From positions 4,533 to 68,532 of the forward strand of contig JBPCPI010000089.1 in assembly GCA_050999295.1 (NCBI GenBank): DNA of 64,000 nucleotides. The letters are read 5' to 3'. The position numbers and the translations under genes were made by a program. Below are positions 1 to 64,000 of the stretch, piece by piece. The notes below the pieces were generated by a model. It made no database searches. It was not told where the DNA came from and was given only the letters and a program-made list of their open reading frames with translations. Every line of letters starts with the position of its first letter. Within the stretch, counting starts at the first letter, position 1. Source of the stretch: Geodermatophilaceae bacterium. GTDB taxonomy: Bacteria; Actinomycetota; Actinomycetes; Mycobacteriales; Geodermatophilaceae.

Positions 1-1770
<1,770 letters not shown>

Positions 1771-1874
1771 GCGATCATCTGGCTCAAGCGCGATCAAGCA
1801 CCCGGTTCTTGCTCGTGGCCGTCTAGCCTGAAGGGCCCCAACCGATGCCGCTCGAACCTCGGAGGAGGCCAAGC

Positions 1875-3305
1875 GTGACCGCCACGTCACATCTGCGGGC
1901 GACGCCGGTCCCGCGCCGGCTGATCCTGGTCGCAGCAGTGCTGTCCCTGCTCAGCGCATGCACGAGTGTGGTCACCGGAGCCCCGAATCCGGCCAACGGG
2001 ATCCGTCAGGATGTGGCCGACTCCGAGCTCGAGATCTTCGGGGCCGGCGACGGGGAGGTCGATCGACTGGTGCGCAACGCCTTGGCCGATCTCAACACCT
2101 TCTGGGAGGAGCAGTTCCCGGACGTCTTCGGCAACGAGTTCCCGGCACTGGAGGGGGGCTACTACTCCGTCGACCCGGACAATTTCAATCCCGACGACTA
2201 TCCGGACGACATCGACAGCGACGTCTGCCTCGAGGACCTGGTCGACAGCGTCACCGGCAACGCGTACTACTGCCTGGCCGGGAACGACGGCGACCTCATC
2301 GCCTACGACCGGACCCTGCTCGAGCAGCTCATGAACGACTACGGGCCATTTCTTCCGGCGATGGTGATCGCGCACGAGTTCGGGCACGCCATCCAGGGCC
2401 GCGAGGGGGTCGACTCCAACAAGACGATCGTGGCCGAAACCCAGGCCGACTGCTTCGCCGGGGCCTGGACCGGTTGGGTGGCCACCGATGCCGCCGAGCA
2501 CTTCAACATCCGCGCACCGGAGCTGGACGACCTGGTCCGCGGACTGGTGGAGTTCCGCGACCCGGTGGGCGAGGATCCCGACGGCGACAGCTCACACGGC
2601 TCCTACTTCGACCGCACCTCGGCCTTCCAGGAGGGTTTCGACGACGGACCCAATGCCTGCCGCGACAACTTCGACGACGACCGGATCTTCACCCAGATCG
2701 AATTCGGCGAGAACGACACGACAGGTGACGCGCCCTATGACGAGACCCTCGAGATTGCCGACAGTTCGCTGGGCGCCTTCTGGACCGATGTCCTGGACTC
2801 CGCGGGGGTGGACTTCAGCATTCCGGACCTGGCCGGCTTCGACGGTGATGCCCCCGACTGCGACGGTCAGCAGCAAGAACGCGACATCAACTACTGTCCC
2901 CCGGACAACACCGTCAGCTATGACGAGTCCGAGCTCACCGAAGCACTGCACGACGACATCGGGGACTACGCGGTCATCATGGCCATCGCCATCCCGTACA
3001 ACATGGCGGTACTACAGGCCCTCGACCGGCCGATCGACGACGGCCCAGCCGTGTCATCCTCGGTCTGCCTGGCCGGTTGGTACTCCTCGACCTTCGCCGA
3101 CGGCGACATCCCCTTCGAAGGGGACAACGCGTCCAGCATCTCGCCCGGGGACATCGACGAAGCGGTGATCTTCCTGGTCGAACAGGCCACTCGACGCGAG
3201 GTGCTGCCCGAGGCCGAGCTGTCCGGCTTTCAGCTCGTGGACTTCTTCCGGCGCGGGTTCGTCGTGGGTCCCGACGCCTGCGGTGTCGAGGGCCTGGACG
3301 GGTGA
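1875..3305 (+). CDS. secreted neutral zinc metallopeptidase-family lipoprotein (YpfJ/PF04228-like)
   Basis: GGAGGAGG lies 6 nt before GTG 1875. Signal peptide with lipobox LLSAC. The YYC..IAYD block is followed by the HEFGH zinc motif. Confidence 0.8.
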   Translation: MTATSHLRATPVPRRLILVAAVLSLLSACTSVVTGAPNPANGIRQDVADSELEIFGAGDGEVDRLVRNALADLNTFWEEQFPDVFGNEFPALEGGYYSVDPDNFNPDDYPDDIDSDVCLEDLVDSVTGNAYYCLAGNDGDLIAYDRTLLEQLMNDYGPFLPAMVIAHEFGHAIQGREGVDSNKTIVAETQADCFAGAWTGWVATDAAEHFNIRAPELDDLVRGLVEFRDPVGEDPDGDSSHGSYFDRTSAFQEGFDDGPNACRDNFDDDRIFTQIEFGENDTTGDAPYDETLEIADSSLGAFWTDVLDSAGVDFSIPDLAGFDGDAPDCDGQQQERDINYCPPDNTVSYDESELTEALHDDIGDYAVIMAIAIPYNMAVLQALDRPIDDGPAVSSSVCLAGWYSSTFADGDIPFEGDNASSISPGDIDEAVIFLVEQATRREVLPEAELSGFQLVDFFRRGFVVGPDACGVEGLDG

Positions 3306-3310
3306 GGACG

Positions 3311-4708
3311 ATGTCGTCGAGAACACGCCGCAGTATCGTGCTCCTGGCAACGGTGGCTGTGACCGGCAGCGGCTGCGCCAGCACGGTCGTCGGCGCGCCG
3401 TCACCCGCCAACGGGCTCCGCGAGGACGTGCCTGACTCGGACTTCGAGATCGTCGGCGCGACCGACGGTGAGATCGACACGACGGCTCGCAATGCCTTGG
3501 CAGACATCAACGACTTCTGGTCCCAGACCCTTCCCGAGCTGTTCGACACCGAGTTCGAGCCCTTGACCGGCGGCTACTTCTCGATCGACCCCGACAACTA
3601 TGACCCCGACGACTACCCCGACGACATCGGCTGCCTGGACGGGGATCCCGAGAACGTCGCGGGCAACGCGTTCTACTGCTTCCCCCAGCCCGGCGGCGCC
3701 GGGGACAACATCGTCTACGACCGGACCCTGCTGGAAACGCTTGCCCAAGATTATGGTCGGTTCCTGCCAGCCCTGGTCATGGCTCACGAGTTCGCCCACG
3801 CGCTCCAGGCCCGTGAGCCACCTCCCTCGGAACTGTCCATCGTCTACGAGACCCAGGCCGACTGCTACGCCGGCGCCTGGACCGGGTGGGTCGCCGAGGA
3901 CAATGCGAAGCACTTCAACATCCGCGCACCCGAACTCGACGACGTCATCCGCGGGTTCCTGCTGCTCCGCGACGAGCCCGGATCGGCGGCCGAGGACGAG
4001 AGCGCGCATGGGTCGTACTTTGATCGCGTGTCGGCCTTCCAGGAGGGCTTCGACAGCGGGGCGCAGGCCTGCCGGGACAATTACGACGACGATCGGCTGT
4101 TCACCCTTGCCGAGTTCACCCCGGACGACGGGACCGCCGGAAATGTCTCCTACAGCGAGGCGGTCGAGATCAGTGACCGCACGCTCGAGATCTTCTGGGA
4201 ATCGGCCTTCGACGAGGTCGGTCAGCAGTCCTTCATCACCCCGGAGTTGGTCGCCTTCGACGGCGATGCCCCGGATTGCGGTGGCGACGCGGTAGCGCGG
4301 GACATCAGCTTCTGTCCGGACGACAACACCGTCGCCTTCGACGAGTCCGATCTCACCGAGGTTATTGCCGAGGAGATCGGCGACTTCGCCGTGACGATGG
4401 CGATCTCCCTGCCCTACGCCCTTGCCGCCCGGCACGCCGTCGAGCGTTCGGTACGTGGTCCCGAAGCGATCTCGGCCGCCGTCTGCGCGACCGGCTGGTT
4501 CGCGGCTCAGTTCTATCTCGGCAGGCTCGACGACCCGGCGGATGCCAGTATCAGTCCCGGGGACATCGACGAGGCGGTGATCTTCCTGATCGAGTACGGC
4601 TCGAGGCGAGAGATCCTGCCCGAGGTTGGGCTGTCGGGCTTCCAACTCGTCGACGTCTTCCGGCAGGGCTTCATCAACGGCGGGGCCGACTGCGGCATCT
4701 TCGACTGA
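3311..4708 (+). CDS. secreted neutral zinc metallopeptidase-family lipoprotein, tandem paralog
   Basis: ATG 3311 lies 6 nt after the previous stop. Lipobox GSGCAS and HEFAH motif. Colinear with the preceding gene along its whole length. Confidence 0.8.
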   Translation: MSSRTRRSIVLLATVAVTGSGCASTVVGAPSPANGLREDVPDSDFEIVGATDGEIDTTARNALADINDFWSQTLPELFDTEFEPLTGGYFSIDPDNYDPDDYPDDIGCLDGDPENVAGNAFYCFPQPGGAGDNIVYDRTLLETLAQDYGRFLPALVMAHEFAHALQAREPPPSELSIVYETQADCYAGAWTGWVAEDNAKHFNIRAPELDDVIRGFLLLRDEPGSAAEDESAHGSYFDRVSAFQEGFDSGAQACRDNYDDDRLFTLAEFTPDDGTAGNVSYSEAVEISDRTLEIFWESAFDEVGQQSFITPELVAFDGDAPDCGGDAVARDISFCPDDNTVAFDESDLTEVIAEEIGDFAVTMAISLPYALAARHAVERSVRGPEAISAAVCATGWFAAQFYLGRLDDPADASISPGDIDEAVIFLIEYGSRREILPEVGLSGFQLVDVFRQGFINGGADCGIFD

Positions 4709-4729
4709 CCAGCGACGGCGTCCCGGCGA

Positions 4730-5692
4730 CTAGAACAGCGCCGCAGTGAGCTTCTTTCGCGCGTCCACCACTCGGGGGTCCTCGTCACCGACCAGCGCGA
4801 AGAGCTCGAGCAGGCCCTCTCTGGCACCGTCCCGGTTCTCGCCCGAAGTGGCCCGAATGACAGCGAGCAGACGATCGAAGGCCCGCTCTACCTGACCTTG
4901 GGCCAGTTCGACGTCCGCAGCGCAACGTGCGGCGGCGGCATCCTTCGGGTCGGCATCAGCGCGGGCCACTGCGTCCGGACCGGCTGCCTCGGCTCGGCGC
5001 AGGAGCCGGACCTGGGACAGCGCGACGCCGGCGATCGGGTGGCCGGGTTCGGCGGCGAGGATCTCGGCGTAGGCGGCCTCGGCGGCGTCTAGGTCGCCAC
5101 GACCGACGGCGTCCTCGGCGGCGTCCAGCCGCGCATCCTCGAGGACTTGCGGGCTGCCCTCGGCACCGTCCTGGACGTCGGCCGTTCCGGCAGGTAGCTG
5201 TCCACCGGCTGCTGCCACGACAGCTGCCAGGAACTTGCGGACCTCGGCTTCGGGTAGTGCTCCGTTGAACTCTGCGGCCAGTGCGCCCTGCAGCACTGCC
5301 TTGACCGACGGGATGCTCTGGACCTGCAGTCCTTCGGCCAGCCGCGGATTGGAGTCGATATCGACCTTGGCGAGAATCCAGGCGCCCTTGCCCTCGGCGG
5401 CGAGCCTTTCCAGGACCGGAGACAGTTGCTTGCAGGGCTGACACCAGTCAGCCCACAGGTCCAGGATGACCGGCACCTGGAAGGACTGGTCGATGACCTC
5501 GGCCTGGAAGGTCGACTCGGTGACGTCTATGACGTAACTGCCGCCCTTGGGAGCGGCAGCGGCCCGCTCGGCTGCCTCGGCGCGAGCCCGGAGGGCAGCC
5601 AGATCGACGGCTCCGGCTAAAGAGCCAGCGACCTGGGCCTGCTGGGCGGCGGCGGCGGTACGGGGGGCAGCGGTTCCACGATTGGGTTGCAT
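4730..5692 (-). CDS. thioredoxin-domain plus TPR-like protein (YbbN/CnoX-like)
   Basis: Thioredoxin block VILDLWADWCQPCKQL with CxxC, followed by an Ala-rich helical C-terminus. ATG 5692 was chosen over the Arg/Ser-rich upstream extension. Confidence 0.8.
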   Translation of the reverse strand: MQPNRGTAAPRTAAAAQQAQVAGSLAGAVDLAALRARAEAAERAAAAPKGGSYVIDVTESTFQAEVIDQSFQVPVILDLWADWCQPCKQLSPVLERLAAEGKGAWILAKVDIDSNPRLAEGLQVQSIPSVKAVLQGALAAEFNGALPEAEVRKFLAAVVAAAGGQLPAGTADVQDGAEGSPQVLEDARLDAAEDAVGRGDLDAAEAAYAEILAAEPGHPIAGVALSQVRLLRRAEAAGPDAVARADADPKDAAAARCAADVELAQGQVERAFDRLLAVIRATSGENRDGAREGLLELFALVGDEDPRVVDARKKLTAALF

Positions 5693-5747
5693 GGCTCCAT
5701 TTTTGCATTGGCCTGCGGGGCCGGTGCGGCGGGCGGAGCTGGCGGAT

Positions 5748-7286
5748 CTACCAGATATTGACGCAGAGGCGCCCGTCCACATCTTCCCAGCTCAGGCGGT
5801 AACCGCAGGTGTACCCGTAGTCCTCGAAGGGGTCACGTGGAGGGCTCGCGAAGTACAGATCGTCGCAAGACCGCATGCTCCCGGCGTAGCACTCTTGCGC
5901 GAGAGAATCCAGGAACGGGTCGCCGTAGCTGGCCGGCGGCGGGCCTCCGGCCGGGGGTGGACCCCCTGGGGCGGGAGGCGCGGGCGGCGCTGGGGGCGGG
6001 TTCGTGGTCCGCGGTGTGGTCGTTTGCGGCGCGAGGGTCGGCGCGGCTGCCGTCTGCGGCGGGGTCGGCGGCGCCGCAGGGGTCCCCATGGAGGTGGGCG
6101 CCGGCGACGTGGTGGCCTTTGAGCTGCCAAGCGCATCCGCGGTGGCCGAAACGGGGTTGGCCTGTTGGCCGGGGGGGTCGGGCTCGCTCAGCAGCGCTAC
6201 CCCGATGAGGGCGGCTGCAGCGAGCAGCGCCACCATCGCGGCGACGAGCAGCGCAGCGCTGAGGCGGCGGCGGGATCGCGGCCGCACCGGAGCGGCATGG
6301 GACGAGCGGGTCAGGGCCACCGGAGCGTGAAGTTGGGCACTGGGTTGGAAGGAAGGCGGTTTGGCTGGCGGCGCTGGCAGCTGCCAGGACGCCAGCACGT
6401 CGGTCGGGTGGCCGGCCGCGTCCATTGCCAGCGAACGAGGCGCGGGCGCCGTCCGGAGTTCGGCGCGGGCAGCCGCGGCCAGGTCACCAGCCCGGCGATA
6501 GCGGTCCTCGGGGTTCTTGGCCATCCCTCGGACCACCACCGCATCCAGCCCCGCCGGCAGATCGGCGTTCAGCATTGATGGCCGAGGTGCAGGTGTGTGC
6601 AGGTGGTTGTTCATCAGGACCGGGCCCGCACCGAGAAACGGTCGCCTGCCGGCGAGGCATTCGTAGAGCAGGCAGGCCAGGGAGTACACATCGGTCCGGC
6701 GGTCGAACGGTGTGTCTAGGAACCGTTCCGGAGCCATGTAGTCGAAGCTGCCCATGGCCGCACCGGTCAGGGTGAGGGTGGGTCCGTCGTCCTCGGCGGC
6801 GCGGGCGATCCCGAAGTCGACGAGATAGACGAACACGTCGTCACTGTCGCTGTTGGGATGGGTGACCAGGACGTTGGAGGGCTTCACGTCGCGGTGGATG
6901 AGCCCGTCGTCGTGCGCGGCATCCAGAGCTTGCGCGACCTGACTGATGATGTCCACGGCGCGCTTCGCGGACAGCGCGGCAGGTGTCCTGAGCAACGCGC
7001 CCAGATCGCTTCCGTCGACCAGGCGCATGTCCAGGAACAGCCGACCATCGATCTCCCCGAACCGGTGGATCGGGATGACGTGGGCCTCGCGCAGTCGTGC
7101 GGCCAGCTCCGACTCCCGCCGGAACCGGGCCCGGTAATTCTCATCTGCGGCCAGATGGGGGGAGAGCACCTTGAGCGCCACTGCGCGCTTGTGGCTCTCG
7201 TCGTAGGCCCGGTAGACCTCCCCCATCCCACCCCGGCCGAGTAGTGCCTCGATCCGGTACGGGCCGAAGCGAACCTCGTCTGTCAC
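5748..7286 (-). CDS. Ser/Thr protein kinase, single-pass membrane, Pro-rich linker, Cys-containing C-terminal ectodomain
   Basis: Hanks motifs GRGGMGEVYRA, VALK, HRDVKPSN, DFGIA and APE. Transmembrane helix LLVAAMVALLAAAALIGVALL. GTG start. Confidence 0.92.
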   Translation of the reverse strand: MTDEVRFGPYRIEALLGRGGMGEVYRAYDESHKRAVALKVLSPHLAADENYRARFRRESELAARLREAHVIPIHRFGEIDGRLFLDMRLVDGSDLGALLRTPAALSAKRAVDIISQVAQALDAAHDDGLIHRDVKPSNVLVTHPNSDSDDVFVYLVDFGIARAAEDDGPTLTLTGAAMGSFDYMAPERFLDTPFDRRTDVYSLACLLYECLAGRRPFLGAGPVLMNNHLHTPAPRPSMLNADLPAGLDAVVVRGMAKNPEDRYRRAGDLAAAARAELRTAPAPRSLAMDAAGHPTDVLASWQLPAPPAKPPSFQPSAQLHAPVALTRSSHAAPVRPRSRRRLSAALLVAAMVALLAAAALIGVALLSEPDPPGQQANPVSATADALGSSKATTSPAPTSMGTPAAPPTPPQTAAAPTLAPQTTTPRTTNPPPAPPAPPAPGGPPPAGGPPPASYGDPFLDSLAQECYAGSMRSCDDLYFASPPRDPFEDYGYTCGYRLSWEDVDGRLCVNIW

Positions 7287-7352
7287 CTCAGACCAGCGCG
7301 CCTTTGCACCGGCCTACGTTTTCATACCGCCACCGGGACTGCGGCACGGGAT

Positions 7353-9038
7353 CTAGAACCGGGCGGGCTCGGTGTACCCGCCCCACTCGGCGCGCAACGC
7401 ATCGCAGATCTCACCGAGGGTGGCCTCGGCGCGTGCTGCGTCCAACATCGCGGGCACAAGATTGGCCTCGGTACGGCTGACCTCGATCATGTGGGCCAGC
7501 CCCGCCCGGACGGCGCCCTCGTCGCGGGCTCCCCGCCGGGCAGCGAGGACCCGGCATTGCTCGAGCTCGACATCGTGACTGACCCGCAGGATGTCTAGTT
7601 CGTCGTGTTCGCTGACCGAGGCGTTGTTCACGTTCACCCCGACGACCTCTCGGTCGCCCTTCTCCAGTTTGAGCTGGTAGTCGAAGGCCGCCTCGGCGAT
7701 CTCCCCCAGGAACCAGCCCTCCTCGATCCCGCGCAACAGCCCGCTGGTCATGGTTGCCTCGCTTCCCATGCCCTTGATCCGGGCGAAGATCTCCTCCGCC
7801 TGGCGCTCGAGTTCGTCGGTGAGTGCCTCGACGTACCAGGACCCACCCAGTGGATCCGCGACATTGCCGACACCGGTCTCGGCGGCCAGCACCTGCTGGG
7901 TGCGCAAAGCGATCTGGGCGGCCTTCTCACTCGGCAGCGCCAGGACCTCGTCCAGAGCGTTCGTGTGCAACGAGTTGGTGCCGCCCAGGATCGCGGCCAG
8001 CGCCTCGACGGCCGTACGGACGATGTTGTTGTCCGGTTGCTGCGCGGTCAGTGACACCCCGGCGGTCTGGGTGTGGAAGCGCAGCCACTGCGCACGCTCG
8101 GTCTTGGCGCCGTAGACGTCACGCATCCACCGGGCCCAGATCCGGCGCGCGGCACGGAACTTGGCGATCTCCTCGAAGAAGTCGATATGTGCATCGAAGA
8201 AGAACGACAGGCCCGGTGCGAACTCCTCGATGTCCATCCCTCGGGACAAGCCCAGCTCGACGTAGCCGAATCCGTCGGCCAAGGTGAAGGCAAGCTCCTG
8301 CGCCGCGGTGGAGCCGGCCTCGCGGATGTGATAGCCGGAGACCGAGATCGGCTTGTAAGCCGGGATCTCGGCGTTGCAGTACTCCATGAGGTCGCCGATC
8401 AGGCGCAGGTGTGGCTCGGGTGGGAACAGCCACTCCTTCTGGGCGATGTACTCCTTGAAGATGTCGGTCTGCAGCGTTCCGTCCAGGGCCGAGATATCGA
8501 TGCCCTGCCGTTCGGCGGCAACCAGGTACATGCAGAAGATCGGGACCGCCGGCCCACTGATCGTCATGGATGTGGTGGTCTGCGCGAGCGGGATGTCGGC
8601 GAAGAGGATCTCCATGTCGGCCGCCGAGTCGATCGCCACGCCGCAGTGTCCGACCTCGCCCAACGACTTCGAGTCGTCGGAGTCGTAGCCCATCAGAGTC
8701 GGCATGTCGAAGGCGACCGAGAGCCCACCACCACCCTCGGCCAGGATCATCTTGTACCGCTCGTTGGTCTGCTCGGCATTGCCGAAGCCGGCGAACTGGC
8801 GGATCGTCCAGGAACGCCCCCGATAACCGGTCGGATACAGCCCGCGGGTGAACGGGAACTCCCCCGGCCACCCGATCCGGTCGAACCCCTCCGGTTCTTG
8901 ACCGGCCTCCGGTCCGTAGACCGGGGCGAGCTCGGTTCCGGACAGGGTGCGGAAATCGGCATCGCGCACCCGACCGGACTTCAGCGCGCTGTCGTAGCGC
9001 TGTTGCCAGCGGGCTCGGCCGTCCAGGGCTGGGGTCAT
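7353..9038 (-). CDS. icmA: acyl-CoA mutase large subunit, isobutyryl-CoA mutase type (no fused B12-binding domain)
   Basis: About 561 aa mutase barrel. IRQFAGFG and IAQKEWLFPP carry Phe and Gln where methylmalonyl-CoA mutase has Tyr89 and Arg207. ATG 9038. Confidence 0.8.
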   Translation of the reverse strand: MTPALDGRARWQQRYDSALKSGRVRDADFRTLSGTELAPVYGPEAGQEPEGFDRIGWPGEFPFTRGLYPTGYRGRSWTIRQFAGFGNAEQTNERYKMILAEGGGGLSVAFDMPTLMGYDSDDSKSLGEVGHCGVAIDSAADMEILFADIPLAQTTTSMTISGPAVPIFCMYLVAAERQGIDISALDGTLQTDIFKEYIAQKEWLFPPEPHLRLIGDLMEYCNAEIPAYKPISVSGYHIREAGSTAAQELAFTLADGFGYVELGLSRGMDIEEFAPGLSFFFDAHIDFFEEIAKFRAARRIWARWMRDVYGAKTERAQWLRFHTQTAGVSLTAQQPDNNIVRTAVEALAAILGGTNSLHTNALDEVLALPSEKAAQIALRTQQVLAAETGVGNVADPLGGSWYVEALTDELERQAEEIFARIKGMGSEATMTSGLLRGIEEGWFLGEIAEAAFDYQLKLEKGDREVVGVNVNNASVSEHDELDILRVSHDVELEQCRVLAARRGARDEGAVRAGLAHMIEVSRTEANLVPAMLDAARAEATLGEICDALRAEWGGYTEPARF

Positions 9039-9044
9039 ACCCAA

Positions 9045-9086
9045 TAGTAGGTCGTCCTACTAGTTAAGCAAGTAGGTTGTCCTACT
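9045..9086. promoter_or_regulatory. two tandem palindromic operator-like sites (TAGTAGG-N4-CCTACTA) between marR and icmA
   Basis: 9045-9062 reads TAGTAGGTCGTCCTACTA and 9071-9086 reads AGTAGGTTGTCCTACT. Both lie directly upstream of the icmA start. Confidence 0.6.
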
Positions 9087-9116
9087 AATTACCTCCGCCG
9101 GTCGACGCTGCTTTGG

Positions 9117-9641
9117 TCAATTCAGTGCGCTCTCGGCTGTAGCCACGTCGCCGGCGGCATAGCGGACATCGCGAAGTGTCGCGTACAGCTCTTCCCACCG
9201 TTCGTCGCCGATGTTCTCCAGGCCGAAGTCGACCGCCATCAGATCCGCGGTGGCCCGCTCGACGATGTTCCGACCGGACTCGGTGATCGAGGCCAGCACG
9301 CCACGACCGTCGGCCGGGTTCGGCCGGCGCTGCACCAGCCCGGCCGCGACCAACCGGTCGATGGTGTTGGTCACGCTTGTCGGGTGCACCATCAGCCGGC
9401 TGCCGATGACCTTCAACGGCAATGTCCCGGTCCGGGAGAAACGCAGCAGGACGAGTGCCTCGTACCGCGCGAAGGTCAGTTCGTACGGTCGTAGCGCCTC
9501 GTCGAAGCGGCCGAGCAGGATCTGCTGGGCTCGGAAGACCGACGTCGCTGCCCGCATCGCAGTCGCGGGTCCCCACACCTGCTCCCAGTTCTCCCCGGCC
9601 CGCTCGATCGGGTCGAACGGGAGTCGGAGTTCGCGAGGCAT
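9117..9641 (-). CDS. MarR family transcriptional regulator
   Basis: Winged-helix MarR pattern (LTFARYEALVLL...LPLKVIGSRLMVHPTSVTNTIDRLVAAGLVQR). Confidence 0.9.
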   Translation of the reverse strand: MPRELRLPFDPIERAGENWEQVWGPATAMRAATSVFRAQQILLGRFDEALRPYELTFARYEALVLLRFSRTGTLPLKVIGSRLMVHPTSVTNTIDRLVAAGLVQRRPNPADGRGVLASITESGRNIVERATADLMAVDFGLENIGDERWEELYATLRDVRYAAGDVATAESALN

Positions 9642-9664
9642 GGTGGGCAGAGATTACGCGCCCG

Positions 9665-11304
9665 TAGCTACTTCGACCTGAAATAGTCGGTCGACTGAAT
9701 GTGGGGCACCCCCGAAGGTGGGTGCTTTGGTCGTTCTGATCTTCAGATTCCGGTCGATCAGCTGGCCAGCGCACCGATCTTGACAAGATTGTGCGCGAGG
9801 ACCGCCTGTCCGGTCCAGATCCGGGCTCCTTCGGTGCCGTCCAGCCGGGTGCGATCCCATCCGTATCCTCGTTTGAGGTAGCTGATCCGTCCTTCGCTGC
9901 CGGTTCGCCACTTCACGGTCTTTCGGAACGCGGGTCGGTGCTCTTGGGCCTGTCTGGCCTTACCGGGCTTGCCTTTGCGGGGGATGACGACGCTGCGAAC
10001 GCCGAGATCGTGCAGGTCGTCCTCGACCCGGCTCTCGCCGTAGCCCCGGTCGGCGGTGACGGTGCGGGGCTTGCGGCCGGTCCGCTTGATCACGCGTTCG
10101 ACGGCCGGTGCGAGTTGCGGCGCGTCCGGCGGGTTGCCTTGGGTCACGGTGTGGTCGAGCACGACCCCGTCGTCGTTGTCGAGGACCTGCGCCTTGTAGC
10201 CGAACTCGACCGGCTTGCCGAGTCTGCCTTTGGCGATCGGACGGGCGTCGGGCTCGTGCAGGCTGACCCGCCGGGTCGCCCCATCCGGAGTGATCCCGGC
10301 TACCCGTTGCCTGGTCTGCGCGGCGATCCGGCGGGTTGCATCGAGCAGCTTCGCCAGGTCGTCGACTGCGCGGCGGAGCCGGCCCCGGCGTCGACCCGCG
10401 GCCGCGTCCCGGCCGCCGACCGCGGCAAGGCCGGCGGCCTTCGCCTGCGCACGGCGTAGCGCCCGCCGGGCGTTGGCCAGCAGCCGCTCGGCCTCGGTGG
10501 CCGCCCGCTCGGCAAGCTGGGCGAGTTCACCGGTGATCCGCTGCACCCTGCGCTGCGCCTCGTCCCGGCCCTGCGCGGCTCGCAGCCGAAGCTTCGCGGC
10601 GATCCCGTGCGCCCGCTTGCCCGCTGACCGACTGCGGTCCCGCAGTCGGGTCCGGGTCGCGCCACCGGCAGCCTGAACTCGCCGGCCCGGTCACGGCGAT
10701 CCGCCAAATCGCCTTGGCCAACAGGCCCGAGTCCGTCGGATAGGCCACGTCCGCCGGGACCACCGTGGTGTCCGCGCGCAGCCGCGACGTGCGCAGCAGC
10801 TTCGCCTCGGCGGCCTTGGCCAGCAGCGCCTCGTTGCACCCATCCACCGCCGCGGTGCCACACCGAGTGGTCAGCTTCATCAGCGTCGTCGGATGCGGCA
10901 CCGTGGCCCCGAGTGGGATCCGGCAGAACAGCCGCCACGTGATCGAGTCGCTGACCTCACGACACAACGACTCATATCCCAGCCGGTAGCGGAACTTCAG
11001 AAACATCATCCGAAGGTAGGTCTCCACCGGCGTCGACGGGCGGCCCATCCGAGCATCAAAGAACCGCACGAACGGCCGAAAGAACGCCGGATCATCCAGC
11101 AGGACATCGACCCGAGCCAGCTCCCCGGGCAACACCAGCAACTCCGCCGGCAGGACCGACTCCCACAACGAGCGTTGATCGCCTACGGTACGAAACACGA
11201 TGGCCTCGATCCCTTCTAGCCCAATGGTTCGAGGCCATTCTCTCGATCAACACCGCCCCGATCAGTGACCGCCACGCGGCCACTTTTTCAGGTCGAAGTA
11301 GCTA
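9665..11304 (-). mobile_element. IS element, IS5/IS1182-type DDE transposase, perfect 19-bp terminal inverted repeats
   Basis: TAGCTACTTCGACCTGAAA at 9665-9683 is the exact reverse complement of 11286-11304. The transposase coding sequence lies between them. Confidence 0.8.
9758..11198 (-). pseudogene. IS transposase (DUF772 N-terminus plus DDE C-terminus) interrupted by a 1-nt frameshift near 10684-10690
   Basis: After ...LLAKAIWRIAVTG, ORF1 (10527-11198) becomes Arg/Gly-rich nonsense. The ORF2 frame (9758-10546) reads back through ...PGRRVQAAGGATRTRLRDRSRSAGKRAHGIAAKLRLRAAQGRDEAQRRVQRITGEL to a TGA right at the GGGCCGG run. Confidence 0.8.
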
Positions 11305-11477
11305 ATGAGGCGGATAACTGCCCGATCTCGCGTCTCGGTGGCGGCCAAACCGGCCTCTATCCCCCGGTCGCTATGGGACAATTACCGAAAGAGCCGACCG
11401 TGGTTTGCTCGCTGGGTCATTCATGCGGTCGGCAGCTGACTACGCGGTGTCTGGGGCAATACTTGGCAAGGAGGACC

Positions 11478-12227
11478 GTGACCGATCCACTGGTGCAACC
11501 GCGTCCTGATGGACAGAACCCCGCCGACTACACCGACGACGTGGTTTCGGCGGACTTGGTCCGCCTCGTGCGTGACCTGGGTCCGGGTGGCCGGCTGCCG
11601 GGTGAACGCGACCTAGCGATCCAGCTAGGGGTCAGCCGGACGGCACTGCGCGACCGGCTTCAACTTCTCGATGGACTTGGTGTGCTGCGCCGTACGACCG
11701 GTTCCGGCACCTATGTCCAGACATTGCAGCCCACCGGACTCGCGCTTGCCCTGAACGTCGCCATAAGCGTCTCTCAGCTCTCCACCGAGGCGCTGCACTC
11801 GGTTCGAATCGCGCTGGAACGGCAAGCGGCCGCCGAGGCAGCTCTGGCCGGTGACTACGTCCTGATGGCCTACATGCGAAAGGCCATCCACACGATCGAT
11901 GTCGCGAGCGATGACGCAGATGTCGACGATGCGGACTTCCACTTCCACGACGCGCTCCTTCGCGCCGCCGGCAACCCAGCGCTCAGCTTCTTCGCCGACG
12001 CACTCTCGGGTGTGCTCAAGCGGGCGCTGAGCCAGCGGCGCGCTGAAATGCGACTCCACGTTGGTGACCATGAGGTGATGGTCAATGTGCATCAGGCAAT
12101 CTATGAGGCTGTGCTGTCAGGGGACCCGGCAGCAGCGATGGCAGCGACTGACAATCACTTCGAGACGTTCGAACACTTTGCCGGGGGTGGGCACTACCGA
12201 ACCGCGCTACCCCCGCGAGGACGCTGA
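11478..12227 (+). CDS. GntR/FadR family transcriptional regulator (paralog 1)
   Basis: AAGGAGG precedes GTG 11478. wHTH block GERDLAIQLGVSRTALRDRLQLLDGLGVLRR plus an FCD-type helical C-terminus. The 3' end overlaps the convergent carrier-protein gene by 21 nt. Confidence 0.85.
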   Translation: MTDPLVQPRPDGQNPADYTDDVVSADLVRLVRDLGPGGRLPGERDLAIQLGVSRTALRDRLQLLDGLGVLRRTTGSGTYVQTLQPTGLALALNVAISVSQLSTEALHSVRIALERQAAAEAALAGDYVLMAYMRKAIHTIDVASDDADVDDADFHFHDALLRAAGNPALSFFADALSGVLKRALSQRRAEMRLHVGDHEVMVNVHQAIYEAVLSGDPAAAMAATDNHFETFEHFAGGGHYRTALPPRGR

Positions 12228-12467
12228 TTCCTTCGGCTGCAAGAAGTGGACCTCAATGGCGTCCAGGGTCCGGAATTGGTCGACACTGAGTTCATCTGCT
12301 GGGATGTCCCTGGCGACGAGGGACTCCAGCAACAAGATGAACTCCATGAAGCTGAGTGAGTCGATAAGTCGGTTCTCGATCAAGTCGAGATCCCGGGGTA
12401 TGTCCTCGAGATCGTTGTTCTTCATCTGCAGCCAGTCGATCACGGGCTTGAGGTCTTCCGACATCAC
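12207..12467 (-). CDS. acyl/aminoacyl carrier protein (86 aa)
   Basis: Four-helix carrier pattern with phosphopantetheine-Ser motif LIDSLSFMEF. The start overlaps the PPTase stop. About 54% GC by hand count of 12241-12420. Confidence 0.85.
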   Translation of the reverse strand: MMSEDLKPVIDWLQMKNNDLEDIPRDLDLIENRLIDSLSFMEFILLLESLVARDIPADELSVDQFRTLDAIEVHFLQPKESASSRG

Positions 12468-12928
12468 TGATCGCTCCTATTCAGGTCTTGGGACATTCCG
12501 ACGGCGACCGCGACCGCGTACGCGTCCTCATGCGTCATGCTCAGCGTGATGTCACCTACGCCCCGCTGACGGGCAAGCTCTTCGGCCCGTCCGTGCAGGG
12601 TCACGACGCAGGACCCTCCCGCCGTGCGTCCGATTTCGACGTCTTTCCAGGGTGGCGCCGCTGTCGTCGGCTGTAGGAGCTTGAACACGGCCTCCTTGGC
12701 TGCGAAGCGTGCGGCGAAATGTCGCGCCTGTGCCCCCGACAGAGGGGGAGCCGATTCGATCTCAGTCCGCGTGAACACCCGGCTCGCGAACCGCTCGCCC
12801 AGCCGCGCCACCACGTCGGCCATTCGGAGCACGGACACGATGTCTACCCCTACGACTGGACGTGGCGGCGGTGTGCTCGAACCCCTTGGCAGGCCCGGCG
12901 GCCGCGACGATTCTGCTGACCCGGTCAT
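12464..12928 (-). CDS. acpS: holo-[acyl-carrier-protein] synthase (AcpS-type 4'-phosphopantetheinyl transferase)
   Basis: VGVDIVSV..., FAAKEAVFKLL, WKDVEI...LSMTHEDAYAVAVAV. ATGA overlap with the upstream gene. Confidence 0.85.
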   Translation of the reverse strand: MTGSAESSRPPGLPRGSSTPPPRPVVGVDIVSVLRMADVVARLGERFASRVFTRTEIESAPPLSGAQARHFAARFAAKEAVFKLLQPTTAAPPWKDVEIGRTAGGSCVVTLHGRAEELARQRGVGDITLSMTHEDAYAVAVAVGMSQDLNRSDQ

Positions 12929-13953
12929 GAACGCATCGGCGACAACGTTGCGTCGTACTCAGCTCTGAGCCGGCCGACGATGTCCTTGGCGGGCGCGAGC
13001 CGAGTCACGCGCTCGCATGAGGTCCCGCAGTACATGGCCATCAGATCGATCCGCCCTTCGGTACGAGCAGTGGGCACCGCTGCGCTGTACCGAGGCACAG
13101 GTAACCGGCGACCCTCCACATCCGTCGTTGCGATGAATTGAGCGGCCTCACGGTTGCGCGCCTGGGTAGTCGCGTTCTGAAGCACCCGATGCGGGCGGTG
13201 CGGCCATCCGATGTCGAATGCTTCGGTGATCACTGTGTCACCGTCCCCGGCGTCCAGCACGCGTTGCTTGTAGTCCGGATGGGCGCGTGACTCGCGGGCC
13301 GGGATGAAAAGCGTGCCCGCCATGGCCCCATCGGCGCCCTCGGTCAGTGCCGCAGCCAGGTCGACCCCGGTCGCGATCCCGCCCGCCACGACGAGCACGG
13401 CCAGTGGGTGCTGGGAGCGAACTTCGGTGAGCAGTTCTGTCGAGGAAGTCGTGCCGAGATGGTGACCGCCTGCTTCGCAGCCTTGGAGAACGAGCGCGTC
13501 AGCGCCGAGCACGAGCGCTGCAGCCGCGTCCTGGGGTGTGCCGACCTGAACGACGAGATGCCGCTGGGCGCTCTTGACCAGTTCGCCGAGGTCGCTGTCT
13601 GGCAGCCCGAAAGTCGTCACGAACCCAGACTCGGGCAAATCCTCCAGGGCGGCGACGACCTGCTCACATGCGGCCGCATGGCCGCTGACCTCAGGGATGA
13701 CGTTGATCCCGAACGGGCGGTCGCACTGAGCCGCTGTTTGTCGGACAAGTCGGCGGATCGATTCGGCCCGCTCCTTGTACAACGCCAGGATGCCGCCGGC
13801 GCCGGAGTTCGAAACGCCGGCCGCGAGTTCCGGTCCCGCCACGCCACCCATCCCCGCCTGCAGTAGCGGCAGCGTCAGACCGAGGAGGTCGGTGAGGCGG
13901 GTGACGAGGGCATTTCCCCTCGGCATCATCACGTTGGCGTCATGAGCAGTCAT
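12925..13953 (-). CDS. nitronate monooxygenase / FabK-like FMN enzyme (NMO family)
   Basis: LPLLQAGMGGVAGPELAAGVSNSGAGGILA, GCEAGGH and VVAGGIATG motifs. Confidence 0.8.
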   Translation of the reverse strand: MTAHDANVMMPRGNALVTRLTDLLGLTLPLLQAGMGGVAGPELAAGVSNSGAGGILALYKERAESIRRLVRQTAAQCDRPFGINVIPEVSGHAAACEQVVAALEDLPESGFVTTFGLPDSDLGELVKSAQRHLVVQVGTPQDAAAALVLGADALVLQGCEAGGHHLGTTSSTELLTEVRSQHPLAVLVVAGGIATGVDLAAALTEGADGAMAGTLFIPARESRAHPDYKQRVLDAGDGDTVITEAFDIGWPHRPHRVLQNATTQARNREAAQFIATTDVEGRRLPVPRYSAAVPTARTEGRIDLMAMYCGTSCERVTRLAPAKDIVGRLRAEYDATLSPMRS

Positions 13954-14995
13954 CGTCGTCAGCAGGCTTTCGGGCGATGACGGCGCTGCGGTCGCCGGTC
14001 GTCGATCGACAGTCGACGACGGAGAATCCGGCCTCCTGCAACATGTCGCCGAGCTCGGCCACCGACCAGCACTTGCCGGGTGTGGAGTGCATGAGGAGCA
14101 CTGAGTATTCGGCCACCGAGCGCGGGCCGGTCTTGCGTCCGTCGATGTGTGCGTCGTGATCGACTAACCATCCTCCGGGCGGGAGTGCCGCGAAGGAGGA
14201 CGCGATCAGATGCCGCACGTGTTCCTGCCCCCAGTCATGGAGAACGTGCGAGAACAGGTGCAGGTCATAGCCTTCAGGCAGGGGGTCTGTGAACATGTCA
14301 CCGGCGATCACGTCGACTCGGTCGGCATACCCACGATCTGCCAGCAGCTGCCGGGCGGCTTGGTCGACTGGCGGGCATTCGAAGACCGCCGCCCGCATGT
14401 CCGGCATCCGGTCCAGCAGGGCGCAGGCGTAGATGCCCGAGCCGCCTCCGACATCGAGCACCCGACCGGCGCCGGCCGTACCGTCGAGAGCCACAGCCAG
14501 GGCCGGACCGAGGAACCTCCCCCGTGCGTCCATGGCCGCGGTGATCCGCTGGGCGAACGCCGGCTCGATGAGCCGCTCGGACCAGTCCTGTCTAGCCTCT
14601 GCGCTCGCCCAGGATGCGGGCCTTCCCGTGCGCAGAACTTGGAGTAGCTCGAGGCACGCCGGGCGTTCTCGTAGCGAGGCGTAGTAGGCGCGAAGATCCC
14701 ATGGGGAAGTGGCCACGAGATGGTCTGCGGCCAACTGCGTGAGGCGCAAACTGTCGGCTGCGCCGCGCTGGAGCAGACCCAGCGAGACGAGGTAGGTGGT
14801 CATCACGTCGAAGGCTCGCGCATCGAGATCGAGTTGTTGGCAGATCTCCCCGCTGCGAGCCTGCGGGTTGCCGTCCAGCCACGTGAACAGATCAAGCTCT
14901 GCTACTGCCACGATCAGCAGATCAGCGGCGTAGATGCCGTCACGTAACCGGTAGAGGACGTGCGGATCAGTCGGCTGGTGGCCCGGGGTGATCAC
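13940..14995 (-). CDS. class I SAM-dependent O-methyltransferase (dimerisation domain plus Methyltransf_2)
   Basis: N-terminal dimerisation helix pattern, SAM motif VLDVGGGSGIYA, LFSHVLHDW. Confidence 0.85.
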   Translation of the reverse strand: MITPGHQPTDPHVLYRLRDGIYAADLLIVAVAELDLFTWLDGNPQARSGEICQQLDLDARAFDVMTTYLVSLGLLQRGAADSLRLTQLAADHLVATSPWDLRAYYASLRERPACLELLQVLRTGRPASWASAEARQDWSERLIEPAFAQRITAAMDARGRFLGPALAVALDGTAGAGRVLDVGGGSGIYACALLDRMPDMRAAVFECPPVDQAARQLLADRGYADRVDVIAGDMFTDPLPEGYDLHLFSHVLHDWGQEHVRHLIASSFAALPPGGWLVDHDAHIDGRKTGPRSVAEYSVLLMHSTPGKCWSVAELGDMLQEAGFSVVDCRSTTGDRSAVIARKPADDDDCS

Positions 14996-15993
14996 GAGGC
15001 ACGCGGCTTGGCCGCCACCAACACCGTCGAAACGTTTCCGCCGATAGTGAAGGTCGTCGGTTCCTCGAACCCCACCTCACGAAGCAGGGCGGAGGTTTCC
15101 CCGATCGTGTAGTCCCCGCCGCCCTCCCACAAGATCATCGAGGAGAGGTGATGCAGCGCAGCAAAGGGTGGGCTGACCCGGTCCTCGCCCAGAAAGTTGC
15201 CGTTGAGGATGACGCGACCGCCGGGCTCGAGGGCGGCGTAGGCGCGCTCGAGAAGCAGGCGTCGCCTCTCGTCGGTCTCGGCGTGGAACATGTTGGACAG
15301 CAGTACGCCAGCGAGCCCGTCGCCATAAGCCGAAGTGGCGTAGTCGCGGGCGACGGCCACGACCCGGTCTGCCATGCCGAGTTCGGAGATGACCTTGTTG
15401 GCGATCGGAACTGTGTCCGGAATATCGAAGATCTGGGCCTGCAGCTGCGGATGTCGCCGGCACAGGGCCATGGAGTACGCGCCACATCCCCCACCGAGGT
15501 CGACGAGTGTTCCCACTAGCGGTGGATCGATGCCGTCGGCCAGCTCGTCGGCCAGCGGCACGGCGTACCGGTAGAAACCAATCTCGAGATCCCGCAACTT
15601 GGCTGGGTCCGTGCTCATTCCGGAGTCGCCGACCGCTACCGGACCACCTTTACGGACCAGCTCGGTCAGCTGCGCCCAGGACCGCCCCCACTCCCCCATC
15701 GTGCGTACCCATCCGGTCAGACTCTCGTCCGAATCGTCGGCAAGGAATCGGCGAGCTGTCTGAGTGACGGAGAAGTGATCCTTGTTCCGCGTGAGCAATC
15801 GCATGGCCACGGCCGCGTTCAGTAGCGCGTCGGTTGCTGCCGTGTCCAGTTGTAGGCGGCCCGCCACGTCCTCGGCGGTGAGTGGACTCTCGAGAAGGGT
15901 GTCCACAACTCGCAACTCGGCGAGGGTGTAGAGGACTTCGGCCTGCCAGGTACCGACCGCCAGCTGCGCGATGTGCCGCATGCCCAGTTCCAT
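14992..15993 (-). CDS. class I SAM-dependent O-methyltransferase (second copy, same fold)
   Basis: LVDLGGGCGAYS SAM motif and a COMT/CrtF-like layout. 4-nt overlap with the next gene. Confidence 0.85.
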   Translation of the reverse strand: MELGMRHIAQLAVGTWQAEVLYTLAELRVVDTLLESPLTAEDVAGRLQLDTAATDALLNAAVAMRLLTRNKDHFSVTQTARRFLADDSDESLTGWVRTMGEWGRSWAQLTELVRKGGPVAVGDSGMSTDPAKLRDLEIGFYRYAVPLADELADGIDPPLVGTLVDLGGGCGAYSMALCRRHPQLQAQIFDIPDTVPIANKVISELGMADRVVAVARDYATSAYGDGLAGVLLSNMFHAETDERRRLLLERAYAALEPGGRVILNGNFLGEDRVSPPFAALHHLSSMILWEGGGDYTIGETSALLREVGFEEPTTFTIGGNVSTVLVAAKPRAS

Positions 15994-16014
15994 GATCTAC
16001 CTACCCATCAACGG

Positions 16015-17973
16015 TCAGGACACAAGAGAGGGGGCTTGGCTGACAACCTCTCGCTCCATGCGTCCGACGAAGTACGCGCTCTCCTCGTGATTGGTCGTCG
16101 AGACGAAATTGGAGAAACCGACCTTGTAGTAGAAGGCGCTCTCGACCGGGGCTGCCTGCTCGGGGGCGGGTGTCTCCCCGGCCTTCAAGGCAGCGATCAA
16201 CGCCGGGACATCCGCGGTCAGCTTGATGGGCCTGCGCCGGTAGAACTGCTCGTTGGCGATGTCGACAACCTCGAGATCATCAGCGTCGGTCTCGTTGGAC
16301 AGGTTGCAGATAGGCAACGTCAGCAGGTCATATGCGAAGACGTCGGCGAGTAGCGGACGCACCTTTTCCGGCAACAGCGGGTCGATCGCCTCACGCCACC
16401 AGCGAGCCAATACGGCCTTGCCGTCGGGGTTGCCGTGCAGGAAGACCAGGGCCGGTCCGACCGCGCTGGACTCACCGGATGCCTTGCTCGCGATCTCCCG
16501 AAGGGGCGCGGACGCGCTGTCGGTCTGCTTGTCCACCCAGTCGCCGAGGTTCAGGAGAACTTGGGATTGCTCCATACCACCCAAGATCCGCAACGGCGTC
16601 CAGATGTTGCGCAATACCAGGTTCTCCGCGATCACCCGCGCCCAGAACAGGAAGCGATGCATCTGTCGGTTGTCCTCGAGGGACATGGAGTCGTGTGCCA
16701 GCACGTATTCGAAATCGTCGTTGTCACCACGAATGGTGATGAAGCCGTAGTCCTTCTTCTTCTCCGAGTAGTCGGTGTTCGGTAACAGGAGCAACGGATA
16801 GGCGGCAATCCGCGACACATGATGGGAGAGCCGGTCATAGCCCTCCAAGAAGGACCGGACGGTCTCCCCAGGCGACCCCCAGATGATTTCGGCGTAACAG
16901 TCGAGTCCCTCGCCTTCCAGCCATTCGACCAGGTCAGTCCAGTCGTTGACCTTCATGTTCTTCCGGTTCATCCTGTCGAGTGCATCGCCGGAAAGGGTCT
17001 GTAGTGCGAGTGTGAAGGAGCTGCGCAGCCCGGCTCGCTTCATGTCGCGCACGATGTTGTAGAAGACTTTGGACTTGTTCTTCGCCCACGAGGTCTCGAG
17101 AGTCTTGGGATAGCCGTATTGTTCCTTGACTTCGATCAGATCTTGTACGAACTCCACATCGATGGGCAACATCCCGAAGTTGGCATCGCAGAGAACGATG
17201 GTCTCGACCTTGAGTTGGGCCATGAGTTCGAGTTCGGAACGGAGTCTCGCACGAGAGAAGGCGCGAACACGCTGGCCGACGGCGCCGCCCCAGAAACAGA
17301 ACGAACACTTGTAGGGACATCCGCGGTTGGTCTCCATGAGGGCAACGTCGTACGGAAAGGCGCCGTTCTCATCCGTCAGCCGGATTGCCCCGGTGAGGAA
17401 CGGGGACGGAATGACGTCCAGATCCTCGATCCTGGGTCGTTCCTCGGTGGTTGTGATCGCCCCGGAATCGTCCTTGAAGGCGATACCCGTAATCGCGCCC
17501 AGATGACCGGGTTTCGTGCCGTCGAGGAAGGCATTCAACAGGTCGGCAAAGATGAACTCGCCCTCTCCGTTGACGATGACATCCACCTCCGGGAACATCG
17601 GAAAAACACGGGCTGCCTGGTGGGCAACATGCGTTCCTCCCATGACCACCCACCCATCAGGGTTGAGCTGCTTGAACGTCTCGGCCAGGGCGGCGAAGGT
17701 TCGGGAGTTCCACCCTGCGACGGAGAAGGCCAGGATGTCCGGAGTACCGGCCTGGAAGAGATCGTTCGCCATGTCCGAGAGCGTCAACCCGCCCCGATAG
17801 TTGAAGATCTCGATGTTCATCTCCGCAGCGATGCGGGTGTCAGCAAGAGCGGTGGCCTTCACGTAGCCAGCGGCCAGGGGCATGGATTCCATGGGCATGT
17901 CCCACACGCCTTGTTGCACAAGCCACGCACTGCGGCGCTTCTCCGGTGCGGGTGGGTACAACTCGAGTGTCAT
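16015..17973 (-). CDS. B12-binding-domain radical SAM enzyme (class B)
   Basis: N-terminal Rossmann-like cobalamin domain, then NRGCPYKCSFCFWG (CxxxCxxC). 652 aa. ATGA overlap with the upstream gene. About 45% GC in sampled line 17101-17160. Confidence 0.85.
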   Translation of the reverse strand: MTLELYPPAPEKRRSAWLVQQGVWDMPMESMPLAAGYVKATALADTRIAAEMNIEIFNYRGGLTLSDMANDLFQAGTPDILAFSVAGWNSRTFAALAETFKQLNPDGWVVMGGTHVAHQAARVFPMFPEVDVIVNGEGEFIFADLLNAFLDGTKPGHLGAITGIAFKDDSGAITTTEERPRIEDLDVIPSPFLTGAIRLTDENGAFPYDVALMETNRGCPYKCSFCFWGGAVGQRVRAFSRARLRSELELMAQLKVETIVLCDANFGMLPIDVEFVQDLIEVKEQYGYPKTLETSWAKNKSKVFYNIVRDMKRAGLRSSFTLALQTLSGDALDRMNRKNMKVNDWTDLVEWLEGEGLDCYAEIIWGSPGETVRSFLEGYDRLSHHVSRIAAYPLLLLPNTDYSEKKKDYGFITIRGDNDDFEYVLAHDSMSLEDNRQMHRFLFWARVIAENLVLRNIWTPLRILGGMEQSQVLLNLGDWVDKQTDSASAPLREIASKASGESSAVGPALVFLHGNPDGKAVLARWWREAIDPLLPEKVRPLLADVFAYDLLTLPICNLSNETDADDLEVVDIANEQFYRRRPIKLTADVPALIAALKAGETPAPEQAAPVESAFYYKVGFSNFVSTTNHEESAYFVGRMEREVVSQAPSLVS

Positions 17974-18923
17974 GACTCACTGCCAATCTGTCGGGACGTC
18001 GGATCTCGACGTTCCGCTCGCTCGGTGTTGGGTGAATGGGCCCGGACGACGTCGCCGGCAGCAATCAGGTCACCGCCGAAGGTTTCTGACAACGCGTAGA
18101 TCCATCGCTCGAGACCGAATGCAACGCAACTGGTGAACGCACTGGCACCGCGTTGCGTGATCGAGCAGCGGTCACCGAAGAAATTGCGGTGGAAGTTGAG
18201 CGAGGCAATCGCGCAATCTGTACCGAAGACGTACTCCCACTTCACCGGGTCCATCTTCTGCATGAGCGCTCGGGGGCCGCTGGGGCGAAAGAATGGATCC
18301 GTTGCCGTCTCCTCCTTGAGCAGGAGGCCGATATCGGCTGCGAAACCTGTCACCCGCTGGCGAAAATGGTCCAGGTGGGCCAACGCTGCGTCCATACCCC
18401 CGATGAACACCACCTCGCGCATATGGAAATTCCACAGGCGCTTCAGACTGTGATGCTCCTCTTCGTTTCGGTAGCAACTCGCTTTAGTGGTGACCAGGAG
18501 ATCGGCGTCGAGCCTCGTATCCTGAAGATCGAAATAGACCGGGTAACAGGCCGCAGAGGGCAGCATGAATCGCACTTCCTCGAGGTGTCCTGGCGGAAGC
18601 GAGACCGGTTGCAAGCACTGGTCCGCGTACCCGCCGAGCGAAGCGGAACTGAGCCGCGATACCGCAGATCCCAGATGCGGGAAGTTCTTGAAGTAGTCAA
18701 TGCTTTCGAGGCTGTCAACCGCGAGAACGCCCGGATAGCTGACCTCGATCGCCCCCTGCTCGGCGGCCCATCCTCGAAAGGCGCCGTCGAGTTGACGCAC
18801 CAACGCAGTCGCTTTCGGTCCTATCGTTGCGCGCCCGTAGCTGGTGTTCCACGGCCTGGACGATGGCTCCACCGTAATGCCGGTCCCGGAACTGCGTGGC
18901 GAGGACAGCATGTGTGAGTTCAC
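17970..18923 (-). CDS. class II aminoacyl-tRNA-synthetase catalytic-core homolog without tRNA-binding domain (amino acid:[carrier protein] ligase type)
   Basis: 317 aa. Motif-2-like ASCYRNEEEHHSLKRLWNFHMREVVFIG and motif-3-like SCVAFGLERW. Cys/Glu/Cys candidates for the Zn site of atypical SerRS-like enzymes. No N-terminal coiled coil or anticodon domain. Confidence 0.7.
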   Translation of the reverse strand: MNSHMLSSPRSSGTGITVEPSSRPWNTSYGRATIGPKATALVRQLDGAFRGWAAEQGAIEVSYPGVLAVDSLESIDYFKNFPHLGSAVSRLSSASLGGYADQCLQPVSLPPGHLEEVRFMLPSAACYPVYFDLQDTRLDADLLVTTKASCYRNEEEHHSLKRLWNFHMREVVFIGGMDAALAHLDHFRQRVTGFAADIGLLLKEETATDPFFRPSGPRALMQKMDPVKWEYVFGTDCAIASLNFHRNFFGDRCSITQRGASAFTSCVAFGLERWIYALSETFGGDLIAAGDVVRAHSPNTERAERRDPTSRQIGSES

Positions 18924-19001
18924 TCCAGTTGTACATCGACTGGGCTGACAGGAATAAGCAATTGAGTCCTGGTTCTGTGCCCGGCACCCCGGGGCGCCAG
19001 G

Positions 19002-19865
19002 TCAAGCCATGACGCCGATCCTTTTGTAGAACGCGACCGTGCTCGCCACGACTTTGTCCGTAGCCTGCCGCCGGCCGGGATCTGCCAGGAGTCGCTCCCG
19101 AAAGGCGAGTGGCTCCTCGATTCCAGCATCTCGATAGACTCTTGGCTCATACAGGCCGCGCACGGATGCCTCGATGTATCGAGGCACGTAGGCCTTCGCC
19201 CGTTCGATCTCAGCCGGACTGCCCTCGTCGAGCAGGCGAAGAAAGAGGATCTTCACCAGTTGGCAGCCGAAAGCGATATGGCGGGATTCGTCCTGGTGGT
19301 GTATTCGGTTTATCGCCTGGATGGTCGGGTGCAGGGCCTTGTCCGATCCCATTCGTGCGTTGAAATAATCAACGATTCGCTCGAAGATCAAGATTCGGCT
19401 GAATACCAGGAAACTCGCCACCAGCGGGGACTCTTCATCCTCGAAGACGATCTTCCGGTCAGGATAGATCTTTCCGCCGTACCGTAGGCAGAATTCCGCG
19501 AAGAACCACATGTGCTCGTTCTCCTCACCGATGAAATGGTGGAAGAACTGAGTAGGAATCTCATAGTGCGGCGTATGGATCCGGTGCATCACTTCAATCA
19601 ACAGCTCGCGGATGCCGTGCACATTCAGACTGTAGAAATGAATGCTCTCCCATTTCGACAGCGCCAGTAGTTGTTCCTGGGTGAGCTCCTGCTCGGCTTC
19701 CGTACCGGCCACGGTCATCAGGTCCCGGCTCATCCACAGGCCATCGGTCTCGATGCGCTCTGGCCAGTCGAAGGTCGCGTACGGGTTGTAGTAGTCCTCG
19801 ATCGAAGCACGACTGAGCCGATTCACGACATCGGTGAACTGGGCCTCGTACTCCTTGACAGACAC
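19002..19865 (-). CDS. AurF-like ferritin-fold diiron oxygenase
   Basis: Two ExxH motifs (GEENEHMWFF, HHQDESRHIAFG) plus extra Glu/His helices, and EDYYNPYATFDW at the N-terminus. GTG 19865 (GAAGAGG 8 nt upstream) is preferred because the track's TTG 19952 is the TTGACA -35 box and the operator would otherwise fall inside the CDS. Confidence 0.65.
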   Translation of the reverse strand: MSVKEYEAQFTDVVNRLSRASIEDYYNPYATFDWPERIETDGLWMSRDLMTVAGTEAEQELTQEQLLALSKWESIHFYSLNVHGIRELLIEVMHRIHTPHYEIPTQFFHHFIGEENEHMWFFAEFCLRYGGKIYPDRKIVFEDEESPLVASFLVFSRILIFERIVDYFNARMGSDKALHPTIQAINRIHHQDESRHIAFGCQLVKILFLRLLDEGSPAEIERAKAYVPRYIEASVRGLYEPRVYRDAGIEEPLAFRERLLADPGRRQATDKVVASTVAFYKRIGVMA

Positions 19866-19901
19866 GCTGGTTGCCTCTTCAACATCGGTATGGCCAGTGG
19901 C

Positions 19902-19920
19902 CGTATTGGTAGGACCGCTT
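19902..19920 (-). promoter_or_regulatory. 19-bp operator AAGCGGTCCTACCAATACG, copy facing the diiron/ligase operon
   Basis: Exact reverse complement of 20079-20097. Core GGTCCTACCA. Confidence 0.7.
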
Positions 19921-20078
19921 CTACCTTGGCCCAGCTGCCCTGTGATTGTCAAGGCGCCGATGATCTAGAGCCGAGCCGCGGTCCCCGGCCGTCGGGGGCG
20001 AGGAGCCCTGGTAGGCCTGATGTCTGGCCGGTCCGACGGGCGGCCTTGACACGGCAGCTCCATCTGGACGAGGCTGGC

Positions 20079-20097
20079 AAGCGGTCCTACCAATACG
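20079..20097 (+). promoter_or_regulatory. 19-bp operator AAGCGGTCCTACCAATACG, copy facing the P450 operon
   Basis: Identical to the minus-strand site at 19902-19920. Each is preceded by a TTGACA hexamer 26-27 nt upstream. Confidence 0.7.
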
Positions 20098-20177
20098 ACT
20101 ACTGGCCTTACCGTTCCCGGAAGGGGGCAGCCGACGCTGTCTGTCCAGGAGAACGATTCCCAACCTGCTGCGGTGTG

Positions 20178-21500
20178 ATGCGTTCCGGCCAGAGACTCGA
20201 AGGAGTTGCGTTGCCTCAATCTCAACCACACGCCACTAGCACCGCCGTCACTGAAGAGAACGTCCCGGCGGTCATCTCCGCCGATACCCGCGAAGTTGCG
20301 CTCGCTTTCAATTTGTTCGACCTGCCGCCGGGGTACTTCGCTGCGCCGCATGGATGGTTCCGAGCACTGCGAAATCATGACCCGGTCCATTCGAATGGCG
20401 ACGGGACGATCCTGCTCACGAGATATGCAGACGTTCGGACGATATGGCGGGATGCGACGTCGTCGGTGGACAAAGCTGACCTGTTCGAACGCAAGTTCGG
20501 TGCGGGGCCACTCCTGGAGCACCACACGACCTCGATGCTCTTCCAGAACCCACCCAATCACGAGCGGTTGCGTTCGGTGGTCATCCCGTTCTTCTCACCG
20601 AAGTCCCTGGAACGGTTACGCGAATTCATAAACAATAAGGTGGACCGCCTCTTGGACGAGATCCAGGAGCGCGGAGAACTGGATTTCGTCATCGATTTCG
20701 CGGCAAAGATTCCTATCGCGCTCATCACCCATATCCTGGGGGTGCCAGACGAGGACGGGCCGATGCTGCGCGGATTGGGTCTGCGTGTGCTCTACCCGCT
20801 CAACCCCCGGGTTGCCGACGAGGCCATCAAGTCGGGACACGAGGCCGCCGCCGAATTCGCCGAATACATGCACGAGCACATCGTCCGGGCCCGCGCCCGC
20901 GGGCTCTCCGGGGACCCCGAGACCATCGTCGAGGCGCTGGTGGCCGCCGAGCAGGGCAGCGGGGCGATCTCAGAGGCTGAGATCGTCCACAACTGCCTCC
21001 TGGTCCTCAATGGCGGGCACACGACCACGACAGACCTTCTGGGCGTGGGGACGCACACCTTGCTCGGCCTGCCGGACGACTACCGCGCACTGGCCGAGAT
21101 GCCGGAGCGATCCGTGGCCGGGGCGATCGAGGAATTGCTGCGGTTCGTATCCCCGCTTCAGCTGCAGTCGCGCCGCACCACGCGGAAGGTCGACCTGCCC
21201 TCTGGCCAGAGCGTTCCTGCCGACACCGAGGTCTGGGTCTGCCCTGCCTCGGCCAACCGTGACGACCGCGTTGTCGACAACCCAGAGACGCTGGACCTGG
21301 CCCGCAAACCCAACGCGCATGTCGCTTTCGGACTCGGCGTCCACGTCTGTCTGGGGCGTCCGCTGGCCCGGATGGAGACGGTCAGCGCGTTCCCCAAACT
21401 CGCGCGACGCTTTCCCGAACTCCACCGCGCCGGTCCCCCGGTCTTCAACCAGAACGCTCGGTTCCGTGGGCTGGCAAGCCTTCCCGTACGTGTGTCATGA
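20178..21500 (+). CDS. cytochrome P450
   Basis: I-helix GGHTTT, EELLRF, heme loop FGLGVHVCLGRPLA. Start is ATG 20178, or TTG 20211 (AGGAG 5 nt upstream). The 609-aa track ORF is over-extended antisense into the diiron gene. Confidence 0.9.
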   Translation: MRSGQRLEGVALPQSQPHATSTAVTEENVPAVISADTREVALAFNLFDLPPGYFAAPHGWFRALRNHDPVHSNGDGTILLTRYADVRTIWRDATSSVDKADLFERKFGAGPLLEHHTTSMLFQNPPNHERLRSVVIPFFSPKSLERLREFINNKVDRLLDEIQERGELDFVIDFAAKIPIALITHILGVPDEDGPMLRGLGLRVLYPLNPRVADEAIKSGHEAAAEFAEYMHEHIVRARARGLSGDPETIVEALVAAEQGSGAISEAEIVHNCLLVLNGGHTTTTDLLGVGTHTLLGLPDDYRALAEMPERSVAGAIEELLRFVSPLQLQSRRTTRKVDLPSGQSVPADTEVWVCPASANRDDRVVDNPETLDLARKPNAHVAFGLGVHVCLGRPLARMETVSAFPKLARRFPELHRAGPPVFNQNARFRGLASLPVRVS

Positions 21501-22768
21501 GCGACAGCGGCAAGGCTCCGCGCTGCCTGATCGCCGGCGGTGGGCAGGCCGCCGCGCAGGTGGCCATCAGTCTCCGCCACGTCGGCTACGCCGGAGAAAT
21601 CACGGTGATCGGCGATGAGCCGACGGCGCCCTACCAACGGCCGCCGCTGAGCAAGGCCTACCTGAAGGGCGAGATATCTGCCGAGCAGCTCCGCTTCCGT
21701 CCAGCAGCCCTGTACGAAAAGCTGCGCGTCGAGCTACGTACAGGTCAGCGCGTCGTGACCGTTGACCGCGACAAACGCGAGATCGAGCTGGACGGCGGCG
21801 AGCACGTCCCCTTCGATTGGCTCGTCCTGAGCACTGGCGCCCGCCCGCGACCGCTGTCCGTGGCCGGAGCTGAGATCCCTCGACTACTCGCCTTGCGCAC
21901 TCTTGCCGATGCCGACCGGCTGCGCGACATGCTGACCCCTGGGCGTCGGTTGCTGATCGTTGGCGCCGGTTACTTGGGGCTCGAGGTAGCGGCTGTTGCG
22001 GCCCGGCTCGGCGTTGCGGTGACCGTACTCGAGGCAGGCGAGCGGGTACTGGCGCGAGTCGCCGGATGCGAGGTGGCCGAGTTCCTGGCTGCCGTACATG
22101 CGGATGCCGGTGTGAAGATCGTGATTAGAACAACGGTCCGCGAGCTCCTCCGCGGTCCAGACGGCGCGGCCACCGGGGTTGTCTGCTCCGACGGCCGAAG
22201 CTGGGCTGCCGACCTCGTGCTGGTCGCCGTCGGCGTGGCCCCGGAAGTGGAACTCGCCGAGGCGGCCGGCTTGCCCTGTGACAACGGGATCATGGTGGAC
22301 GGGCAGGCCCGGACCAGGGACCCGCGGATCTATGCCGCAGGCGACTGTACGAATCAGCTCGACGCCGCATCCGGCCGGCGGCTGAGGCTGGAATCGGTGA
22401 ACAACGCAGTCGAACAAGGCAAGACCGTGGCGGCTGCGATTACCGGCTCATCACCCCGTGCTGCGCAGGTCCCCTGCTTCTGGTCGGATCAATATCACGT
22501 GAAGCTGCAGACCGTGGGCGTCCTTGCCGGACATGCCGCCAGTGTCGTGCGCGGCGACCCGGCGCACGGCTCTTTCGCGGTGCTCTACCTCGACGATGGC
22601 GGCCACGTGGTCGCCGTCGACGCGGTCAACGCACCACGTGAGTTCTCCTTCGCGCGATCCCTGCTCGGAAGGCGGCCAGTCGGCGAGCCACTGCCCTCGC
22701 CGGATGCCTGGCCGCGGGTCAAATCGGCGACGCTTCCCACGTTGCTGGGGAAAACGGCGGTGCTCTGA
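21497..22768 (+). CDS. FAD-dependent NAD(P)H:ferredoxin reductase (putidaredoxin-reductase type)
   Basis: LIAGGGQAA, YQRPPLSKAYL, IVGAGYLGLEVAA, AAGDC. ATGA overlap with the P450 stop. Confidence 0.9.
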   Translation: MSDSGKAPRCLIAGGGQAAAQVAISLRHVGYAGEITVIGDEPTAPYQRPPLSKAYLKGEISAEQLRFRPAALYEKLRVELRTGQRVVTVDRDKREIELDGGEHVPFDWLVLSTGARPRPLSVAGAEIPRLLALRTLADADRLRDMLTPGRRLLIVGAGYLGLEVAAVAARLGVAVTVLEAGERVLARVAGCEVAEFLAAVHADAGVKIVIRTTVRELLRGPDGAATGVVCSDGRSWAADLVLVAVGVAPEVELAEAAGLPCDNGIMVDGQARTRDPRIYAAGDCTNQLDAASGRRLRLESVNNAVEQGKTVAAAITGSSPRAAQVPCFWSDQYHVKLQTVGVLAGHAASVVRGDPAHGSFAVLYLDDGGHVVAVDAVNAPREFSFARSLLGRRPVGEPLPSPDAWPRVKSATLPTLLGKTAVL

Positions 22769-23088
22769 TGGCCACCATCACCTATGTCGAATTCGACGGC
22801 ACCGAGCACGTGATCGAGGTTGAGGACGGCCTGTCTGTCATGGAAGGCGCCGTCAACAATGCCATCCCCGGTATCGATGCAGATTGCGGCGGCGTCTGTT
22901 CGTGCGCCACCTGCCACGTGCATGTCCCGGTCGAGTGGCGAGACGTCCTGCCCGAGCGCGCCGAACCCGAACTGGACATGTTGGAGTTCGCCCCGGACCG
23001 TGACGAGGACAGCCGTCTGAGCTGTCAGCTGGTCGTGGATTCGCGGCTCGACGGAATGGTCGTGCGGTTACCGGAATCCCAGGGCTAG
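22768..23088 (+). CDS. [2Fe-2S] ferredoxin (adrenodoxin/putidaredoxin type)
   Basis: 106 aa with CGGVCSCATCHV plus a distal SCQ cysteine. The start overlaps the reductase stop. Confidence 0.9.
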   Translation: MATITYVEFDGTEHVIEVEDGLSVMEGAVNNAIPGIDADCGGVCSCATCHVHVPVEWRDVLPERAEPELDMLEFAPDRDEDSRLSCQLVVDSRLDGMVVRLPESQG

Positions 23089-23128
23089 GCCGCAGACACC
23101 TACTCCACGTGTTGATCATGGCTGGGGT

Positions 23129-23157
23129 TTGACCATCCTCGTGAGTGGTCCTACCAT
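23129..23157 (+). promoter_or_regulatory. promoter with embedded FadR-type operator TGGTCCTACCA (GntR paralog 2)
   Basis: TTGACC (23129-23134), 17-nt spacer, TACCAT (23152-23157). The palindrome TGGT-CCT-ACCA at 23146-23156 spans the -10 box. Confidence 0.6.
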
Positions 23158-23189
23158 TTCTCGAGGCGGTCGGACCTTCGGAGGTGCAT

Positions 23190-23987
23190 GTGGTGTCACC
23201 CGGATCCGACCTTTCTAGCCTCGTGGGCGACCACTACCGCTCGGACCCGGTGTCCGCCGGGCTCTCCGATGTGATTCGCTCTTTAGCCCCAGGAGATCGG
23301 CTGCTCGGCGAACGAGACCTCGCTGTCACACTCGGGGTGAGTCGCACGGCACTGCGTGACCGGTTGCGGTTGATGGAGGGCTTGGGAGTTCTGAGGCGCA
23401 CAACCGGCTCCGGCACCTTTGTGCAGGACCTTGATCCCACCGGCCTTGCGCTTGCCCTCGACATCGCGCTGTCCTCGTCGCGCATTCCGCTCTCGGCATT
23501 GCACACGGTGCGCACGGCAATCGAACGGCAGGCTGCCATCGAAGCTGCCGGCCAACAGGATCCCGTGCTGATCGCCCATATGCGGAAGGCGGTGGACACG
23601 ATTGCCGCGTCGACCGAGGACTCCGAAGTGGACAATGCGGACTTCCACTTTCATGACACTTTGCTACGGGCTTCCGGCAACCAGGCCCTCGCGTTCTTCG
23701 CCAGCGCTCTGGGCGGAGTGCTCCACAAGTCGCTTCACGAGCGACGCATCGAAATGCGCAAGATCGCCGGTGACCGCGAGGTCATGGCACGCGTTCATCG
23801 CGACATCTATGACGCGGTGGCCTCCGGAGATTCCGTGGCCGCCGCTGCTGCTGTCGAGGAGCACTTCGCCACATTCGACCGGTTGGTGCTCGCAGCCCCG
23901 AAATTGACCACACCTTCCCAACTGACCGTTACGAATTCCGGCTCTCGGAAGACCGGTGATCCCGGCGGCGCCTTGTCTCCTGACTGA
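23190..23987 (+). CDS. GntR/FadR family transcriptional regulator (paralog 2)
   Basis: GGAGG lies upstream of in-frame GTG 23190/23193. About 90% identical by eye to paralog 3. Same wHTH block GERDLAVTLGVSRTALRDRLRLMEGLGVLRR. Confidence 0.85.
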   Translation: MVSPGSDLSSLVGDHYRSDPVSAGLSDVIRSLAPGDRLLGERDLAVTLGVSRTALRDRLRLMEGLGVLRRTTGSGTFVQDLDPTGLALALDIALSSSRIPLSALHTVRTAIERQAAIEAAGQQDPVLIAHMRKAVDTIAASTEDSEVDNADFHFHDTLLRASGNQALAFFASALGGVLHKSLHERRIEMRKIAGDREVMARVHRDIYDAVASGDSVAAAAAVEEHFATFDRLVLAAPKLTTPSQLTVTNSGSRKTGDPGGALSPD

Positions 23988-24193
23988 CATTCACACGAAG
24001 TACGCCCCGCGCCGGTCTTCAGGAATGCCTACGACCGATCATCTATCCCTGTCCGATCAGGTCCCAAGATGAGGAGCGCAACGATGCCCGCGCCGTCGAC
24101 ATGCGGATCAAGTCCTTCACGTCAGTTCGAACGCGGCACCATCACTTTCGTTCCCGGCCAACACCGCCGGCCGCCCGATGCCCTGGCTGTCCG
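23988..24193 (+). pseudogene. relic of TRAP transporter genes (dctP start context plus two dctM fragments) left by internal deletions
   Basis: 24022-24086 matches 30481-30550, including GAGGAGCGCAACGATGC. GACATGCGGATCAAGTCCTTCA matches dctM at about 33188-33210. CATCAC(T/C)TTCGTTCCCGGCC matches about 33641-33662. Confidence 0.75.
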
Positions 24194-24703
24194 GTGAAAA
24201 CGGCCTCCGGAACCGGCCTTGTCCTCGTCCGCTGCGAGGCAAGTGAGGACGTCTTCGCCGGATTGTTGATGGTCTTCGACGATCTGGGCGTCGATGCTGC
24301 ATCGGTCAGCGGGATGGTGGGCAGCCTTCAGCGGGTGGAGTACGCGACAGCGGTGTGCGACCCCCGCGGGCGCCCTGGCTATAGCCGCAGCGTCATACGG
24401 ACTGGTCCCATCGAGATCGGGTCCGCACAGGGTCACCTGGGCCGGAATCCAGCCGGCCGACCTGAGCTGCATTTGCACGGGGTCTTCTTCACCGACGTCG
24501 GAACGGTGTTCGGCGGACACGTCGTCCAGGCCGAGGTCCTCGTCACCGTCGAGGTCGCCCTCATCCCCGATCGCGATGTCGGCTGGAGCAGGGACTACGT
24601 ACGAGTCAAAGGATCGGATCTGCTACCTGTCCTGCAACCGATCAACACGGAGGGTAACGCTAGTGCGCCGTTACTGAAGTGTTTTGACGGTTCGCTTTGG
24701 TGA
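24194..24703 (+). CDS. PPC (DUF296) domain protein, copy A (GTG start, altered 3' end)
   Basis: Near-identical to 33697-34167 (…ELHLHGVFFTDVGTVFGGHVVQAEVLVTVEV…). A 1-nt difference removes the original stop and reads into the IS630 remnant. Confidence 0.55.
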   Translation: MKTASGTGLVLVRCEASEDVFAGLLMVFDDLGVDAASVSGMVGSLQRVEYATAVCDPRGRPGYSRSVIRTGPIEIGSAQGHLGRNPAGRPELHLHGVFFTDVGTVFGGHVVQAEVLVTVEVALIPDRDVGWSRDYVRVKGSDLLPVLQPINTEGNASAPLLKCFDGSLW

Positions 24704-25205
24704 GGATCTGTTCTGCGGTCTTGGTCCAGACGAACGGGTGTGCTCGGTTGTTCCAGCCATCGATGAAGGCTCGGATCTTGGCGGTCAGTTCGGTCACCGA
24801 GCGAAAGGTGCCGCGGTGGATGGCTTGGCGTTCGATGATCCCGAACCAGACCTCGACCAGATTCATCCACGAGGCCGAGGTCGGGGTGAAGTGCACCCGG
24901 ATTCGCGGGTTGGCTTCGAGCCAGTCTCGGATCTCGACGCGTTTGTGGGCGGCGTAGTTGTCCATCACCAAGTGCAGTTCGACGTCGGGATGAAGTAGCA
25001 GAGCGGGAGGACGCTCAGCGACATGGCACCGACCGGAGCCAGGCGCACGCCCATTCCAGGGTCCGGATTGTTCGTCGTCTCGCGCGACGGTCGGCTGACC
25101 GAAGACGAGCGGTCTGCGATAGGCACTGTCGGCGAAACCGCCGCGAATGCGTGGCTGAAACACCAAGTACCAGCAGCTCCAGTGGCGCAGCGGGTTCGCC
25201 GCCAC
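24660..25205 (-). pseudogene. IS630-family transposase remnant (C-terminal DDE part only, 5' part degenerate)
   Basis: LHLVMDNYAAHKRVEIRDWLEANPRIRVHFTPTSASWMNLVEVWFGIIERQAI...FVWTK is typical of an IS630 C-terminus. The upstream about 75 aa do not form the N-terminal HTH. Confidence 0.75.
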
Positions 25206-25206
25206 A

Positions 25207-25525
25207 TTGATCGGCGACCCGGAAGTGTCAGACTCGCTCGGGTACGACTTCGAGGTCGTCTCTGGGAGGATGACGCTGATATTCGAAGTGAAGTCGGCGC
25301 GCGCGGAGCCCGCTGGTCTGCTCGAATTCGAGATGGGTGAGTCGGAGATTCGGACCGCCGCAGGCGAACGCTCGCAACGACCGCTACCGGATTCTGCTGA
25401 TCACCTCAGTTCTTGATCCGATCGAGCGCCGAATTCATGTTCTGCCCAATCCGTTCAGTGAGCGGGGCCGTGGTCAATACCGAGTCAACGGCCGTGGCCT
25501 GCGCTACCAGTGCGCTCCTGGCTAG
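25207..25525 (+). pseudogene. C-terminal fragment of a DUF3883-type (nuclease-fold) protein, truncated and frameshifted
   Basis: GYDFEVV...LIFEVKSA...EFEMGESEIRTA continues in another frame as NDRYRILLITSVLDP. There is no N-terminal part. Confidence 0.5.
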
Positions 25526-25566
25526 CAACTGCGATCCTCCGCGTTGCACTGCCACGACTCGGAATC

Positions 25567-25613
25567 GGTTCTTAAGGTGCGGGTTACGGGTTCGATTCCC
25601 GTGGGCCCACCAA
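25567..25613 (+). other. orphan tRNA 3'-end fragment (possible att remnant)
   Basis: T-arm ACGGG-TTCGATT-CCCGT followed by GGGCCCACCA. No complementary 5' acceptor strand within 100 nt upstream. Confidence 0.45.
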
Positions 25614-25783
25614 TCATCTCACTTCTTCCGCTGATGCTTGACGTTTCGGTTTCGGGTGATGGCTGACGTTATGTCGGCTGTCCTGGAAAGCCTGCTGCCA
25701 AGCCACCGAAATTCCGTTGTCCGGGCGGTTCCACCTCATGGCGCGAGAGAATTCCGGCTCGAGCCGGAGAAGACCTGATGAGG

Positions 25784-26797
25784 TCAACCATGCACCTGCG
25801 GCTTGCCGAGCCGGCCCACCACGTCGTCCACGTCCATCCCATGGAGCCGGAGCAGGTTCTCGCCGAGAATCTTGCGTTTGGCTACCTCCGTGAGCTGCGG
25901 GTAGCCATACCCGTCACACAGGTCCTGCGGTATCTGGAAGTCCATGAAGGCGCGAAGGGCCCACTGGGGATGGAAGATCGGCGCCTCGCTCCCGTATACG
26001 ATCTTGTCCTCTCCGCACCAGAACAGCAGCTTCCCGAGGATCTCGGCGAACATCCGCGGTGCGCGTACGAGGAAGTTGATCGTGGCAGCGAGCGAGGCGT
26101 AGAGATTCGCGTGCCGGATTAGTTGCCAGCAGGTCTCGTCGATGAACGGCAGGCCGACGTGGAAGATCACGAAGTTCAGATCCGGGAAGGCCGCGGCGCA
26201 ACCGTCCATGTCCCACGTCTGGGTGGCTTCGACCGGCTGGGGGCCGAGTGGCACGCCCTTATGCACGCCGATCAAATTGATCCCGAGTTCCTGGGCCTTC
26301 TCGAAGACCGGAAAGGCGATCTGGGGGTCGTCCATCCGCCAAGAGAACGGCGTACCGAAGTCATAGCGGACGTTGTAGAACTTGAAAGCCCGGGCGTTGA
26401 ACTCGCCGACCTGGCGCTCCATGTCGTCAAGAGCGCGGCGGCCCTCCAGTGGGTTCACCGTGCCCCAGTAAACAGTGCGTTCCGGATCCCGGGCGGCCAG
26501 CTCGGTGCACTCCTGCCACGGTGAGAGCCCGTCCTTGAACATGTCTGTCAGAGGCAGGGGCATCGCCACGAGCATGTCGGTGTCGGACTGGTCGTAGACC
26601 ATCTCCTGGATGTCGTTGGCCGTCCACTGACGCAGCCATTCCTCTTGCGGCAGAACCTTTTCACCGTCTGGAGTCAAGGTCGCGTGGAACGCGTACAGAT
26701 GGTTGATGAACATCTCGCCCGGCCGGCCGAAGGCGTTCTTGGGGTTGGCGTTGAAGGGGTGCGCGACGCCGTCGAAGACAAACGTGTCACCGATCAC
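25784..26797 (-). CDS. amidohydrolase-2 family metal-dependent hydrolase/decarboxylase
   Basis: TIM-barrel amidohydrolase pattern (FDGVAHPF near the N-terminus, FIDETCW, YGSEAPIFHPQW). GTG 26797 with GGAGG 6 nt upstream is preferred over ATG 26854. Confidence 0.7.
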   Translation of the reverse strand: MIGDTFVFDGVAHPFNANPKNAFGRPGEMFINHLYAFHATLTPDGEKVLPQEEWLRQWTANDIQEMVYDQSDTDMLVAMPLPLTDMFKDGLSPWQECTELAARDPERTVYWGTVNPLEGRRALDDMERQVGEFNARAFKFYNVRYDFGTPFSWRMDDPQIAFPVFEKAQELGINLIGVHKGVPLGPQPVEATQTWDMDGCAAAFPDLNFVIFHVGLPFIDETCWQLIRHANLYASLAATINFLVRAPRMFAEILGKLLFWCGEDKIVYGSEAPIFHPQWALRAFMDFQIPQDLCDGYGYPQLTEVAKRKILGENLLRLHGMDVDDVVGRLGKPQVHG

Positions 26798-27194
26798 GAG
26801 GAACCTCCGAAATGCTGAGTGGGAGTGCTGCGGGGTGGGCGGCCAGGTAGTCATCACGGCTGGACACCTGTGCCGGATCGGGTAGGAATCGGAGCTTGCG
26901 GCGTGCCTCTTCGGACAGACGATCGGTGGACCAGGCTTGGTCCCAAACGATCTCGACCTCGGCCTCGGTGACACCCGTCATCGCCGAGACCCGTTCCTCG
27001 ACCTCGGTGAGCACTTTCGCGGCAAACGGGCACCAGCCGGATGTCAGGAGGAGTTCAACCCGGATACCGCCGGATTCATCCTGTACAGCGGTGTGCAGCA
27101 GGCCCATGTCGACGACCGAGATGCCCTTCTCCCGACAGCATGGGTCATAAACATCCTGCAGGGCTGAGGACACCTGAGGCAGCACGTTCGTCAT
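26787..27194 (-). CDS. DUF59 (MIP18/PaaD-like) iron-sulfur-assembly-type small protein
   Basis: ATG 27194 with AGGAGG upstream. LQDVYDPCCREKGISVVDMGLL...LLLTSGWCPFA pattern. Confidence 0.7.
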   Translation of the reverse strand: MTNVLPQVSSALQDVYDPCCREKGISVVDMGLLHTAVQDESGGIRVELLLTSGWCPFAAKVLTEVEERVSAMTGVTEAEVEIVWDQAWSTDRLSEEARRKLRFLPDPAQVSSRDDYLAAHPAALPLSISEVPRDR

Positions 27195-27294
27195 CGGCGG
27201 ACCTCCTAGCGCGACCGTAGACGCCGTGCGATCTTTGCCCAAGCACCCAGATTTCATATCGTGAAATGAGGGTGGCCCGAGTGTGGAGGCAGAC

Positions 27295-28056
27295 ATGACC
27301 GATAACCATCCCGTCGACGAACCCAACGACCTCGTGCAGAGCGTGTCCCGCGCTCTCAGAGTGCTCGAGGAAGTCACCCGATCCAATGGCCCGATCACGG
27401 TCAAGGCGCTCGCCCGGCGGACCGACCTGAATCTGTCCACGACCTATCACCTCGTCCGCACGCTTGCCTACGAGGGCTACCTGGTCAGGCAGCAGGATGG
27501 GAGGTATGACGTAGGCCCCGAGGTCCCCCGGCGGTTCTGCGATCTCCGTTCCACCCTCGCGAAGTCACCCGATGCCCATCACGTCCTGCGCCATCTCGCG
27601 AGCACGACCCAACGCTCGGCCTACCTCGCACGATTCATCGGCGACCGCATCATGATCACCGATTTGGTCGAGGGCAGCGCTTCGCCCTATCTCGAGGACA
27701 TCGAGGTGGGCCTGGAGGCGGCCGCCCACGCCACCGCGCTGGGCAAAGCGCTGCTGGCGACGCTTCCGCGGGCCCGTCGGCACCAATATCTCGCCGAGCA
27801 GGGGATGCGGCCGTTCACTCGCCGCACCGTCACGGACCCCGACGCTCTCGACGACGAACTGGCCACCGTAGGTCCCGGCCTCCCCGTGCTCGACCACGGA
27901 CACTTCCGCGAGCACGTCACCTGTGCGGCCACACTGGTCCCCTGCGGTGGCGAAGACTCATGGTGGGCGCTCGCGGTGTCCGAGCGCGGACAGCGGATCA
28001 GCGACGCGGTGATCGACCACATGCTCCGAGCTGCGCAGGATCTGACAGTGCGCTAG
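27295..28056 (+). CDS. IclR family transcriptional regulator
   Basis: GGAGG lies 5 nt before ATG 27295. SVSRALRVLEEV...ITVKALARRTDLNLSTTYHLVRTL plus an effector domain. Confidence 0.88.
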   Translation: MTDNHPVDEPNDLVQSVSRALRVLEEVTRSNGPITVKALARRTDLNLSTTYHLVRTLAYEGYLVRQQDGRYDVGPEVPRRFCDLRSTLAKSPDAHHVLRHLASTTQRSAYLARFIGDRIMITDLVEGSASPYLEDIEVGLEAAAHATALGKALLATLPRARRHQYLAEQGMRPFTRRTVTDPDALDDELATVGPGLPVLDHGHFREHVTCAATLVPCGGEDSWWALAVSERGQRISDAVIDHMLRAAQDLTVR

Positions 28057-28206
28057 CTGTACCGACCCAGTGACGTGCAACTCGCAACCGGACCCATTGA
28101 GCCAGCTGATCGCCTGGCAGCTGCTCTCTCCTGGAACGGCCGCGGCGGCGTATCCCGCGCGCCCCCCAGACCTCGCCCCGTCAGACGCAACCAGAAGACT
28201 GTGTGG

Positions 28207-29376
28207 ATGAGCCACTGGCGGGCGATCGCGGGTGCCGTGTTGCTCGATCTCGCGATCAGCCCGCTGTTCGCCTGGGCCGTCCTTACGCCGCGGCTGAGCC
28301 ATGACATCGGCGTCGACCAGTCAGCCCTGGCGACGGTGTTCTCGGTCGGATTGGCCTCCTTCACCGCTGGCGTTCTCCTCGGCGGCCGGCTAGCCGACCG
28401 GATGGCCCCGCGGCGGCTGGCCGCGATCTGTCTGGTAGGAACAGTGTCGGGCCTGGGTGGCAGTTCGATCGCAACGTCGGTCACCACCCTGGTTCTGACA
28501 TTCGGGATCACGCTCGGTGGTGTCACCGGAGTCGGGTACGCGACCGCAGTTCGGGTCGCCGTGACCGTCGTGTCACGGCGCGGGCTGGCACTCAGCCTCG
28601 TCGTCAGCGCCTACGCCGCCGGGACGGCGGTGTTGGCGCCGAGCATCATGGTCCTGCTTCACGTCTTCAGCATGACCACTACGCTGCTGATTCTCGCCGG
28701 CTTGGCCGGAGCTCTCCTGGCCGTCTCGGTCTACCTGCTGCCGACACAGGTCAACGCTGGTATTTCGGCGCAGCTACCGCTGCGCTGCCCCAGCCCCCTG
28801 CCGCGTGCCAAGGTTGGCGCACTCTGGGTCATCTTCTGCCTGGGCAGTGCGCCGGCCCTGGCCGCCTTCGCCCATGCCGGTCAGCTGGTTGGCAACACAG
28901 CCACGGCCACGGCCGCGGTGGCGACGCTCAGTGCCGGCAACCTCGTCGGGCGACTTCTCGCCGGTCCGTTGTCGGACCGGATCGGCGTCTACCCGGCACT
29001 GCACGGCAACGTCGCACTACTAGCTCTGTCCTGTCTGCCGGTGGCAGTGGGGGCGACCGGAACGCCGGTGTTGGTGTCCCTGCTCCTGCTCGGCACCCAG
29101 TACGGAGCGCTCTCGGCACTGGTCCCGGCGGCAACGGCCAGCGCGGTCCCAACCCAACGGTTCGGCTTCACGTACGGGCTGGTCTTCACCGGTTGGGGCC
29201 TGGCCGGACTGGTTGCGCCCATCGCCGCCGCCTCGGCCGTCGACTCCGTGGGTGTCGACGGTCTGAGTCGCGTCGCATTGGTGGTGGCAGTATTCACTTG
29301 GGCCGCGCTCCTCGGATACGGTATGGCATCGCGCCAAGCAGGACCCAAACCTGCGCGTGAGGGTCGTGGGGCCTAG
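28207..29376 (+). CDS. MFS transporter
   Basis: About 12 hydrophobic segments with a GGRLADRMAPRR loop motif. ATG 28207 was chosen over the Arg/Pro-rich extension. Confidence 0.8.
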   Translation: MSHWRAIAGAVLLDLAISPLFAWAVLTPRLSHDIGVDQSALATVFSVGLASFTAGVLLGGRLADRMAPRRLAAICLVGTVSGLGGSSIATSVTTLVLTFGITLGGVTGVGYATAVRVAVTVVSRRGLALSLVVSAYAAGTAVLAPSIMVLLHVFSMTTTLLILAGLAGALLAVSVYLLPTQVNAGISAQLPLRCPSPLPRAKVGALWVIFCLGSAPALAAFAHAGQLVGNTATATAAVATLSAGNLVGRLLAGPLSDRIGVYPALHGNVALLALSCLPVAVGATGTPVLVSLLLLGTQYGALSALVPAATASAVPTQRFGFTYGLVFTGWGLAGLVAPIAAASAVDSVGVDGLSRVALVVAVFTWAALLGYGMASRQAGPKPAREGRGA

Positions 29377-29587
29377 GTCCGAGGTCAACTCTTGAACGCG
29401 TCGTCGCACCCCACGGGCACGGCGCGAAGTTCAGCCACAATGGCGATCGCCTTCCCAGATGTAAGAACGGGGTGACTGCGATGTCACCGGTTCGCCCATA
29501 AGGAGGTGGACCGTGACGCGAATGGCGGGCATCGACAAATTGAGTCAACCACGCCACCCACGCGCGCATTTTCGTCAACGCGGAGGG

Positions 29588-29616
29588 TTGACCGACTTGA
29601 CGAGTGGTCCTACCAT
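29588..29616 (+). promoter_or_regulatory. promoter with embedded FadR-type operator TGGTCCTACCA (GntR paralog 3)
   Basis: TTGACC (29588-29593), 17-nt spacer, TACCAT (29611-29616). Palindrome at 29605-29615. Confidence 0.6.
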
Positions 29617-29648
29617 TCGTCGAAGCGGTTGGACCTTCGGAGGTGCAT

Positions 29649-30443
29649 GTGGAGTCACCCAGCCCCAATCTCTCTGGTCTCGTGGGCGACCACTACCGCT
29701 CGGACCCGGTGTCCGCCGGGCTTTCCGATGTCATTCGCTTAGCGCCGGGGGATCGGCTGCCCGGCGAGCGAGACCTCGCCATCACACTCGGGGTGAGTCG
29801 CACGGCGCTGCGTGACCGGTTGCGGTTGATGGAGGGCTTGGGGGTTCTAAGGCGCACAACCGGCTCAGGCACCTTCGTGCAGGACCTTGATCCCACCGGC
29901 CTCGCGCTCGCCCTCGACATCGCACTGTCCTCGTCGCGGATTCCGCTCTCGGCGTTGCACAGCGTGCGGACGGCGATCGAGCGGCAGGCGGCCATTGAAG
30001 CGGCTGGTCAACAGGATCCCGTGCTGATCGCCCATATGCGGAAAGCGGTGGACACGATCGCCGCGTCGCCTGACAACCCCGAGGTGGACGCTGCGGACTT
30101 CCACTTTCATGACACTTTGCTACGGGCTTCCGGCAATCAGGCCCTCGCGTTTTTCGCCAGCGCTCTTGGCGGTGTGCTCCACAAGGCTCTTCACGAGCGA
30201 CGCATCGAGATGCGCAAGATCGCCGGTGACCGCGAGATCATGGTGCGCCTTCATCGCGACATCTATGATGCGGTGGCCTCCGGGGATTCCGCGGCCGCCG
30301 CCGCAGCAGTCGACGAGCATTTCGCCACTTTCGACCGGCTGGCGATCGCGGCCCAGAAGTTGACCGCGCCCTCCGAACTGAATGCCAGGAAGGCAGGCTC
30401 TCGGACGACCAGGGACCTCGGGGGCGCCTTTTCTCCTGACTGA
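29649..30443 (+). CDS. GntR/FadR family transcriptional regulator (paralog 3)
   Basis: GGAGG lies 5 nt before in-frame GTG 29649. wHTH plus FCD domain. Confidence 0.85.
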   Translation: MESPSPNLSGLVGDHYRSDPVSAGLSDVIRLAPGDRLPGERDLAITLGVSRTALRDRLRLMEGLGVLRRTTGSGTFVQDLDPTGLALALDIALSSSRIPLSALHSVRTAIERQAAIEAAGQQDPVLIAHMRKAVDTIAASPDNPEVDAADFHFHDTLLRASGNQALAFFASALGGVLHKALHERRIEMRKIAGDREIMVRLHRDIYDAVASGDSAAAAAAVDEHFATFDRLAIAAQKLTAPSELNARKAGSRTTRDLGGAFSPD

Positions 30444-30546
30444 CGTGCGAACGATGTACGGGCACCGCACCGGCTACCAGTGGAATGCCTACGACCCACC
30501 CACCTATCCCTGCCCCCAACCAGGTCTCACGATGAGGAGCGCAACG

Positions 30547-31620
30547 ATGCGCACACTGTGGAAAACAACGATTGTGCTGTTGAGCGTGGCGTTATTGATT
30601 GTGTCATGCGGCGGGTCCGGCGGCGGGGGTGGCTCCTCCGATGAGGGAGGGGGTAGTGCTGCGGCCCAGGATTGCACTGACAAGACAATCCGGCTCAGTT
30701 TCATCGCCTCCGACACCTCGACCTGGGCCAAGGCCTCCGAGGAGTTCAAGGAGCGCACGGAATCCGAGACTGACGGGCGCATCACCGTGGAGCTGTACTC
30801 CGGTGGCCAGCTGGCGTCAGGAAATCAGCAAGCCGAACTGCAGCAGGTGCAGCAGGGGGTCATTGACGCGCTGTGGGTCAGCCCCATCATTCTCGCTCTC
30901 TATGCCGATCCCCGCTTCGACATCTACAGCCTGCCGTTCCTGTTTCCAGACCATGAAGTCGCGAACGAGGTCATCGATGGCGAGGTGGGCGAGCTGACCG
31001 AGGGCTGGCTTCGGGAAGCGGGGTTTGAGCCGCTCGGATGGGGTGTCAACGGCTTCCGGCAGGTCACCAACGACGAAAGACCAATCCGGACGCCGGCGGA
31101 CATGGAGGGACTCAAGTTCCGTGTCGCCGGGACCGACCTCTTCAAGACCGTCTTCAGCGAACTCGGTGCCGAGCCGGTCACGATGAGTTTCGGTGAGGTC
31201 TTCACCGCCTTGCAGCAGGGGGCGATCGACGGCCAGGAGAACCCGCTGTCGATCATCTACAGCTCCAGCCTGCAGGACGTACAAAGCCATGTGAGCTTGT
31301 GGAACTACAGCTATGACCCGCTGGTCCTTGCCATGAATCAGGGGGCTTTCGATGGGCTGTGCGCCGAAGATCAGGAAGTGCTCAAGACGGCGGCCCAAGC
31401 CGGTGGAGATCTCCAGCGTGAGCTCACCATCGAGGAGGACGAGAGCCTGCCAGCCCAGCTCGAAGCCGAAGGCATGGAGGTAGTGCCGACCGAGGATATC
31501 GACGTGGAAGCCTTCCGCGACCTCATCGTCGAGCCGATCTACACCCAGTGGGAGGAGATCATCGGTGCGGACAACTTGCAGATGATGGTGGACGCCGTCG
31601 AGCAGGCCGAGGGCTCCTGA
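30547..31620 (+). CDS. dctP: TRAP transporter substrate-binding lipoprotein
   Basis: GAGGAG lies 6 nt before ATG 30547. Lipobox LIVSCGG. DctP-family body (FRVAGTDLF..., GAIDGQENP). Confidence 0.88.
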   Translation: MRTLWKTTIVLLSVALLIVSCGGSGGGGGSSDEGGGSAAAQDCTDKTIRLSFIASDTSTWAKASEEFKERTESETDGRITVELYSGGQLASGNQQAELQQVQQGVIDALWVSPIILALYADPRFDIYSLPFLFPDHEVANEVIDGEVGELTEGWLREAGFEPLGWGVNGFRQVTNDERPIRTPADMEGLKFRVAGTDLFKTVFSELGAEPVTMSFGEVFTALQQGAIDGQENPLSIIYSSSLQDVQSHVSLWNYSYDPLVLAMNQGAFDGLCAEDQEVLKTAAQAGGDLQRELTIEEDESLPAQLEAEGMEVVPTEDIDVEAFRDLIVEPIYTQWEEIIGADNLQMMVDAVEQAEGS

Positions 31621-32210
31621 TGAGTCCGGCGGGAGGTCGTCGGCGCCAAGACGATGCCGCCGACCTCTCGCCTCTGGAGCGGGCCGCGGAACAGGCCGCG
31701 GTCGCGCAGCCGACGGGCGCAGATCGCCTGGACGACGACACGCCGGCTCGTCTGGCGCCTGATGACTATGCTGGGATGCTCCTGCTGGCCGTCATGGTTC
31801 TGATTGCGCTGGTCGCGGTTGCGGGCCGATTCTTCCCCGCCCTTTCCATCCCGTACTCCGACCAGATGCTGCCCGACATGCTGGTGTGGCTGGCCTTGCT
31901 GGGCGCGGTCAGTGCGGTCCGATGGCGCCAGCATCTGGGCATGAGCGCTCTGATCGACAAGCTACCCCCGCGGGGCCGACAGTCTCTTTCCGTCGGCGTC
32001 AACCTGCTTGCCGTGACATTCTTCGCGGTCATCGCTTACCGCGGGTTCGAAGTGGTCCGACTGCAGTACTCCTCAGGACTGGACAGCCCCGGTGGCTACC
32101 CGTCGTGGCTCGTCGCCCTGGCGTTCCCGGTCTGCGCGGTGCTCATCATCGGCCGGTTGCTGTGGAACGCCTGGCTCAGCGCCCGTCGGCTGGCAAGGAC
32201 TGACCGCTGA
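31620..32210 (+). CDS. dctQ: TRAP transporter small permease
   Basis: The ATG overlaps the dctP stop. Four hydrophobic helices after a charged N-terminus. Confidence 0.8.
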   Translation: MSPAGGRRRQDDAADLSPLERAAEQAAVAQPTGADRLDDDTPARLAPDDYAGMLLLAVMVLIALVAVAGRFFPALSIPYSDQMLPDMLVWLALLGAVSAVRWRQHLGMSALIDKLPPRGRQSLSVGVNLLAVTFFAVIAYRGFEVVRLQYSSGLDSPGGYPSWLVALAFPVCAVLIIGRLLWNAWLSARRLARTDR

Positions 32211-33700
32211 TGGACCCCCTGGTGACGCTGGTGCTCTTCGCGTCCTTTGTCATCCTTCTGGCGGTCGGCGCGCCCATCTACCTTTCCCTTGGCCTGTCCG
32301 CTCTGATCGTCATAGCGGTCTTTGACCTGGTGCCTCTTGCCGCCGTGCCGAGTCAGATCCAAGGATCGCTCTCCTCGTTCACGTTGCTGGCAGTGCCGTT
32401 CTTCATATTTGCGGGGAACTTGCTGGCGGGCTCGGAGCTGACGGCTCGGCTGATCGACCTCTCGCGCGCTGTGGTCGGTCGGGTGCGTGGTGGGCTAGCC
32501 ATTGTCACGACGATCACCGGGGTCTTCTTCGCCGGCATCTCCGGGTCTGGCCCAGCCGACACCGCAGCCCTAGGGGCGACCCTGCTGCCGGCCTTGGACA
32601 GGGACCGGTACGACAAGGGCTTCAGTGCGGCCTTGGTCGCGGCGAGCGGCGCGATCGGTATCATCGTTCCTCCCTCGATCGCGCTCATCATCTACGGGGT
32701 GGTGGCCAATGCGTCCATCGGCCGGCTGTTCCTGGCTGGCGTTCTCCCCGGAGTCCTCGTGGCCGTGAGCCTTGCCGTGGTGAGCGTGATCCAGTCAAGG
32801 CGGAAGGGATACGGTCCGCTCGAGCCCGCTCACGAAACCCTCGCCTCCGCTGACCCGATCGGCAGCAAGGCCCTCGCCCCGCCGCATGCCGGATCCGCCC
32901 ACCCGGAAGCGGGCCAGGAAAGGCGTACGGAGGCTGGCAAGGTAACCGGCACGGAGGACCGGGTGGCCGTGCACGTGGAAACCGGGCCGGTCGATGAGCG
33001 CACACTCGCCGCCCCCCCGCGTCCCGGCCGTGCCCGCCTGATCGCCCACACATTCCGCCGCGCAGTGTGGGGCCTGCTCGCGCCGTTGATCATCCTCGGC
33101 GGAATCTATGGCGGCATATTCACACCGACGGAGGCGGCTGCGGTCGTTGTGCTGTACGCCTTGTTCGTTGGCGTTTTCGTCTACCGCGACATGCGGATCA
33201 AGTCCTTCATATCCGTGCTGGCGGAGTCCACCCGGACGACTGGTGTGGTCATGATCATCGTGGCGTGCGCGTCGTTGTTCGCGTTCCTGCTCAATACCCA
33301 GGGCATCGCCAGAGCTGCGGCGACCGGACTGGCCGACGCCATACCCAATGCCGTCCTCACCCTGCTGCTGATCAACGTGATCCTGTTGGTCGCGGGCGCC
33401 TTCCTCGATGCGATCAGCGTCTTCTACATCCTCACGCCGATCTTGCTGCCCACCGCAGTCGCCTTCGGCGTGGACCCGATTCATTTCGGCATCATCATGT
33501 GTGTCAACCTCGCCATCGGACAGATCACGCCGCCCGTGGGAGTCAATCTGTACGTTGCCGCCGCGGTGGGGAGGATTCCGGTGGCGCGTGTGATCGGCTC
33601 GCTCGGGCCGATCCTGCTCGCCGAACTCGTCGCTCTGGGCATCATCACCTTCGTTCCCGGCCTCAGCCTGTGGCTGCCCGACGTCCTGGGTGTCCTATGA
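32210..33700 (+). CDS. dctM: TRAP transporter large permease (with about 55-70 aa hydrophilic insertion)
   Basis: DctM pattern (LLAVPFFIFAGNLL, GGIFTPTEAAAV, TPPVGVNLYVAA). 496 aa. Confidence 0.9.
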   Translation: MDPLVTLVLFASFVILLAVGAPIYLSLGLSALIVIAVFDLVPLAAVPSQIQGSLSSFTLLAVPFFIFAGNLLAGSELTARLIDLSRAVVGRVRGGLAIVTTITGVFFAGISGSGPADTAALGATLLPALDRDRYDKGFSAALVAASGAIGIIVPPSIALIIYGVVANASIGRLFLAGVLPGVLVAVSLAVVSVIQSRRKGYGPLEPAHETLASADPIGSKALAPPHAGSAHPEAGQERRTEAGKVTGTEDRVAVHVETGPVDERTLAAPPRPGRARLIAHTFRRAVWGLLAPLIILGGIYGGIFTPTEAAAVVVLYALFVGVFVYRDMRIKSFISVLAESTRTTGVVMIIVACASLFAFLLNTQGIARAAATGLADAIPNAVLTLLLINVILLVAGAFLDAISVFYILTPILLPTAVAFGVDPIHFGIIMCVNLAIGQITPPVGVNLYVAAAVGRIPVARVIGSLGPILLAELVALGIITFVPGLSLWLPDVLGVL

Positions 33701-34167
33701 GAACGGCGTCTGGAACCGGACTTGTCCTGGTCCGTCTCGAGGCGACTGAAGACGTTTTCGCCGGATTGTTGATGGTCTTCGACGATTTGGGCGTCGATGC
33801 TGCATCGGTCAGCGGGATGGTGGGCAGCCTGCAGCGGGTGGAGTACGCGACAGCAGTGTGCGACCCGCGCGGGCGCCCTGGCTATAGCCGCAGCGTCATA
33901 CGGAATGGTCCCATCGAGATCGGGTCCGCGCAGGGGCAACTGGGCCGGAATCCAGCCGGCCGACCTGAGCTGCATTTGCACGGGGTCTTCTTCACCGACG
34001 TCGGAACGGTGTTCGGCGGACATGTCGTCGAGGCCGAGGTCCTCGTCACCGTCGAGGTCGCCCTCATCCCCGATCGCGATGTCGGCTGGAGCAGGGACTA
34101 CGTACGAGTCAAAGGATCGGATCCGCTACCTGTCCTGCAACCGATCAACACGGAGGGTAACGCCTAG
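33697..34167 (+). CDS. PPC (DUF296) domain protein, copy B
   Basis: ATGA overlap with the dctM stop. LVLVRLEATEDVF...VDAASVSGMVGSL...IEIGSAQG...ELHLHGVFFTDVGTVFGGHVVEAEVLVTVEVAL fits the PPC beta-sandwich consensus. Confidence 0.7.
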   Translation: MRTASGTGLVLVRLEATEDVFAGLLMVFDDLGVDAASVSGMVGSLQRVEYATAVCDPRGRPGYSRSVIRNGPIEIGSAQGQLGRNPAGRPELHLHGVFFTDVGTVFGGHVVEAEVLVTVEVALIPDRDVGWSRDYVRVKGSDPLPVLQPINTEGNA

Positions 34168-34240
34168 TGACCACGCCAACTGTCAGCTTCGGCCCATGCC
34201 AAAGTGCTCGCTGCTCGACTGCACACAGAGGAGGCCGCAC

Positions 34241-35284
34241 GTGACCACCACCGACATACCGGTTGAACCGATAGCACCTGGTGAGCCCTCGCCGTCGTCC
34301 GGCAGCGCAAGCCTGCGCGACAGCGGGTTGTCACGTGTCGATGCCGTTGACCTGTACCGCACCATGGTGCGAATTCGATCCTTCGAGACGGCAACCGAGA
34401 AGTTGTTCCTCGGCTCGGAGATCCCAGGCTTCGTCCATCTGAGTATCGGCCAGGAAGCGGTTGCAGCGGGCGTGTGTGCGGCCTTGCGCGATGACGACTA
34501 CATCACCAGTACCCATCGTGGCCACGGGCACACCTTGGCAAAGGGAGCCCCGACGGACCGGATGATGGCCGAGCTCTTCGGCCGGGACACCGGCATCTGC
34601 CGGGGTCGTGGCGGTTCGATGCACATCGCCGACTTCTCGGTCGGCATGCTCGGAGCCAACGGCATCGTGGCTGGCGGTCTCGGCCTGGCCGCCGGCGCCG
34701 GCCTCAGCAGCCTGCTCACCAGCGGAGACACCATAAGCGCCAGCTTCTTCGGTGATGGCGCGACGGCGCGCGGGCCCTTCCACGAGGCTTTGAATCTCGC
34801 CCGAGTCTGGAACCTGCCCGTGGTCTTCGTCTGCGAGAACAACGGGTGGGCCAGCACCAGCAGGGCTGAGGACATGCTCGCGGTCCCGAACGTCTCTGAC
34901 CGAGCGGCTGCCTACGACATGCACACCGCAGTCGTCGACGGCAATGACGTCTTCGCGGTGCACACCGCAGCCACCGACGCGATCGAGCGCGCCCGCACCG
35001 GAGGCGGCCCCACATTGCTCGAGGCTCGTACGTACCGCATGCGGGGCCACTACATCGGAGATCCCACCAAGTACCGCGACCCCGCTGAGCTGGCCAAGTG
35101 GGAGGGACTGGACTGCCTCGCGCGAGCCGGCAAGCTGCTCCTGGAGGCAGGGTGGCTCGAAGACGAGGAACGTCAGACGATGCACGACGAGGCAGATGCC
35201 GAGATCGAGCGGGCAGTTGAATTCGCCCGGGAGTCACCACTGCCCGATCCGGATGAATTGCGACGCTTCGTCTATGGCGACTGA
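34241..35284 (+). CDS. thiamine-diphosphate-dependent 2-oxoacid/acetoin dehydrogenase E1 alpha subunit
   Basis: AGAGGAGG lies 6 nt before GTG 34241. HLSIGQEA, STHRGHGH, GGSMH, FFGDGA...ENNGWA. Confidence 0.88.
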   Translation: MTTTDIPVEPIAPGEPSPSSGSASLRDSGLSRVDAVDLYRTMVRIRSFETATEKLFLGSEIPGFVHLSIGQEAVAAGVCAALRDDDYITSTHRGHGHTLAKGAPTDRMMAELFGRDTGICRGRGGSMHIADFSVGMLGANGIVAGGLGLAAGAGLSSLLTSGDTISASFFGDGATARGPFHEALNLARVWNLPVVFVCENNGWASTSRAEDMLAVPNVSDRAAAYDMHTAVVDGNDVFAVHTAATDAIERARTGGGPTLLEARTYRMRGHYIGDPTKYRDPAELAKWEGLDCLARAGKLLLEAGWLEDEERQTMHDEADAEIERAVEFARESPLPDPDELRRFVYGD

Positions 35285-35387
35285 GGACGGGGATCCGCGC
35301 AGCCTGCAGGACGCCGTCGCAATTCTCAGAACCGGCGAACCATTGAACCCACGCAAGACTCGATAGCGCGACCCACGAGGAGATCCG

Positions 35388-36368
35388 TTGCCAGAACGCA
35401 AGATCAGCTTCAGCAAGGCCACGCTGGAAGCAATGATGGAGGAGATGGAGCGCGACCCGACCGTCTTTCTCATGGGAGAGGACATCGCCAAGCAGGGCGG
35501 CATTTTCGGCCAGTACAAGGGTCTCCCCGAGGCTTTCGGCTTGGAGCGCATCCGTGACTTCCCGATCAGCGAGGGCGTACTGATTTCCTCCTGCATAGGC
35601 GCAGCGTTGACCGGCACCCGGCCCGTCGCAGACATCCACTTCAGCGACTTTCTCACCTGCGCCATGGACGAGATGGTGAACCAGGCCGCCAAACTGCGCT
35701 TCATGACCGGTGGTCAGGCGAGCGTTCCCATGGTCGTCCGGGCACCTGAGGGAGCCGTGAAATCGGCTGCCGCACAGCATTCACAGAGCATCGAATCGTG
35801 GTTCATCCACACTCCGGGCTGGCGGGTGGTCTCACCGTCCAACGCTGCGGACGCCAAGGGCCTGCTCAAGACCGCGATCCGATGCGACGACCCGGTGCTG
35901 TACCTGGAACACAAGGCCCTCTACGCCGGGAAGGGTCCGGTACCCGAGGGCGAGCACCTCGTCCCGTTGGGACAAGCCAGGATCGCGCGCGAGGGTACCG
36001 ACGTCACGGTCATCAGCTGGTCGCTTATGGTGAATCGGGCCCTGGAGGCTGCCGAACGGCTGGCCGAGGAAGGCACCTCGGTCGAGGTGATCGATCTGCG
36101 CTCGCTGAGTCCGCTGGACATGGAGACCATCGAGACCTCCGTACGCAAGACCCACCGTGTCGTCGTGGCACACGAGGCAGCGCGCTCGTGCGGTCTAGGT
36201 GCGGAGATCTCCGCCCGGATAGTGGAGAGCTGCTTCGCAGACCTGCACGCACCCATCGTCCGGGTGGCGAACCCTGACCTTCCGATCGCGTTCTCTCCAG
36301 CTCTGGAAAAGCTGACCATCCCTCAGGTCGACGACATCCTCTCCGCTACTCGGAAGGCCGCAGCATGA
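35388..36368 (+). CDS. 2-oxoacid/acetoin dehydrogenase E1 beta subunit
   Basis: Transketolase-like Pyr and C-terminal domains (FLMGEDI, DFPISEG, APVVRV-type blocks). TTG start after GAGGAG. Confidence 0.88.
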   Translation: MPERKISFSKATLEAMMEEMERDPTVFLMGEDIAKQGGIFGQYKGLPEAFGLERIRDFPISEGVLISSCIGAALTGTRPVADIHFSDFLTCAMDEMVNQAAKLRFMTGGQASVPMVVRAPEGAVKSAAAQHSQSIESWFIHTPGWRVVSPSNAADAKGLLKTAIRCDDPVLYLEHKALYAGKGPVPEGEHLVPLGQARIAREGTDVTVISWSLMVNRALEAAERLAEEGTSVEVIDLRSLSPLDMETIETSVRKTHRVVVAHEAARSCGLGAEISARIVESCFADLHAPIVRVANPDLPIAFSPALEKLTIPQVDDILSATRKAAA

Positions 36369-36607
36369 GTCACGATGTCGTGATCCCGCAACTGGGTCTG
36401 ACCATGGAGACGGCTCTGCTGACGGTCTGGCACGTCAGCGAGGGTGACCAGGTGACAGCTGATCAGCTGATCGCCGACATCGCGACCGACAAGGTCGACC
36501 ACGAGCTCTTGGCGCCGGTGTCCGGAACGATCTCGGGCCTGCACGCGACCGATGACGAGGAGGAGTTGCCGGTGGGCACCGTCATCGCCCGGATCGAGCC
36601 GGCGTAG
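36365..36607 (+). CDS. stand-alone lipoyl-attachment domain protein (80 aa)
   Basis: VVIPQLGLTMETALLTVWHVSEGDQV...IADIATDKVDHELLAPVSG carries the lipoyl-Lys motif. It stops directly after the domain. ATGA overlap with E1 beta. Confidence 0.8.
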   Translation: MSHDVVIPQLGLTMETALLTVWHVSEGDQVTADQLIADIATDKVDHELLAPVSGTISGLHATDDEEELPVGTVIARIEPA

Positions 36608-36609
36608 GA

Positions 36610-37368
36610 GTGTCCGCGCCCGAGATGCGGCCGCAATGGGAGGGTCGCACCCTTGTCGTCACCGGGGGCGGCTCGGGGATCGGTGCAGCCGTCTGTCTGC
36701 AGGCCGCGACCAGAGGCGCAGCAGTCGTAGTCCTCGATGTCGACGCCGGGGCTGCGGCCCGGACTGCAGCGGAGTGCGGTCCCGGCGCGGTTCATACGCA
36801 GGTAGACGTCACTGACCCGCCGGCCATGTCCGCTGCGGTGCACCAGATCTGCACGAAAACTGGTGGTTCCGTGTGGGGACTGGTGACCTCGGCCGGCATC
36901 GTCAGCCCGCAGCCGATCGGGACGATCTCGCCTGACGAGGCGCGCCGGGTCCTGGCTGTCAACGTGATCGGAGTGATCAACTCCGTTCAGGCGGTCCTGC
37001 CATTCCTGTCGCGCGGCAGCGGGGTGGTCAACGTCTCTTCCGTTGCTGCGCACAGTGGCGGAGGGTTCTTCGGTGCATCGACCTACGCGGCCTCCAAGGC
37101 GGCCGTGATCGGTCTGACCCGCGGCGTGGCGCGTGAACTGGCAGGGACAGGAGTTCGCGTCAACTGCGTCGCGCCGGGGCCGGTGGATACCCCCATGCTG
37201 GAGACGGCCACACCGGCGGACCGATCACGAATCGAGGGGGCCGCGCTACTGGGCGCTCTCTCCACCCCCAAGGACATCGCCGCCGCCATCTGCTTCCTGC
37301 TCTCCGACGAGTCGGGGTCCATCACGGGGGAGACGGTCAACGTCAACGGCGGATCCTACTTCGGTTAG
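36610..37368 (+). CDS. SDR family oxidoreductase
   Basis: TGGGSGIG, NSVQ..., S...YAASKAA catalytic tetrad context. Start is GTG 36610 or ATG 36625. Confidence 0.88.
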   Translation: MSAPEMRPQWEGRTLVVTGGGSGIGAAVCLQAATRGAAVVVLDVDAGAAARTAAECGPGAVHTQVDVTDPPAMSAAVHQICTKTGGSVWGLVTSAGIVSPQPIGTISPDEARRVLAVNVIGVINSVQAVLPFLSRGSGVVNVSSVAAHSGGGFFGASTYAASKAAVIGLTRGVARELAGTGVRVNCVAPGPVDTPMLETATPADRSRIEGAALLGALSTPKDIAAAICFLLSDESGSITGETVNVNGGSYFG

Positions 37369-38708
37369 GTGCCCGTGCGACTGCCGCTGGTTGCCGCTAC
37401 CCGTTCCACTTCCCCGGACATGCCGTCGGTGAAGTCGTCGTCCTTGGTGTCTTTGAGCAGCGCAGTCGCGCCTAGGCAGACCAGCGCAATGACTATCACG
37501 TACACCGAGATTGACCACGACGATCCGGTTTGGGCCAGCAGAGCGGTGGCTATCAAGGGGCTGATGCCACCACCCAGGACACCACTGAAGCTCTGCGCGA
37601 ATGCCGCCCCGGAATAGCGGTAACGCACCCGGAACAGCTCGGGCAGGAATGCGCCCATCGGTCCATAGAGCACCGCGAAACACAGCACACCGACGACCAG
37701 CGCCAGCGTGATCAGCACTGGCTGGCCGGTCTCGAGCAGGGCGAACAGGGGGAAGGCCCACATGATTGCCAGGACGGCCGCAATCATTGCCATCCGCCGT
37801 CGACCCCAGCGATCTGACAAGGTCGCGAAGTAGAGCGTGGCCACCAACATCACGACGGCTGCAACCATTGTGGCTACGAGCATCGTGGTGCGGGACACGC
37901 CCACCGTCTCCGTCCCGTAGGACAGCGAGAACGTCATGATCGTGTAGTAGAGCGTGTAGGCCAAAATGAACGACAGCGTCCCCAGGATCAGCTCTCGGGG
38001 CTGCTTACGAACCAACTCGACGAACGGCACCCTGGACTGGTCCTGGGTGTTGAGGGCTGCCTGGAAAACCGGGGTTTCGGCAATCCGTGTCCGGATGTAG
38101 TAGCCGACCACCAGCAGCACCACCGAAAGCAGGAACGGAATCCTCCAGCCGTAGGCCTCGAAGTCCGCTGCCGACATCGTGGCGTTGAGCACGAGGAACA
38201 GCCCGTTGGCCATGATGAATGCGACGGCGGGACCGATCTGCGGGAATGCTGAGTAGAGCCCGCGCTTGCCCTTCGGCGCGTATTCGGTGGCCAGCAACAC
38301 CGCCCCGGCCCACTCACCACCCAATGCGAGACCCTGCAGGAACCGGAAGATGACCAGGAGCAGCGGGGCAGCGACCCCGATCGAGTCGTAACTGGGGATC
38401 AATCCGACAGCTACCGTCGCTACGCCCATCACCAGCAGCGAGACGATGAGTGTCGTCCTGCGGCCCAGCCGGTCGCCGTAATGACCGAAGACGACCGCGC
38501 CGATAGGACGTGCAGCGAAACCAACAGCGAAGGTCCCGAAGGCCGCGAGGGTGCCTGCCGTCGAGGAGAACTCAGGAAAGAACACCTTGCCGAAGACGAG
38601 CGCTGCCGCCGTGGCATAGATGTAGAAGTCGTAGTACTCGATCGTGGTGCCGATGAAGCTGGCGGTTGCGATCCTCCGGCGCGAGGGTGCGCTGGTCAGA
38701 TCGGACAT
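37365..38708 (-). CDS. MFS metabolite:H+ symporter (MHS family)
   Basis: FIGTTIEYYDFYIY, GHYGDRLGRR, 12 transmembrane segments. Confidence 0.85.
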   Translation of the reverse strand: MSDLTSAPSRRRIATASFIGTTIEYYDFYIYATAAALVFGKVFFPEFSSTAGTLAAFGTFAVGFAARPIGAVVFGHYGDRLGRRTTLIVSLLVMGVATVAVGLIPSYDSIGVAAPLLLVIFRFLQGLALGGEWAGAVLLATEYAPKGKRGLYSAFPQIGPAVAFIMANGLFLVLNATMSAADFEAYGWRIPFLLSVVLLVVGYYIRTRIAETPVFQAALNTQDQSRVPFVELVRKQPRELILGTLSFILAYTLYYTIMTFSLSYGTETVGVSRTTMLVATMVAAVVMLVATLYFATLSDRWGRRRMAMIAAVLAIMWAFPLFALLETGQPVLITLALVVGVLCFAVLYGPMGAFLPELFRVRYRYSGAAFAQSFSGVLGGGISPLIATALLAQTGSSWSISVYVIVIALVCLGATALLKDTKDDDFTDGMSGEVERVAATSGSRTGT

Positions 38709-38735
38709 GGGCGCTCCCTGAAGTGGATGGTAATG

Positions 38736-38751
38736 CCAATAATCCTATTGG
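38736..38751. promoter_or_regulatory. AT-rich palindrome CCAATA-N4-TATTGG upstream of the MHS transporter gene
   Basis: CCAATAATCCTATTGG lies 28 nt upstream of start codon 38708 in otherwise GC-rich DNA. Confidence 0.4.
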
Positions 38752-38864
38752 TATGACCGCAGTTGGCGTCAAGGTTCACCGCATTAACAGGCAGCCCCGC
38801 AGTGACCGCTCGAATAAGTCGCTCTGACCGGTTTCGTCACCGCCATCACCGGCTTCCTACGAGC

Positions 38865-39670
38865 TCACGGTGAGGTCCAGCCGAAGTGGTCCACGGGGCC
38901 ATGCCCCCGGCCGAGTTGCCATGGCGCGCCGCCCCCAATCGCCCGGGTCACGTATGCCTTGGCCTGCTGGAGAGCCTCGTACACATCAGCGCCCTGCGCC
39001 ATGGCGGCGGCCGTGGCCGAGGCGAAGGTGCACCCGCTGCCGTGGTTGTTGGCCGTGTCGACGCGCGGCGCCCGCAGTTCGTAGGTCGACACCCCGTCCC
39101 ACACGACGTCGACCGCCTCGTCGGCCGAGCCGAGCACCGCGTGCCCGCCCTTGACGACGACGACCGAAGGACCCAACGCCCCCAACGCGCGTGCTGCCTC
39201 GTGCTGGTCGGCGAGCGTACGGATCGCCGTACCGAGGAGCGCCTCGGCCTCACGGAGGTTGGGGGTCACCACGGACGCATGGGGAAGCAACGCCGCTACG
39301 TAGAGCCGCTCGGCCGGCGGATCGAGTAGCCGATCGCCACTGGAGGCGACCATCACCGGATCGACGACAAGGTTGGGCAACCGGCCCGCCGCGGCGAGGT
39401 CGGCGACCGCACGGACGATGCCGGCGGTCGCCAGCATGCCGGTCTTCACCGCGGCGACGGTGAGGTCGTCGAGCACCGCGTCGACCTGGGCGACCACGAA
39501 ATCGGCGGGCACCGGATGGACGGCGCGGACACCCCGCGTGTTCTGCGCGGTGAGCGCAGTGATGGCCGAGGCGCCGTAGACGCCGAAAGCGGCGAAGGCC
39601 TTGAGGTCGGCCTGGACGCCCGCCCCGCCGCTGGAGTCGGAGCCGGCGATCGTGAGCGCGACGGTCGGCG

Positions 39671-39674
<4 letters not shown>
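38865..39674 (-). CDS. thiD: hydroxymethylpyrimidine/phosphomethylpyrimidine kinase
   Basis: LTIAGSDSSGGAGVQADLK, VVDPVMV, GSGCTFASA. GTG 39674 (GGAGGG upstream) overlaps the upstream stop. Confidence 0.9.
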
Positions 39675-41260
<1,586 letters not shown>

Positions 41261-41264
41261 GTTG

Positions 41265-42371
41265 TCACCTCCGGAAGCGGTCTGCGGTGAATGGTGCCGC
41301 GAATGCGGGCAGGGTGCCGGCCACGAGCAGTTCGGCGATCGCCTCGCCGGTTACCGGCGCGAGCAGCACTCCGTTGCGGTAGTGCCCGGTCGCCAGGACC
41401 AGCCCCGGCAGCCCGGATGGTCCAAGCAGCGGCGCGTTGTCCGGCGTGCCTGGTCGCCACCGGGCGAGCGTCTCGGTCAACTCGAGCTCGGTGACGCCGG
41501 GAACCACCTCGATCGCATCGCTGAGCAGCTCGTGCACCGCGCCGGCAGTGACCGCCGCGTCGAAGCCCTTGTCCTCGACCGTGGCCCCGATGATCAATCC
41601 GTCCTTCGCGTACGGCACGAGGTAGACCGGCCGACCGCGCACGACGGCCCGGACCGTGCCGGTGAGCAGCCCGTCGGCCGCGCCCAGCCGCAGTATCTGT
41701 CCCTTGACCGGTCGGACGGGTAGGGCTGGAACACCGGGCAGCGACGCGCTCCAGGCGCCGAGTGCGAGCACGACGGCCCGGGCGGGCAGCTCGTCGCCGT
41801 CGGCCAACATGAGGCCCGTCGCCCGCCCGCCGGCACTGCGCAGGGCCTCGACCCGCGACCGGACAACGCGCACGCCGGCGGCCTGCGCTGCGCAGAGCAG
41901 TCCGGCGTGCAGTGCCCGACCATCGACGGAGTGGTCCCCCGCGATGTACGAGGCACCGCGCAACCGTGGGGTCAGGGACGGCTCGCGGCGCCGGGCCTCG
42001 CGCGGGGACAGGCGTTCGGCGGACAGCCCTAATTCTCGGTGAAACCCGTGCAGCACATCGAGTGCCCGAAGGTCATCGGCGTCGAACCCGACCACCAGCG
42101 TGCCGACCGACCGCAGACCGACGTCGATGCCACTGGCCCGCTCGACCTCCTCGACGAATGCGGGGAAGCGTGCGAGTGCTGCCCGGCACAGCTCGAGGAG
42201 CCGCTCCTCGCCGTACGCGGCCTCGCTCACCGGCGCCAGCATCCCGGCCGCGGCGTGTGAGGCTCCGGCGCCCGGGGCGTCGTCGACGACCGCCACGGAC
42301 ATCCCGCGCTGGGCGCACCGCCACGCGACGGTGAGCCCGATCAACCCAGCGCCGGTGACCGCGACGTCCAT
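41265..42371 (-). CDS. thiO: glycine oxidase
   Basis: VTGAGLIGLTVAW dinucleotide fold and DAO-family body. ATG 42371 overlaps the thiE stop. The track ORF is over-extended by about 300 codons. Confidence 0.88.
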   Translation of the reverse strand: MDVAVTGAGLIGLTVAWRCAQRGMSVAVVDDAPGAGASHAAAGMLAPVSEAAYGEERLLELCRAALARFPAFVEEVERASGIDVGLRSVGTLVVGFDADDLRALDVLHGFHRELGLSAERLSPREARRREPSLTPRLRGASYIAGDHSVDGRALHAGLLCAAQAAGVRVVRSRVEALRSAGGRATGLMLADGDELPARAVVLALGAWSASLPGVPALPVRPVKGQILRLGAADGLLTGTVRAVVRGRPVYLVPYAKDGLIIGATVEDKGFDAAVTAGAVHELLSDAIEVVPGVTELELTETLARWRPGTPDNAPLLGPSGLPGLVLATGHYRNGVLLAPVTGEAIAELLVAGTLPAFAAPFTADRFRR

Positions 42372-42997
42372 CACTGGTGGCCGTCCAGCGCGCGCACCAG
42401 CTGTCTCGTCGCGGCCGCGGGATCTTTCGCCGCGGAGACGGCGGCGACGACGGCGACGCCGCGTGCCCCGGCGGCCAACAGCTCCGGCACCCGCTCGGCA
42501 GTCACCCCGCCGATCGCGATGACCGGCACCGCCACCGCATCGGCCACGGCCGCGATGCCCCCCGGTCCCAGCGGAGCCGGCAGGCCGCTCTTGGTCGTGG
42601 TCAGGTACGCCGGCCCCACGCCGAGATAGTTCGCGCCCGCCACGACGAGCTTTCTGGCATGTTCCGGGTCGCGGGCCGTCCCGCCGATCACGTGTTGCGG
42701 CCCGGCCACCCGACGCACCGCGGAGACGGGGAGGTCCTCCGCGCCGAGGTGGGTGCCCTGCGCCCCGATCGCGCACGCCACGTCGACCCGATCGTTGACG
42801 ATGCAGGTCGTTCCCTGGGCCGAGCAGATTTCCATGACCCGGCGGGCGAACTCGTACAGCTCGAGATCGGTGCAGTCCTTGGCGCGCACCTGCACCACTC
42901 GAGCCCCGGCCCCGACCGCGGCGGCAACAACATCGAGCGCGTCGCGGCCTCCGCGCGCGTCGGTAATGAGGTGCAGTCCGTCCAGCACGCTGCTCAT
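42371..42997 (-). CDS. thiE: thiamine-phosphate synthase
   Basis: LHLITD, VVQVRAKD, VNDRVDVA, HLGAEDL, GVGPAYLTTTK, IGGV. Confidence 0.9.
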   Translation of the reverse strand: MSSVLDGLHLITDARGGRDALDVVAAAVGAGARVVQVRAKDCTDLELYEFARRVMEICSAQGTTCIVNDRVDVACAIGAQGTHLGAEDLPVSAVRRVAGPQHVIGGTARDPEHARKLVVAGANYLGVGPAYLTTTKSGLPAPLGPGGIAAVADAVAVPVIAIGGVTAERVPELLAAGARGVAVVAAVSAAKDPAAATRQLVRALDGHQ

Positions 42998-44346
42998 CGG
43001 ACCGCTGTTCGCTTGCGGTGCCGGCGTACGGCGGGCAGCCCGACAATCGCGGTGAGAACCATGGCGACGGCCAGGCTGACCAGGGAGGCCGACAGCCCGT
43101 TGCCGGGATCGATGCCGAGGTCTGCCTGACGCGCCGACCACCACGCGGTCCAACCGGCGCCGGGCCCGGCGAAGAAGGTCGGCAGGGTGAGCTGGTAGGC
43201 GGCGAAGCCGACGGCCCAGGGCAGCAGCAGCAGCGGTCTGGCCGGGGCCGCCTCCGAGACGTCCCAAGGTCCACGGGGCAGGACGTAATAGGCGACGATG
43301 AGTACGCCGACGAGCGGGACGAACACCGATCCGATCAGGAACAGGAACGGCTCGTAGGCCACGATGTCGAAGCTGAAGGCCAGCAGCGTCGCCACGGCAC
43401 CCACGGCCCCGGCGAGAATCCGGCGGTCAAGGCGCGCTGCGATGTTCTGACTGGAGACCGCGGTGGAGTAAATGTTGGCGAACGCCTCGTCCAGCTCGAT
43501 CACGACCAGCACGAGCAGGGCCAGCGCCCCCAGCGGCACAGCGAGCAGGGCATCGATCACGTCGAGGCCGCCCGTGCCGTAGGCCAGGAGCGCCAGCACG
43601 CCAAGGGTGAAGAAGGCGATGGTTGCCGTGCCGTAGCCGAGGGCCGCGCCGACTCCGGCGGTCCGCGCGTCGCGGGCATGGCGGGTGTAGTCGGCGGCGA
43701 GTGGTGCCCAGGACACGGGAAGGGCGATCACGACGTCCACCGCGGTCCAGAACGACATCGCGTTGCCGTCCCCCGTCGATTCGGGCAGCGGCTGGCGAAG
43801 CACCTGGACGTACAGGTAGATCATGGCGGCCAGGGCGACCCAGACCGCGTACCGGGCCACCAGGCGCACGACGCCCAACGGGCGCAGGGCCATGAGGGTG
43901 GCCAGTATTCCGGCAGCCACGACGAAGGGCCATCGCGGCGCGTCCAGGATGCGCGAGGCGGCCTCGGCGATCACCACGATCTCGAATGTGGCCCACCCCA
44001 GGCACTGGATGAGGTTCGCCACCGTCGGCAGGTACGACGCGCGGCGGCCGAGAAGGCCACGCAGCAGCACCATCGCCGGTGCACCCTCGCGGGCGCCCGG
44101 GGCCGCGGCAAGGCCGAGCAGGATGGCACCGATCGCGGCTCCCACGACGATAGCAAGCAGCGTCACCCCGAGAGGGCGGTTGGGCAGGACGACATAGACG
44201 GCGGCAACGGGCAGCAGCAGGCTGATCCCGAGGTTGCCCCAGAACGCGGTGGTGGACGCGACCCCGAGCGGCCGGGGCGGAGCCTGGTCGAGGGTCAGCG
44301 GCGCCTCGGAGACTTCGCGGCGGACAGATGGGACGACCTTGCTCAT
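42994..44346 (-). CDS. NCS1-family permease, putative hydroxymethylpyrimidine transporter (CytX-like)
   Basis: 12-TM cytosine/purine/thiamine permease pattern. It is the first gene after the TPP riboswitch. Confidence 0.75.
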   Translation of the reverse strand: MSKVVPSVRREVSEAPLTLDQAPPRPLGVASTTAFWGNLGISLLLPVAAVYVVLPNRPLGVTLLAIVVGAAIGAILLGLAAAPGAREGAPAMVLLRGLLGRRASYLPTVANLIQCLGWATFEIVVIAEAASRILDAPRWPFVVAAGILATLMALRPLGVVRLVARYAVWVALAAMIYLYVQVLRQPLPESTGDGNAMSFWTAVDVVIALPVSWAPLAADYTRHARDARTAGVGAALGYGTATIAFFTLGVLALLAYGTGGLDVIDALLAVPLGALALLVLVVIELDEAFANIYSTAVSSQNIAARLDRRILAGAVGAVATLLAFSFDIVAYEPFLFLIGSVFVPLVGVLIVAYYVLPRGPWDVSEAAPARPLLLLPWAVGFAAYQLTLPTFFAGPGAGWTAWWSARQADLGIDPGNGLSASLVSLAVAMVLTAIVGLPAVRRHRKRTAVR

Positions 44347-44351
44347 GTGCG

Positions 44352-44431
44352 CTCCCTACGCCGGTATTACCCGGTCAGGTTCCAACGGTCGGCGGCATGT
44401 GTAGCCGCCCTCTCAGCCCGGTACCTCCGAG
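44352..44431 (-). promoter_or_regulatory. TPP (THI-box) riboswitch
   Basis: The minus strand reads CUCGGAGGUACCGGGCUGAGAGGGCGGCUACACAUGCCGCCGACCGUUGGAACCUGACCGGGUAAUACCGGCGUAGGGAG, with CUGAGA, ACCUGA and GCGUAGGGA boxes. It ends 5 nt before ATG 44346. Confidence 0.9.
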
Positions 44432-44481
44432 CTCCCGTAATGCGCCAATCAGACTACGCCTGCCTCGTTACACTCGCCGCC

Positions 44482-45099
44482 GTGCCGGTCGCCGACCTTC
44501 CGCTGCGCCATCCGGCCGCCTGGTCACGAGCGACGCGACACCCGTTCCTCGCCGCGGTCCGCGCCGGCACGGTGCCGGATGCCGCATTCGACGGGTGGCT
44601 CGTGCAGGACTACCGGTTCGTCTGCGACCTGCTGTGGTTCCAGGGACGGCTGCTGAGCAGGGCGCCGCGACATGCGCAGGAAGTTCTCGCCGACGGCGCC
44701 GTGGCGCTCGTCGATGAGCTTGCCTGGTTCGAGCGGCGGGCGGCGGCGCGCCGCCTGGACCTTGACGCCGGTTCGCGGACTGCTACCGCTGCTTATGCGG
44801 CGTTGCTCCGGCGTCTTGACGGTGCCCACGTCGCCGTCGCCCTCGTCGGACTGTGGGCACTCGAGCGCGTCTACCTGGACGCGTGGACCTACGCCTGCCC
44901 CGGTGCCCCGGAGTACCGCGAGTTTGTCGAGCACTGGACGACCCCAGAGTTCGCCGCCTATGTCGCGGAGCTTCAGCGGAGCGCCGACGCCGCGGTCGGA
45001 ACCGCTGAGGATGGCCAGCACGTCGAGGCCATCTTTCTGGAGGTCGTCGCGGCGGAGTCCGGCTTCTGGGACATGGCGTGGCCAGGCCGGGCGCGGTGA
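44482..45099 (+). CDS. tenA: TenA-family protein lacking the active-site Cys (TenA_E-like)
   Basis: HPFLAAVRAGTVP...WLVQDYRFV is the heme-oxygenase-like TenA pattern. GTG 44482. No PC..Y motif. Confidence 0.75.
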   Translation: MPVADLPLRHPAAWSRATRHPFLAAVRAGTVPDAAFDGWLVQDYRFVCDLLWFQGRLLSRAPRHAQEVLADGAVALVDELAWFERRAAARRLDLDAGSRTATAAYAALLRRLDGAHVAVALVGLWALERVYLDAWTYACPGAPEYREFVEHWTTPEFAAYVAELQRSADAAVGTAEDGQHVEAIFLEVVAAESGFWDMAWPGRAR

Positions 45100-45716
45100 G
45101 CCTGGCGCGGCGGCTGTGGGAGGACAACGCCGATCTCGCCGCGGCGGCGCTCGCCCACCCGTTCGTCCGCGGTCTGGCCGACGGAACGCTGCCCCGCGCC
45201 GTCTTCGCCGGCTACGTCGCTCAGGACAGCTTCTTCCTCGAGTCCTTCGCCCGGGCGTACGCGCTCGCACTCGCCCACAGTCCTGATCGCGCGTCCCTCG
45301 ACGACTTCGCCGATCTGTTGACCGGCGTCGGTGAAGAACTCCGGCTCCATGCCTCCTACGCGCAGCGGTGGGACATTGACCTGCCGACCGTCACGCCGAC
45401 GGCTGCGACGCTGGCCTACACCGACTTTCTGCTGGCGACTGCCTCGCTCTGCGGCGTGGGGCTGACGTGCGCCGCGATGACACCCTGCATGCGGCTCTAC
45501 GCCTACCTCGGTCAGTCGCTCGGCGCGGACTCCAGTGACCACGACTATGCCGAATGGGCCACCACGTACGGCGATCCGGCCTTCGAGGAGCTTGCGGCCA
45601 GGCTGGAACGCCTGCTCGACGCGCACGCGGCGGACAGCGAGCCTGTGCGCAACACCTATCGGCGGGCGATGCAGCTTGAGGTCGGATTCTTCGACGCGGC
45701 CTACCGCGGCGCTTGA
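45096..45716 (+). CDS. tenA: aminopyrimidine aminohydrolase (thiaminase II), Cys-type
   Basis: HPFVRGLADGTLP...YVAQDSFFL and MTPCMRLYAYLG (catalytic Cys context). GTGA overlap with the upstream tenA. Confidence 0.8.
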   Translation: MSLARRLWEDNADLAAAALAHPFVRGLADGTLPRAVFAGYVAQDSFFLESFARAYALALAHSPDRASLDDFADLLTGVGEELRLHASYAQRWDIDLPTVTPTAATLAYTDFLLATASLCGVGLTCAAMTPCMRLYAYLGQSLGADSSDHDYAEWATTYGDPAFEELAARLERLLDAHAADSEPVRNTYRRAMQLEVGFFDAAYRGA

Positions 45717-45802
45717 CCGACTCCTGCGATCGAACTGTTCCGCGGCAACAACCATTACGACGACCGACTATGACAACCGAGGTTAGCTCTAGGGCAGCGT
45801 TG

Positions 45803-47287
45803 TCACCGGTTCTGCGACCTGGGCAAGGCCTGCAACGACGGTGCCCGCCGTATCCGGAAGCGCTGCCGCAGTGCGAGGCGCGCAGCGTGGTCACCGCACA
45901 TGCCGTGTACGGCCGGTCCTGGAGGCGTCGCCGAGGAACACAGGTAAACCCCATCCAGCGGCGTCCGATAGGTCGACCACCGTGGCACGGGACGAGCCAG
46001 CATCTGCAGGAACGAGGTCTCCCCCGCGCTGATGTCTCCGCCCACGTAGTTCGGGTCGTAGTCGGCCATCTGGGCGGCAGTCATGGTGTGTCGCCCCATC
46101 ACCAGGTCACGGAATCCCGGTGCGGCGGCCTCGATCTGATCCTCGATGACCTGTGTCATGTCCACAGTGGATCTTGCAGGTACATGGCAGTACGCCCAGA
46201 CGACGTGTCCGCCCTCGGGCGCGCGGCTGGGATCGGGCACCGTTGGCTGCACGGTGAGGACGAACGGGTGTTCGGGGTGGCGACCTGCCGCGACATCTGC
46301 TTCGGAGGTCGCTATCTGCTCGTAACTTCCGCCCAGGTGGATGGTCCCGGCCCGCGCCACGTCCGGATTCGTCCAGGGAACCGGCCCCGACAATGCCCAG
46401 TCCACCTTGCACACACCCGGCCCATAGCGGAAGCGCTGCAATGCTTTCCGGTAGCCGCCCGGCAGCCGATCGGGACCAGCCATTCGGAGAAAGCTGTCCG
46501 GTGCGACATCGAGCAAGATGGCGCGGGCGGGAGGCAGCTCGTCGAGACTGCCGATCTCGTGGTCGGTCACGACCTCGCCCCCCGAGGCGACCAGCGCGGC
46601 GACCATCGCATCACTGAGCGCCTGCGAGCCGCCGGCAACGACGGGCCAGCCGACGGCGTGGCTCAGCAGCATCAGGACCAGGCCCAGACCTCCGGTCACC
46701 GGCCGATCCAGGCGCATCATGCTGTGCGCCGCGCACCCGGCCAGCACTGCCCGCGCCCGATCGTCCTCGAAGCGCCCGGCCAAGGACTTCGCACTGCGCA
46801 GTCCGTACTTGGCGAAGTGCAACGCCGCCGGCCAACCCGACGTCGGCACCCGGCGGAAGGTGCCCAACAGCGTCGCCAGCAGTCGCGGCGCATCAGCGAC
46901 CAACGGGGCCAGGAGTCGCTGGTAGGACGGTCCGTCCGGTCCGAGCGAAGCGGCCGTACGGGCTAGATCCCGATGGATCAGCACGGCACGGTCGTCGGAG
47001 AGTGGATGGGCGAAGGGCAGCTCCGCATGGACCAGTTCGACGCCATGGGCAGCGAGGTCGAACTCGGCGAAGAACGGCGAGATCGCGACCATCGGATGCG
47101 CCGTCGAGCAGGTGTCGTGCACGAATCCTGGCTCGGTCAGGGCCGCCGTGCGCGTTCCGCCGCCCCAGGTGGGCGCCCGCTCGTACACCCGTACAGACAG
47201 CCCCGCCGCAGCCATTCGCAGGGCGGCCGCGAGGCCGTTCGGCCCGGCGCCAACCACGACCGCGTCGAGGTCAGTCACCGTGCTCAT
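45803..47287 (-). CDS. FAD-dependent oxidoreductase, phytoene-desaturase (CrtI) family
   Basis: VVVGAGPNGLAAA dinucleotide fold and an amine-oxidase/CrtI-like body. ATGA overlap with the meaB stop. Confidence 0.75.
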   Translation of the reverse strand: MSTVTDLDAVVVGAGPNGLAAALRMAAAGLSVRVYERAPTWGGGTRTAALTEPGFVHDTCSTAHPMVAISPFFAEFDLAAHGVELVHAELPFAHPLSDDRAVLIHRDLARTAASLGPDGPSYQRLLAPLVADAPRLLATLLGTFRRVPTSGWPAALHFAKYGLRSAKSLAGRFEDDRARAVLAGCAAHSMMRLDRPVTGGLGLVLMLLSHAVGWPVVAGGSQALSDAMVAALVASGGEVVTDHEIGSLDELPPARAILLDVAPDSFLRMAGPDRLPGGYRKALQRFRYGPGVCKVDWALSGPVPWTNPDVARAGTIHLGGSYEQIATSEADVAAGRHPEHPFVLTVQPTVPDPSRAPEGGHVVWAYCHVPARSTVDMTQVIEDQIEAAAPGFRDLVMGRHTMTAAQMADYDPNYVGGDISAGETSFLQMLARPVPRWSTYRTPLDGVYLCSSATPPGPAVHGMCGDHAARLALRQRFRIRRAPSLQALPRSQNR

Positions 47288-48300
47288 GCCAACCGCACAG
47301 TTTCCTCGATCACTGCATCAGCGGCGGCGTACGGGTCGAGCTCCCCGCCCACCACGCGTGCTGCCAGAGCGCTCAGCGCGGCCGAGCCGTGCACGTCGCC
47401 CATCCGCGCCCGCAGCGCTGCGACCGCGATCGCCTCGATCTCGGCCGCCGCTCGCTCCTGTTGGCGGCGGGCGCGTTCTCCGGAGGCGTCGAGCCACTGG
47501 CGGTGCTTGTCCAAGGCCGTGACCACATCCGCGATACCTTCGCCCCTGGATGCCACGGTGGACAGGATCGGTGGTCGCCAAGCGCCCGCCGCGGAGTGCC
47601 GCCCGCCCAGGGACAGCATGTAGCGCAGGTCGCGGACGGTCTGTTGTGCCCCGTCGCGGTCGGCCTTGTTGACGACGTACAGATCGGCGACCTCGAGGAT
47701 TCCGGCCTTGGCGGCCTGGATGCCATCACCCATGCCCGGGGCCAGGAGGACCATGGTGGAGTCGGCGAGTTGGGCGATCTCGACCTCGGCCTGTCCCACG
47801 CCGACGGTCTCGATGAGCACGACATCACAGCCCGCCCCATCCAGGACGCGAAGGGCTTGCGGCGTGGCCCAGGCCAATCCGCCAAGATGACCGCGCGAGG
47901 CCATGGAGCGGATGAACACCTCGGGGTCCAGGGCATGCTCCTGCATCCGCACCCGGTCCCCGAGCAAGGCGCCTCCGGAGAACGGCGATGACGGGTCGAC
48001 CGCAAGCACCCCCACCCGCTTACCGGCAGCGCGGAACTCGGTGACCAGAGCAGTGGTCGTGGTCGACTTTCCCACCCCCGGCGGTCCGGTCAGTCCGATG
48101 ATCTGGGCATGGCCCACGTGCGGGACGAGCGCAGCGGAGACCTCGCGGAGTTTGGGACTGACGTCTTCGACCAGAGAGATCAGCCGCGCGACCGCACGGG
48201 CCTGGCCCTGGCGGGCACGAGCAACCAGATCCCCGACGTCGGCCTCTCGCCGATCGGAGCGTCTGCTGCGGTACGGGGTTGCGGTCTCCTGGGCCCTCAC
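47284..48300 (-). CDS. meaB: methylmalonyl-CoA-mutase-associated G-protein chaperone
   Basis: [10 protein letters not shown]-loop, ETVGVGQ, NKAD. GTG 48300 overlaps the thiolase stop. Confidence 0.88.
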
Positions 48301-49487
48301 CCGCGGATGGGTACCTTGACGATCAGGGCATCGCCCTGCCCGCCGCCCCCGCACAGCCCTGCCGCACCTACCCCGCCACCGCGGCGGCCGAGCTCCAACG
48401 CCAGGTGCAGCACCAGGCGTGCCCCGCTCATCCCGATCGGGTGACCGAGGGCGATTGCGCCTCCGTTCACGTTGACCCGGTCCTCGTCGACGCCGAGCTT
48501 CCGGGTTGACACGATTCCCACCGCGGCGAAGGCCTCGTTGATCTCGAGCAGGTCGAGGTCGGTGGGCTGGATGCCTTCCTTGGCACAAGCCGCCTTGATC
48601 GCATTGGCCGGCTGCTCGTGCAGTGAGGTGTCCGGCCCGGCAACCACTCCGTGCGCACCGATCTCGGCGATCGGGGGGAGTCCGAGTTCTGCGGCCTTGG
48701 CGGCGGACATCACGACGACTGCGCAGGCGCCGTCGGAGATCTGCGAGGCCGAGCCTGCAGTGATCGAGCCCTCGTTGGCGAAGGCTGGGCGCAACTTGGC
48801 CAGGCTGTCGGCGGTCGTGTCGACTCGGATGCCCTCGTCGGTGCTGAACTCGATCGGGTCGCCCTTGCGCTGCGGGATCTGCACCGGGACCAGCTCGTCG
48901 TCGTACAGGCCGTTCTTGGCTGCGAGTGCTGCCTTCTGGTGGCTGGCGGCGGCGAAGGCGTCCTGCTCCTCACGGGTCAGGTTGTAGCGATCGTTGTAGG
49001 ACTCGGTGGACGCGCCCATGGCGACCTGGTCGAAGGCGCAGAACAGCCCGTCATAGGACATCGAGTCGATCAGTGCGACATCCCCGAACTTGGTCCCCTC
49101 GCGAGACTTCGGCAACAGATGTGGGGCATTGGTCATGGATTCCATGCCGCCGGCGACGACGATCTCGAACTCCCCGGCCCGGATCAGCTGATCGGCCAAC
49201 GCGATGGCGTCCAGGCCGGACAGACACACCTTGTTGACAGTCAGGGCCGGGATCGTCATGGGGATGCCACCTTTCATGGCGGCCTGACGGGCGGTGATCT
49301 GGCCGGCACCGGCCTGCAGGACCTGGCCCATGATCACGTACTGGACCTGGTCACCTGAGATACCGGCGCGCTCGAGAGCGCCCTTGATGGCTATCCCGCC
49401 CAGGTCGGCCCCGGAGAACCCCTTGAGCGAACCGAGCAGCCGACCCATCGGCGTACGCGCGCCCCCGACGATGACCGAACCCGACAT
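48297..49487 (-). CDS. acetyl-CoA C-acetyltransferase (thiolase II)
   Basis: [19 protein letters not shown] (active Cys), [23 protein letters not shown]. Confidence 0.92.
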
Positions 49488-49602
49488 GACCCGTCCCTTC
49501 GACAGCGGTGAAGGCATTGGCCGACAACGACACGGCCCGCACTGAGCACCGCCCAGTCTACCGATCCGCCCAGAACGCGGGCGGGAGTGCAGAATCGACA
49601 TC

Positions 49603-50031
49603 GTGTTCACCCATCTCGATCATGTTGGCATCGCCGTCCCCGACCTCGATGCGGCGCTTGCCTTTTACGCCGAGACCTTCGACCTGCGGTCAGTGCACGA
49701 AGAGGTCAACGAGGAGCAGGGAGTCCGCGAGGCGATGCTCATGGTCGGGGACTCGGGTGGCTGCATCCAGCTGCTCTCCCCGTTGCACCCGGATTCGGTG
49801 CTGGCCAGGTTCCTGGAGCGATCCGGGCCCGGAATCCAACAAGTGGCTTACCGAGTGACCGACATCGACGAGGTCTGCGCGACGTTGCGCGAGCGCGGCT
49901 TGCGGCTCATCTACGACTCCCCCAGGCGCGGTACGGCGAACTCCCGGGTGAACTTCATCCACCCCAAGGATGCCGGCGGGGTCCTGGTCGAACTCGTCGA
50001 GCCCGCCGCGGTGCCGGTGGACCAGAGCTGA
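49603..50031 (+). CDS. mce: methylmalonyl-CoA epimerase (VOC family)
   Basis: [18 protein letters not shown]...IQQVAYRV...[15 protein letters not shown]. Confidence 0.85.
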
Positions 50032-50039
50032 CCAGGGCG

Positions 50040-50714
50040 ATGCCACGTCCCCTTGCTGAGCTGATCGACCCGGGCTGGGCGGCCGGACTGGAACCGGTGG
50101 CCGATGTCGTCACCGCGATGGGTGGTTTCCTGCGCGCCGAGATCGCCGCCGGGCGCTCTTACCTGCCAGTCGGCCAGCACGTCCTGCGCGCATTCGAACG
50201 ACCGTTGGCCGACGTGCGGGTGCTGATCGTCGGTCAGGACCCGTACCCGACGCCGGGGCATGCGGTCGGCCTGTCGTTCTCGGTCGCCCCTGACGTACGG
50301 CCGATTCCGCGGAGCCTCAGCAACATCTATCGCGAGCTCTCCGCCGATCTCGGGGTCGACCCACCGCCGCACGGGGACCTGTCGGCTTGGTCGGATCGCG
50401 GGGTCCTGCTGCTCAACAGATGCCTGACCGTGCAGCCGGGCAACTCTGGCGCGCACCGGGGCAAAGGCTGGGAGAAGGTGACCGACCGGGCCATCGATGT
50501 GCTCGTGGCCCGGGACCAGCCCTTGGTGGCGATCCTCTGGGGCAAGGACGCGCAGACGCTGCGCCCCCGGCTGGGCACGGTTCCGGTGGTGGCCAGCGTC
50601 CACCCGAGTCCCATGTCGGCCGATCGGGGTTTCTTCGGCTCCCGCCCATTCAGCCAGGTCAATGCGCTGCTTGCCGCACAAGGTGCCGCACCGATCGACT
50701 GGAGTCTCCAGTGA
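50040..50714 (+). CDS. ung: uracil-DNA glycosylase (family 1)
   Basis: [29 protein letters not shown]. Confidence 0.92.
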
Positions 50715-50793
50715 TGCCGTCGGCCGCAACGTCCGAGCGACGGTACGCAATCACGGTCGCGACTTCGGACGCAGCGGCCGACGAGGCTCAGCA

Positions 50794-52323
50794 ATGACCG
50801 AAACTGCCTTAGTCACGGGGGCGAGCGGGTACGTCGGGGGTCGGCTCGTCCCCGCGCTGCTGGAGGCTGGCTGGTCAGTACGGGCTATGGCGCGCAAGGC
50901 TTCCCGTCTGCGCGATTATCCCTGGGCCGCAGACGTCAGGGTCGTCGAGGGCGACGTCCTGGAGCCGGCCAGCCTTGCGCCAGCTCTCGACGGTGTCGAC
51001 GTCGCCTACTACCTGGTGCACGCCATCGGTTCCGGCTCGGACTTCGAGACGACCGATCGTCGGGCTGCAGAGAATTTCGCAACCGCGGCACGGGCAGCGG
51101 GCCTGGGCCGGATCGTGTACCTGGGCGGGATGACCCCCGAAGGGGAGGAACTCTCGCCACACCTGCGCAGCCGTGAGGAGGTCGGCCAGATCCTGCTCGA
51201 CAGCGGGGTCCCGGCGGCGGTGCTGAAGGCTGCTGTCGTGCTGGGAAGCGGCAGCGCGAGTTTCGAGATGCTGCGGCACCTAACAGAGCGCCTGCCGGTG
51301 ATGGTCACGCCGAAGTGGGTCGATGTGCGGATCCAGCCGATTGCCATCCGCGACGTCTTGCATTACCTCGTCGGCGCAGCAGGCCTACCGGCCGAGGTCA
51401 ACCGAAGCTTCGACATCGGTGGTGCGGACGTAGTGACCTACCGGAACATGATGCAGGACTATGCCCGCGTCGCCGGGCTGCCCCGCCGACGGATCATCGG
51501 CGTTCCGGTTCTTACCCCCACCTTGTCAGCGCACTGGGTCGGGCTCGTGACGCCTGTTCCGGGAAGCTTGGCCAAACCGCTGGTGGAGAGCCTCAGGAAC
51601 ACCGTCGTGGCCCGCGAGCACGACATCGCGGTTTTCGTTCCGGATCCACCGGAGGGACTGCTGGGGGTCGAGGAAGCAATCCGGCGGGCCTTGGCGAGGA
51701 TTCGCGACGCCGATGTCAAGACACACTGGTCCAACGCCTCGGTCGCCGGGGCCTGCAGCGACCCGATGCCGACCGATCCCGAGTGGGCGCGCGGAGACCT
51801 GTACGTCGATGACCGGAGCAGCGTCGTGGCCGCACCACGGCAGGCACTCTGGGAGGTCATCGAAGGAATCGGCGGTAGCGCCGGCTGGTACTCCTGGAAG
51901 TTGGCCTGGCGGGTCCGCGGCATCCTGGATCGGCTGTGGGGTGGCCCAGGATTGCGCCGCGGGCGTCGCAGTCCGTATGACCTGCAAATCGGCGACGTCG
52001 TGGACTGGTGGCGGGTGGAGGAGATCGTGGACGGCGAGGTGCTGCGGCTGCGCGCCGAGATGCGGGTCCCCGGCCGGGCTTGGCTCGACCTGGGCATCGA
52101 GACCGACGATCAGGGCCGGACGGTGTACCGCCAGCGAGCGGTCTATGCGCCGCGAGGTCTGCTCGGCCGGGCCTACTGGTGGGCTGTGTGGCCCTTCCAC
52201 GGGTCCGTCTTCGGCGGGATGCAGCGCAACATTGCCGCTCGCGCCGAGCAGGTCGCTCGCGACGGTTCCGGCCCGCGCTGGAAGCCCTCCGGGACTCCGC
52301 CGAGATCCGGGTCAGCCGCATAA
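50794..52323 (+). CDS. NAD(P)H-binding (NmrA/SDR-like) protein with C-terminal DUF2867-like domain
   Basis: VTGASGYVGGRL Rossmann N-terminus. C-terminal half has GDVVDWWRVEE...AEMRVPGRAWL. Confidence 0.7.
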   Translation: MTETALVTGASGYVGGRLVPALLEAGWSVRAMARKASRLRDYPWAADVRVVEGDVLEPASLAPALDGVDVAYYLVHAIGSGSDFETTDRRAAENFATAARAAGLGRIVYLGGMTPEGEELSPHLRSREEVGQILLDSGVPAAVLKAAVVLGSGSASFEMLRHLTERLPVMVTPKWVDVRIQPIAIRDVLHYLVGAAGLPAEVNRSFDIGGADVVTYRNMMQDYARVAGLPRRRIIGVPVLTPTLSAHWVGLVTPVPGSLAKPLVESLRNTVVAREHDIAVFVPDPPEGLLGVEEAIRRALARIRDADVKTHWSNASVAGACSDPMPTDPEWARGDLYVDDRSSVVAAPRQALWEVIEGIGGSAGWYSWKLAWRVRGILDRLWGGPGLRRGRRSPYDLQIGDVVDWWRVEEIVDGEVLRLRAEMRVPGRAWLDLGIETDDQGRTVYRQRAVYAPRGLLGRAYWWAVWPFHGSVFGGMQRNIAARAEQVARDGSGPRWKPSGTPPRSGSAA

Positions 52324-52412
52324 CACCCGTCCTGAGCGCATGTCCGGTGAAGCGACGGGTGCAACCGGCACAGGACGGGTGGCCTGCACTCGCCGGCGCG
52401 AGTCCAGGCCCC

Positions 52413-53402
52413 TCAGCGCAGGGCCGGTGCCACTTCACTCTCGAACAGCTCGATCCCGCTCCGGTCGTAGGCCGCCTCGGCGAAGTAGCAGATCGCGTAC
52501 GTCATCCCCATCTCCTGCGCCGCCGTGAGGGCCTCGATGATCTGATCGGGGGTGCCCACAGCCGGACCGGAGCGCGCATCTTCGACCGCCTTGTCGGCTC
52601 GGGCATCGCCCACGATTGCGCGGTAATGGTCCCCGAACCACTCAAGCCGCGTATCCACTTCGGCCTGATCAGCACCGATGACCACGTTGTAGTTGGCACT
52701 GCGGGTGATCTCGGAGAAGTCCCGGCCGAGATCCTTGCAGTGGCCCTGCAGGACCGACGACTTGTGCGCGAATACATCCGGGGTCCCGTCGAAGTTCGTG
52801 TATGCCGCGTTCTGGGCAGCGATTCGGAGGGTCTTCTTCTCCCCGCCACCGGCGATCCACAGCGGAATCCCGCCGTCCTGCAACGGCAGCGGACGGCAGA
52901 TCGCACGCTCGACCTGATAGTGCTCCCCGTCCAGAGACGCCGTGCCCGTCTCCCACAGCTGGCGCATGATCTGAACGCCCTCATCCAGCATGCCCAACCG
53001 GATCCCGGCGCGCGGGAAGCCGTATCCGTAGGCGCGCCACTCGTTCTCGTACCACCCCGCGCCGATGCCCATCTCCAGCCGACCGCCGCTGATGATGTCC
53101 ACGGTCGCCGCGACCTTGGCTAGATAGGCAGGGTTCCGGTAGGCCATGCAGGTACACATCTGGCCTAGTCGCACCCGGGACGTGCTCGCTGCCAACGCCG
53201 ACATCAGCGTCCAAGCCTCGTGGGTGGCCTCATCGGTCGGCTTCGGCACGGTGTGGAAGTGGTCGTAGACCCACACCGACTCCCAGGTGTCCCCGGAGTC
53301 GGCGTGTTCGGCCACCGAGTGCATAACCGACCACTGCTCGGCCGGATCGATGCCAGCGAGGTCGAGTCGCCAGCCCTGCGGCACGAAGAGTCCGAAGCGC
53401 AT
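52413..53402 (-). CDS. luciferase-like (LLM class) flavin/F420-dependent oxidoreductase
   Basis: MRFGLFVPQG..., SVWVYDHF, GRLEMGIGAGW. Confidence 0.85.
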   Translation of the reverse strand: MRFGLFVPQGWRLDLAGIDPAEQWSVMHSVAEHADSGDTWESVWVYDHFHTVPKPTDEATHEAWTLMSALAASTSRVRLGQMCTCMAYRNPAYLAKVAATVDIISGGRLEMGIGAGWYENEWRAYGYGFPRAGIRLGMLDEGVQIMRQLWETGTASLDGEHYQVERAICRPLPLQDGGIPLWIAGGGEKKTLRIAAQNAAYTNFDGTPDVFAHKSSVLQGHCKDLGRDFSEITRSANYNVVIGADQAEVDTRLEWFGDHYRAIVGDARADKAVEDARSGPAVGTPDQIIEALTAAQEMGMTYAICYFAEAAYDRSGIELFESEVAPALR

Positions 53403-53524
53403 GCCTCCAACTTACGACGCCCTACCCGCGAGGCCCCGCCCCGGTCATGCCTGGGACGGCTACCGCCGTACGTCGAAGGCGTCTTGGCCACGCCCTTTGG
53501 CGTCTGCTCAGTTAGGTTCCACCC

Positions 53525-54856
53525 GTGAAGCAGATCTCCGAGGCGATCCTGGCGGATTCGTTGGCCGACATCGCCGACCTGCCGCTTCCGGACTCCTATC
53601 GCGCCGTCGTCGTGCGCGAGGAGGATCAGGAGATGTTCGGCGGGATGTCCTCACGCGACAAGGATCCCCGCAGATCGCTGCACATCCAGGACGTCCCGAC
53701 CCCGGAACTCGGTCCGGGCGAGGCGTTGATCGCGGTCATGGCCAGCGCGGTCAACTACAACACCGTCTGGACCTCGATTTTCGAGCCGGTCTCGACGTTC
53801 GGGTTCCTCAAGCGGTACGGCCGAGTCTCGGCACTCACCAAGCGCCACGACCTGCCCTATCACGTCGTCGGCTCGGACCTGTCCGGCGTCGTCGTACGGG
53901 TCGGCGTCGGGGTGAACAACTGGAAGCCGGGCGACGAGGTGGTCGCCCACTGCCTATCCGTCGAGCTCGAGGACTCGGCCGGTCACGACGACACGATGCT
54001 CGATCCGCAGCAGCGGATCTGGGGCTTCGAGACGAACTTCGGCGGCCTGGCCGACCTCGCCCTGGTCAAGTCCAACCAGCTGATGCCCAAGGCCAAGCAT
54101 CTGACCTGGGAGGAGGCAGCCTGTCCGGGACTGGTCAACTCCACGGCCTACCGCCAGTTGGTGGGCAAGCATGGTGCCGCGATGAAGCAGGGCGACATCG
54201 TGCTCATCTGGGGAGCCTCAGGCGGCCTCGGTTCCTACGCCACGCAATTCGCGCTCAACGGTGGAGGCATCCCGGTCTGCGTGGTCAGCAGCCCGGACAA
54301 GGCCGAGCTCGTCCGGCGGATGGGGGCCGATCTGGTCATCGACCGCAGCGCCGAGAGCTACCAGTTCTGGAAAGACGAGCACACCCAGGACCCCAAGGAG
54401 TGGCAGCGCTTCGGCGCCAAGATTCGCGAGCTCACTGGCGGCGAGGCTCCCGACGTCGTCTTCGAGCACCCCGGACGGGAGACCTTCGGGGCCTCGGTGT
54501 ACGTCACCCGGCGCGGCGGCACGATCGTCACCTGCGCCTCGACCAGCGGTTTCCTGCACACCTATGACAACCGTTATCTCTGGATGAACCTCAAGCGGAT
54601 CATCGGTTCGCACTTCGCCAACTATCGAGAGGCGTGGGAGGCCAACCGGCTGATCGCCCGCGGAGCCATCCATCCCACGTTGTCGAATGTCTACGCGCTC
54701 GAGGACGTCGGGCAGGCGGCTTACGACGTACACCGCAATCTTCATCATGGAAAGGTCGGAGTCCGTTGTCTTGCACCGGAGAACGGGCTGGGCGTACGTG
54801 ATCACGAACTTCGCGAGCGGCTCGGGGACAAGCTGCATCGGTTTCGTAACACCTGA
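53525..54856 (+). CDS. ccr: crotonyl-CoA carboxylase/reductase
   Basis: Characteristic CCR blocks: AVNYNTVWTSIFEP, HVVGSDLSGVV, IWGFETNFGGLA, GKVGV. Confidence 0.9.
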   Translation: MKQISEAILADSLADIADLPLPDSYRAVVVREEDQEMFGGMSSRDKDPRRSLHIQDVPTPELGPGEALIAVMASAVNYNTVWTSIFEPVSTFGFLKRYGRVSALTKRHDLPYHVVGSDLSGVVVRVGVGVNNWKPGDEVVAHCLSVELEDSAGHDDTMLDPQQRIWGFETNFGGLADLALVKSNQLMPKAKHLTWEEAACPGLVNSTAYRQLVGKHGAAMKQGDIVLIWGASGGLGSYATQFALNGGGIPVCVVSSPDKAELVRRMGADLVIDRSAESYQFWKDEHTQDPKEWQRFGAKIRELTGGEAPDVVFEHPGRETFGASVYVTRRGGTIVTCASTSGFLHTYDNRYLWMNLKRIIGSHFANYREAWEANRLIARGAIHPTLSNVYALEDVGQAAYDVHRNLHHGKVGVRCLAPENGLGVRDHELRERLGDKLHRFRNT

Positions 54857-54882
54857 CCAGCGACTTTCGCCAGCATGAAAGT

Positions 54883-56040
54883 ATGGGGGCCATGGATCGC
54901 GACAACCCCCACGACATTTTCCAGCAAGACGGCGCGGCGCACAGCTTCGACGTCGTCATTCGCGGCTATGACCGCTCGCAGGTACATGACGTCGTCGACC
55001 GGTTAGACGCCGAGCTCCGGGTCGCCCTGGCCGACAAGGACGCCTCAGCCGCCCGAGCCGCCGAACTGGCCAGTCATCTCGGCGGCGCCCAAGCTGAACT
55101 GGAATCTCTGCGCCAGAAGGCTGAATCCGCGGCCGCACCCAACTTCGAATCCATGGGTGCGCGTATCTCGCACATGCTCAAACTGGCCGAGGAAGAGGCC
55201 AATGACATCCGGCGCAGCGCGCTCGAGGGCCAGACCCGTGCCCAGGCCGAACTCAAGGCCACCACCGAGGAGGGCGAGCGGGTCCGCACCGAGGCGCATG
55301 CCCAGGCCAAGCGGATGACCGAGGAAGCCCAAGCCGAAGCACGTCGGGTGACCGTGGAGGCCAAGGATGCCGCCGCCAAGACGGTCGCCGAGGCCAAGAA
55401 GCAGTCCGACGAACTCAACGGACGCGCCCGCGCAGCCGTCGAACAAGCCGAGATGGCCAGCAAGGCCCGGGTGGCCAAGATCGAGGAGGACTTCCAACTC
55501 GCACAGAAGGCTCGCCGGGCGGAGGCCGCCCGCGTGGAACAGGAGCGCGACCAATCCTCGCGCCGCGACGCCCAGAACCGGATCGAGCAGGCCCAGCGCC
55601 GCTCCGATGAGATGGTGGCTGCCGCCAAACAGCGGGTCACCGACCTAGACGCCCAACGAACCGAACTCCATGCCCGGTTGAATCAGGTGCGCGAACTGTT
55701 GAGCAAGCTCCCCGAGATCGGTCCCGCAACGGTCATCGAAGCCAACGACGCTGCGTCCAAGCCGAAGCCGCCAGCGCCGCAGGCGCGCAACGGGCCGCCC
55801 GAAACTCCGGAGAACGCCGCGGCGGCCAGTGCACCGGATCCGAAGGTCGCGGCAGCGGCGGATTCAGCTAAGGAGCCGGCGAACTCAGGGCCAGATGTTA
55901 ACTCAGGGTCAGCTGACACAGAGCGTGAGATCGATCCGCCGACCGACGTTCAGGGGACTCCGCCGCCTCCGCCGGCAACGCCGCCCAGTTGGCCGGCGAA
56001 CGCGCCGACCCAGGCCATCCCGATTCCCCGTCAGGGCTGA
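54883..56040 (+). CDS. DivIVA-domain coiled-coil protein with Pro-rich tail
   Basis: FDVVIRGYDRSQVHDVVDRL repeat motif, a long Ala/Glu/Arg coiled coil, and a C-terminal PPPPPATPP tail. Confidence 0.8.
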   Translation: MGAMDRDNPHDIFQQDGAAHSFDVVIRGYDRSQVHDVVDRLDAELRVALADKDASAARAAELASHLGGAQAELESLRQKAESAAAPNFESMGARISHMLKLAEEEANDIRRSALEGQTRAQAELKATTEEGERVRTEAHAQAKRMTEEAQAEARRVTVEAKDAAAKTVAEAKKQSDELNGRARAAVEQAEMASKARVAKIEEDFQLAQKARRAEAARVEQERDQSSRRDAQNRIEQAQRRSDEMVAAAKQRVTDLDAQRTELHARLNQVRELLSKLPEIGPATVIEANDAASKPKPPAPQARNGPPETPENAAAASAPDPKVAAAADSAKEPANSGPDVNSGSADTEREIDPPTDVQGTPPPPPATPPSWPANAPTQAIPIPRQG

Positions 56041-56804
56041 GCCGGCTGGTAGTAGTCCGGTAGGGGGTAGGCGGCGGGATTGAGCCGGGCGACGATCTCG
56101 TCGAGCACCCGCTCGGTATGACCGACGAACAGGTGCCTGGCGCCCTCGACCGCGACCACCTCGGCCTGTGGGATCGCGGAGAACCGCTGGCGGGCGGCCG
56201 CCGGCCTGAGATAGTCGTCGAACTCCGGTACGAGGGCGACCACCGGCTTGCCTGATTCCGCCCAGACGTCCAGATCGCCCGCCGTCGCGTAACGCAATGG
56301 CGGGGAGATCAGGATGGCCCCGCAGATCCCGGGGTCGCAGCCATACTTCAAGGTGAGATCGGTACCGAACGACCAGCCGACCAGCCACGGCTGGGACAAC
56401 TCGATGAATTCGGCGTACTCGATCGCCGCGGCCACGTCGAAGCGCTCCTGGATCGCGTGCGAGAACTCCCCCGCCGAGCGACCGTGCTCGCTCTTGGTGC
56501 CTCTGGTGTTGAACCGCAGTACAGCGAAGTCAGCCAGCGCGGGTAGTCGGTTGGCAGCCTTGCGGAACAGGTGGCTGTCCATCATCCCGCCTTCGGTGGG
56601 CAGCGGATGCACGCAGATCATCGTCCCGACGGGGAGACGGGACTGCGGAAGGGCCAGTTCGGCGACCAGGTCGAGACCGTCGGCGGTCTGCAGGGTGAGC
56701 GGCTGCCGACGCGAGGGCAGAACCGTTGTCCCGCGGATCTGGATCGGGGGTTGCTGATTTACCCCAGCCAACGCACTATCTGGGCTCCGCCCGTCCGATA
56801 TCAC
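56031..56804 (-). CDS. alpha/beta hydrolase
   Basis: GWSFG nucleophile elbow. GTG 56804 (GGAG 6 nt upstream) forms a GTGA overlap with the upstream stop. Confidence 0.7.
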   Translation of the reverse strand: MISDGRSPDSALAGVNQQPPIQIRGTTVLPSRRQPLTLQTADGLDLVAELALPQSRLPVGTMICVHPLPTEGGMMDSHLFRKAANRLPALADFAVLRFNTRGTKSEHGRSAGEFSHAIQERFDVAAAIEYAEFIELSQPWLVGWSFGTDLTLKYGCDPGICGAILISPPLRYATAGDLDVWAESGKPVVALVPEFDDYLRPAAARQRFSAIPQAEVVAVEGARHLFVGHTERVLDEIVARLNPAAYPLPDYYQPAQP

Positions 56805-57100
56805 CAGTGGCTCCGGCCAGGATTGCGGCGTCGACGCGAGTGCCAGCACGTACGGTGCCAATGCCTGCGGTCCCCCGCTGCTGCGTCCTCCGCCGCCCAC
56901 ACCACCAGATGTGGTGTGGCGGGGCGGATCTCGTGATCGCAGCCCGGACACCGATAGGTCTTCGTACTCGCGGCGCCCGTGACCGGGCGGACGACCCAGT
57001 CGCCGTCGAAGCCCGACTCGTGCTGATCGCCCATGAAGGGCTCGGCCGCGTCCCCTTTTTCTGTGGCAGGCCGCTCGCGGGGCCTGGAACGGCGTGGCAT
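56801..57100 (-). CDS. small conserved actinobacterial zinc-ribbon-like protein
   Basis: WVVRPVTGAASTKTYRCPGCDHEI...HLVVW...RRHWHRTCW. ATGA overlap with the upstream stop. Confidence 0.65.
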   Translation of the reverse strand: MPRRSRPRERPATEKGDAAEPFMGDQHESGFDGDWVVRPVTGAASTKTYRCPGCDHEIRPATPHLVVWAAEDAAAGDRRHWHRTCWHSRRRRNPGRSHW

Positions 57101-58878
57101 CAGTGCGTGTAGTCGCGAAAGCCCTTGCCGGTCTTGCGGCCCAGGTAGCCCGCCGTGACCAGATGCTCCAGCAGTGTGGCGGGCGCGAATCCCGGTTCCC
57201 GGAACTCCAGATAGAGCGTCCGTTGGATCGCCAGCGCTACATCCAGGCCCACGACGTCCAGTAGCTCGAACGGGCCCATGGGATAACCGCATCCCACTTT
57301 CATTGCCGAGTCGATGTCATCGGAGGTCGCGTAGTGGGCCTGGAGCATCTTCACCGCGTCGTTGAGGTACGGAAAGAGTAGTGCGTTGACGACGAACCCG
57401 GCGCGATCGGCGCAGGTGGCCGGATGTTTGCCGAGTCTTGTGCAGAACTCCTGCGCGGTCGGGACGATGTCGACGGCAGTCGAGATCGTCGGGACGATCT
57501 CGACGAGCTTCATCACGGTCGCGGGGTTGAAGAAGTGCAGCCCGACGACGTCGCTCGGGCGCTCACTGGCCCTGGCGCACTCCACGACTGGGAGGCCGGA
57601 CGTGGTAGTGGCAAGAACGGCACCGGGTTTGGCGATCTCGCCGAGATTGGCGAAGAGCACCTGCTTGACGCTCAGGTCTTCGATCACCGCCTCGACGATC
57701 AGGTCAGCGGAAGCCAGGTCGTCGAGGTCGGTCGTCCCGGTGACCCGAGCCAGTGCAGCGTCGCGCTCGGCCTGCTCCAGACGTCCTCGGCCGACCGCCT
57801 TGTCCGAAGACGTGGCCAGCGCAGCGATCACGCCCTGGACCTTGTCCTTGCTCCGCGCGACGAAGCAGACCTCGTAGCCACCTCTCGCGAAGACCTCGAT
57901 GATCCCGGTGGCCATCGTGCCGGAGCCGACGACGCCGACCTGTTGCACGGTCCGCGTGGTGACCTGCTCCTCCGATGCTTCGGGGGTCTGGGAATCGTCG
58001 ATGACCTGTGGACTGTCGCGTTCGGCGTAGCTGTAGAAACCGCGGCCGGATTTCCGGCCGAGCAGGCCGGCGGTCACCATCTGCTTGATCAGCGGGCTCG
58101 GAGCATGCAGCCGGTCACGCGACTGCTTGTACATCGTGTCGAGGCTCTCGTAGGCGGTGTCGATGCCGATCAGGTCCATCAGGGCCAACGGCCCCATCGG
58201 CAGACCGCAGCCCAGCCGCATCGCTGCGTCGATGTCTTCCCTTGTGGCGTAATGCGTCTCATACATCGACACGGCGTGGTTGAGATAGCCGAACAGCAGG
58301 GCGTTGGCGATGAACCCCGCCTTGTCGCCGATCGTCACGTCGGTCTTGCCCAGCCGTACGGCCAGCGCTTCGACGTCCTCGATCACCGCAGGGTCAGTGA
58401 CGACCGTTCGGACGACCTCGACCAGTTTCATCACCGGCGCCGGGTTGAAGAAGTGCAGTCCGATGACCTTGCTCGGGCGTCCGGTCGCGACCGAGATCTC
58501 GGTGACCGACAGGGACGAGGTGTTCGTGGCCAGGATGGTGTCCGGTGGACAGATCGCGTCCAGTTTGGCGAACACATCTGCCTTCAGGTCGAGATGTTCC
58601 GGAACTGCCTCCACGACCAGTTCGGCCTCGGCCAGATCCTGCAGATCGGTACTGAACGTGATCCGCGACAGCAGCTCACTGCGGCTGGCCCCGTCGAGCT
58701 TACCGCGCTCGACCGCCCGGGACGTCGAACCCTCGATATGTGCGCGACCGCGACTCAGGGCCGCATCGTCGATCTCGACTCCAGTGACATCCAACCCAGA
58801 GCGGGCGAAGACCTCGACGATCCCGGCACCCATCGTGCCCAGTCCGACCACGCCGACCTTGGCCAGTTCCCGTGCCAC
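57100..58878 (-). CDS. tandem-domain 3-hydroxyacyl-CoA (3-hydroxybutyryl-CoA) dehydrogenase
   Basis: Two NAD-binding repeats (VGVVGLGTMGAGI and VGVVGSGTMATGI), each followed by a 3HCDH C-domain. GTG 58878 with GAGGAG 6 nt upstream. Confidence 0.88.
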   Translation of the reverse strand: MARELAKVGVVGLGTMGAGIVEVFARSGLDVTGVEIDDAALSRGRAHIEGSTSRAVERGKLDGASRSELLSRITFSTDLQDLAEAELVVEAVPEHLDLKADVFAKLDAICPPDTILATNTSSLSVTEISVATGRPSKVIGLHFFNPAPVMKLVEVVRTVVTDPAVIEDVEALAVRLGKTDVTIGDKAGFIANALLFGYLNHAVSMYETHYATREDIDAAMRLGCGLPMGPLALMDLIGIDTAYESLDTMYKQSRDRLHAPSPLIKQMVTAGLLGRKSGRGFYSYAERDSPQVIDDSQTPEASEEQVTTRTVQQVGVVGSGTMATGIIEVFARGGYEVCFVARSKDKVQGVIAALATSSDKAVGRGRLEQAERDAALARVTGTTDLDDLASADLIVEAVIEDLSVKQVLFANLGEIAKPGAVLATTTSGLPVVECARASERPSDVVGLHFFNPATVMKLVEIVPTISTAVDIVPTAQEFCTRLGKHPATCADRAGFVVNALLFPYLNDAVKMLQAHYATSDDIDSAMKVGCGYPMGPFELLDVVGLDVALAIQRTLYLEFREPGFAPATLLEHLVTAGYLGRKTGKGFRDYTH

Positions 58879-58998
58879 CTGAAACTCCTCGATTCGCCAT
58901 CGATGATCGCCTCGGCCCAGTCTCTCAGCCGGCGGTCTGCCGGCCGGGCGCACCTGGCGTTTGCTGGCAAACCGCCAGAATCTGACCTCGGGCGATTC

Positions 58999-60495
58999 TC
59001 AGCTGCGCGGGCGGCGGCGCCCGTAGCGAAGTCGGACGGCCGACAGTAGCGCCGCGGTCAGTACAGAGTTGCGTTTGAAGGATTGCAGGATCAGCGGGGC
59101 GGCTACCTGTTGGTCCACAATGGCGTGCGCCCAGGAGAACTCACGTAGCCCGTCGGCGCCGTGAATCCGGCCGAACCCGGAATCGCCGACACCGCCGAAG
59201 GGCATCGAAGGGATGACCGCGAACGTGATCACCGAGTTGATGCTGGTCATCCCCGCGCGCAGTCGCTGGGCGATCTCCATGCCACGTCGTCGGGAAAAGA
59301 CGGCGCTGGACAGCCCGAAGTCCGACCCATTGGCCCGCTCGAGCGCCTCGTCGATGTCGCGGACCCGGCCGACGGTGATCGTCGGCCCGAACGTCTCGTC
59401 GGTCACCGCCGGTCGGTCCTCGGGGGTGTTGATCAGGATCGTCGGATCGACGTAGGGCGGGTGCACCGCGTCGCGTCCGCCAACGACCGCCGTAGCCCCA
59501 TGGTCCAGGGCGTCGTCGATGTGAGCTCGGATGACGGCCACCTGGTCGGGCATCGTGATCGGCCCGTAGTCGGCTGCGGAGTCGCTGCCCGGCCGCGGTT
59601 TACGTGCCTCGGCGGTCAACCGGGCGAGGAATTCGTCGTAGATGGCCTCGACGGCGTAGACCCGCTCGACCCCGACGCAGGTCTGGCCGGCGTTGGACAT
59701 CGCGCCCCATACCGCGGCCTGCGCAGCAGCGGCGAGATCCGCGTCTTCGGCCACAATCAGGGCATCCTTGCTGCCGCATTCGAGCAGGACCGGTGTCAGG
59801 CTCCGTGCGCAGGCCGCCATGACCAGTTTCGCGGTGGCAGTCGACCCGGTGAAGGCGAGCTTGCCCACCCCGGAGGTGCACAGCGCTGCGCCCGTCTCGC
59901 CATACCCGGTGACCAGTTGCAGTACGGGTCGTTCGGGTACGACTTGGGCAAAGGATTCGACAAGCCAACGCCCGATGGACGAGGTGTATTCGCTGGGCTT
60001 GAAGACGACCGCGTTCCCTGCCGCCAGCGCGTACGCGATCGAGCCCATCGGTGTGAAGACGGGATAGTTCCAGGGTCCGATCACACCGACGACGCCGTAC
60101 GGGCGGTAGCCCACCGACGCCTTCTGATTGGGGAACAGCCACGAACGGCCGACCGTACGGCGTCCCAGGACGCCAGCCGCGTGTGTCGCGGCCCAATGCA
60201 GATGCTCGACGACACCGACGACCTCCAGCCGCGCGTCGACAAGTGGTTTCCCGTTCTCCCGATGGATGAGGCCGGCGAGTTCATCCATGCCCATCGTCAG
60301 GACTCGCGCCCACTCCCGCAGCCGCGACTCGCGACCATCGAAGCCCAGCCCTGCCCACCACAGGGCGGCCGGACGGGCCACCTCGACAGCCGCAGTGACC
60401 TCGGCGGCAGAGTGGATCGGGAACGAGTCGATGACCTCGCCACTGGCCGGATTCAGTGACTCGAAGCTCGTCTTGACACTGGGGGCAGTGCTCAC
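58999..60495 (-). CDS. aldehyde dehydrogenase family protein
   Basis: FTGSTATAK, LECGSKDA (Glu), GQTCVGVER (Cys). Confidence 0.9.
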   Translation of the reverse strand: MSTAPSVKTSFESLNPASGEVIDSFPIHSAAEVTAAVEVARPAALWWAGLGFDGRESRLREWARVLTMGMDELAGLIHRENGKPLVDARLEVVGVVEHLHWAATHAAGVLGRRTVGRSWLFPNQKASVGYRPYGVVGVIGPWNYPVFTPMGSIAYALAAGNAVVFKPSEYTSSIGRWLVESFAQVVPERPVLQLVTGYGETGAALCTSGVGKLAFTGSTATAKLVMAACARSLTPVLLECGSKDALIVAEDADLAAAAQAAVWGAMSNAGQTCVGVERVYAVEAIYDEFLARLTAEARKPRPGSDSAADYGPITMPDQVAVIRAHIDDALDHGATAVVGGRDAVHPPYVDPTILINTPEDRPAVTDETFGPTITVGRVRDIDEALERANGSDFGLSSAVFSRRRGMEIAQRLRAGMTSINSVITFAVIPSMPFGGVGDSGFGRIHGADGLREFSWAHAIVDQQVAAPLILQSFKRNSVLTAALLSAVRLRYGRRRPRS

Positions 60496-60533
60496 CGGGC
60501 AGATGCTACCGGCGGGTAACGGGTTCGGATCAG

Positions 60534-61205
60534 TCAGAACAGCCTGAGCGAGGTGTCCTCGGTGCCGCGTAGGAGACCGTAATCGACTACCTGCCAGCCG
60601 ATCCCTCGATCGGTGGCGAGCACCCGTGCCTGGGGTGTGACTTCTTGGGCGACCAGGATTCCGCGGACCGGCGCCAGTAGAGGATCCCGATTCAACAGCG
60701 CCAGGTACCGGGTCAGCTGTTCCACGCCGTCGATCTCACCGCGCCGCTTCACCTCGATCGCCACTGTCGCCCCGCCGGCATCCCGGCACAGCAGGTCAAC
60801 CGGTCCGATCGGGGTGGGGTACTCCCGACGAACCAGCGACCATCCGTGGCCGAAGGTGTGTACATGCTGGGCCAACAGCTCCTGTAGGTGTGCCTCGACC
60901 CCGTCCTTGACCAGACCCGGATCGACACCGAGCTGGTGGGAGGAGTCATGGTCGACGGATTCGATCCGGATCAGCAGTTGCTCACCCGCCCTGTTGGTGA
61001 CCGTCCAGAGGATGCCGTCGTCGTCGCTGGATTCGCGCAGGGTGCAGGGCGGGCTCATCCAGTTCAACGGCTTGTAGGCCCGGTCATCGGCGTGGATCGA
61101 TACCGAGCCGTCTGCTTTGACTAGCAGGAGTCGCAGTGCCGAGGGCAGGTGGGCGGTCAGCCGGCCGACGTAGTCGACCGTGCAGCGGGCAACGACCAGG
61201 CGCAC
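60534..61205 (-). CDS. nucS: endonuclease NucS (EndoMS)
   Basis: [16 protein letters not shown]..., [11 protein letters not shown]...[10 protein letters not shown]. 223 aa from GTG 61205. The track ORF is over-extended to 705 aa. Confidence 0.9.
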
Positions 61206-61234
61206 GGGTTCCGAGGCTAGGCGATGGCCGCGGG

Positions 61235-61942
61235 TCAGCGCGTCAGAGCGGTGATCAGCAACGCGATGATGACCGTGTTGAACAGGAAGGTCAGCGCCGA
61301 GTGCCCAGCCACGGTCCGGCGCATCGGGGTGGTGGTGACGTCCACATCGGTGGTGCCGAGCGTCGTGGCCACGGTGAGGGAGAAGTAGAGGTAGTCCGTG
61401 AACCCGTGCGGCTGCTCGTCGGGGAAGCGCAGGCCGGCGTTCTCGGCGTTCTTGCGGGCATAGTGAACGGCATAGCTCACGACGACGACGACCCAGGACA
61501 TGACGACGGCGACGACCAGGGTGCCCGCCAGCAGACCTTCGTGCGACGGGCCGGTGAAGGTTTCCAGTCGAGGCAGCAATGCCGCCCCGCCCAGCGCCAC
61601 CGCCGCCAGGGTCACCGCCATCCCCGGACCGTCGCCCCCGCCGAGAAGGTAACGCTTCCACCGGGACCGCTGGGCGCCCTCGCGAGCAAGCAAGCCGGGC
61701 AGCTCGTCCGGGTCCGCTCTTCGGAAGGCGGCCACCGTCAGTGCGGCGTAGGACAGACCGAACAGGTCCCAGACCAGGAACATCCGGGTAAGGAAGCCGG
61801 GTAGCTGACCGGTGAGCAGGGCAATGCCCACGTACAGGGCGAACGACAGCGCGATGGCGATCCCGACGGCGACCCAGGCGCGCACGTTGTCGCGGTGGAT
61901 CCAGCGCTTCTCGGCGGCCTGCGAGTCGACGGCCCGGCTCAT
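61235..61942 (-). CDS. DUF1345-type integral membrane protein
   Basis: Multiple transmembrane helices, [20 protein letters not shown] motif, ATG 61942. Confidence 0.65.
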
Positions 61943-62075
61943 CCGCGAGCCCCCTCCGCGACTGGCTGACCCCCGGGCCAGCCTCGGGTGGCGATCTTGC
62001 CATGCTCGGTAGCCCAGCGATACGGCGCGCAAACACGGCTTCGTTCCTCCGACACCGCCGATATACGGTCGGGGA

Positions 62076-63095
62076 ATGGCCTACATCGCGGCGCGTGACC
62101 GCTACGAGTCGATGACCTACCGTCGGACCGGGCGCAGTGGCCTCAAGTTGCCGCTGCTCTCGCTGGGGCTCTGGCACAACTTCGGCGACGAGCAACCGCT
62201 GGACACCCAGCGGGCGGTCATTCGCCGCGCCTTCGATCTCGGGATCACCCATTTCGACCTGGCCAACAACTACGGCCCGCCGTACGGCAGCGCGGAACGC
62301 AACTTCGGGACGATCCTGCGCGAGGATCTCCGCCCGTACCGCGACGAACTCGTCATCTCGACCAAGGCCGGCTGGGATATGTGGCCCGGTCCGTACGGCG
62401 ACCTCGGTTCGCGCAAGTACCTCACCGCGAGCCTGGACCAGAGCCTGCAGCGGTTGGGCTTGGACTACGTCGACATCTTCTACTCCCACCGCTTCGATCC
62501 CGAGACCCCGCTCGAGGAGACGATGGGCGCGCTGGATACCGCCGTACGCGCCGGAAAGGCGCTCTACGTCGGCATCTCGTCCTACTCCGCGCAACGCACG
62601 TCGCAGGCCGCGGCCATTCTGCGTGATCTCGGGACGCCGTTGCTGATCCATCAGCCGTCGTACTCAATGCTCAACCGCTGGATCGAGGATGAGCTACTCG
62701 ACGTGCTTGACAGGGAGGGAGTCGGGTGCATCGCTTTCACCACATTGGCTCAGGGCCTGCTCACCGGGAAGTACCTGGACGGTGCGAAGCCGGCGGGCTC
62801 CCGGGCGGATTCGCTGCTTGCGGATCACCTCACGGAAGACAACCTGTCGCGGATCCGGTCGCTGGCCGACATCGCGCAACGCCGTGGCCAGAGCCTGGCG
62901 CAGTTGGCCCTGGCCTGGGGGCTACGCGACGAAAGGGTGACCTCGCTCGTGGTCGGTGCCAGTTCGGTTCACCAGATCCAGAACAGCGTGGCCGCACTGG
63001 ACAAGCTGGACATCACGAATGCTGAACTCGCCGAGATCGACTCCTTCGCCATCGATGGTGGTGTCGATCTATGGCGCGGCCCGGCCAGTGCGTAG
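62076..63095 (+). CDS. aldo/keto reductase (YghZ-like)
   Basis: [36 protein letters not shown]. Confidence 0.9.
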
Positions 63096-63179
63096 ATCTG
63101 GCCTCGTGACCACCGACCCGAGGCCACGGACGATGCGGACCTCGGCTGTCCCTCGAGGCCGCGAGAGAGCGGAATCACG

Positions 63180-63857
63180 GTGACCGCGACAACCCGACAC
63201 GTCGTGCTCGTCCATGGCGCCTGGCACGGCAAATGGGCCTGGGAGACGCTGGCGCCGCATCTCGAGGCCGCCGGCCTGACCGTTACTGCTGTGGACTTGC
63301 CCAGCACCGGTGGCCAGGGTGATCTGGCCGCAGACACCGACGTCGTCCGGGCAGCCTTGGCCGAACTGGACGGTCCGGCGATCCTGGTCGGGCACTCCTA
63401 CGGCGGAATCGTGATCTCCGAGTCGGCGATACCGGAGACCGTCTCGCACCTGGTCTACGTCTCGGCTTTCCTGCTCCCGATCGGGATCTCGCTCCTGGAT
63501 GCACTGAATCATGAAGTGCCCGCCTGGATCTCGATCGACGAGCCGAATGGCGTCTCACGGGCCCTGACCCCGGAGACAGTGTTCTTCGGCGACGTGCCCC
63601 AGGACCTGATCGACGCTGCCGTACCGCGGCTTACGACGCAAACGCTGCGTTCGTTCGCAGCACCCCAGACCCGCGCTGCTTGGACGGAGATCCCGAGCAC
63701 CTACGTGATCTGCGACGGCGACCGCGCCCTGCCCCCGCCGGCCCAGGAGGCGATGTCGCAGGCCGCGACGAACGTGATCACGCTGAACAGCTCGCACTCG
63801 CCGTTCCTGTCCCAGCCAGAGCGGGTTGCCGAGATCCTGGCCAGGATCAGAACCTAG
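63180..63857 (+). CDS. alpha/beta hydrolase (esterase-like)
   Basis: VLVHGAWHG..., GHSYGG nucleophile elbow, SHSPFLS. Confidence 0.8.
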   Translation: MTATTRHVVLVHGAWHGKWAWETLAPHLEAAGLTVTAVDLPSTGGQGDLAADTDVVRAALAELDGPAILVGHSYGGIVISESAIPETVSHLVYVSAFLLPIGISLLDALNHEVPAWISIDEPNGVSRALTPETVFFGDVPQDLIDAAVPRLTTQTLRSFAAPQTRAAWTEIPSTYVICDGDRALPPPAQEAMSQAATNVITLNSSHSPFLSQPERVAEILARIRT

Positions 63858-64000
63858 TCGGGCCAGACCGGGTGCCGTTTCTCCAGGAAGGACGCCATGC
63901 CTTCGCGTGCGGCACCGGTCTGGCTCGCCGCGGCCATGACCTCGACGGCGTAGGTGTACGCATCGCGCTCCGGGCGGTCGAACTGGGCGTAGAGCGCCTG
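63854..64000 (-). CDS. enoyl-CoA hydratase/isomerase family protein, C-terminal 48 aa (rest outside window)
   Basis: The reverse translation ends ...AREGMASFLEKRHPVWPD*, a typical crotonase C-terminus. Not in the ORF track because it has no start in the window. Confidence 0.6.
   Translation of the reverse strand, partial: QALYAQFDRPERDAYTYAVEVMAAASQTGAAREGMASFLEKRHPVWPD

Follow-up and report, generated by a model that had tools for sequence, protein, structure and literature searches.

In the pvf and fragin/valdiazen clusters, an AurF-family enzyme (PvfB or HamC) oxidizes the amine of valine bound to a thiolation domain, and to our knowledge N-oxygenation is the sole characterized chemistry of AurF-family enzymes on carrier-bound amino acids (PvfB, HamC, and the althiomycin and enteromycin enzymes). 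He and Ryan (2021) are also reported to have described cassettes in which glycine-derived nitronates undergo oxidative denitrification. CysS and TokK are iterative methylases, CysS extending a methoxy group to ethoxy, isopropoxy, and beyond, and both CysS and the chemistry proposed for KedN5 have as their targets methoxy groups built on hydroxyls. According to a section of PMC9967187 (citing He and Ryan, 2021), carrier-bound glycine is acted on by a diiron oxygenase together with a nitronate O-methyltransferase, and in the scheme given there an oxime or nitronate is formed that is then O-methylated or, alternatively, denitrified by an NMO. Ferritin-like diiron oxygenases are listed in a passage of PMC12154687 as producers of nitroso, nitro, and nitronate groups. 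Amino acid:[carrier protein] ligases are represented by Bll0957, Bll6282, and Atu2573 (Mocibob et al., 2010, 2013), and the relevant passage of a 2022 review (PMC9437257) still calls the biological role of Bll0957-type ligases unknown.

The window analyzed here, a 64-kb stretch of DNA from an uncultured actinobacterium, carries a real and intact gene cluster (Table 1). Its probable function is to load a small amino acid onto a carrier, oxidize its nitrogen, and methylate the product. As our main reading, with a probability of roughly 0.55, this IS-flanked operon uses a carrier protein of its own to build a small N-oxygenated, methylated acyl unit. Pfam and NCBIfam profile searches and motif checks found all eleven genes intact, tightly linked, and where the initial annotation had placed them, and the matches and motifs bore out the functions assigned there. 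The eight minus-strand genes are indeed chained by overlaps and short gaps, the junctions in coordinate order from carrier to oxygenase being -4, -4, -14, -4, +21, -4, and +78 nt. Since the gene order is repeated at 65–79% amino acid identity on independent contigs (L002, L088, and L089), the cluster is more than a chance arrangement.

Table 1. Features of the cluster and its borders (positions in the window).
Feature	Position	Strand	Evidence or remark
IS5-like transposase, two overlapping ORFs	9758..11198	-	DDE_Tnp_1 9758-10546; DUF772 10527-11198 (Pfam)
GntR/FCD-family regulator, 249 aa	11478..12227	+	Pfam; gene call in L001
Carrier protein, free-standing, 86 aa	12207..12467	-	Ser37, phosphopantetheine serine in IDSLS motif
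AcpS-type 4'-phosphopantetheinyl transferase (PPTase), 154 aa	12464..12928	-	PF01648, 60 bits
FMN-dependent NMO/FabK-family flavoenzyme	12925..13953	-	PF03060, 140 bits
SAM-dependent methyltransferase OMT2, COMT/DnrK-type	13940..14995	-	PF00891; PDB 5i2h, E=4e-47
SAM-dependent methyltransferase OMT1	14992..15993	-	PF00891 and dimerisation domain PF08100
Cobalamin-dependent radical SAM C-methyltransferase, KedN5 family	16015..17973	-	NF033712, 1001 bits (cutoff 700)
Amino-acid:carrier-protein ligase	17970..18923	-	PDB Bll0957 (3mey), E=4e-24; NF005479, 120 bits
Ferritin-like diiron oxygenase, AurF Pfam family	19002..19865	-	PF11583, 104 bits
Divergent intergenic region, 312 bp	19866..20177	.	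Presumed site of both promoters, by coordinates
Cytochrome P450, 440 aa	20178..21500	+	PF00067; heme motif FGLGVHVCLG
FAD-dependent ferredoxin-NAD(+) reductase	21497..22768	+	PF07992 and Reductase_C
[2Fe-2S] ferredoxin, putidaredoxin/adrenodoxin type	22768..23088	+	PF00111; Cys motif
Second GntR/FCD regulator	23145..23987	+	Pfam
DDE_3 (IS630-type) transposase fragment	24660..25205	-	Pfam

The cluster encodes its own loading enzyme, carrier, and PPTase, as first proposed, and the catalytic residues of both ligase and carrier are intact, neither gene being degenerate. The catalytic core of the ligase is of the class II, methanogen-SerRS-like type and lacks a tRNA-binding domain, and its intact zinc ligands (C122/E166/C262) make up a Cys/Glu/Cys site that aligns with that of Bll0957, a homologue defined by both structure and biochemistry. 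Its NF005479 score lies far under the equivalog cutoff of 357 bits; amino acid:carrier protein ligase activity has been demonstrated for other members of the family. Alignment with homologues places the start codon at 18911 or 18923; the deposited call, of 276 aa from 18800, would cut off a conserved N-terminal segment. The carrier alone gave no Pfam match and weak AsbD/DltC matches in an NCBIfam-type profile search. A profile of its family matched D-alanyl carrier proteins and, at E=1.5e-6, the standalone PCP 2my5, and the DSL serine is kept in carrier homologues at nearly all of 88 loci. The PPTase exceeded the cutoffs of both TIGR00556 (82 against 45 bits) and TIGR00516 (61.9 against 59.8 bits). 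Judging by its family, this enzyme would convert the carrier to the holo form, and the zinc-dependent, SerRS-derived ligase would then activate a small amino acid with ATP and load it as a thioester. Both Bll0957-type ligases and the glycine nitronate pathway suggest, by analogy, that glycine is the most likely amino acid to be loaded.

Relatives of the ligase occur at no fewer than 562 loci in one-genome-per-species data. In a sample of 87 loci, the genes within 8 kb of the ligase include the oxygenase in 84 cases and the carrier in 83, so that the description of the cluster as an orphan is not supported. Oxygenase genes stay linked to the ligase gene down to about 36% ligase identity, and at loci with 34% or less no such link is seen. 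The core, which combines an AurF-like oxygenase with a Zn-type ligase and a small carrier, and at some loci also with NMO/FabK-like or OMT genes, is widespread and partly understood. The oxygenase itself has an invariant seven-residue ligand set (E73, E115, H118, E162, H189, E193, and H196), of which H189/E193/H196 align, by the offset of the profile alignment, to H223/E227/H230 of AurF; we take its invariant additional His ligand to be a feature typical of AurF and CmlI. Foldseek searches with an AF2 model (pLDDT 88) returned AurF (TM 0.64–0.66) and CmlI as top matches, ahead of R2lox and RNR-R2. At the level of sequence, phmmer gave no match to AurF or CmlI, the profile comparison reached only E=0.19, and identity is about 15%. 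From the near-obligate gene linkage, the fold, and the ligand set, we infer that the enzyme would oxidize the aminoacyl-S-carrier at its alpha-amine, giving an oxime or a nitro/nitronate group.

The genes for the radical SAM enzyme, OMT1, and OMT2 stand in identical order in the window, L088, and Micromonospora L092, and this conserved triad suggests the methylation steps that would follow. Orthologues of OMT1 share 71% identity in L088, 56% in L092, and 37–40% in proteobacterial and Eremiobacterota cassettes, while those of OMT2 share 74% in L088 and 62% in L092. The radical SAM enzyme retains its C219xxxC223xxC226 motif, and its nearest solved structures are CysS (9n1b, E=1.6e-59) and TokK (7kdx, E=1.2e-58), the similarity to CysS being limited to residues 31–443. 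One or both methyltransferases may methylate the oxygen of the nitronate or oxime, or its nucleophilic carbon, and the radical SAM enzyme would then add one or more methyl groups to an unactivated carbon. By analogy with CysF/CysS, the favored target would be the new O-methyl group, giving ethoxy or isopropoxy. KedN5-family enzymes of about 59% identity were also found in a deoxysugar-type context, and the methylation target therefore cannot be read from family membership.

The NMO-like gene adjoins the ligase in 44 of the 87 loci, as part of a conserved AurF-ligase-NMO-carrier cassette, and it is present at all sampled loci that have an OMT1 orthologue. Since NMO-like and OMT genes share one operon, and the former accompanies OMT1 throughout the sample, a simple choice between methylation and denitrification fits poorly. 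The flavoenzyme is nearer to FabK-type structures (about 1e-32) than to class I NMOs (about 1e-22 for the NMO class). It might release nitrite from the un-methylated nitronate, leaving glyoxylyl-S-carrier, or use FMN for a different redox reaction of the tethered intermediate. The P450, served by a reductase and a ferredoxin of its own, may contribute a further oxidation. The heme cysteine of the P450 is intact, and 71% orthologues occupy the corresponding divergent position in L088 and L002; the reductase and ferredoxin have L088 orthologues of 68 and 78%, respectively. A simple scan of the intergenic region between the two operons gave no match to the sigma-70 consensus.

Release is not encoded in the window: a motif scan of all 64 kb found no C, KS, A, or T motifs, Pfam scans of the genes in the flanks found no thioesterase, and no reductase for release was present, so the lack of C domain, KS, and thioesterase noted at the outset was confirmed. 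The accompanying statement that there is no transporter is correct for 11–24 kb and fails just downstream, where an MFS gene (28075–29376) and a TRAP system (30382–33700, syntenic in L088) occur. The full gene set was found in one other lineage only (L002/L088, 65–79% identity), where 10 kb on each side of the cluster (contig of 35 kb) likewise hold no C domain or TE. Micromonospora L092 has most of the gene set together with a standalone condensation domain. Of the closest relatives with the radical SAM/OMT/OMT set or the OMT pair, L092 and L090 are tied to such a domain and L027 to NRPS modules with a TE; about a third of related loci are linked to NRPS genes. In these relatives a condensation domain or NRPS would carry the unit onward, and since the closest of them are tied to such genes, the product is probably a building block. 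The idea of a free-standing factory needs qualification accordingly; in the window copy itself no release or condensation step is visible.

At its borders, the cluster is delimited by the IS5-like transposase on the left and by the DDE_3 fragment on the right, the latter also marking the start of a roughly 5-kb insertion. The first GntR gene is convergent with the carrier gene, their 3' ends sharing 21 nt, and best matches the GntR gene 3' of the ferredoxin in L088 (72–76% amino acid identity; tblastx/tblastn). The second duplicates 29604–30443 at 86.8% nucleotide identity (self-blastn). A duplication and insertion scar lies at 23–30 kb, with IS remnants on both sides of the cluster.

The commonest architecture among the relatives is the four-gene order AurF-ligase-NMO-carrier, and the window NMO (58–63%) and carrier (55–71%) are nearer to this group than to Micromonospora L090/L092 (48–50%). 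Such a cassette, which at least 25 species representatives have within an 11-gene block free of NRPS genes, could generate nitrite and glyoxylate and build no scaffold: the oxygenase and NMO would turn carrier-bound glycine into glyoxylyl-S-carrier with release of nitrite, the P450 system or an enzyme encoded elsewhere would draw on this nitrite or NOx for nitration, nitrosation, or N-N bonds, and the methyltransferases and radical SAM enzyme would act on a separate, imported small molecule. The cassettes that reportedly denitrify glycine-derived nitronates are in keeping with this, as are the P450 and redox partners facing the operon and the nearby TRAP and MFS transporters. However, the genes for the radical SAM enzyme and the two OMTs sit inside the cassette, between ligase and NMO, with translational coupling through 4–14 nt overlaps, OMT1 orthologues repeatedly come next after the cassette in phyla far apart, no genes for an aromatic or other acceptor are present, and the similarity of the P450 to the TxtE model is generic (124 bits, cutoff 500), all of which makes a nitrite generator rather improbable. 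We also regard it as unlikely that the diiron enzyme attacks an aminoacyl- or acyl-S-carrier as a C-H oxygenase, desaturase, or halogenase, which would give, e.g., a beta-hydroxy amino acid whose hydroxyl is methylated by the OMTs and whose methoxy is extended by the radical SAM enzyme, while the NMO/FabK-like protein would serve the tethered chain as an FMN ene-reductase or dehydrogenase. The very remote similarity of the diiron enzyme to AurF and CmlI, the FabK-like flavoenzyme, and the hydroxyl-derived methoxy groups of CysS and KedN5 chemistry would suit such a route, but two N-oxygenases are the best structural matches of the diiron enzyme, the extra His is invariant, the near-universally linked loader is specific for amino acids and not acyl groups, and no other AurF-family chemistry on carrier-bound amino acids is known to us.

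Several features of the locus could also indicate an island that was brought in by IS-mediated transfer, is now stranded or decaying, and no longer yields a finished product, its downstream partner (a C domain, NRPS, or flavin monooxygenase) having been lost. Besides the flanking IS remnants and the scar, GC and GC3 of the cluster are below those of neighboring housekeeping genes, the MaoC and FMO genes found 3' of the carrier in L088 are missing, and no release enzyme is present. Decay is nonetheless very doubtful given that all eleven ORFs are full length compared with their L088 orthologues and each catalytic motif examined is intact. L002 and L088 are equally devoid of a C domain and TE over 10 kb to either side of the cluster, so a self-sufficient design is possible.

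Returning to an N-oxygenated, methylated unit as the preferred reading, no high-identity syntenic match to a characterized cluster was found, in line with the initial annotation, yet its view that the genes resemble no characterized pathway needs revision, the core appearing to match the published logic of carrier-bound glycine N-oxygenation as set out in a section of PMC9967187. The enteromycin carboxamide, akazaoxime (A-76356), and althiomycin pathways likewise use an AurF-family diiron oxygenase on a carrier-bound small amino acid, and the glycine nitronate/oxime pathway (He and Ryan, 2021, Nat Chem) likewise has a SAM methyltransferase and an NMO-family enzyme in its neighborhood, a likeness to the window cluster in overall logic. 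The akazaoxime loader is described in the same section of PMC9967187 as an A-PCP NRPS, whereas the window has a SerRS-derived ligase and a free-standing carrier; in the pvf and fragin systems, by description, an A-T-R NRPS serves for loading and release, and the ligase, NMO, OMT pair, and radical SAM enzyme are lacking. Bll0957, Bll6282, and Atu2573 (PDB 3mey, 4h2s) share with the window ligase a truncated class II core without tRNA-binding domain, the Cys/Glu/Cys zinc site, and a partner small-carrier gene, the Bll0957 match (E=4e-24) spanning residues 50–285; the window clade stands nearly always beside a diiron oxygenase, unlike the remoter ligases at 34% identity or below. AurF and CmlI have in common with the window oxygenase a ferritin-like four-helix diiron fold and the seven-residue Glu/His set with its extra His, but act on a free arylamine, whereas here a carrier-tethered aliphatic alpha-amine is the predicted substrate. 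In CysF/CysS (cystobactamid) and KedN1/KedN5 (kedarcidin), as here, an O-methyltransferase adjoins a cobalamin radical SAM C-methyltransferase, their substrate being an aromatic hydroxyl on PABA or naphthoate, while the window holds no aromatic-forming gene. Compared with the glycine nitronate pathway, the window is without an NRPS/PKS acceptor, combines NMO-like and OMT genes in one operon, and adds a cobalamin radical SAM enzyme, a second OMT, AcpS, and a P450 system; the B12-radical SAM enzyme and two methyltransferases inside the cassette, its own AcpS, and the divergent P450/ferredoxin reductase/ferredoxin operon are its unusual features.

All eight minus-strand genes described in the initial annotation, together with the three plus-strand open reading frames that face them, were confirmed at the positions collected in the table. 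Successive minus-strand genes are joined by junctions of -4, -4, -14, -4, +21, -4, and +78 nt, and the divergent intergenic region spans 312 bp. A promoter scan gave no match in this 312-bp region, and terminator-like sites were fewer than in shuffled sequence (4 vs. 7.2). Catalytic motifs were intact in every case checked and all proteins are full length relative to their closest orthologues; both the loader and the carrier of the cluster are present and intact, and the AcpS-type PPTase is a single ACPS domain of the expected size class (~120-150 aa).

Features of the cluster and its flanks, with positions in the window
Feature	Position	Strand	Basis or remark
Zn_peptidase-like gene, tandem same-strand paralogues	1952-3263 and 3367-4675		68% nucleotide identity
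Methylmalonyl-CoA mutase gene, left of cluster			Pfam
IS5-like transposase in two pieces, left of cluster	9758-11198		Pfam; overlapping ORFs, DUF772 N-terminal and DDE_Tnp_1 C-terminal parts
GntR/FCD regulator, left of cluster			Pfam
Carrier protein, 86 aa	12207-12467	minus	IDSLS motif
AcpS-type PPTase	12464-12928	minus	PF01648, residues 26-141; TIGR00516 (acpS), 61.9 bits, cutoff 59.8
NMO/FabK-family flavoenzyme	12925-13953	minus	PF03060, 140 bits
Methyltransferase OMT2	13940-14995	minus	PF00891
Methyltransferase OMT1	14992-15993	minus	PF00891
Cobalamin radical SAM enzyme	16015-17973	minus	NF033712 (KedN5 family), 1001 bits, cutoff 700
Truncated class II aaRS homologue (ligase)	17970-18923	minus	Best family NF005479, 'amino acid--[acyl-carrier-protein] ligase'
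AurF-family protein (diiron oxygenase)	19002-19865	minus	PF11583, 104 bits
P450, ferredoxin reductase, 2Fe-2S ferredoxin	20178-23088	plus	Family assignment
Second GntR/FCD gene, PCC-domain gene, right of cluster			Pfam
DDE_3 transposase fragment, right of cluster	24660-25205		Pfam
Segmental duplication	23143-24087 vs. 29602-30550; 24135-24665 vs. 33638-34169		GntR/FCD gene 86.8%, PCC-domain gene 92.7% nucleotide identity
Amidohydrolase, IclR, MFS, third GntR, TRAP DctPQM, PCC, further right			
2-oxoacid dehydrogenase E1 alpha and beta, SDR, beyond			Pfam
GntR-TRAP(DctPQM)-PCC-E1alpha-E1beta block	29604-36368		Syntenic with L088:1-6257 (~40-79% identity, tblastx segments)

A phmmer search of the PDB with the diiron oxygenase returned no match, and a profile of its family gave only marginal ones (E = 0.06-0.7; AurF, E = 0.19); by these comparisons, the protein is remote from AurF in sequence. 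Since the sequence searches returned so little, structure prediction and Foldseek were used. The predicted AlphaFold structure (pLDDT 88) found its best PDB matches in AurF (TM 0.64-0.66) and CmlI, with R2lox and RNR-R2 ranking below them. As aligned, the invariant residues E73, E115, H118, E162, H189, E193, and H196 reproduce the AurF-type ligand set, including its extra histidine, when the ligand numbers of AurF are placed on the oxygenase through the profile alignment offset. Products listed for diiron N-oxygenases include nitronates (PMC12154687).

Neither the 86-aa carrier, searched alone, nor the ligase matched a Pfam family. The ligase (313-317 aa) has a class II, methanogen-SerRS-like core without the N-terminal tRNA-binding domain; its residues 50-285 align to the amino acid:[carrier protein] ligase Bll0957 (PDB 3mey; E = 4e-24), and the SerRS models NF002120 and TIGR00415 match it weakly. 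C122, E166, and C262, which are invariant in 15 homologues, align to C131, E176, and C279, the active-site Zn ligands of Bll0957, after allowing for a 20-residue tag offset worked out from the PDB alignment. The equivalog model NF005479 was not passed (119.7 bits vs. a cutoff of 357), and the window ligase, judged by sequence, belongs to a separate clade and is not a Bll0957 equivalog. Since the deposited call (276 aa, start 18800) drops an N-terminal segment conserved in homologues ('W..DGLATLG..A..L'), a start at 18911 or 18923 is to be preferred; an exact-sequence look-up found no match for either the 317-aa ORF or the 276-aa NCBI version. Of the 88 loci having a match, almost all keep the DSL serine of the carrier (IDSLS), and the carrier family profile matches 2my5, a free-standing peptidyl carrier protein (E = 1.5e-6), as well as D-alanyl carrier proteins. 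[quoted passage not shown]

With each species represented by a single genome, a scan returned no fewer than 562 loci that encode a relative of the ligase. When the window proteins were compared with 87 loci, counting neighbors within 8 kb of the ligase, the AurF-like oxygenase was present in 84 and the carrier in 83, followed by the NMO-like protein (44), an OMT1 homologue (nine), the PPTase (four), and the radical SAM enzyme (two, both of the window's own type). The link between oxygenase and ligase holds to ~36% ligase identity and is gone in loci at or below 34%. Two architectures dominate, namely AurF-ligase-NMO-carrier, found in Streptomyces, Kitasatospora, Pseudonocardiaceae, and Frankia, and AurF-carrier-ligase with or without NMO and OMT genes. 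In at least 25 species representatives (loci L006, L008-L012, L015, L019-L021, and others) from Streptomyces, Kitasatospora, Pseudonocardiaceae, and Protofrankia, the first of these lies inside a conserved 11-gene block with the order Zn-ADH, ROK, APH, small Dioxygenase_C, class III aminotransferase, inositol monophosphatase, AurF-ligase-NMO-carrier, and MOSC; this block could not be linked to any described pathway.

The entire gene set, in the same order and at 65-79% amino-acid identity, was found on a 12.7-kb contig (L002/L089) and a 35-kb ENA contig (L088); it includes the divergent P450-ferredoxin reductase-ferredoxin genes, and GntR-DctPQM-PCC-E1alpha-E1beta comes after the cluster. JGI metagenomes, scanned for near relatives of the ligase, yielded only the L002/L089 contig, at 65% identity; the complete set is therefore rare. 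A partial counterpart occurs in the cultured Micromonospora sp. NPDC049374 (L092), where radical SAM (65%), OMT1 (56%), OMT2 (62%), and two ABC genes are followed by a standalone Condensation domain and then by AurF-like (64%), ligase (39%), NMO (49%), and ACPS genes. The L092 cluster also holds a second ligase-like gene (390 aa, 30% identical). It belongs to a divergent operon (L092:4613-9146) that further encodes a P450, an RraA-like protein, a PP-binding carrier, and a class III aminotransferase, pointing to an additional carrier-loading system within that cluster.

The window cluster is thus mosaic in make-up: within the widespread cassette, a radical SAM-OMT1-OMT2 module has been inserted between the ligase and NMO genes, and an AcpS gene before the carrier. 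A common cassette for putative carrier-protein N-oxygenation has in this way recruited a B12-radical SAM/methyltransferase module, and with it a P450 system. The initial annotation had read the genes as an orphan, free-standing factory in a combination that it could not assign to a characterized pathway. What it observed was confirmed, and its interpretation is only partly supported, given how common the core is in terms of ligase loci and of accompanying oxygenase and carrier genes; the idea of a new kind of system was not borne out, as two recurrent modules account for the combination.

Genes of C-domain or NRPS type lie within 10 kb in roughly one third of the loci. A Ramlibacter MAG (L027), for example, combines a carrier, an NRPS (dock-C-A-PCP-TE), an A-PCP-TE protein, AurF, ligase, NMO, two OMTs, a PPTase, and a flavin monooxygenase, and Micromonospora matsumotoense (L090) has a C domain followed by AurF, ligase, NMO, and carrier. 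An NRPS or PKS hidden elsewhere in the window was rejected, for core motifs of C, A, KS, AT, and PCP domains were found in none of the six frames of the 64 kb, Pfam scans of ~30 flanking genes contained no condensation, ketosynthase, adenylation, or thioesterase domain, and tblastn with the C and NRPS proteins of L027, L090, and L092 gave no match to the window. The earlier statement that no condensation enzyme is present is thus correct for the 64-kb window, which encodes no release enzyme either. The TRAP, PCC, and E1alpha-E1beta genes were likewise considered as pathway members. They are syntenic in L088; since they are absent from L092, L027, and L090, they were treated as inherited neighbors, and the GntR-TRAP-PCC-E1 block is probably part of the inherited neighborhood rather than of the pathway.

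The cluster, which comes from a Geodermatophilaceae MAG, is located in an island. Its GC content dips to 0.59-0.60 at 16-20 kb, compared with 0.62-0.72 in the remaining window, and its genes, with GC3 values of 0.71-0.82, mostly fall short of neighboring housekeeping genes (0.81-0.87), consistent with horizontal acquisition. The IS5-like element directly to the left is probably an IS that either is frameshifted or uses a programmed frameshift. On the right, the copies of the segmental duplication bracket a ~5-kb insertion that opens with the DDE_3 fragment and contains the genes for amidohydrolase, IclR, and MFS; L088 has the simple order Fd-GntR-DctPQM-PCC-E1alpha-E1beta.

The radical SAM protein has an N-terminal B12-binding domain and a core with the motif C219xxxC223xxC226, and covers positions 2-623 of the 624 in NF033712. 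Its nearest solved structures are CysS (E = 1.6e-59) and TokK (E = 1.2e-58), both of which are iterative methylases. In the CysS system, CysF installs a methyl ether, whose methoxy group CysS then builds up into ethoxy, isopropoxy, and larger groups (PMC12846815). An exact-sequence look-up of the window protein returned an 8.3-kb Logan contig only. The window shares its radical SAM-OMT1-OMT2 triad with L088 and L092. A KedN5-family gene 59% identical to the radical SAM gene (L094; Streptomyces sp. RerS4 plasmid plas01, NZ_CP097323.1, 137419-139401) is flanked by two aminotransferase genes, one of the DegT/DnrJ type and one of class V; the surrounding sugar-type cluster also encodes a glycosyltransferase, a thymidylyltransferase, and a member of the SgcJ/EcaC family. 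Since so close a member occurs in a cluster of this type, the family name alone does not fix the methylation target; to judge from these gene contents, the KedN5 family is used on quite different substrates. The P450 was also weighed as a TxtE-like nitrating enzyme, and this was rejected: its similarity to TxtE is generic, as are its PDB relatives (a CYP125 ancestor, PksS, and BioI-type enzymes).

He and Ryan reportedly described in 2021 a methyltransferase that makes an O-methyl nitronate of the enteromycin class, with related cassettes said to denitrify the nitronate instead. The link to this nitronate pathway relies on that report and on PMC9967187, in which carrier-bound glycine is converted by a diiron oxygenase to an oxime or nitronate. 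Our analysis demonstrates linkage at the level of genes, and we infer every chemical step that follows. AcpS would prime the carrier, and the ligase would load it with a small amino acid, probably glycine, which the diiron enzyme would then N-oxygenate. The resulting nitronate or oxime may be methylated by the PF00891 enzymes, the radical SAM enzyme may add further methyl groups, possibly at the new O-methyl carbon, and the P450 system would contribute an oxidation. We give roughly a one-in-four chance to the combined reading that this ligase clade is a dedicated loader for AurF-like N-oxygenases and that, in the window operon, the radical SAM enzyme extends the O-methyl group of a carrier-bound glycine nitronate or oxime to O-ethyl or O-isopropyl. 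If the overall pathway model holds, amino acid:[carrier protein] ligases, which have a structure and, according to the 2022 review, no assigned role, would gain the task of supplying diiron N-oxygenases with amino acids bound to a carrier, a link that would extend to hundreds of species. The candidate products would be ethers of nitronates or oximes on which a B12-radical SAM methylase has acted further, and the ~11-kb operon without a megasynthase, together with the cultured relative L092, would offer a tractable start for new N-O chemistry. Should the model fail, the gene combination would still stand as a mosaic of two recurrent modules.

Like the nitronate pathway, the window cluster pairs an AurF-family oxygenase with a carrier system, as indicated by the PF11583 match, the predicted AurF/CmlI fold and ligands, and the co-occurrence in 84/87 loci. 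In the published scheme, however, O-methylation and NMO denitrification are alternatives, whereas the window cluster has genes for both in one operon. Each of the seven sampled loci that have an OMT1 orthologue also has an NMO-like gene, compared with 44/87 overall, and it also stands alongside OMT1 in the window, L088, L092, and one further contig. Since it shares operons and loci with OMT1, the NMO-like enzyme, whose PDB neighbors are closer to the FabK type (~1e-32) than to the NMO class (~1e-22), may have a role other than denitrification, and its constant company with OMT1 orthologues in the sampled loci suggests that the published fork between O-methylation and denitrification gives an incomplete picture. 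The proposed extension of an O-methyl group on a nitronate or oxime would parallel the action of CysS on aryl methyl ethers and would yield a branched O-alkyl nitronate or oxime ether, which to our knowledge is not among the functional groups described from natural sources.

Follow-up and report, generated by a model that had tools for sequence, protein, structure and literature searches.

A stand-alone aminoacyl-tRNA synthetase-derived ligase as the probable amino acid loader of a carrier-based diiron N-oxygenase pathway in Geodermatophilaceae

The window analyzed here, a 64,000-nucleotide stretch of a Geodermatophilaceae contig, encodes a truncated class II aminoacyl-tRNA synthetase (aaRS) core in an operon of oxidizing and methylating enzymes, raising the question of what a synthetase that lacks a tRNA-binding domain does there. 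[quoted passage not shown] We consider it fairly probable that the product is a stand-alone aa:CP ligase of a distinct and widespread clade, acting as the loader for a diiron N-oxygenase pathway.

The ligase open reading frame (ORF) begins with GTG and encodes 317 residues, and its translation contains the motifs quoted in the initial annotation (CYRNEEEHHSLKRLWNFHMREVVFIG, SCVAFGLERW, LPSAACYP and TSCVAFG). The NCBI gene call (P0001) covers only 276 residues, and the invariant residues G30, L45 and W52, which belong to conserved N-terminal blocks, map upstream of its start. An in-frame ATG at 18911 with GGAG 11 nt upstream would yield 313 residues and is likeliest to be the true start. Given these conserved blocks and this ATG, the 317-residue length first proposed is essentially right. 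The gene had also been described as markedly less GC-rich than the genome; its GC content is indeed lower (60.5% versus 66.2% for the window), but the difference is modest, falling at the 4th percentile of equal-sized windows.

Sequence and structure searches both place the Bradyrhizobium glycine:[carrier protein] ligase Bll0957 as the best match. The protein matches the NCBIfam model NF005479 (amino acid--[ACP] ligase) with an E-value of 1.2e-34, and phmmer against the PDB returned Bll0957 first (E 4e-24) compared to 0.037 for methanogen-type seryl-tRNA synthetase (SerRS). In an AlphaFold2 model (pLDDT 86.7) the core begins at about residue 25, following some 24 residues that are disordered and not conserved. 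Foldseek searches with this model gave Bll0957 at ranks 1-10 (TM 0.71-0.83) and methanogen-type SerRS catalytic domains at ranks 11-19 (E 1e-17 to 1e-15), the SerRS structures superposing over their catalytic domains only (TM normalized to the target 0.41-0.49). These results bear out the proposals of a truncated, atypical SerRS-like class II core, of a missing tRNA arm and of an aa:CP ligase architecture.

Six ligase residues, C126, R152, E154, E170, C266 and R273, are invariant in an alignment of 28 relatives. By phmmer alignment and residue counting, C126, E170 and C266 pair with C131, E176 and C279 of Bll0957, with consistent offsets. We take E176 to be the zinc-ligand glutamate of Bll0957, and the offsets of both cysteine ligands agree with this assignment. 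The Cys/Glu/Cys zinc site postulated at the outset is thus present as a predicted triad, but its glutamate would be E170 in FHMRE and not E154 of CYRNE; both glutamates are invariant across the family. The residues around the zinc ligands are nearly the same in the two proteins (AACYP, C-x-R-x-E and T-x-CVAFG).

Grouping this protein with Bll0957 and Atu2573 themselves, as had been done, does not hold. Its score against NF005479 is 119.7 bits, below the equivalog cutoff of 357 bits, it is just 26-29% identical to Bll0957, and its gene neighborhood is different. To judge from these scores, the window ligase is a separate clade within the aa:CP ligase superfamily, outside the curated equivalog, so the transfer of function rests on about 29% identity. 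Our analysis nevertheless suggests that the encoded enzyme derives from a tRNA synthetase and charges a small carrier protein with an amino acid, probably glycine.

Table 1. Features of the ligase operon and its surroundings in the window.
Feature	Coordinates	Strand	Basis or remark
Transposase remnants (DDE_Tnp_1, DUF772)	9758..11198	-	low-coordinate island border
GntR/FCD-family regulator	11265..12227	+	converges on operon 3' end; 21-bp overlap with carrier gene
Stand-alone carrier protein, 86 aa	12207..12467	-	phmmer to PCP 2my5, E 3.6e-4
AcpS-type 4'-phosphopantetheinyl transferase (PPTase)	12464..12928	-	PF01648, E 2.8e-16; TIGR00556, 82 bits (cutoff 45)
NMO/FabK-family FMN enzyme, the cassette "nitronate monooxygenase" (NMO)	12925..13953	-	PF03060, E 1.6e-40
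O-methyltransferase 2 (OMT2; Methyltransf_2)	13940..14995	-	Pfam
O-methyltransferase 1 (OMT1; Methyltransf_2 and dimerization domain)	14992..15993	-	Pfam
KedN5-family methylcobalamin-dependent radical SAM C-methyltransferase	16015..17973	-	NCBIfam NF033712, 1001 bits (cutoff 700)
Amino acid:[carrier protein] ligase homolog	17970..18923	-	class II aaRS catalytic core without tRNA-binding domain
Ligase active site (predicted)			Zn triad C126/E170/C266; motif-2 R152/E154; motif-3 R273
AurF-family (ferritin-like) diiron oxygenase, operon gene 1	19002..19952	-	Pfam PF11583, E 8e-30
Cytochrome P450, divergent from operon	20178..21500	+	start approximate: ATG 20178, or TTG 20211 with GGAG 6 nt upstream
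Ferredoxin reductase (Pyr_redox_2 and Reductase_C)	21497..22768	+	conserved in L001, 66% identity
2Fe-2S ferredoxin	22768..23088	+	
Second GntR/FCD-family regulator	23145..23987	+	downstream of P450 set
DDE_3 transposase fragment	24660..25205	-	high-coordinate island border

Annotation of the window by GC3-guided ORF choice and Pfam revealed the context of the ligase (Table 1). The operon runs in the order oxygenase, ligase, KedN5-type B12-radical SAM methylase, OMT1, OMT2, NMO, PPTase and carrier. Neighboring genes overlap by 4 nt at four junctions, one of them an ATGA shared by the ligase stop codon and the radical SAM start codon, and by 14 nt at one more junction. Together with the P450 system it occupies an island of about 13 kb between insertion sequence (IS) remnants. 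The assignment of the last gene as a carrier protein was upheld by a profile match to the solved peptidyl carrier protein 2my5 (E 2.7e-9) and by the invariance of D36 and S37, with Ser37 in IDSLS as the predicted phosphopantetheine attachment site. It had been placed next to the ligase; it shares the operon but lies 5.5 kb downstream.

The oxygenase retains the full N-oxygenase set of predicted metal ligands, as E102, E144, H147, E191, H218, E222 and H225, including the third histidine, are invariant in an alignment of the cassette oxygenases. In a profile search against the PDB, its H218-x3-E222-x2-H225 segment aligns with LHLRDETAH of AurF, a weak match (3chh, E of about 0.1). As the cassette oxygenase and AurF itself are far apart in sequence, the reaction might also end differently, for instance in an oxime, in a hydroxylamine or in C-hydroxylation.

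How common is this arrangement? At least 556 species genomes from many phyla carry relatives of the window ligase, and 1323 protein clusters contain them, well beyond the few alpha-proteobacteria to which such ligases had been confined in the initial annotation. Many of these relatives carry the JGI annotation "seryl-tRNA synthetase". We counted partner genes at the 71 loci whose flanking sequence was long enough. Within 5 kb of the ligase, an AurF-like diiron oxygenase was present at 70 of the 71 and a homolog of the roughly 80-residue carrier protein likewise at 70; an NMO-family gene was present at 30. At 23 loci the cassette belongs to a conserved operon that also contains genes for a MOSC-domain protein and for aminotransferase, kinase and phosphatase enzymes. 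The same cassette layout can be seen in the NCBI annotation of Tistrella pTM2 and two Streptomyces plasmids. More distant oxygenase homologs sit in clusters of adenylation domain, ACP, methyltransferase and NRPS-PKS genes, which we read as enteromycin/akazaoxime-like.

The tailoring genes recur to different extents. Both methyltransferases of the Methyltransf_2 family and the single NMO-family protein belong to kinds found repeatedly with the cassette: full-length OMT1 orthologs (37-40% identity) lie downstream of NMO at six other loci, an OMT2-like second methyltransferase follows OMT1 at two (L017 and L038), and the window NMO is 60-62% identical to the NMOs of Streptomyces-type cassettes. 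Against the PDB, FabK enoyl-ACP reductases and nitronate monooxygenases match the NMO-family protein about equally well. The KedN5-type enzyme, which contains B12-binding (PF02310) and Radical_SAM (PF04055) domains, occurs among the fetched loci only in the window and in the one other fully syntenic copy of the operon that we found (L001), whose divergent P450 is 68% identical to that of the window. Its closest annotated relative (59% identity), on a plasmid of Streptomyces sp. RerS4, lies between two aminotransferases with no O-methyltransferase; the idea that KedN5-type enzymes adjoin O-methyltransferases, which would favor O-alkyl extension, was unsupported by gene context.

We rejected a 198-aa ORF at 19965-20561 on the minus strand as a gene, as it matched no family and had no homolog near the ligase in the 71 loci; its sole match, in L001, is antisense to the P450 gene. 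A search of positions 9000-26000 for glycine, SAM and B12 riboswitches gave no Rfam match at E <= 1, and a promoter and terminator scan found nothing above shuffled expectation. No thioesterase or condensation enzyme for product release is present.

These components can be arranged into a proposed pathway. What the analysis establishes is the fold, the motifs, family membership, operon structure and gene co-occurrence; every chemical step, the amino acid and the end product are inferred. The AcpS-type PPTase would modify Ser37 of the 86-residue carrier and so produce the holo form. The ligase would then adenylate an alpha-amino acid, most likely glycine, holding the amino group on the Cys126/Glu170/Cys266 zinc site, before esterifying the phosphopantetheine thiol with it. 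The diiron oxygenase, encoded immediately upstream, would oxidize the tethered amine to a nitro or nitronate species, which could be O-methylated by OMT1, OMT2 or both, undergo oxidative denitrification by the NMO-family flavoenzyme, or both. In the rare variant represented by this operon, the KedN5-type enzyme may add one or more C-methyl groups, and the P450/ferredoxin system may supply electrons or oxidize the product further.

The oxygenase/carrier/ligase trio matches the glycine-derived nitronate logic of He & Ryan (2021), in which, as described in PMC9967187 and PMC12183544, carrier-bound glycine is converted by a diiron oxygenase to a nitronate that is then methylated. With the trio near-universal in the clade, at 70 of 71 loci for each partner, and this published route in place, the operon does not provide the first pathway context for such ligases that had been suggested for it. 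The co-occurrence of O-methyltransferases and NMO in one operon is at odds with a branch at which only one of the two would act. Among candidate products, we speculate on an O-alkyl nitronate whose ethyl or isopropyl group the KedN5-type enzyme would build from O-methyl; a C-methylated nitro acid may be another. Extension of alkoxy groups has been proposed for KedN5-type enzymes in kedarcidin and cystobactamid.

Glycine is favored as the substrate because the closest characterized relative is a glycine:[CP] ligase and the zinc-flanking residues of the two are nearly the same. The same architecture might instead serve a different small amino acid such as alanine or serine, in which case the pathway could lead, for example, to a 2-nitropropionyl compound or an oxime. 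Specificity does vary among aa:CP ligases, with Bll0957 preferring glycine and the Agrobacterium enzyme Atu2573 reportedly alanine, and the low identity to Bll0957 leaves room for divergence. Set against this, the nearest relative with a solved structure is specific for glycine, and the ligase pocket motifs are invariant in cassettes with very different tailoring, suggesting one common simple substrate. Glycine is also the only substrate published for a carrier-acting diiron oxygenase of this kind in the nitronate route, to judge from PMC9967187 and PMC12183544. We regard a non-glycine substrate as unlikely.

A different possibility is that the cassette mainly generates nitrite (or a glyoxylyl thioester), with the NMO releasing nitrite from N-oxygenated glycyl-S-carrier and the methyltransferases, radical SAM enzyme and P450 acting on another scaffold. 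The NMO is the best-conserved partner, as judged by its identity to those of other cassettes and its presence at 30 loci, and the MOSC, aminotransferase, kinase and phosphatase genes at 23 loci have no evident role in nitronate formation. He & Ryan (2021) also reportedly describe oxidative denitrification by cryptic cassettes. However, besides the cassette the IS-bounded island contains no other scaffold-building enzymes (NRPS, PKS or sugar genes), and OMT1 orthologs travel with the cassette, which argues that the O-methyltransferases act on the cassette's own intermediate. We think a dedicated nitrite generator quite improbable.

The remaining idea, that the protein is a divergent SerRS paralog still acting on tRNA (as a resistance or auxiliary SerRS, or as a supplier of aminoacyl-tRNA for tailoring), draws on the database label of many relatives and on weak matches with models of the methanogen-type enzyme (E 1.9e-7 and 7.3e-5) and was rejected as highly implausible given the absence of an N-terminal tRNA-binding domain from a protein of 313-317 residues, scores far under the family cutoffs (PRK00960, 30 bits versus 611; TIGR00415, 21 bits versus 490), structural alignment confined to the catalytic domain, the dedicated carrier at nearly all loci and the reported inability of Bll0957-type enzymes to aminoacylate tRNA.

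Together our results favor an aa:CP ligase feeding a diiron N-oxygenase. Its clade is large, widespread and nearly always found beside the oxygenase, and since this pathway type was already described in 2021, only the extra enzymes of the window operon are unusual. Likewise, the literature already contains the logic leading from carrier-bound glycine to a nitronate and on to methylation or denitrification, so our finding extends a known pathway and founds no new one. The almost invariable wiring of a large ligase clade to an AurF-like oxygenase and a carrier does give these ligases a concrete, testable role in N-oxygenation chemistry, and if the clade has never been characterized as an N-oxygenation loader, its tie to the aa:CP ligases would be new. 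A bolder reading, which we hold to be rather unlikely, is that the clade is a previously uncharacterized N-oxygenation loader and that this form of the operon directs the synthesis of a small molecule, not yet described, from one tethered glycine. As a compact island free of NRPS and PKS genes, the locus is a tractable target: its product could be a small molecule of a new nitro or nitronate type, and its KedN5-type methylase could prove to act on a new substrate.

Compared to known systems, the ligase shares its catalytic fold and its predicted zinc-dependent active site with methanogen-type SerRS (PDB 2CJ9 and 3W3S), from which it differs in its 15-18% identity and in the absence of the tRNA-binding domain. 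The resemblance to the Bll0957/Atu2573 ligases (Mocibob et al. 2010, 2013; PDB 3MEY, 3MF1 and 4H2S) is closer: these too are class II cores derived from atypical SerRS that lack a tRNA-binding domain, have a Cys/Glu/Cys zinc site, keep the arginines of motifs 2 and 3 and are encoded near a small carrier of their own, and the Foldseek TM is about 0.8. Their canonical (rhizobial) neighborhood consists of ACP, acyl-CoA dehydrogenase, ligase, DUF1839 and GH2 genes (also noted in PMC2922099), whereas in the window clade genes for diiron oxygenase, carrier and ligase stand together, joined at some loci by NMO and O-methyltransferase genes. The diiron N-oxygenases of the PvfB/HamC and AlmD types, likened here by description, follow a common logic of AurF-family N-oxygenation of an aminoacyl thioester (PMC12154687); in these systems loading falls to the adenylation domains of multidomain NRPSs, and the pathways end in pyrazine N-oxides, diazeniumdiolates or oximes. 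The nitronate pathways of He & Ryan (Nat Chem 2021, 13:599), for enteromycin carboxamide and the related "cryptic cassettes", use a carrier-tethered amino acid and an AurF-like diiron oxygenase, followed by an O-methyltransferase, a nitronate monooxygenase or both; candidate counterparts of all these components are encoded in the window operon and recur with the ligase. In NRPS-type nitronate clusters, such as those of Azospirillum, Nostoc and Micromonospora (the last in PMC9967187), an adenylation domain does the loading, and in the window the loader would be an aaRS-derived ligase. Beyond these pathways, the operon adds O-methyltransferases and NMO together, a KedN5-type B12-radical SAM enzyme, an in-operon PPTase and a P450/ferredoxin reductase/ferredoxin set.

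[quoted passage not shown] A Pfam search of the protein returned no match. In NCBIfam it matched NF005479, 'amino acid--[acyl-carrier-protein] ligase' (E 1.2e-34), at 119.7 bits, far under the 357-bit equivalog cutoff, and two methanogen-type SerRS models scored only 30 and 21 bits. Searching all PDB sequences with phmmer recovered Bll0957 (E 4e-24, residues 54-289), M. kandleri type-2 SerRS (E 0.037) and no others. We built an AlphaFold2 model with 28 relatives as input (mean pLDDT 86.7, pTM 0.83), for which Foldseek against the PDB placed the B. japonicum glycine:[carrier protein] ligase at ranks 1-10 (E ~1e-22, TM 0.71-0.83, 26-29% identity), followed by methanogen-type SerRS catalytic domains. 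Bll0957 is the best match in both sequence and structure, which supports the ligase call and, since it heads the Foldseek matches, argues against a different fold.

Alignment with the 28 relatives revealed that C126, C150, R152, E154, E170, C266 and R273 are invariant. The zinc ligands of Bll0957 we take to be cysteines C131 and C279 and glutamate E176 in the numbering of Mocibob 2010; residues counted in the phmmer alignment place the PDB construct numbering 20 higher. C131 and C279 align to C126 and C266 of the ligase, and E176 aligns to E170 in 'FHMRE' instead of to E154 of 'CYRNE', the residue wrongly proposed earlier as the zinc glutamate. Judged from sequence, E154 is the ordinary motif-2 glutamate. 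The NCBI call for the gene (P0001, Geodermatophilaceae MAG) is a 276-aa product (window 17970-18800) starting 41 codons downstream of the GTG. Upstream of that start lie conserved blocks at G30, L45 and W52, with G30 invariant and L31 nearly so among the 28 relatives, and the NCBI start would remove this shared N-terminal block. The likeliest start is the ATG at 18911, with GGAG 11 nt before it. In the sequence ATGA, the stop codon and the start codon of the following gene overlap, and gene GC is 60.5% vs 66.2% for the window, at the 4th percentile among equal-sized windows.

The coordinates show 4-nt overlaps at four gene junctions and a 14-nt overlap at one, and the genes therefore form a single operon. 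Its radical SAM product (rSAM) clearly belongs to the KedN5 family, whose enzymes are methylcobalamin-dependent C-methyltransferases. A Pfam search found nothing for the 86-aa protein; among solved structures it matched peptidyl and D-alanyl carrier proteins (E 3.6e-4), and a profile built from eight orthologues matched the PCP 2MY5 (E 2.7e-9), with the serine of DS(37)L invariant.

Features of the ligase operon, in order of transcription, and of the surrounding island
Feature	Position	Strand	Match or placement
AurF-family diiron oxygenase	19002-19952	-	PF11583, E 8e-30
Candidate aa:CP ligase	17970..18923	-	
B12-binding radical SAM enzyme (rSAM)	16015-17973	-	KedN5 family, 1001 bits vs 700-bit cutoff
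O-methyltransferase OMT1	14992..15993	-	Methyltransf_2; directly after rSAM
O-methyltransferase OMT2	13940..14995	-	Methyltransf_2; follows OMT1
NMO/FabK-family FMN protein (NMO)	12925..13953	-	Family match; after OMTs
AcpS-type PPTase	12464-12928	-	Family match; after NMO
86-aa carrier protein	12207-12467	-	Matches solved carrier proteins; last operon gene
GntR/FCD regulator	11265-12227	+	Converges on carrier gene
Transposase remnant	9758-11198		DDE_Tnp_1 with DUF772; island edge
Transposase remnant	24660-25205		DDE_3; island edge

Divergently upstream of the operon lie a P450, a ferredoxin reductase and a 2Fe-2S ferredoxin, then a second GntR regulator and a PCC-domain gene. At the other end, the 3' ends of the GntR/FCD regulator and carrier genes overlap by 21 bp; the long, unconserved-looking N-terminal 100 residues of this regulator suggest that its start is over-called. 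The transposase remnants enclose ~13 kb of lowered GC containing the operon, the P450 set and the two GntR regulators, an arrangement consistent with horizontal acquisition. No NRPS or PKS genes were found within this IS-bounded unit, and a riboswitch scan (Rfam, 9000-26000) and a promoter scan gave no signal offering further clues.

Base composition also varies within the operon (12207-19952): GC is far under the 66.2% mean of the window in the genes for the oxygenase (56.9%), the carrier (55.9%), the ligase (60.5%) and the rSAM (60.2%), and host-like (65-67%) in those for NMO, both OMTs and the PPTase; the operon may have been put together from parts of differing origin. A 198-aa ORF resembling a first operon gene (19965-20561, minus strand) was rejected, being an antisense shadow of the P450 coding sequence: it matched no family, none of the 71 loci had a homologue of it close to the ligase, and the sole match, in the metagenomic locus L001, lies opposite a P450 coding strand.

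A protein search with the ligase returned 1323 clusters (E <= 1e-3), most of them bearing the label 'hypothetical' or 'aminoacyl-tRNA ligase-related', and a scan of one genome per species confirmed at least 556 relatives. Those among the matches listed came from Actinomycetota, Acidobacteriota, Elusimicrobiota, Eremiobacterota, Chloroflexota, Burkholderiales, Paenibacillus and alpha-proteobacteria, so the family is not confined to the few alpha-proteobacteria from which the initial annotation cited such ligases. We compared the operon proteins by tblastn with 87 fetched loci, 71 of which had at least 4 kb on each side of the ligase. In these 71, the genes lying no more than 5 kb from the ligase included the diiron oxygenase in 70 loci (nearly always on the same strand, ~1 kb upstream), the carrier in 70, NMO in 30, the AcpS-type PPTase in 9, an OMT in 5 and the B12-rSAM in none. 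Recurrent layouts were oxygenase, carrier and ligase with nothing more; oxygenase, ligase, PPTase and carrier; and oxygenase, carrier, ligase, NMO and 1-2 OMTs, the last in Ramlibacter, Burkholderiaceae, Eremiobacterota, Algihabitans and Tistrella pTM2. Of the partner proteins, NMO is conserved best (60-62% identity vs Streptomyces-type cassettes), and full-length OMT1 orthologues in other cassettes are 37-40% identical. Among the fetched loci, full synteny including the divergent P450 and reductase was found only in L001 (identity to the window: ligase 65%, rSAM 79%, P450 68%).

A further, conserved operon of actinobacteria occurs in 23 of the 71 loci (L002-L007, L010, L013, L015 and others). 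It encodes a Zn-ADH, a ROK kinase, an APH-family kinase (these three fused in Protofrankia), a 175-aa Dioxygenase_C protein and a class-III aminotransferase, then an inositol-phosphatase, diiron oxygenase, ligase, NMO, carrier and MOSC-domain protein. No connection of this operon to nitronate chemistry is obvious; its MOSC domain gives a hint that an N-hydroxylated compound is reduced.

On the oxygenase side, E102, E144, H147, E191, H218, E222 and H225 were invariant in an alignment of the cassette enzymes, whose profile matched AurF weakly (E ~0.1). The same weak alignment sets H218-x3-E222-x2-H225 against AurF 'LHLRDETAH', the segment carrying the third histidine typical of N-oxygenases (ligand roles per PMC12154687). 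Searching annotated plasmid and chromid records, we found that closer oxygenase homologues (39-53% identity) adjoin the ligase, with a 'nitronate monooxygenase' also beside the pair in Tistrella, A. vitis and Streptomyces NBC_01431. Other homologues (37-44%) sit with adenylation domains. The Azospirillum locus, which comprises an A domain, ACP, methyltransferase, oxygenase, NRPS and PKS, we read as enteromycin/akazaoxime-like by comparison with the cluster in PMC9967187; the Nostoc locus contains an NRPS.

Alongside the observed fold, motifs, family membership and co-occurrence, we infer a pathway with glycine as substrate, as we do each of its chemical steps. The PPTase would activate the carrier, the ligase would load glycine onto it, and the oxygenase would form a tethered nitro or nitronate species. 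This intermediate would be processed by the OMTs and/or NMO, and the rSAM and P450 system would further modify the product. The precedent is He & Ryan 2021, summarised in PMC9967187 and PMC12183544, where a diiron oxygenase turns glycine held on a carrier into a nitronate that a methyltransferase then modifies; the title of that paper names denitrification as the alternative fate. The putative roles of NMO and rSAM are not fixed, because FabK enoyl-ACP reductases were equally close to NMO in a PDB search and the closest annotated relative of the rSAM has an unrelated, sugar-type context.

Ligase homologues also occur in other settings. On Streptomyces clavuligerus plasmid pF1D18A (L089, 333-345 kb), genes for an 87-aa hypothetical protein and a PPTase come after a ligase from a deeper branch (38.5% identity), and close by are a phytanoyl-CoA dioxygenase, DUF6271, a condensation-domain protein and an MFS transporter; no diiron oxygenase was found in this record interval, and the locus would give an aa:CP-type ligase a further and distinct pathway setting. 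A Streptomyces sp. NBC_00335 plasmid (L088) carries an oxygenase/carrier/ligase/PPTase unit inside a type II PKS- or FAS-like KS/CLF/ACP cluster with two AMP-binding enzymes, suggesting that a tethered N-oxygenated unit can be a building block for longer chains. On a Bacillus thuringiensis plasmid (L091), a 398-aa 'aminoacyl-tRNA ligase-related protein' ~30% identical to the window ligase directly follows an ACP gene near a formyltransferase-family gene, without an oxygenase; homologues of this type are on fourteen Bacillus plasmids. In Tistrella mobilis, a cassette of oxygenase, carrier, ligase, NMO and MT lies on pTM2 (NC_017966), and another, unannotated replicon (NC_017958) has a KedN5-family rSAM with 51% identity to that of the window.

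The enzyme call thus survives, but not the framing of the locus as a first pathway context, because the family is widespread and the pathway logic is published at least in outline. The aa:CP-ligase and nitronate-pathway literatures appear unconnected, as an aaRS review of 2022 still gives the role of these ligases as unknown. Every NMO-containing cassette we encountered uses the ligase, and the NMO cassettes of He & Ryan 2021 are therefore likely to be loaded by the window's ligase clade.

The window ligase shares 28% identity with the product of a rhizobial gene annotated 'amino acid--[ACP] ligase'. The canonical locus of that gene, which adjoins nif genes, comprises an ACP, acyl-CoA dehydrogenase, ligase, DUF1839 and GH2, with no diiron oxygenase; a note in a 2010 comparative-genomics paper (PMC2922099) gives a similar neighbourhood for the Bll0957 type. 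This low identity and the differing neighbourhoods place the window ligase in a separate clade and a different pathway. The ligase adds another member to an existing kind, and what is unusual is the rare operon variant on a lower-GC, IS-bounded island, where NMO is accompanied by two OMTs and where a KedN5-type B12-rSAM, a PPTase within the operon and a P450 system are also encoded.

Follow-up and report, generated by a model that had tools for sequence, protein, structure and literature searches.

Two mirrored 19-bp sequences between divergent operons of a Geodermatophilaceae bacterium are most likely sites of a GntR/FadR-type repressor

Known FadR-subfamily systems and the GntR regulators of the window

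The E. coli PdhR box is AATTGGTNNNACCAATT. For the FadR subfamily of GntR regulators, the operator consensus TKGT-N3-ACMA is given in PMC4494728, and an operator consensus is also given in PMC11472048. Separate double sites in divergons of this subfamily have been documented (Suvorova, Korostelev and Gelfand 2015, PMC4494728). At the cgl2917-lldD promoter of C. glutamicum, which has a TTGACA −35 box, LldR (CGL2915) gave a DNase footprint from −4 to +29 (32–33 bp), in which the transcription start carries a strong TGGTCTGACCA site, a weak site adjoins it and two dimers bind; Arg32, Arg42 and Gly63 of LldR were crucial for DNA binding (PMC2602784).

A 64,000-nt stretch of DNA from a Geodermatophilaceae bacterium (hereafter the window; 66% G+C) encoded three regulators of the GntR/FCD type on its plus strand. 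One of the window's proteins proved identical to one annotated in a Geodermatophilaceae metagenome-assembled genome. GntR1 (11478–12227; paralog 1 of the original prediction) matched FadR-subfamily NCBIfam models (PdhR, LldR) and was 100% identical to protein P0121, which has both GntR and FCD domains. GntRa (paralog 2; 23190–23987 within ORF 23145–23987) lay at the end of a P450 operon, and GntRb (paralog 3; 29649–30443 within ORF 29601–30443) was followed by TRAP transporter genes; both matched Pfam GntR and FCD and were 88% identical to each other. Alignment revealed that the recognition helix and wing were identical in all three paralogs, while their effector domains had diverged (58–59% identity overall). 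With an identical recognition helix and wing, the sequence cannot tell which paralog binds.

The closest solved structure to these proteins was that of C. glutamicum LldR (2DI3, E = 1e-13), and PdhR structures were also among the top PDB matches. LldR Arg32, Arg42 and Gly63 aligned to R, R and G, which were invariant in all paralogs and in the orthologue described below. The best NCBIfam models were NanR, LldR, PdhR and GlcC, all far under their cutoffs: the LldR equivalog NF007741 gave 67 and 81 bits (cutoff 311) and the PdhR equivalog NF007001 63 and 83 bits (cutoff 330). The window regulators are orthologues of neither LldR nor PdhR.

By analogy, LldR may be regarded as a close functional precedent. 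It is a FadR-subfamily GntR repressor with an FCD domain, a strong and a weaker site and a TTGACA −35 box, and its DNA-contact residues are kept in the window proteins. The targets here, however, are a diiron oxygenase/radical SAM/O-methyltransferase operon, a P450 operon, TRAP and MFS transporters and E1 dehydrogenase genes, and the arrangement is doubled and mirrored for a divergent operon pair. The likeness to PdhR lies in the NCBIfam and PDB matches and in the box: the consensus of 30 boxes was TTGGTACTACCAA, with an ACCAAT extension. In the divergent arms, however, ACCAAT was found on the right half only, and no pdh genes are directly controlled here.

GntR1 was the sequence orthologue (74.6% nucleotide identity) of the single GntR in the related locus L082, where the gene follows a ferredoxin gene. 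In the window it is situated at the far end of the left operon, next to IS/transposase ORFs (9758–11246). GntRa and GntRb were more divergent in type and had a C-terminal extension of 20 residues.

Two mirrored promoter-operator modules in the divergent region

Two operons run back to back in the window. The left operon (minus strand) contained eight genes, beginning with that of an AurF-like diiron oxygenase (19002–19865, Pfam AurF). The others encoded an amino acid-[ACP] ligase-like protein, a KedN5-family B12 radical SAM methyltransferase (1001 bits, cutoff 700), two O-methyltransferases (OMTs), a FabK-like reductase, a phosphopantetheinyl transferase (PPTase) and a small ACP-like protein. 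The right operon (plus strand) comprised, by Pfam, cytochrome P450 (20211–21500), ferredoxin reductase (FdR, 21497–22768), 2Fe-2S ferredoxin (Fdx, 22768–23088), GntRa and a PCC-domain protein. The P450 gene had a TTG start preceded by the ribosome-binding site (RBS) GAAGGAG at 20199–20205, and an independent gene call in L001 gave an identical 429-aa protein.

A core cassette of AurF-like protein, amino acid-[ACP] ligase-like protein, FabK-like reductase, PPTase and an 82–89-aa ACP-like protein (window 12207–19865, minus strand) was present at no fewer than 448 genome loci, mostly of Streptomyces, Kitasatospora and Micromonospora, with a few in Acidobacteriota MAGs. A literature search for the AurF-like/amino acid-ACP ligase cassette found no description.

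The sequence AAGCGGTCCTACCAATACG (19 bp) occurred at 19902–19920 on the minus strand and, inverted, at 20079–20097 on the plus strand, with 158 bp (19921–20078) between the copies. A scan of the whole window allowing up to three mismatches yielded only these two matches, against 0.01 expected from shuffled sequences, bearing out the two identical mirrored sites of the original prediction. The hexamer TTGACA was confirmed 26 nt before the left copy (19952–19947, minus strand) and 27 nt before the right copy (20046–20051, plus strand), as had been claimed. The core GGTCCTACCA was found exactly four times in the window, two of them inside the 19-mers. The remaining two, likewise as predicted, were parts of TGGTCCTACCA at 23146 and 29605, in the promoters of the GntR/FCD genes GntRa and GntRb.

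One syntenic orthologue of the divergent pair was found, in locus L082 (L083 and L088 have the same sequence); its AurF-like protein and P450 were 79% and 71% identical to those of the window, and it had a single GntR gene within 20.9 kb. In another locus, L093, a similar promoter region preceded a truncated OMT1 and OMT2. The two arms of the window, the two arms of L082 and that of L093, representing three organisms, were aligned. The sole invariant blocks were CTTGACA, the A and T of a candidate −10 (A..T), GGTC-TACCAAT and C-GGC--TACC. The functional unit is likely to be not the 19-mer but a 12-nt box 1 plus a second box 21 bp away.

Each arm of the window is laid out as TTGACA, 18 nt, a NANNNT −10, 2–3 nt, box 1 and then box 2. 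Box 1 reads GGTC(C/A)TACCAAT, i.e. GGTCCTACCAAT, and box 2 reads GGCC(A/T)TACC, i.e. GGCNNTACC, exactly 21 bp after box 1 on both arms; at 15/15 sites this distance was 21 bp. On the left arm (minus strand), the −35 TTGACA of the AurF-like operon (19947–19952; CTTGACA invariant in 5/5 aligned arms) is followed after 18 nt by the candidate −10 CAAGGT (19923–19928; A2 and T6 invariant in the alignment, a weak match to TATAAT). The left 19-mer holds box 1 GGTCCTACC (19916–19908) plus AAT, and box 2, GGCCATACC, lies at 19887–19895. On the right arm (plus strand), the alignment placed the −35 TTGACA of the P450 operon at 20046–20051 and the candidate −10 GAGGCT, again 18 nt on, at 20070–20075; the right 19-mer holds box 1 GGTCCTACC (20083–20091) plus AAT, and box 2, GGCCTTACC, lies at 20104–20112. 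Both arms of L082 showed TTGACA, 18 nt, NANNNT, 6–9 nt, GGTC(C/A)TACCAAT and, 21 bp on, GGCACTACC. The gap between the −10 and box 1 was thus 2–3 nt in the window arms versus 6–9 nt in related loci.

The candidate −10 sequences CAAGGT and GAGGCT are without the first T of TANNNT, and a scan for E. coli-type sigma-70 promoters reported none. The conserved TTGACA-N18-NANNNT would put box 1 at about +1; with −10 sequences this weak and a silent scanner, where the boxes fall with respect to +1 is a prediction. TACCAA within box 1 was considered as the −10 of the divergent arms and rejected: there was no conserved −35 at 16–19 nt upstream, TTGACA being 34–37 nt away.

The longest AurF-like ORF starts at TTG 19952, within the −35 TTGACA. 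Because AurF-like homologues are 287–300 aa long, the L082 orthologue starts at the equivalent GTG, an RBS (GAAGAGG, of the GAGGAG type, 19880–19874) precedes GTG 19865–19863 and the −35 is invariant, the predicted start of the gene is corrected to GTG 19865, and TTG 19952 is read as part of a −35 box, in agreement with the original prediction. Exact-protein look-ups of the AurF-like protein with three alternative starts found no record.

The two boxes fit the operators of the FadR subfamily. TGGTCCTACCA at 23146 and 29605 is a perfect match to TNGT-N3-ACNA/TKGT-N3-ACMA, and the divergent-arm box, CGGTCCTACCA, departs from the consensus at one outer position. A cognate regulator with GntR and FCD domains is encoded in the locus, and likewise in L082, L099, L100 and L102. 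The 19-bp sequences are most likely GntR/FadR-type repressor sites of the two back-to-back operons. More specifically, and with good though not full confidence, we take each of them to be the strong half of a promoter-operator module, the two modules standing back to back, independent of one another, and serving an LldR/PdhR-like FadR-subfamily GntR repressor.

If the hexamers are the promoter, the boxes would span about +1 to +12 (box 1) and about +22 to +31 (box 2). One dimer would sit on the near-palindromic box 1 and a second on the weaker box 2; 21 bp being two helical turns, the dimers would share one face of the DNA. Jointly covering ~33 bp at the transcription start, they would stop initiation by RNA polymerase, and a small-molecule effector bound to the FCD domain would free the repressor from the DNA. 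A carboxylic or 2-oxo acid is the probable effector, as suggested by the TRAP/MFS transporters and E1 dehydrogenase genes that accompany orthologous regulators elsewhere.

Each arm keeps its internal spacing, but the two arms lie 175 bp apart in the window and 331 bp apart in L082, which would suit two independent units and not a loop. DNA looping between the arms was rejected: the distances are unconserved and correspond to non-integral numbers of helical turns, and nothing requires looping. The divergons described in PMC4494728 similarly have a set of sites for each divergent operon, an extra weaker box beside the palindrome, and a distance between the site sets that follows intergenic length, as the 175 and 331 bp do here. 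The extra box described there is, however, a half-site 7–12 nt away. Box 2 of the window is a full, though degenerate, palindrome that begins 21 bp after the start of box 1, leaving 12 nt between the two. The orthologous group of the window GntR proteins was not identified in the available part of PMC4494728.

The predicted promoters, if right, put both boxes in 5′ UTRs, where the conserved sequence could work as RNA, i.e. as a shared leader element with a structured or protein-bound motif. This is highly improbable. Between 19000 and 21000 no Rfam match was obtained at E ≤ 1, the leaders folded no better than shuffled sequences (z = −0.06 to +0.8), and a common structure was not found. The motif is a DNA palindrome of FadR type, and at the GntR and MFS promoters described below box 1 is upstream of the −10 and so untranscribed.

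Further sites in the window and in related loci

The pattern GGTNNNACC-N12-GGYNNNACC gave nine strand-hits in the window, at five promoters, against 0.01 expected. These were the promoters of the AurF-like operon, the P450 operon, GntRa, GntRb and an MFS transporter. With a position matrix, trained in part on the window's own sites, the five sites scored 24–31 bits, compared with 8 for the highest-scoring unrelated position in the window. Both the pattern and the matrix located the dual box of the GntRa promoter, GGTCCTACC-N12-GGTCGGACC, at 23147–23176 (plus strand), that of the GntRb promoter, GGTCCTACC-N12-GGTTGGACC, at 29606–29635 (plus strand), and that of the promoter of the MFS metabolite/H+ symporter, GGTCATACC-N12-GGCATTACC, at 38729–38758 (minus strand). 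No box was detected upstream of GntR1 (11478–12227).

Box 1 of GntRa overlaps the −10 TACCAT (23152–23157), which is 17 nt after TTGACC (23129–23134), and the MFS dual box has TTGACG (38772–38767) on one side and the ATG at 38708 on the other. Box 1 of the GntR and MFS promoters is upstream of the −10, between −35 and −10, which would also be a repressor position. The same type of regulator would then act on its own genes (GntRa and GntRb) and on the MFS transporter as well as on the divergent operons.

A third box, GGTTTGACC, covered the −35 of GntRa at 23126–23134 (plus strand), exactly 21 bp from box 1; the equivalent position of GntRb was degenerate (GGGTTGACC).

Four loci (43.6 kb) were picked only by the similarity of their GntR proteins, which were 58–73% identical to GntR1. 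The dual box was present in three of the four, at five sites, all in promoter regions: before the GntR gene in L099 and L100 (GntR 73% identical), and before the GntR, PCC and MFS genes in Amycolatopsis L102 (GntR 58% identical). The remaining locus, L101, had a pair spaced by 22 bp, matching a relaxed pattern only, before an E1 dehydrogenase operon. As a control, 80 actinomycete loci were fetched with the AurF-like protein; they share the core cassette but have no divergent P450 or GntR, and the dual box gave 0 matches in their 1,259,233 bp. These 80 loci had been considered for footprinting, but only the core cassette was in common and so they were used as the negative control.

A metagenome-wide scan with a stricter dual-box pattern, in which loci were selected by the pattern itself, returned only 14 stretches. 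About half were in low-GC coding DNA without promoter features and look like chance matches. Every high-GC match was promoter-like: the orthologue, L093 and three contigs with the site before another GntR-family gene. In these three (L091, 339–368; L095, 44–73; L098, 600–629; 70–73% G+C), GGTCTTACCAAT-N9-GGCCTTACC was placed after a TTGACG and before the ATG of a more remote member of the GntR family (MALPKPTEVTAIDAVFE...). Dual boxes of this design would thus extend past this GntR orthologous group.

The architecture of the sites, their statistical excess, their conservation and their co-occurrence with this GntR group were all observed directly. The FadR-type box proposed at the outset is upheld by its fit to the consensus, its invariance in five arms, the dual boxes at GntR orthologues and their absence from 1.26 Mb of control loci. 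That one GntR repressor controls both operons was substantiated in part: the same module is on both arms, in the window and in L082 with its single GntR, but one paralog was not singled out. Two or even all three of the paralogs may stand behind the "one repressor".

The original prediction had named membership of a dispersed repeat family as a possible refutation, and such a family, or a miniature mobile element with no regulatory function, would not be out of place among the IS elements and segment duplications of the window; the L093 module, too, adjoins an IS-like ORF. The counts speak against it, with two copies in 64 kb, 14 dual-box stretches metagenome-wide and none in the control loci, and no terminal repeats or target duplications were associated with the sequence. 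We regard this explanation as scarcely credible.

Operation by another protein, or by GntR as an activator, is unlikely but carries somewhat more weight. The window contains the gene of an IclR-type regulator (27265–28056), whose operators the sites might be, and binding upstream of a promoter allows FadR-family proteins to activate, as E. coli FadR does at fabA. The motif, however, goes with GntR orthologues in loci that have no IclR gene (L082, L099, L100 and L102), and the boxes match the FadR-subfamily consensus. All the sites are within or downstream of the predicted core promoter, the position of a repressor, as for LldR.

Duplication of the arms and a wider regulon

Read in gene direction, the likeness of the two arms spanned ~120 nt, compared with the 19 originally noticed. 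The arms aligned as GCCTTGACA, the 19-mer, ACTGGCC-TACCG and TGTCTGTC-AGGAG-ACGA; the last block is, on the left arm, codons 1–7 of the AurF-like gene. A copy of these codons, CTGTCTGTCCAGGAGAACGA, was found in the P450 leader at 20137–20156 (plus strand), and it appears to mark the extent of an inverted duplication or conversion. The ~120-nt likeness with its stranded codon copy thus indicates that the arms came from an inverted duplication or from later gene conversion. The non-box identity was 55% between the window's two arms and 29–41% between orthologous arms of different genomes. Since the former is as high as 55%, part of the similarity of the window's arms is attributable to shared ancestry and not to selection. 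Part of the perfect identity of the 19-mers is probably explained by duplication or by gene conversion of one arm by the other, and conversion may have left behind the identity outside the 12 bases under constraint.

The ~120-nt likeness, the codon copy and the excess of 55% over 29–41% would also suit a repeat that is nothing but a neutral trace, left when the AurF-like promoter and 5′ end underwent inverted duplication or gene conversion. Such a trace is predicted to decay evenly, whereas the boxes are perfect and the spacers have drifted. In L082 the boxes are kept on both arms, although the two arms are otherwise at background level (38% non-box identity), and boxes occur also at unrelated promoters (MFS, the GntR genes, Amycolatopsis). 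A purely neutral origin is therefore very unlikely.

The codon copy in the P450 leader, with an RBS-like GGAAGGGGG upstream, reads as a 13-codon ORF (20137–20178, plus strand) with CTG replacing GTG. It was missing in the orthologue L082, and may be either a small upstream ORF or a relic.

A more tentative suggestion, which we hold to be possible but on balance doubtful, is that the module (promoter, two operators, RBS and first codons) is a copyable cassette that recruits operons, by duplication or gene conversion, to a transporter/dehydrogenase regulon. It is prompted by the AurF-like codon copy in the P450 leader, the OMT1 fusion in L093 and the duplication of a GntR promoter with its gene. 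If so, the recruited operons would be a cryptic biosynthetic-looking cluster and a P450 system.

In L093 (520–700) the promoter, operator, RBS and an xTG-TCT start were fused to the C-terminal 80 aa of OMT1, followed by OMT2. Upstream of this module, L093 624–695 resembled window 29525–29592, which is upstream of the GntRb promoter. Segment duplication was seen in the window at 23143–24665, 29602–30550 and 33638–34169. The promoter and gene of GntRa shared 87% identity with those of GntRb, and a second PCC gene, downstream of the TRAP genes, shared 93% with the one that follows GntRa. The first duplicated copy was directly followed by a DDE_3 transposase ORF (24660–25400).

The five promoters are predicted to form a regulon of an LldR/PdhR-like group of GntR proteins, so far uncharacterised, with members in Geodermatophilaceae, Amycolatopsis and related uncultured actinomycetes. 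Through three paralogs with a common DNA-reading head and diverged effector domains, as judged from their sequences, these promoters could integrate several chemical signals. The cryptic cluster, with its amino acid-ACP ligase-like protein, diiron oxygenase, KedN5-type radical SAM methyltransferase, two O-methyltransferases and P450 system, might be switched on by deletion of the GntR genes or mutation of box 1. The locus is an ordinary example of a known regulatory design and leaves the general view of GntR regulation unchanged.

A lone weaker box, GCGGTCCTGCCAT (10.4 bits), was also found at 36993–37005 (plus strand), in the intergenic stretch on which the E1/transketolase genes and the MFS gene converge; a partner at 21 bp was absent. 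Elsewhere in the window, a TPP riboswitch (Rfam RF00059, 58.8 bits, gathering score 54.3) was detected at 44337–44448 on the minus strand, upstream of ORF 42994–44355 and near thiE and thiG.

What the first reader, a model, noticed from the sequence alone, without database searches (positions are those of the whole stretch)
34241..37368. E1alpha-E1beta followed by a stand-alone 80-aa lipoyl domain and an SDR, with no E2 catalytic domain or E3
The operon GntR, dctPQM, PPC, E1alpha, E1beta, lipoyl domain, SDR resembles acetoin or 2-oxoacid dehydrogenase loci. However, the E2 gene is replaced by a bare lipoyl-attachment domain (DIATDKVDHEL) that stops right after the domain. No dihydrolipoamide acyltransferase core or dihydrolipoyl dehydrogenase is encoded nearby.

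The acyl-lipoyl intermediate would therefore need a trans-acting partner. Alternatively, the system may use the lipoyl arm as a shuttle for non-canonical chemistry on the TRAP-imported substrate.
Basis: partly seen in the sequence, partly recalled or inferred. Interest (0 to 1): 0.6.

Follow-up and report, generated by a model that had tools for sequence, protein, structure and literature searches.

The report
E2-less E1 with free lipoyl carrier
An uncultured actinobacterium has a nutrient-uptake operon that encodes the first enzyme of a pyruvate-dehydrogenase-type complex and a tiny free lipoic-acid carrier but no core enzyme; the layout is real and under selection, it already occurs in Haloferax and Thermus, and how it works has not been resolved.

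Summary
Window 34241-37368 encodes E1alpha, E1beta, an 80-aa protein that is only a lipoyl domain (PF00364), and an intact SDR that starts 3 nt after the lipoyl stop. These genes lie behind GntR, DctPQM and a PCC/DUF296 gene.

It is not an artefact. Independent metagenome contigs carry the same cassette, and the lipoyl gene is under purifying selection (dN/dS 0.14 at dS 0.45).

The nearest E1alpha relatives have E1a-E1b-full E2-SDR-DctP. This lineage therefore most likely lost the E2 peripheral-subunit-binding domain and catalytic core. The lipoyl-only state needs at least 4-5 changes on the E1alpha tree.

No E2 core or Lpd lies on the 70-kb contig. Elsewhere the MAG has an E2p next to Lpd, a BCKDH-type E2, a lipoyl-less OdhA-type core, LipA and LipB.

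Best reading (0.5): a substrate-specific E1 loads its own lipoyl carrier, and housekeeping E2 and E3 finish the reaction in trans.

The layout is documented but unsolved in Haloferax volcanii (oadhA2-oadhB2-oadhL) and is annotated on a Thermus thermophilus plasmid. This scan has also noted it repeatedly on other DNA. I file it as a new member of a known, mechanistically open kind, of moderate interest.

The parts
29604..30443 (+). GntR/FCD-family regulator (start codon uncertain)
   Evidence: Pfam FCD 70.7 bits and GntR 42.1 bits. A paralogue with 87.5% aa identity lies at 23145-23984.
30382..31620 (+). TRAP solute-binding protein DctP (the true start is probably later than 30382)
   Evidence: PF03480 254.6 bits. 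The best solved relatives are 4p8b, 4pdh, 4p9k and 4nq8, and the GFR, LKfR and QENP motifs are kept.
31548..32210 (+). TRAP small permease DctQ (start uncertain)
   Evidence: PF04290 69.5 bits.
32210..33700 (+). TRAP large permease DctM
   Evidence: PF06808 350.6 bits.
33697..34167 (+). PCC/DUF296 protein, with its ATG overlapping the dctM stop
   Evidence: PF03479 54.9 bits. Homologues lie next to E1/TRAP genes in 15 further loci of several phyla, including L160.
34241..35284 (+). E1 alpha subunit (ThDP-dependent, PDH/acetoin type)
   Evidence: PF00676. TIGR03182 scores 347 bits, below its cut-off. The GDG...NN motif and the RmrGH histidine are kept in the alignment to human E1alpha. A GAGGAGG ribosome-binding site precedes the GTG start.
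35388..36368 (+). E1 beta subunit
   Evidence: PF02779 and PF02780. NF006667 scores 355 bits, above its cut-off. The AQHSQS histidine is kept.
36365..36607 (+). 80-aa stand-alone lipoyl carrier protein (lipoyl-lysine K43 in TDKV)
   Evidence: PF00364 only. K43 is invariant in a 17-sequence alignment. The AF2 model has pLDDT 85.7 and matches E2 lipoyl domains at TM 0.87-0.89. dN/dS is 0.14 against L195.
36610..37368 (+). Classical SDR oxidoreductase, last gene of the operon
   Evidence: adh_short 164 bits and adh_short_C2 179 bits. An SDR in the same position follows the lipoyl gene or E2 in L195, L160, L154, L034, L052, L054, L060 and L071.

Best explanation
This is a working catabolic operon for a carboxylate imported by the TRAP system.

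Shown by the sequence evidence:
- It carries a PDH/acetoin-type heterotetrameric E1 (alpha and beta subunits).
- It carries a dedicated 80-residue lipoyl carrier protein. This carrier most likely descends from a full E2 that lost its peripheral-subunit-binding domain and acyltransferase core.
- The carrier gene is conserved and under purifying selection.

Inferred mechanism:
1. The SDR, perhaps with the PCC protein, oxidises the imported hydroxy acid to a 2-oxo acid or an alpha-hydroxyketone.
2. E1 decarboxylates or cleaves that product on ThDP and reductively acylates lipoyl-K43 of its own carrier.
3. One of the genome's three E2 catalytic cores (E2p, the BCKDH-type E2, or the naturally lipoyl-less OdhA-type core) moves the acyl group to CoA in trans.
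4. The housekeeping Lpd re-oxidises the dihydrolipoyl arm.

The likely reason for keeping a private carrier is that E1 enzymes recognise their cognate lipoyl domain, whereas E2 cores and E3 are less selective. This is general knowledge of the family.
For: - Domain content and tight gene packing.
- Same cassette in independent assemblies. L195 has E1b 93%, Lip 91% and SDR 79% identity. L160 has PCC 38%, E1a 67%, E1b 73%, Lip 51% and SDR 54% identity. Both have a 79-80 aa lipoyl gene.
- Lip and E1a also co-occur on a 10.9-kb contig and an 8.07-kb contig.
- dN/dS: Lip 0.14, E1b C-terminus 0.09, SDR 0.27, all at dS about 0.45.
- K43 is invariant and D42 nearly invariant. The fold is that of a lipoyl domain, with K43 in a hairpin turn. 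The best sequence match in the PDB is an E2p lipoyl domain with the same TDKVD motif.
- E1 keeps the ThDP motif and both histidines, which I recall as needed for reductive acylation.
- In the E1a tree the window is sister (support 95) to a clade with E1a-E1b-full E2-SDR-DctP.
- Trans partners exist. OdhA-like protein of 1236 aa with a PF00198 core and no lipoyl domain. BCKDH-type E2 of 547 aa. E2p of 662 aa next to Lpd. LipB and LipA are also present.
- Precedent: actinobacterial OdhA works on lipoyl groups supplied in trans by E2p (PMC10415282).
Against: - No experiment or structure links this carrier to any E2 core or to Lpd.
- The carrier has no binding domain that would tether E1 or E3.
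- The MAG is 86% complete, so its inventory of partners is incomplete.
- In Haloferax volcanii, the documented case with the same layout, no substrate was identified after repeated genetic work. So even the overall reaction is unknown.
- The substrate here is not identified. The DctP similarity to binders of small 2-hydroxy acids is about 190 bits, and the ligand assignments of those PDB entries are from my memory.
Confidence: 0.5

Rival explanations
1. CoA-independent oxidative decarboxylase. E1 acylates the free carrier. The thioester is then hydrolysed, spontaneously or by an unlinked thioesterase, or is passed to an acceptor other than CoA. Lpd re-oxidises the carrier. The net reaction is 2-oxo acid + NAD+ giving acid + CO2 + NADH, with no E2 core involved.
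For: - No E2 core lies in the operon or on the 70-kb contig.
- The lipoyl-only state recurs with no core on contigs up to 12.5 kb (L161-L169) and in the Thermus plasmid operon.
- L090 keeps the lipoyl domain plus the E3/E1-binding domain but has no core. That suggests E3 contact matters more than transacylation.
Against: - It wastes the thioester energy.
- No thioesterase or alternative acyltransferase is conserved next to the cassette in the loci annotated here.
- Every genome examined that carries the module also has ordinary E2 cores.
Confidence: 0.2
2. Non-canonical use of the lipoyl arm. The carrier shuttles an acyl or reducing equivalent between E1 and the co-conserved SDR or PCC protein. 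Examples would be acyl transfer onto another metabolite or operation in the reductive direction, rather than feeding a standard E2/E3.
For: - The SDR follows the lipoyl gene directly in the window, L195, L160 and L154.
- The PCC protein is syntenic with this E1 family across phyla and has no known bacterial function.
- Earlier notes of this scan describe E1 plus free-carrier modules inside glycan and ACP clusters. These are unchecked leads.
Against: - The SDR and PCC genes are also present in relatives with a full E2, so they do not replace the core.
- The Thermus-type operon has the carrier but neither an SDR nor a PCC gene.
- The SDR is a generic FabG/BudC-like enzyme.
Confidence: 0.12
3. 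Vestigial carrier. The E2 was truncated, and E1 now works without lipoate as a plain decarboxylase, carboligase or cleaving enzyme. The 80-aa gene is kept only for translational coupling.
For: - The region is accessory. There is a decayed duplicate of GntR plus PCC nearby.
- No E1a orthologue (E <= 1e-105) was found in the 400 other genomes searched in the same order, including 46 of the same family.
Against: - dN/dS is 0.14 at dS 0.45, as constrained as E1beta.
- Gene length and the lipoyl-lysine are kept down to 51% identity.
- Both E1 histidines tied to lipoyl acylation are kept.
- The state recurs independently.
Confidence: 0.07
4. Assembly or sequencing artefact. 36365-37368 is really one frameshifted E2 gene.
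For: None found. The source is a fragmented MAG of 268 contigs.
Against: - The downstream gene is a complete SDR with its Rossmann motif, not an E2 core.
- Contigs from other projects have the same stop position.
Confidence: 0.01

Closest known systems
Haloferax volcanii oadhA2-oadhB2-oadhL operon (HVO_2595, HVO_2596, HVO_2597)
   Same: It has E1 alpha, E1 beta and then a short protein that consists only of a lipoyl domain (86 aa), with no E2 core or E3 in the cluster. The E1 is related to acetoin-type E1. The function is unresolved (PMC8305020 table and supplement).
   Different: It is archaeal and has no TRAP, PCC or SDR context on record. Pyruvate and 2-oxoglutarate were excluded there, whereas nothing has been tested for the window's enzyme. 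Orthology to the window was not tested here.
Thermus thermophilus megaplasmid operon (NZ_LR027520.1: TrmB, WP_124105600.1, WP_028494457.1, lipoyl domain-containing protein WP_028494456.1, DctPQM, MFS)
   Same: E1 alpha and beta, then an 80-aa lipoyl-domain protein, then a TRAP transporter, with no E2 or E3 in the operon. E1alpha is 52.5% identical to the window's.
   Different: The regulator is TrmB rather than GntR. There is no PCC gene and no SDR, and the TRAP genes lie downstream. I found no characterisation in the held literature.
Actinobacterial PDH/ODH system with OdhA (KGD)
   Same: The lipoyl domain and the acyltransferase core are on different polypeptides and work in trans. The window's genome has such an OdhA-type protein.
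   Different: In that system the core is the orphan and borrows E2p's lipoyl domains. Here the lipoyl domain is the orphan and would have to borrow a core.
Canonical heterotetrameric-E1 complexes and the acetoin dehydrogenase system (AcoA/AcoB/AcoC/AcoL)
   Same: The E1 alpha/beta type is the same. The lipoyl domain's best NCBIfam match is the AcoC-type E2 (NF011457, 60 bits). An SDR of butanediol-dehydrogenase type is in the operon. The nearest relatives have a full E2.
   Different: No E2 catalytic domain, no binding domain and no E3 are in the operon. TRAP uptake points to an anionic substrate rather than acetoin.
Lipoyl domains outside E2 (alphaproteobacterial E1beta with an N-terminal lipoyl domain, NF008854; Neisseria P64k E3 with a lipoyl domain, PDB 1gjx)
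   Same: A lipoyl domain is associated with E1 or E3 rather than with an E2 core (hits).
   Different: Those domains are fused and sit beside a complete E2. Here the domain is free and the operon has no E2.

Membership tests
E1alpha-beta plus unattached lipoyl-domain operon (Haloferax oadhAB2-oadhL type) | E1 alpha and E1 beta genes are followed directly by a short protein that is only a lipoyl domain. | tested here: met
   Pfam shows PF00364 only, in 80 aa, with an ATGA overlap with E1beta.
E1alpha-beta plus unattached lipoyl-domain operon (Haloferax oadhAB2-oadhL type) | No E2 catalytic core and no E3 in the gene cluster. | tested here: met
   No PF00198 match and no Lpd-grade match on contig C242.
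E1alpha-beta plus unattached lipoyl-domain operon (Haloferax oadhAB2-oadhL type) | Common descent with the Haloferax genes. | not tested
The lipoyl-only state is polyphyletic on the E1a tree, so the kind is an architecture and not a clade.
2-oxoacid dehydrogenase complex with heterotetrameric E1 (PDH/BCKDH type) | ThDP-dependent E1 alpha with the GDG...NN motif, plus E1 beta. | tested here: met
2-oxoacid dehydrogenase complex with heterotetrameric E1 (PDH/BCKDH type) | E2 with lipoyl domain, peripheral-subunit-binding domain and PF00198 core encoded with E1. | tested here: not met
   Only the lipoyl domain is present. The sister clade has all three domains.
2-oxoacid dehydrogenase complex with heterotetrameric E1 (PDH/BCKDH type) | Dihydrolipoyl dehydrogenase E3 available. 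| tested here: met
   Not in the operon. One Lpd above the TIGR01350 cut-off lies at C191, next to E2p.
Acetoin dehydrogenase enzyme system (AcoABCL) | AcoC (lipoyl domain plus acyltransferase) and AcoL in the cluster. | tested here: not met
Acetoin dehydrogenase enzyme system (AcoABCL) | Activity on acetoin. | not testable with these tools
   Only automatic names from some sources say acetoin. TRAP uptake argues for an acid.
Lipoyl domain (as opposed to biotinyl carrier or GcvH) | Lysine in a DK(A/V) hairpin turn of a flattened beta-barrel, no MKM motif, and not the H-protein family. | tested here: met
   TDKV with K43 invariant. The AF2 fold and its top matches are E2 lipoyl domains. The best PDB sequence hits are E2 lipoyl domains. 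There is no PF01597 hit.
Lipoyl domain (as opposed to biotinyl carrier or GcvH) | Actually lipoylated in the cell. | not testable with these tools
   LipB and LipA genes are present. The modification itself is not shown.

The most novel reading that the evidence does not exclude
E1alpha-beta plus a free lipoyl carrier is a widespread plug-in module that has arisen repeatedly. It is seen in Actinomycetota, in Thermus, on hot-spring and sediment metagenome contigs, and in haloarchaea. It would give a cell a new substrate specificity by hijacking the housekeeping E2 cores and E3. Alternatively it would work with no E2 at all, which would be an undescribed CoA-independent mode of lipoate-dependent oxidative decarboxylation. 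In the TRAP-linked branch, the PCC/DUF296 protein would be a further, unrecognised pathway component.
Probability: 0.4. Interest if true: 0.6.

Novelty: new member of a known kind. Interest (0 to 1): 0.4.

Why it matters
The textbook view is that the lipoyl arm is tethered to an E2 core that organises the whole complex. Operons that keep E1 and a free lipoyl protein but drop the core raise two questions. How is the acyl group passed on? How freely can complexes share parts?

That question has stood open for the Haloferax operon since it was first studied in 2002 (reference list). This window adds a bacterial case under clear purifying selection, with an identifiable ancestor state (full E2) and a defined transporter context. 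The Thermus and Pseudonocardia relatives offer cultured systems in which the question could be tested.

It also bears on annotation. Such E1 genes are routinely labelled pyruvate dehydrogenase, which is probably wrong.

Tried and rejected
- **Frameshift or assembly artefact.** Rejected.
- **A second free lipoyl protein in the genome.** The small Biotin_lipoyl frame on C8 follows a biotin carboxylase, so I read it as a biotinyl domain.
- **Close orthologues in reference genomes.** None at E <= 1e-105 in the 400 other genomes searched in the same order. The best species-representative genomes reach only 50-58% identity.
- **Promoter and terminator scans.** At chance level.
- **SDR specificity.** Generic.
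- **PCC function.** The literature covers only plant AHL proteins.
- **Literature on free lipoyl carriers with E1.** Five word searches gave nothing relevant. The Haloferax record was then found through an earlier scan note.
- **Papers not held.** Vetting et al. 2015 and Wanner and Soppa 2002 were not available. The ligand assignments of 4p8b, 4pdh, 4p9k and 4nq8, and the Haloferax mutant phenotype, therefore rest on my memory.
- The gene neighbourhoods of P0002, P0003, P0014 and the Pseudonocardia proteins could not be read.
- **A wrong query.** The PPC query was one base out of frame. It was redone.
Full report
**Observation**

The region reads as one tightly packed plus-strand operon:
- GntR/FCD regulator, 29604-30443
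- DctP, 30382-31620
- DctQ, 31548-32210
- DctM, 32210-33700
- PCC/DUF296 protein, 33697-34167, with its ATG overlapping the dctM stop
- E1alpha, 34241-35284, with a GTG start behind a GAGGAGG site
- E1beta, 35388-36368
- an 80-aa protein, 36365-36607
- an SDR, 36610-37368

The 80-aa protein matches only PF00364 (57 bits, residues 4-77). It has no E3-binding domain and no PF00198 domain. Its start overlaps the E1beta stop (ATGA). Its TAG stop is followed 3 nt later by the GTG of a complete SDR.

The next gene is a convergent MFS transporter. It is followed by a ThiD-like kinase gene (Phos_pyr_kin), which an earlier scan note reads as part of a thiamine operon.

**The gene is real**

Contigs from other projects carry the same genes:
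- L195: E1beta 93%, lipoyl protein 91% and SDR 79% identity.
- L160: PCC 38%, E1alpha 67%, E1beta 73%, lipoyl protein 51% and SDR 54% identity.

In both, the lipoyl gene is 79-80 codons long and ends right after the domain. The protein database also holds an 80-aa copy on a 10.9-kb contig with an 88%-identical E1alpha. It holds a 79-aa copy (72% identity) on an 8.07-kb contig with a 74%-identical E1alpha.

Against L195 the lipoyl gene has dN/dS 0.14 at dS 0.45. The E1beta C-terminus has 0.09 and the SDR 0.27.

The lysine of the TDKV turn (K43) is invariant in 17 free and E2-borne domains. An AlphaFold model (pLDDT 85.7) places K43 in the turn between two strands. The model superposes on E2 and E3BP lipoyl domains at TM 0.87-0.89. 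The best sequence match in the PDB is an E2p with the same TDKVD motif.

So it is a bona fide lipoyl domain under selection. It is not a pseudogene and not a biotin carrier.

**Origin**

Among 113 E1alpha sequences from related loci, adjacent lipoyl hits fall as follows:
- 52 belong to a full E2.
- 6 are lipoyl-only.
- 2 are a lipoyl domain plus a short extension.
- 9 are cut off by a contig or locus end.
- 44 loci have no adjacent lipoyl hit.

One of the two extended cases, L090, is a lipoyl domain plus E3-binding domain by Pfam.

On a FastTree phylogeny the window's E1alpha is sister (support 95) to an Eremiobacterota/Limnocylindrales clade. The gene order in that clade is E1a-E1b-E2-SDR-DctP, and its E2 has lipoyl, E3-binding and PF00198 domains.

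The simplest history is loss of the binding domain and core from an ancestral E2, with the SDR left directly behind the lipoyl domain. The lipoyl-only label needs 5 changes on the tree, of which 4 are forced by well-supported branches. Core loss is therefore recurrent.

This is a fast tree with local supports only, and the labels depend on how much flank was available.

**Other carriers**

Short lipoyl frames that cannot hold a core sit directly after E1alpha-beta in other genomes of the class. These are L152, L153, L154 and L156, and in L154 an SDR follows the lipoyl frame. In L152 and L154 the module lies with an XRE-cupin regulator and a sugar-type ABC transporter, and L154 also has two Zn-dependent alcohol dehydrogenases.

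A second TRAP-linked type is TrmB, E1a, E1b, 80-aa lipoyl protein, DctPQM, MFS. It is on metagenome contigs L161-L169. It is annotated in exactly that form on a Thermus thermophilus plasmid, where RefSeq calls the small gene a lipoyl domain-containing protein.

[quoted passage not shown] It adds that no substrate was identified and that pyruvate and 2-oxoglutarate were excluded.

The scan's notes show that the same layout has been reported on many other genomes. Those notes are unchecked AI leads. I used them as leads only.

**Trans partners**

The MAG has 3.46 Mb in 268 contigs and is 86% complete. It has three PF00198 cores, none on the window's 70.5-kb contig:
- an OdhA/KGD-type 1236-aa protein with a core but no lipoyl domain
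- a BCKDH-type E1a/E1b/E2 operon, with a 547-aa E2
- a 662-aa E2p with two lipoyl domains, next to the only Lpd above the TIGR01350 cut-off

LipB and LipA are present. The window's protein is the only free lipoyl domain in the assembly. The small frame on C8 belongs to a biotin carboxylase locus.

In Actinobacteria, OdhA is known to depend on lipoyl groups supplied in trans by E2p (PMC10415282). Sharing of parts between these enzymes is therefore established in this phylum.

**Mechanism**

E1alpha keeps the GDG...NN ThDP motif and the histidine of RmrGH. E1beta keeps the histidine of AQHSQS. [quoted passage not shown] That assignment is from memory.

The DctP protein is most similar to the solved TRAP binding proteins 4p8b, 4pdh, 4p9k and 4nq8. 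A review confirms that 2-acetolactate and pantoate/D-erythronate binders exist in this set. Which entry binds which ligand is from my memory.

The GFR, LKfR and QENP motifs are conserved. As I recall, they hold the carboxylate-binding Arg, Arg and Asn of SiaP. This fits an acidic substrate.

I therefore propose this sequence:
1. A small hydroxy- or oxo-carboxylate is taken up.
2. The SDR oxidises it.
3. E1 carries out ThDP-dependent decarboxylation or cleavage and acylates the private carrier.
4. A housekeeping E2 core transfers the acyl group to CoA.
5. Lpd re-oxidises the carrier.

Steps 1 and 2 are inferred from gene content. Step 3 is inferred from conservation. Steps 4 and 5 are inferred from the genome inventory and the OdhA precedent. 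None is shown.

The main rival is a CoA-independent route in which the thioester is hydrolysed. L090's lipoyl-plus-binding-domain protein without a core and the compact Thermus operon keep that rival alive.

**Accessory nature**

No E1alpha orthologue at E <= 1e-105 was found in the 400 other genomes searched in the same order, including 46 of the same family. The closest named proteins are from Pseudonocardia, at 63-68% identity. A decayed second copy of GntR plus PCC lies 6 kb upstream. The operon is probably acquired.

**Verdict**

The architecture is on record in Haloferax and Thermus, so this is a new member of a known kind. The chemistry of that kind is unresolved, which keeps the interest moderate.

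This prevented me from reading several neighbourhoods. One search flagged six of the genomes it searched (G401, G156, G181, G173, G192, G185) as unpublished. No claim in this report rests on them.

Noticed in passing
window 33697-34167; L015, L016, L017, L019, L025, L026, L029, L037, L046, L049, L070, L076, L085, L160: Homologues of the PCC/DUF296 protein lie directly beside E1alpha-beta or TRAP genes in loci from Desulfobacterota, Synergistota, Bacillota and an actinobacterial metagenome contig. They are often in the same DctM-PCC-E1a position as here. This points to a conserved, uncharacterised component of this TRAP-linked E1 family.
   Followed up: partly
window 23145-23984 and 24194-24661; also 11529-12206: A second copy of the GntR gene (87.5% aa identity) and of the PCC gene (94.9% aa identity) lies about 6 kb upstream, without matches to the TRAP or E1 proteins. 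A third GntR paralogue (64% aa identity) lies at 11529-12206. The PCC gene stays intact next to the regulator, which hints at a link between the two.
   Followed up: partly
L243 (Thermus thermophilus plasmid NZ_LR027520.1, 52058-66963): A cultured thermophile carries TrmB, E1alpha, E1beta, an 80-aa lipoyl domain-containing protein, DctPQM and MFS as one annotated operon. I found no paper on it in the held library. It would be a convenient experimental model.
   Followed up: partly
L079 5797-8007 (Acidimicrobiaceae MAG): E1alpha and E1beta are in one 736-codon open frame, apparently a fusion. A 79-aa free lipoyl gene precedes it at 5735-5974.
   Followed up: no
L090 8731-9243 (Thermoleophilaceae MAG): A 170-aa protein has a lipoyl domain plus an E3-binding domain but no catalytic core. 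It lies between two SDR genes, after E1alpha-beta. It looks like an intermediate form between a full E2 and a bare lipoyl carrier.
   Followed up: partly
own genome, G000:C8:9396-10724 (L245 4396-5724): A 352-aa biotin carboxylase-like frame has only the N- and C-terminal Pfam domains. A separate 87-aa biotinyl-type domain frame follows it. This may be a broken or split acyl-CoA carboxylase subunit.
   Followed up: no
L152 and L154 (two genomes of one actinobacterial family): The module of E1alpha-beta plus a free lipoyl protein sits with an XRE-cupin regulator and a sugar-type ABC transporter in both loci. L154 also has an SDR and two Zn-dependent alcohol dehydrogenases. This suggests a polyol or diol substrate in that branch.
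   Followed up: partly
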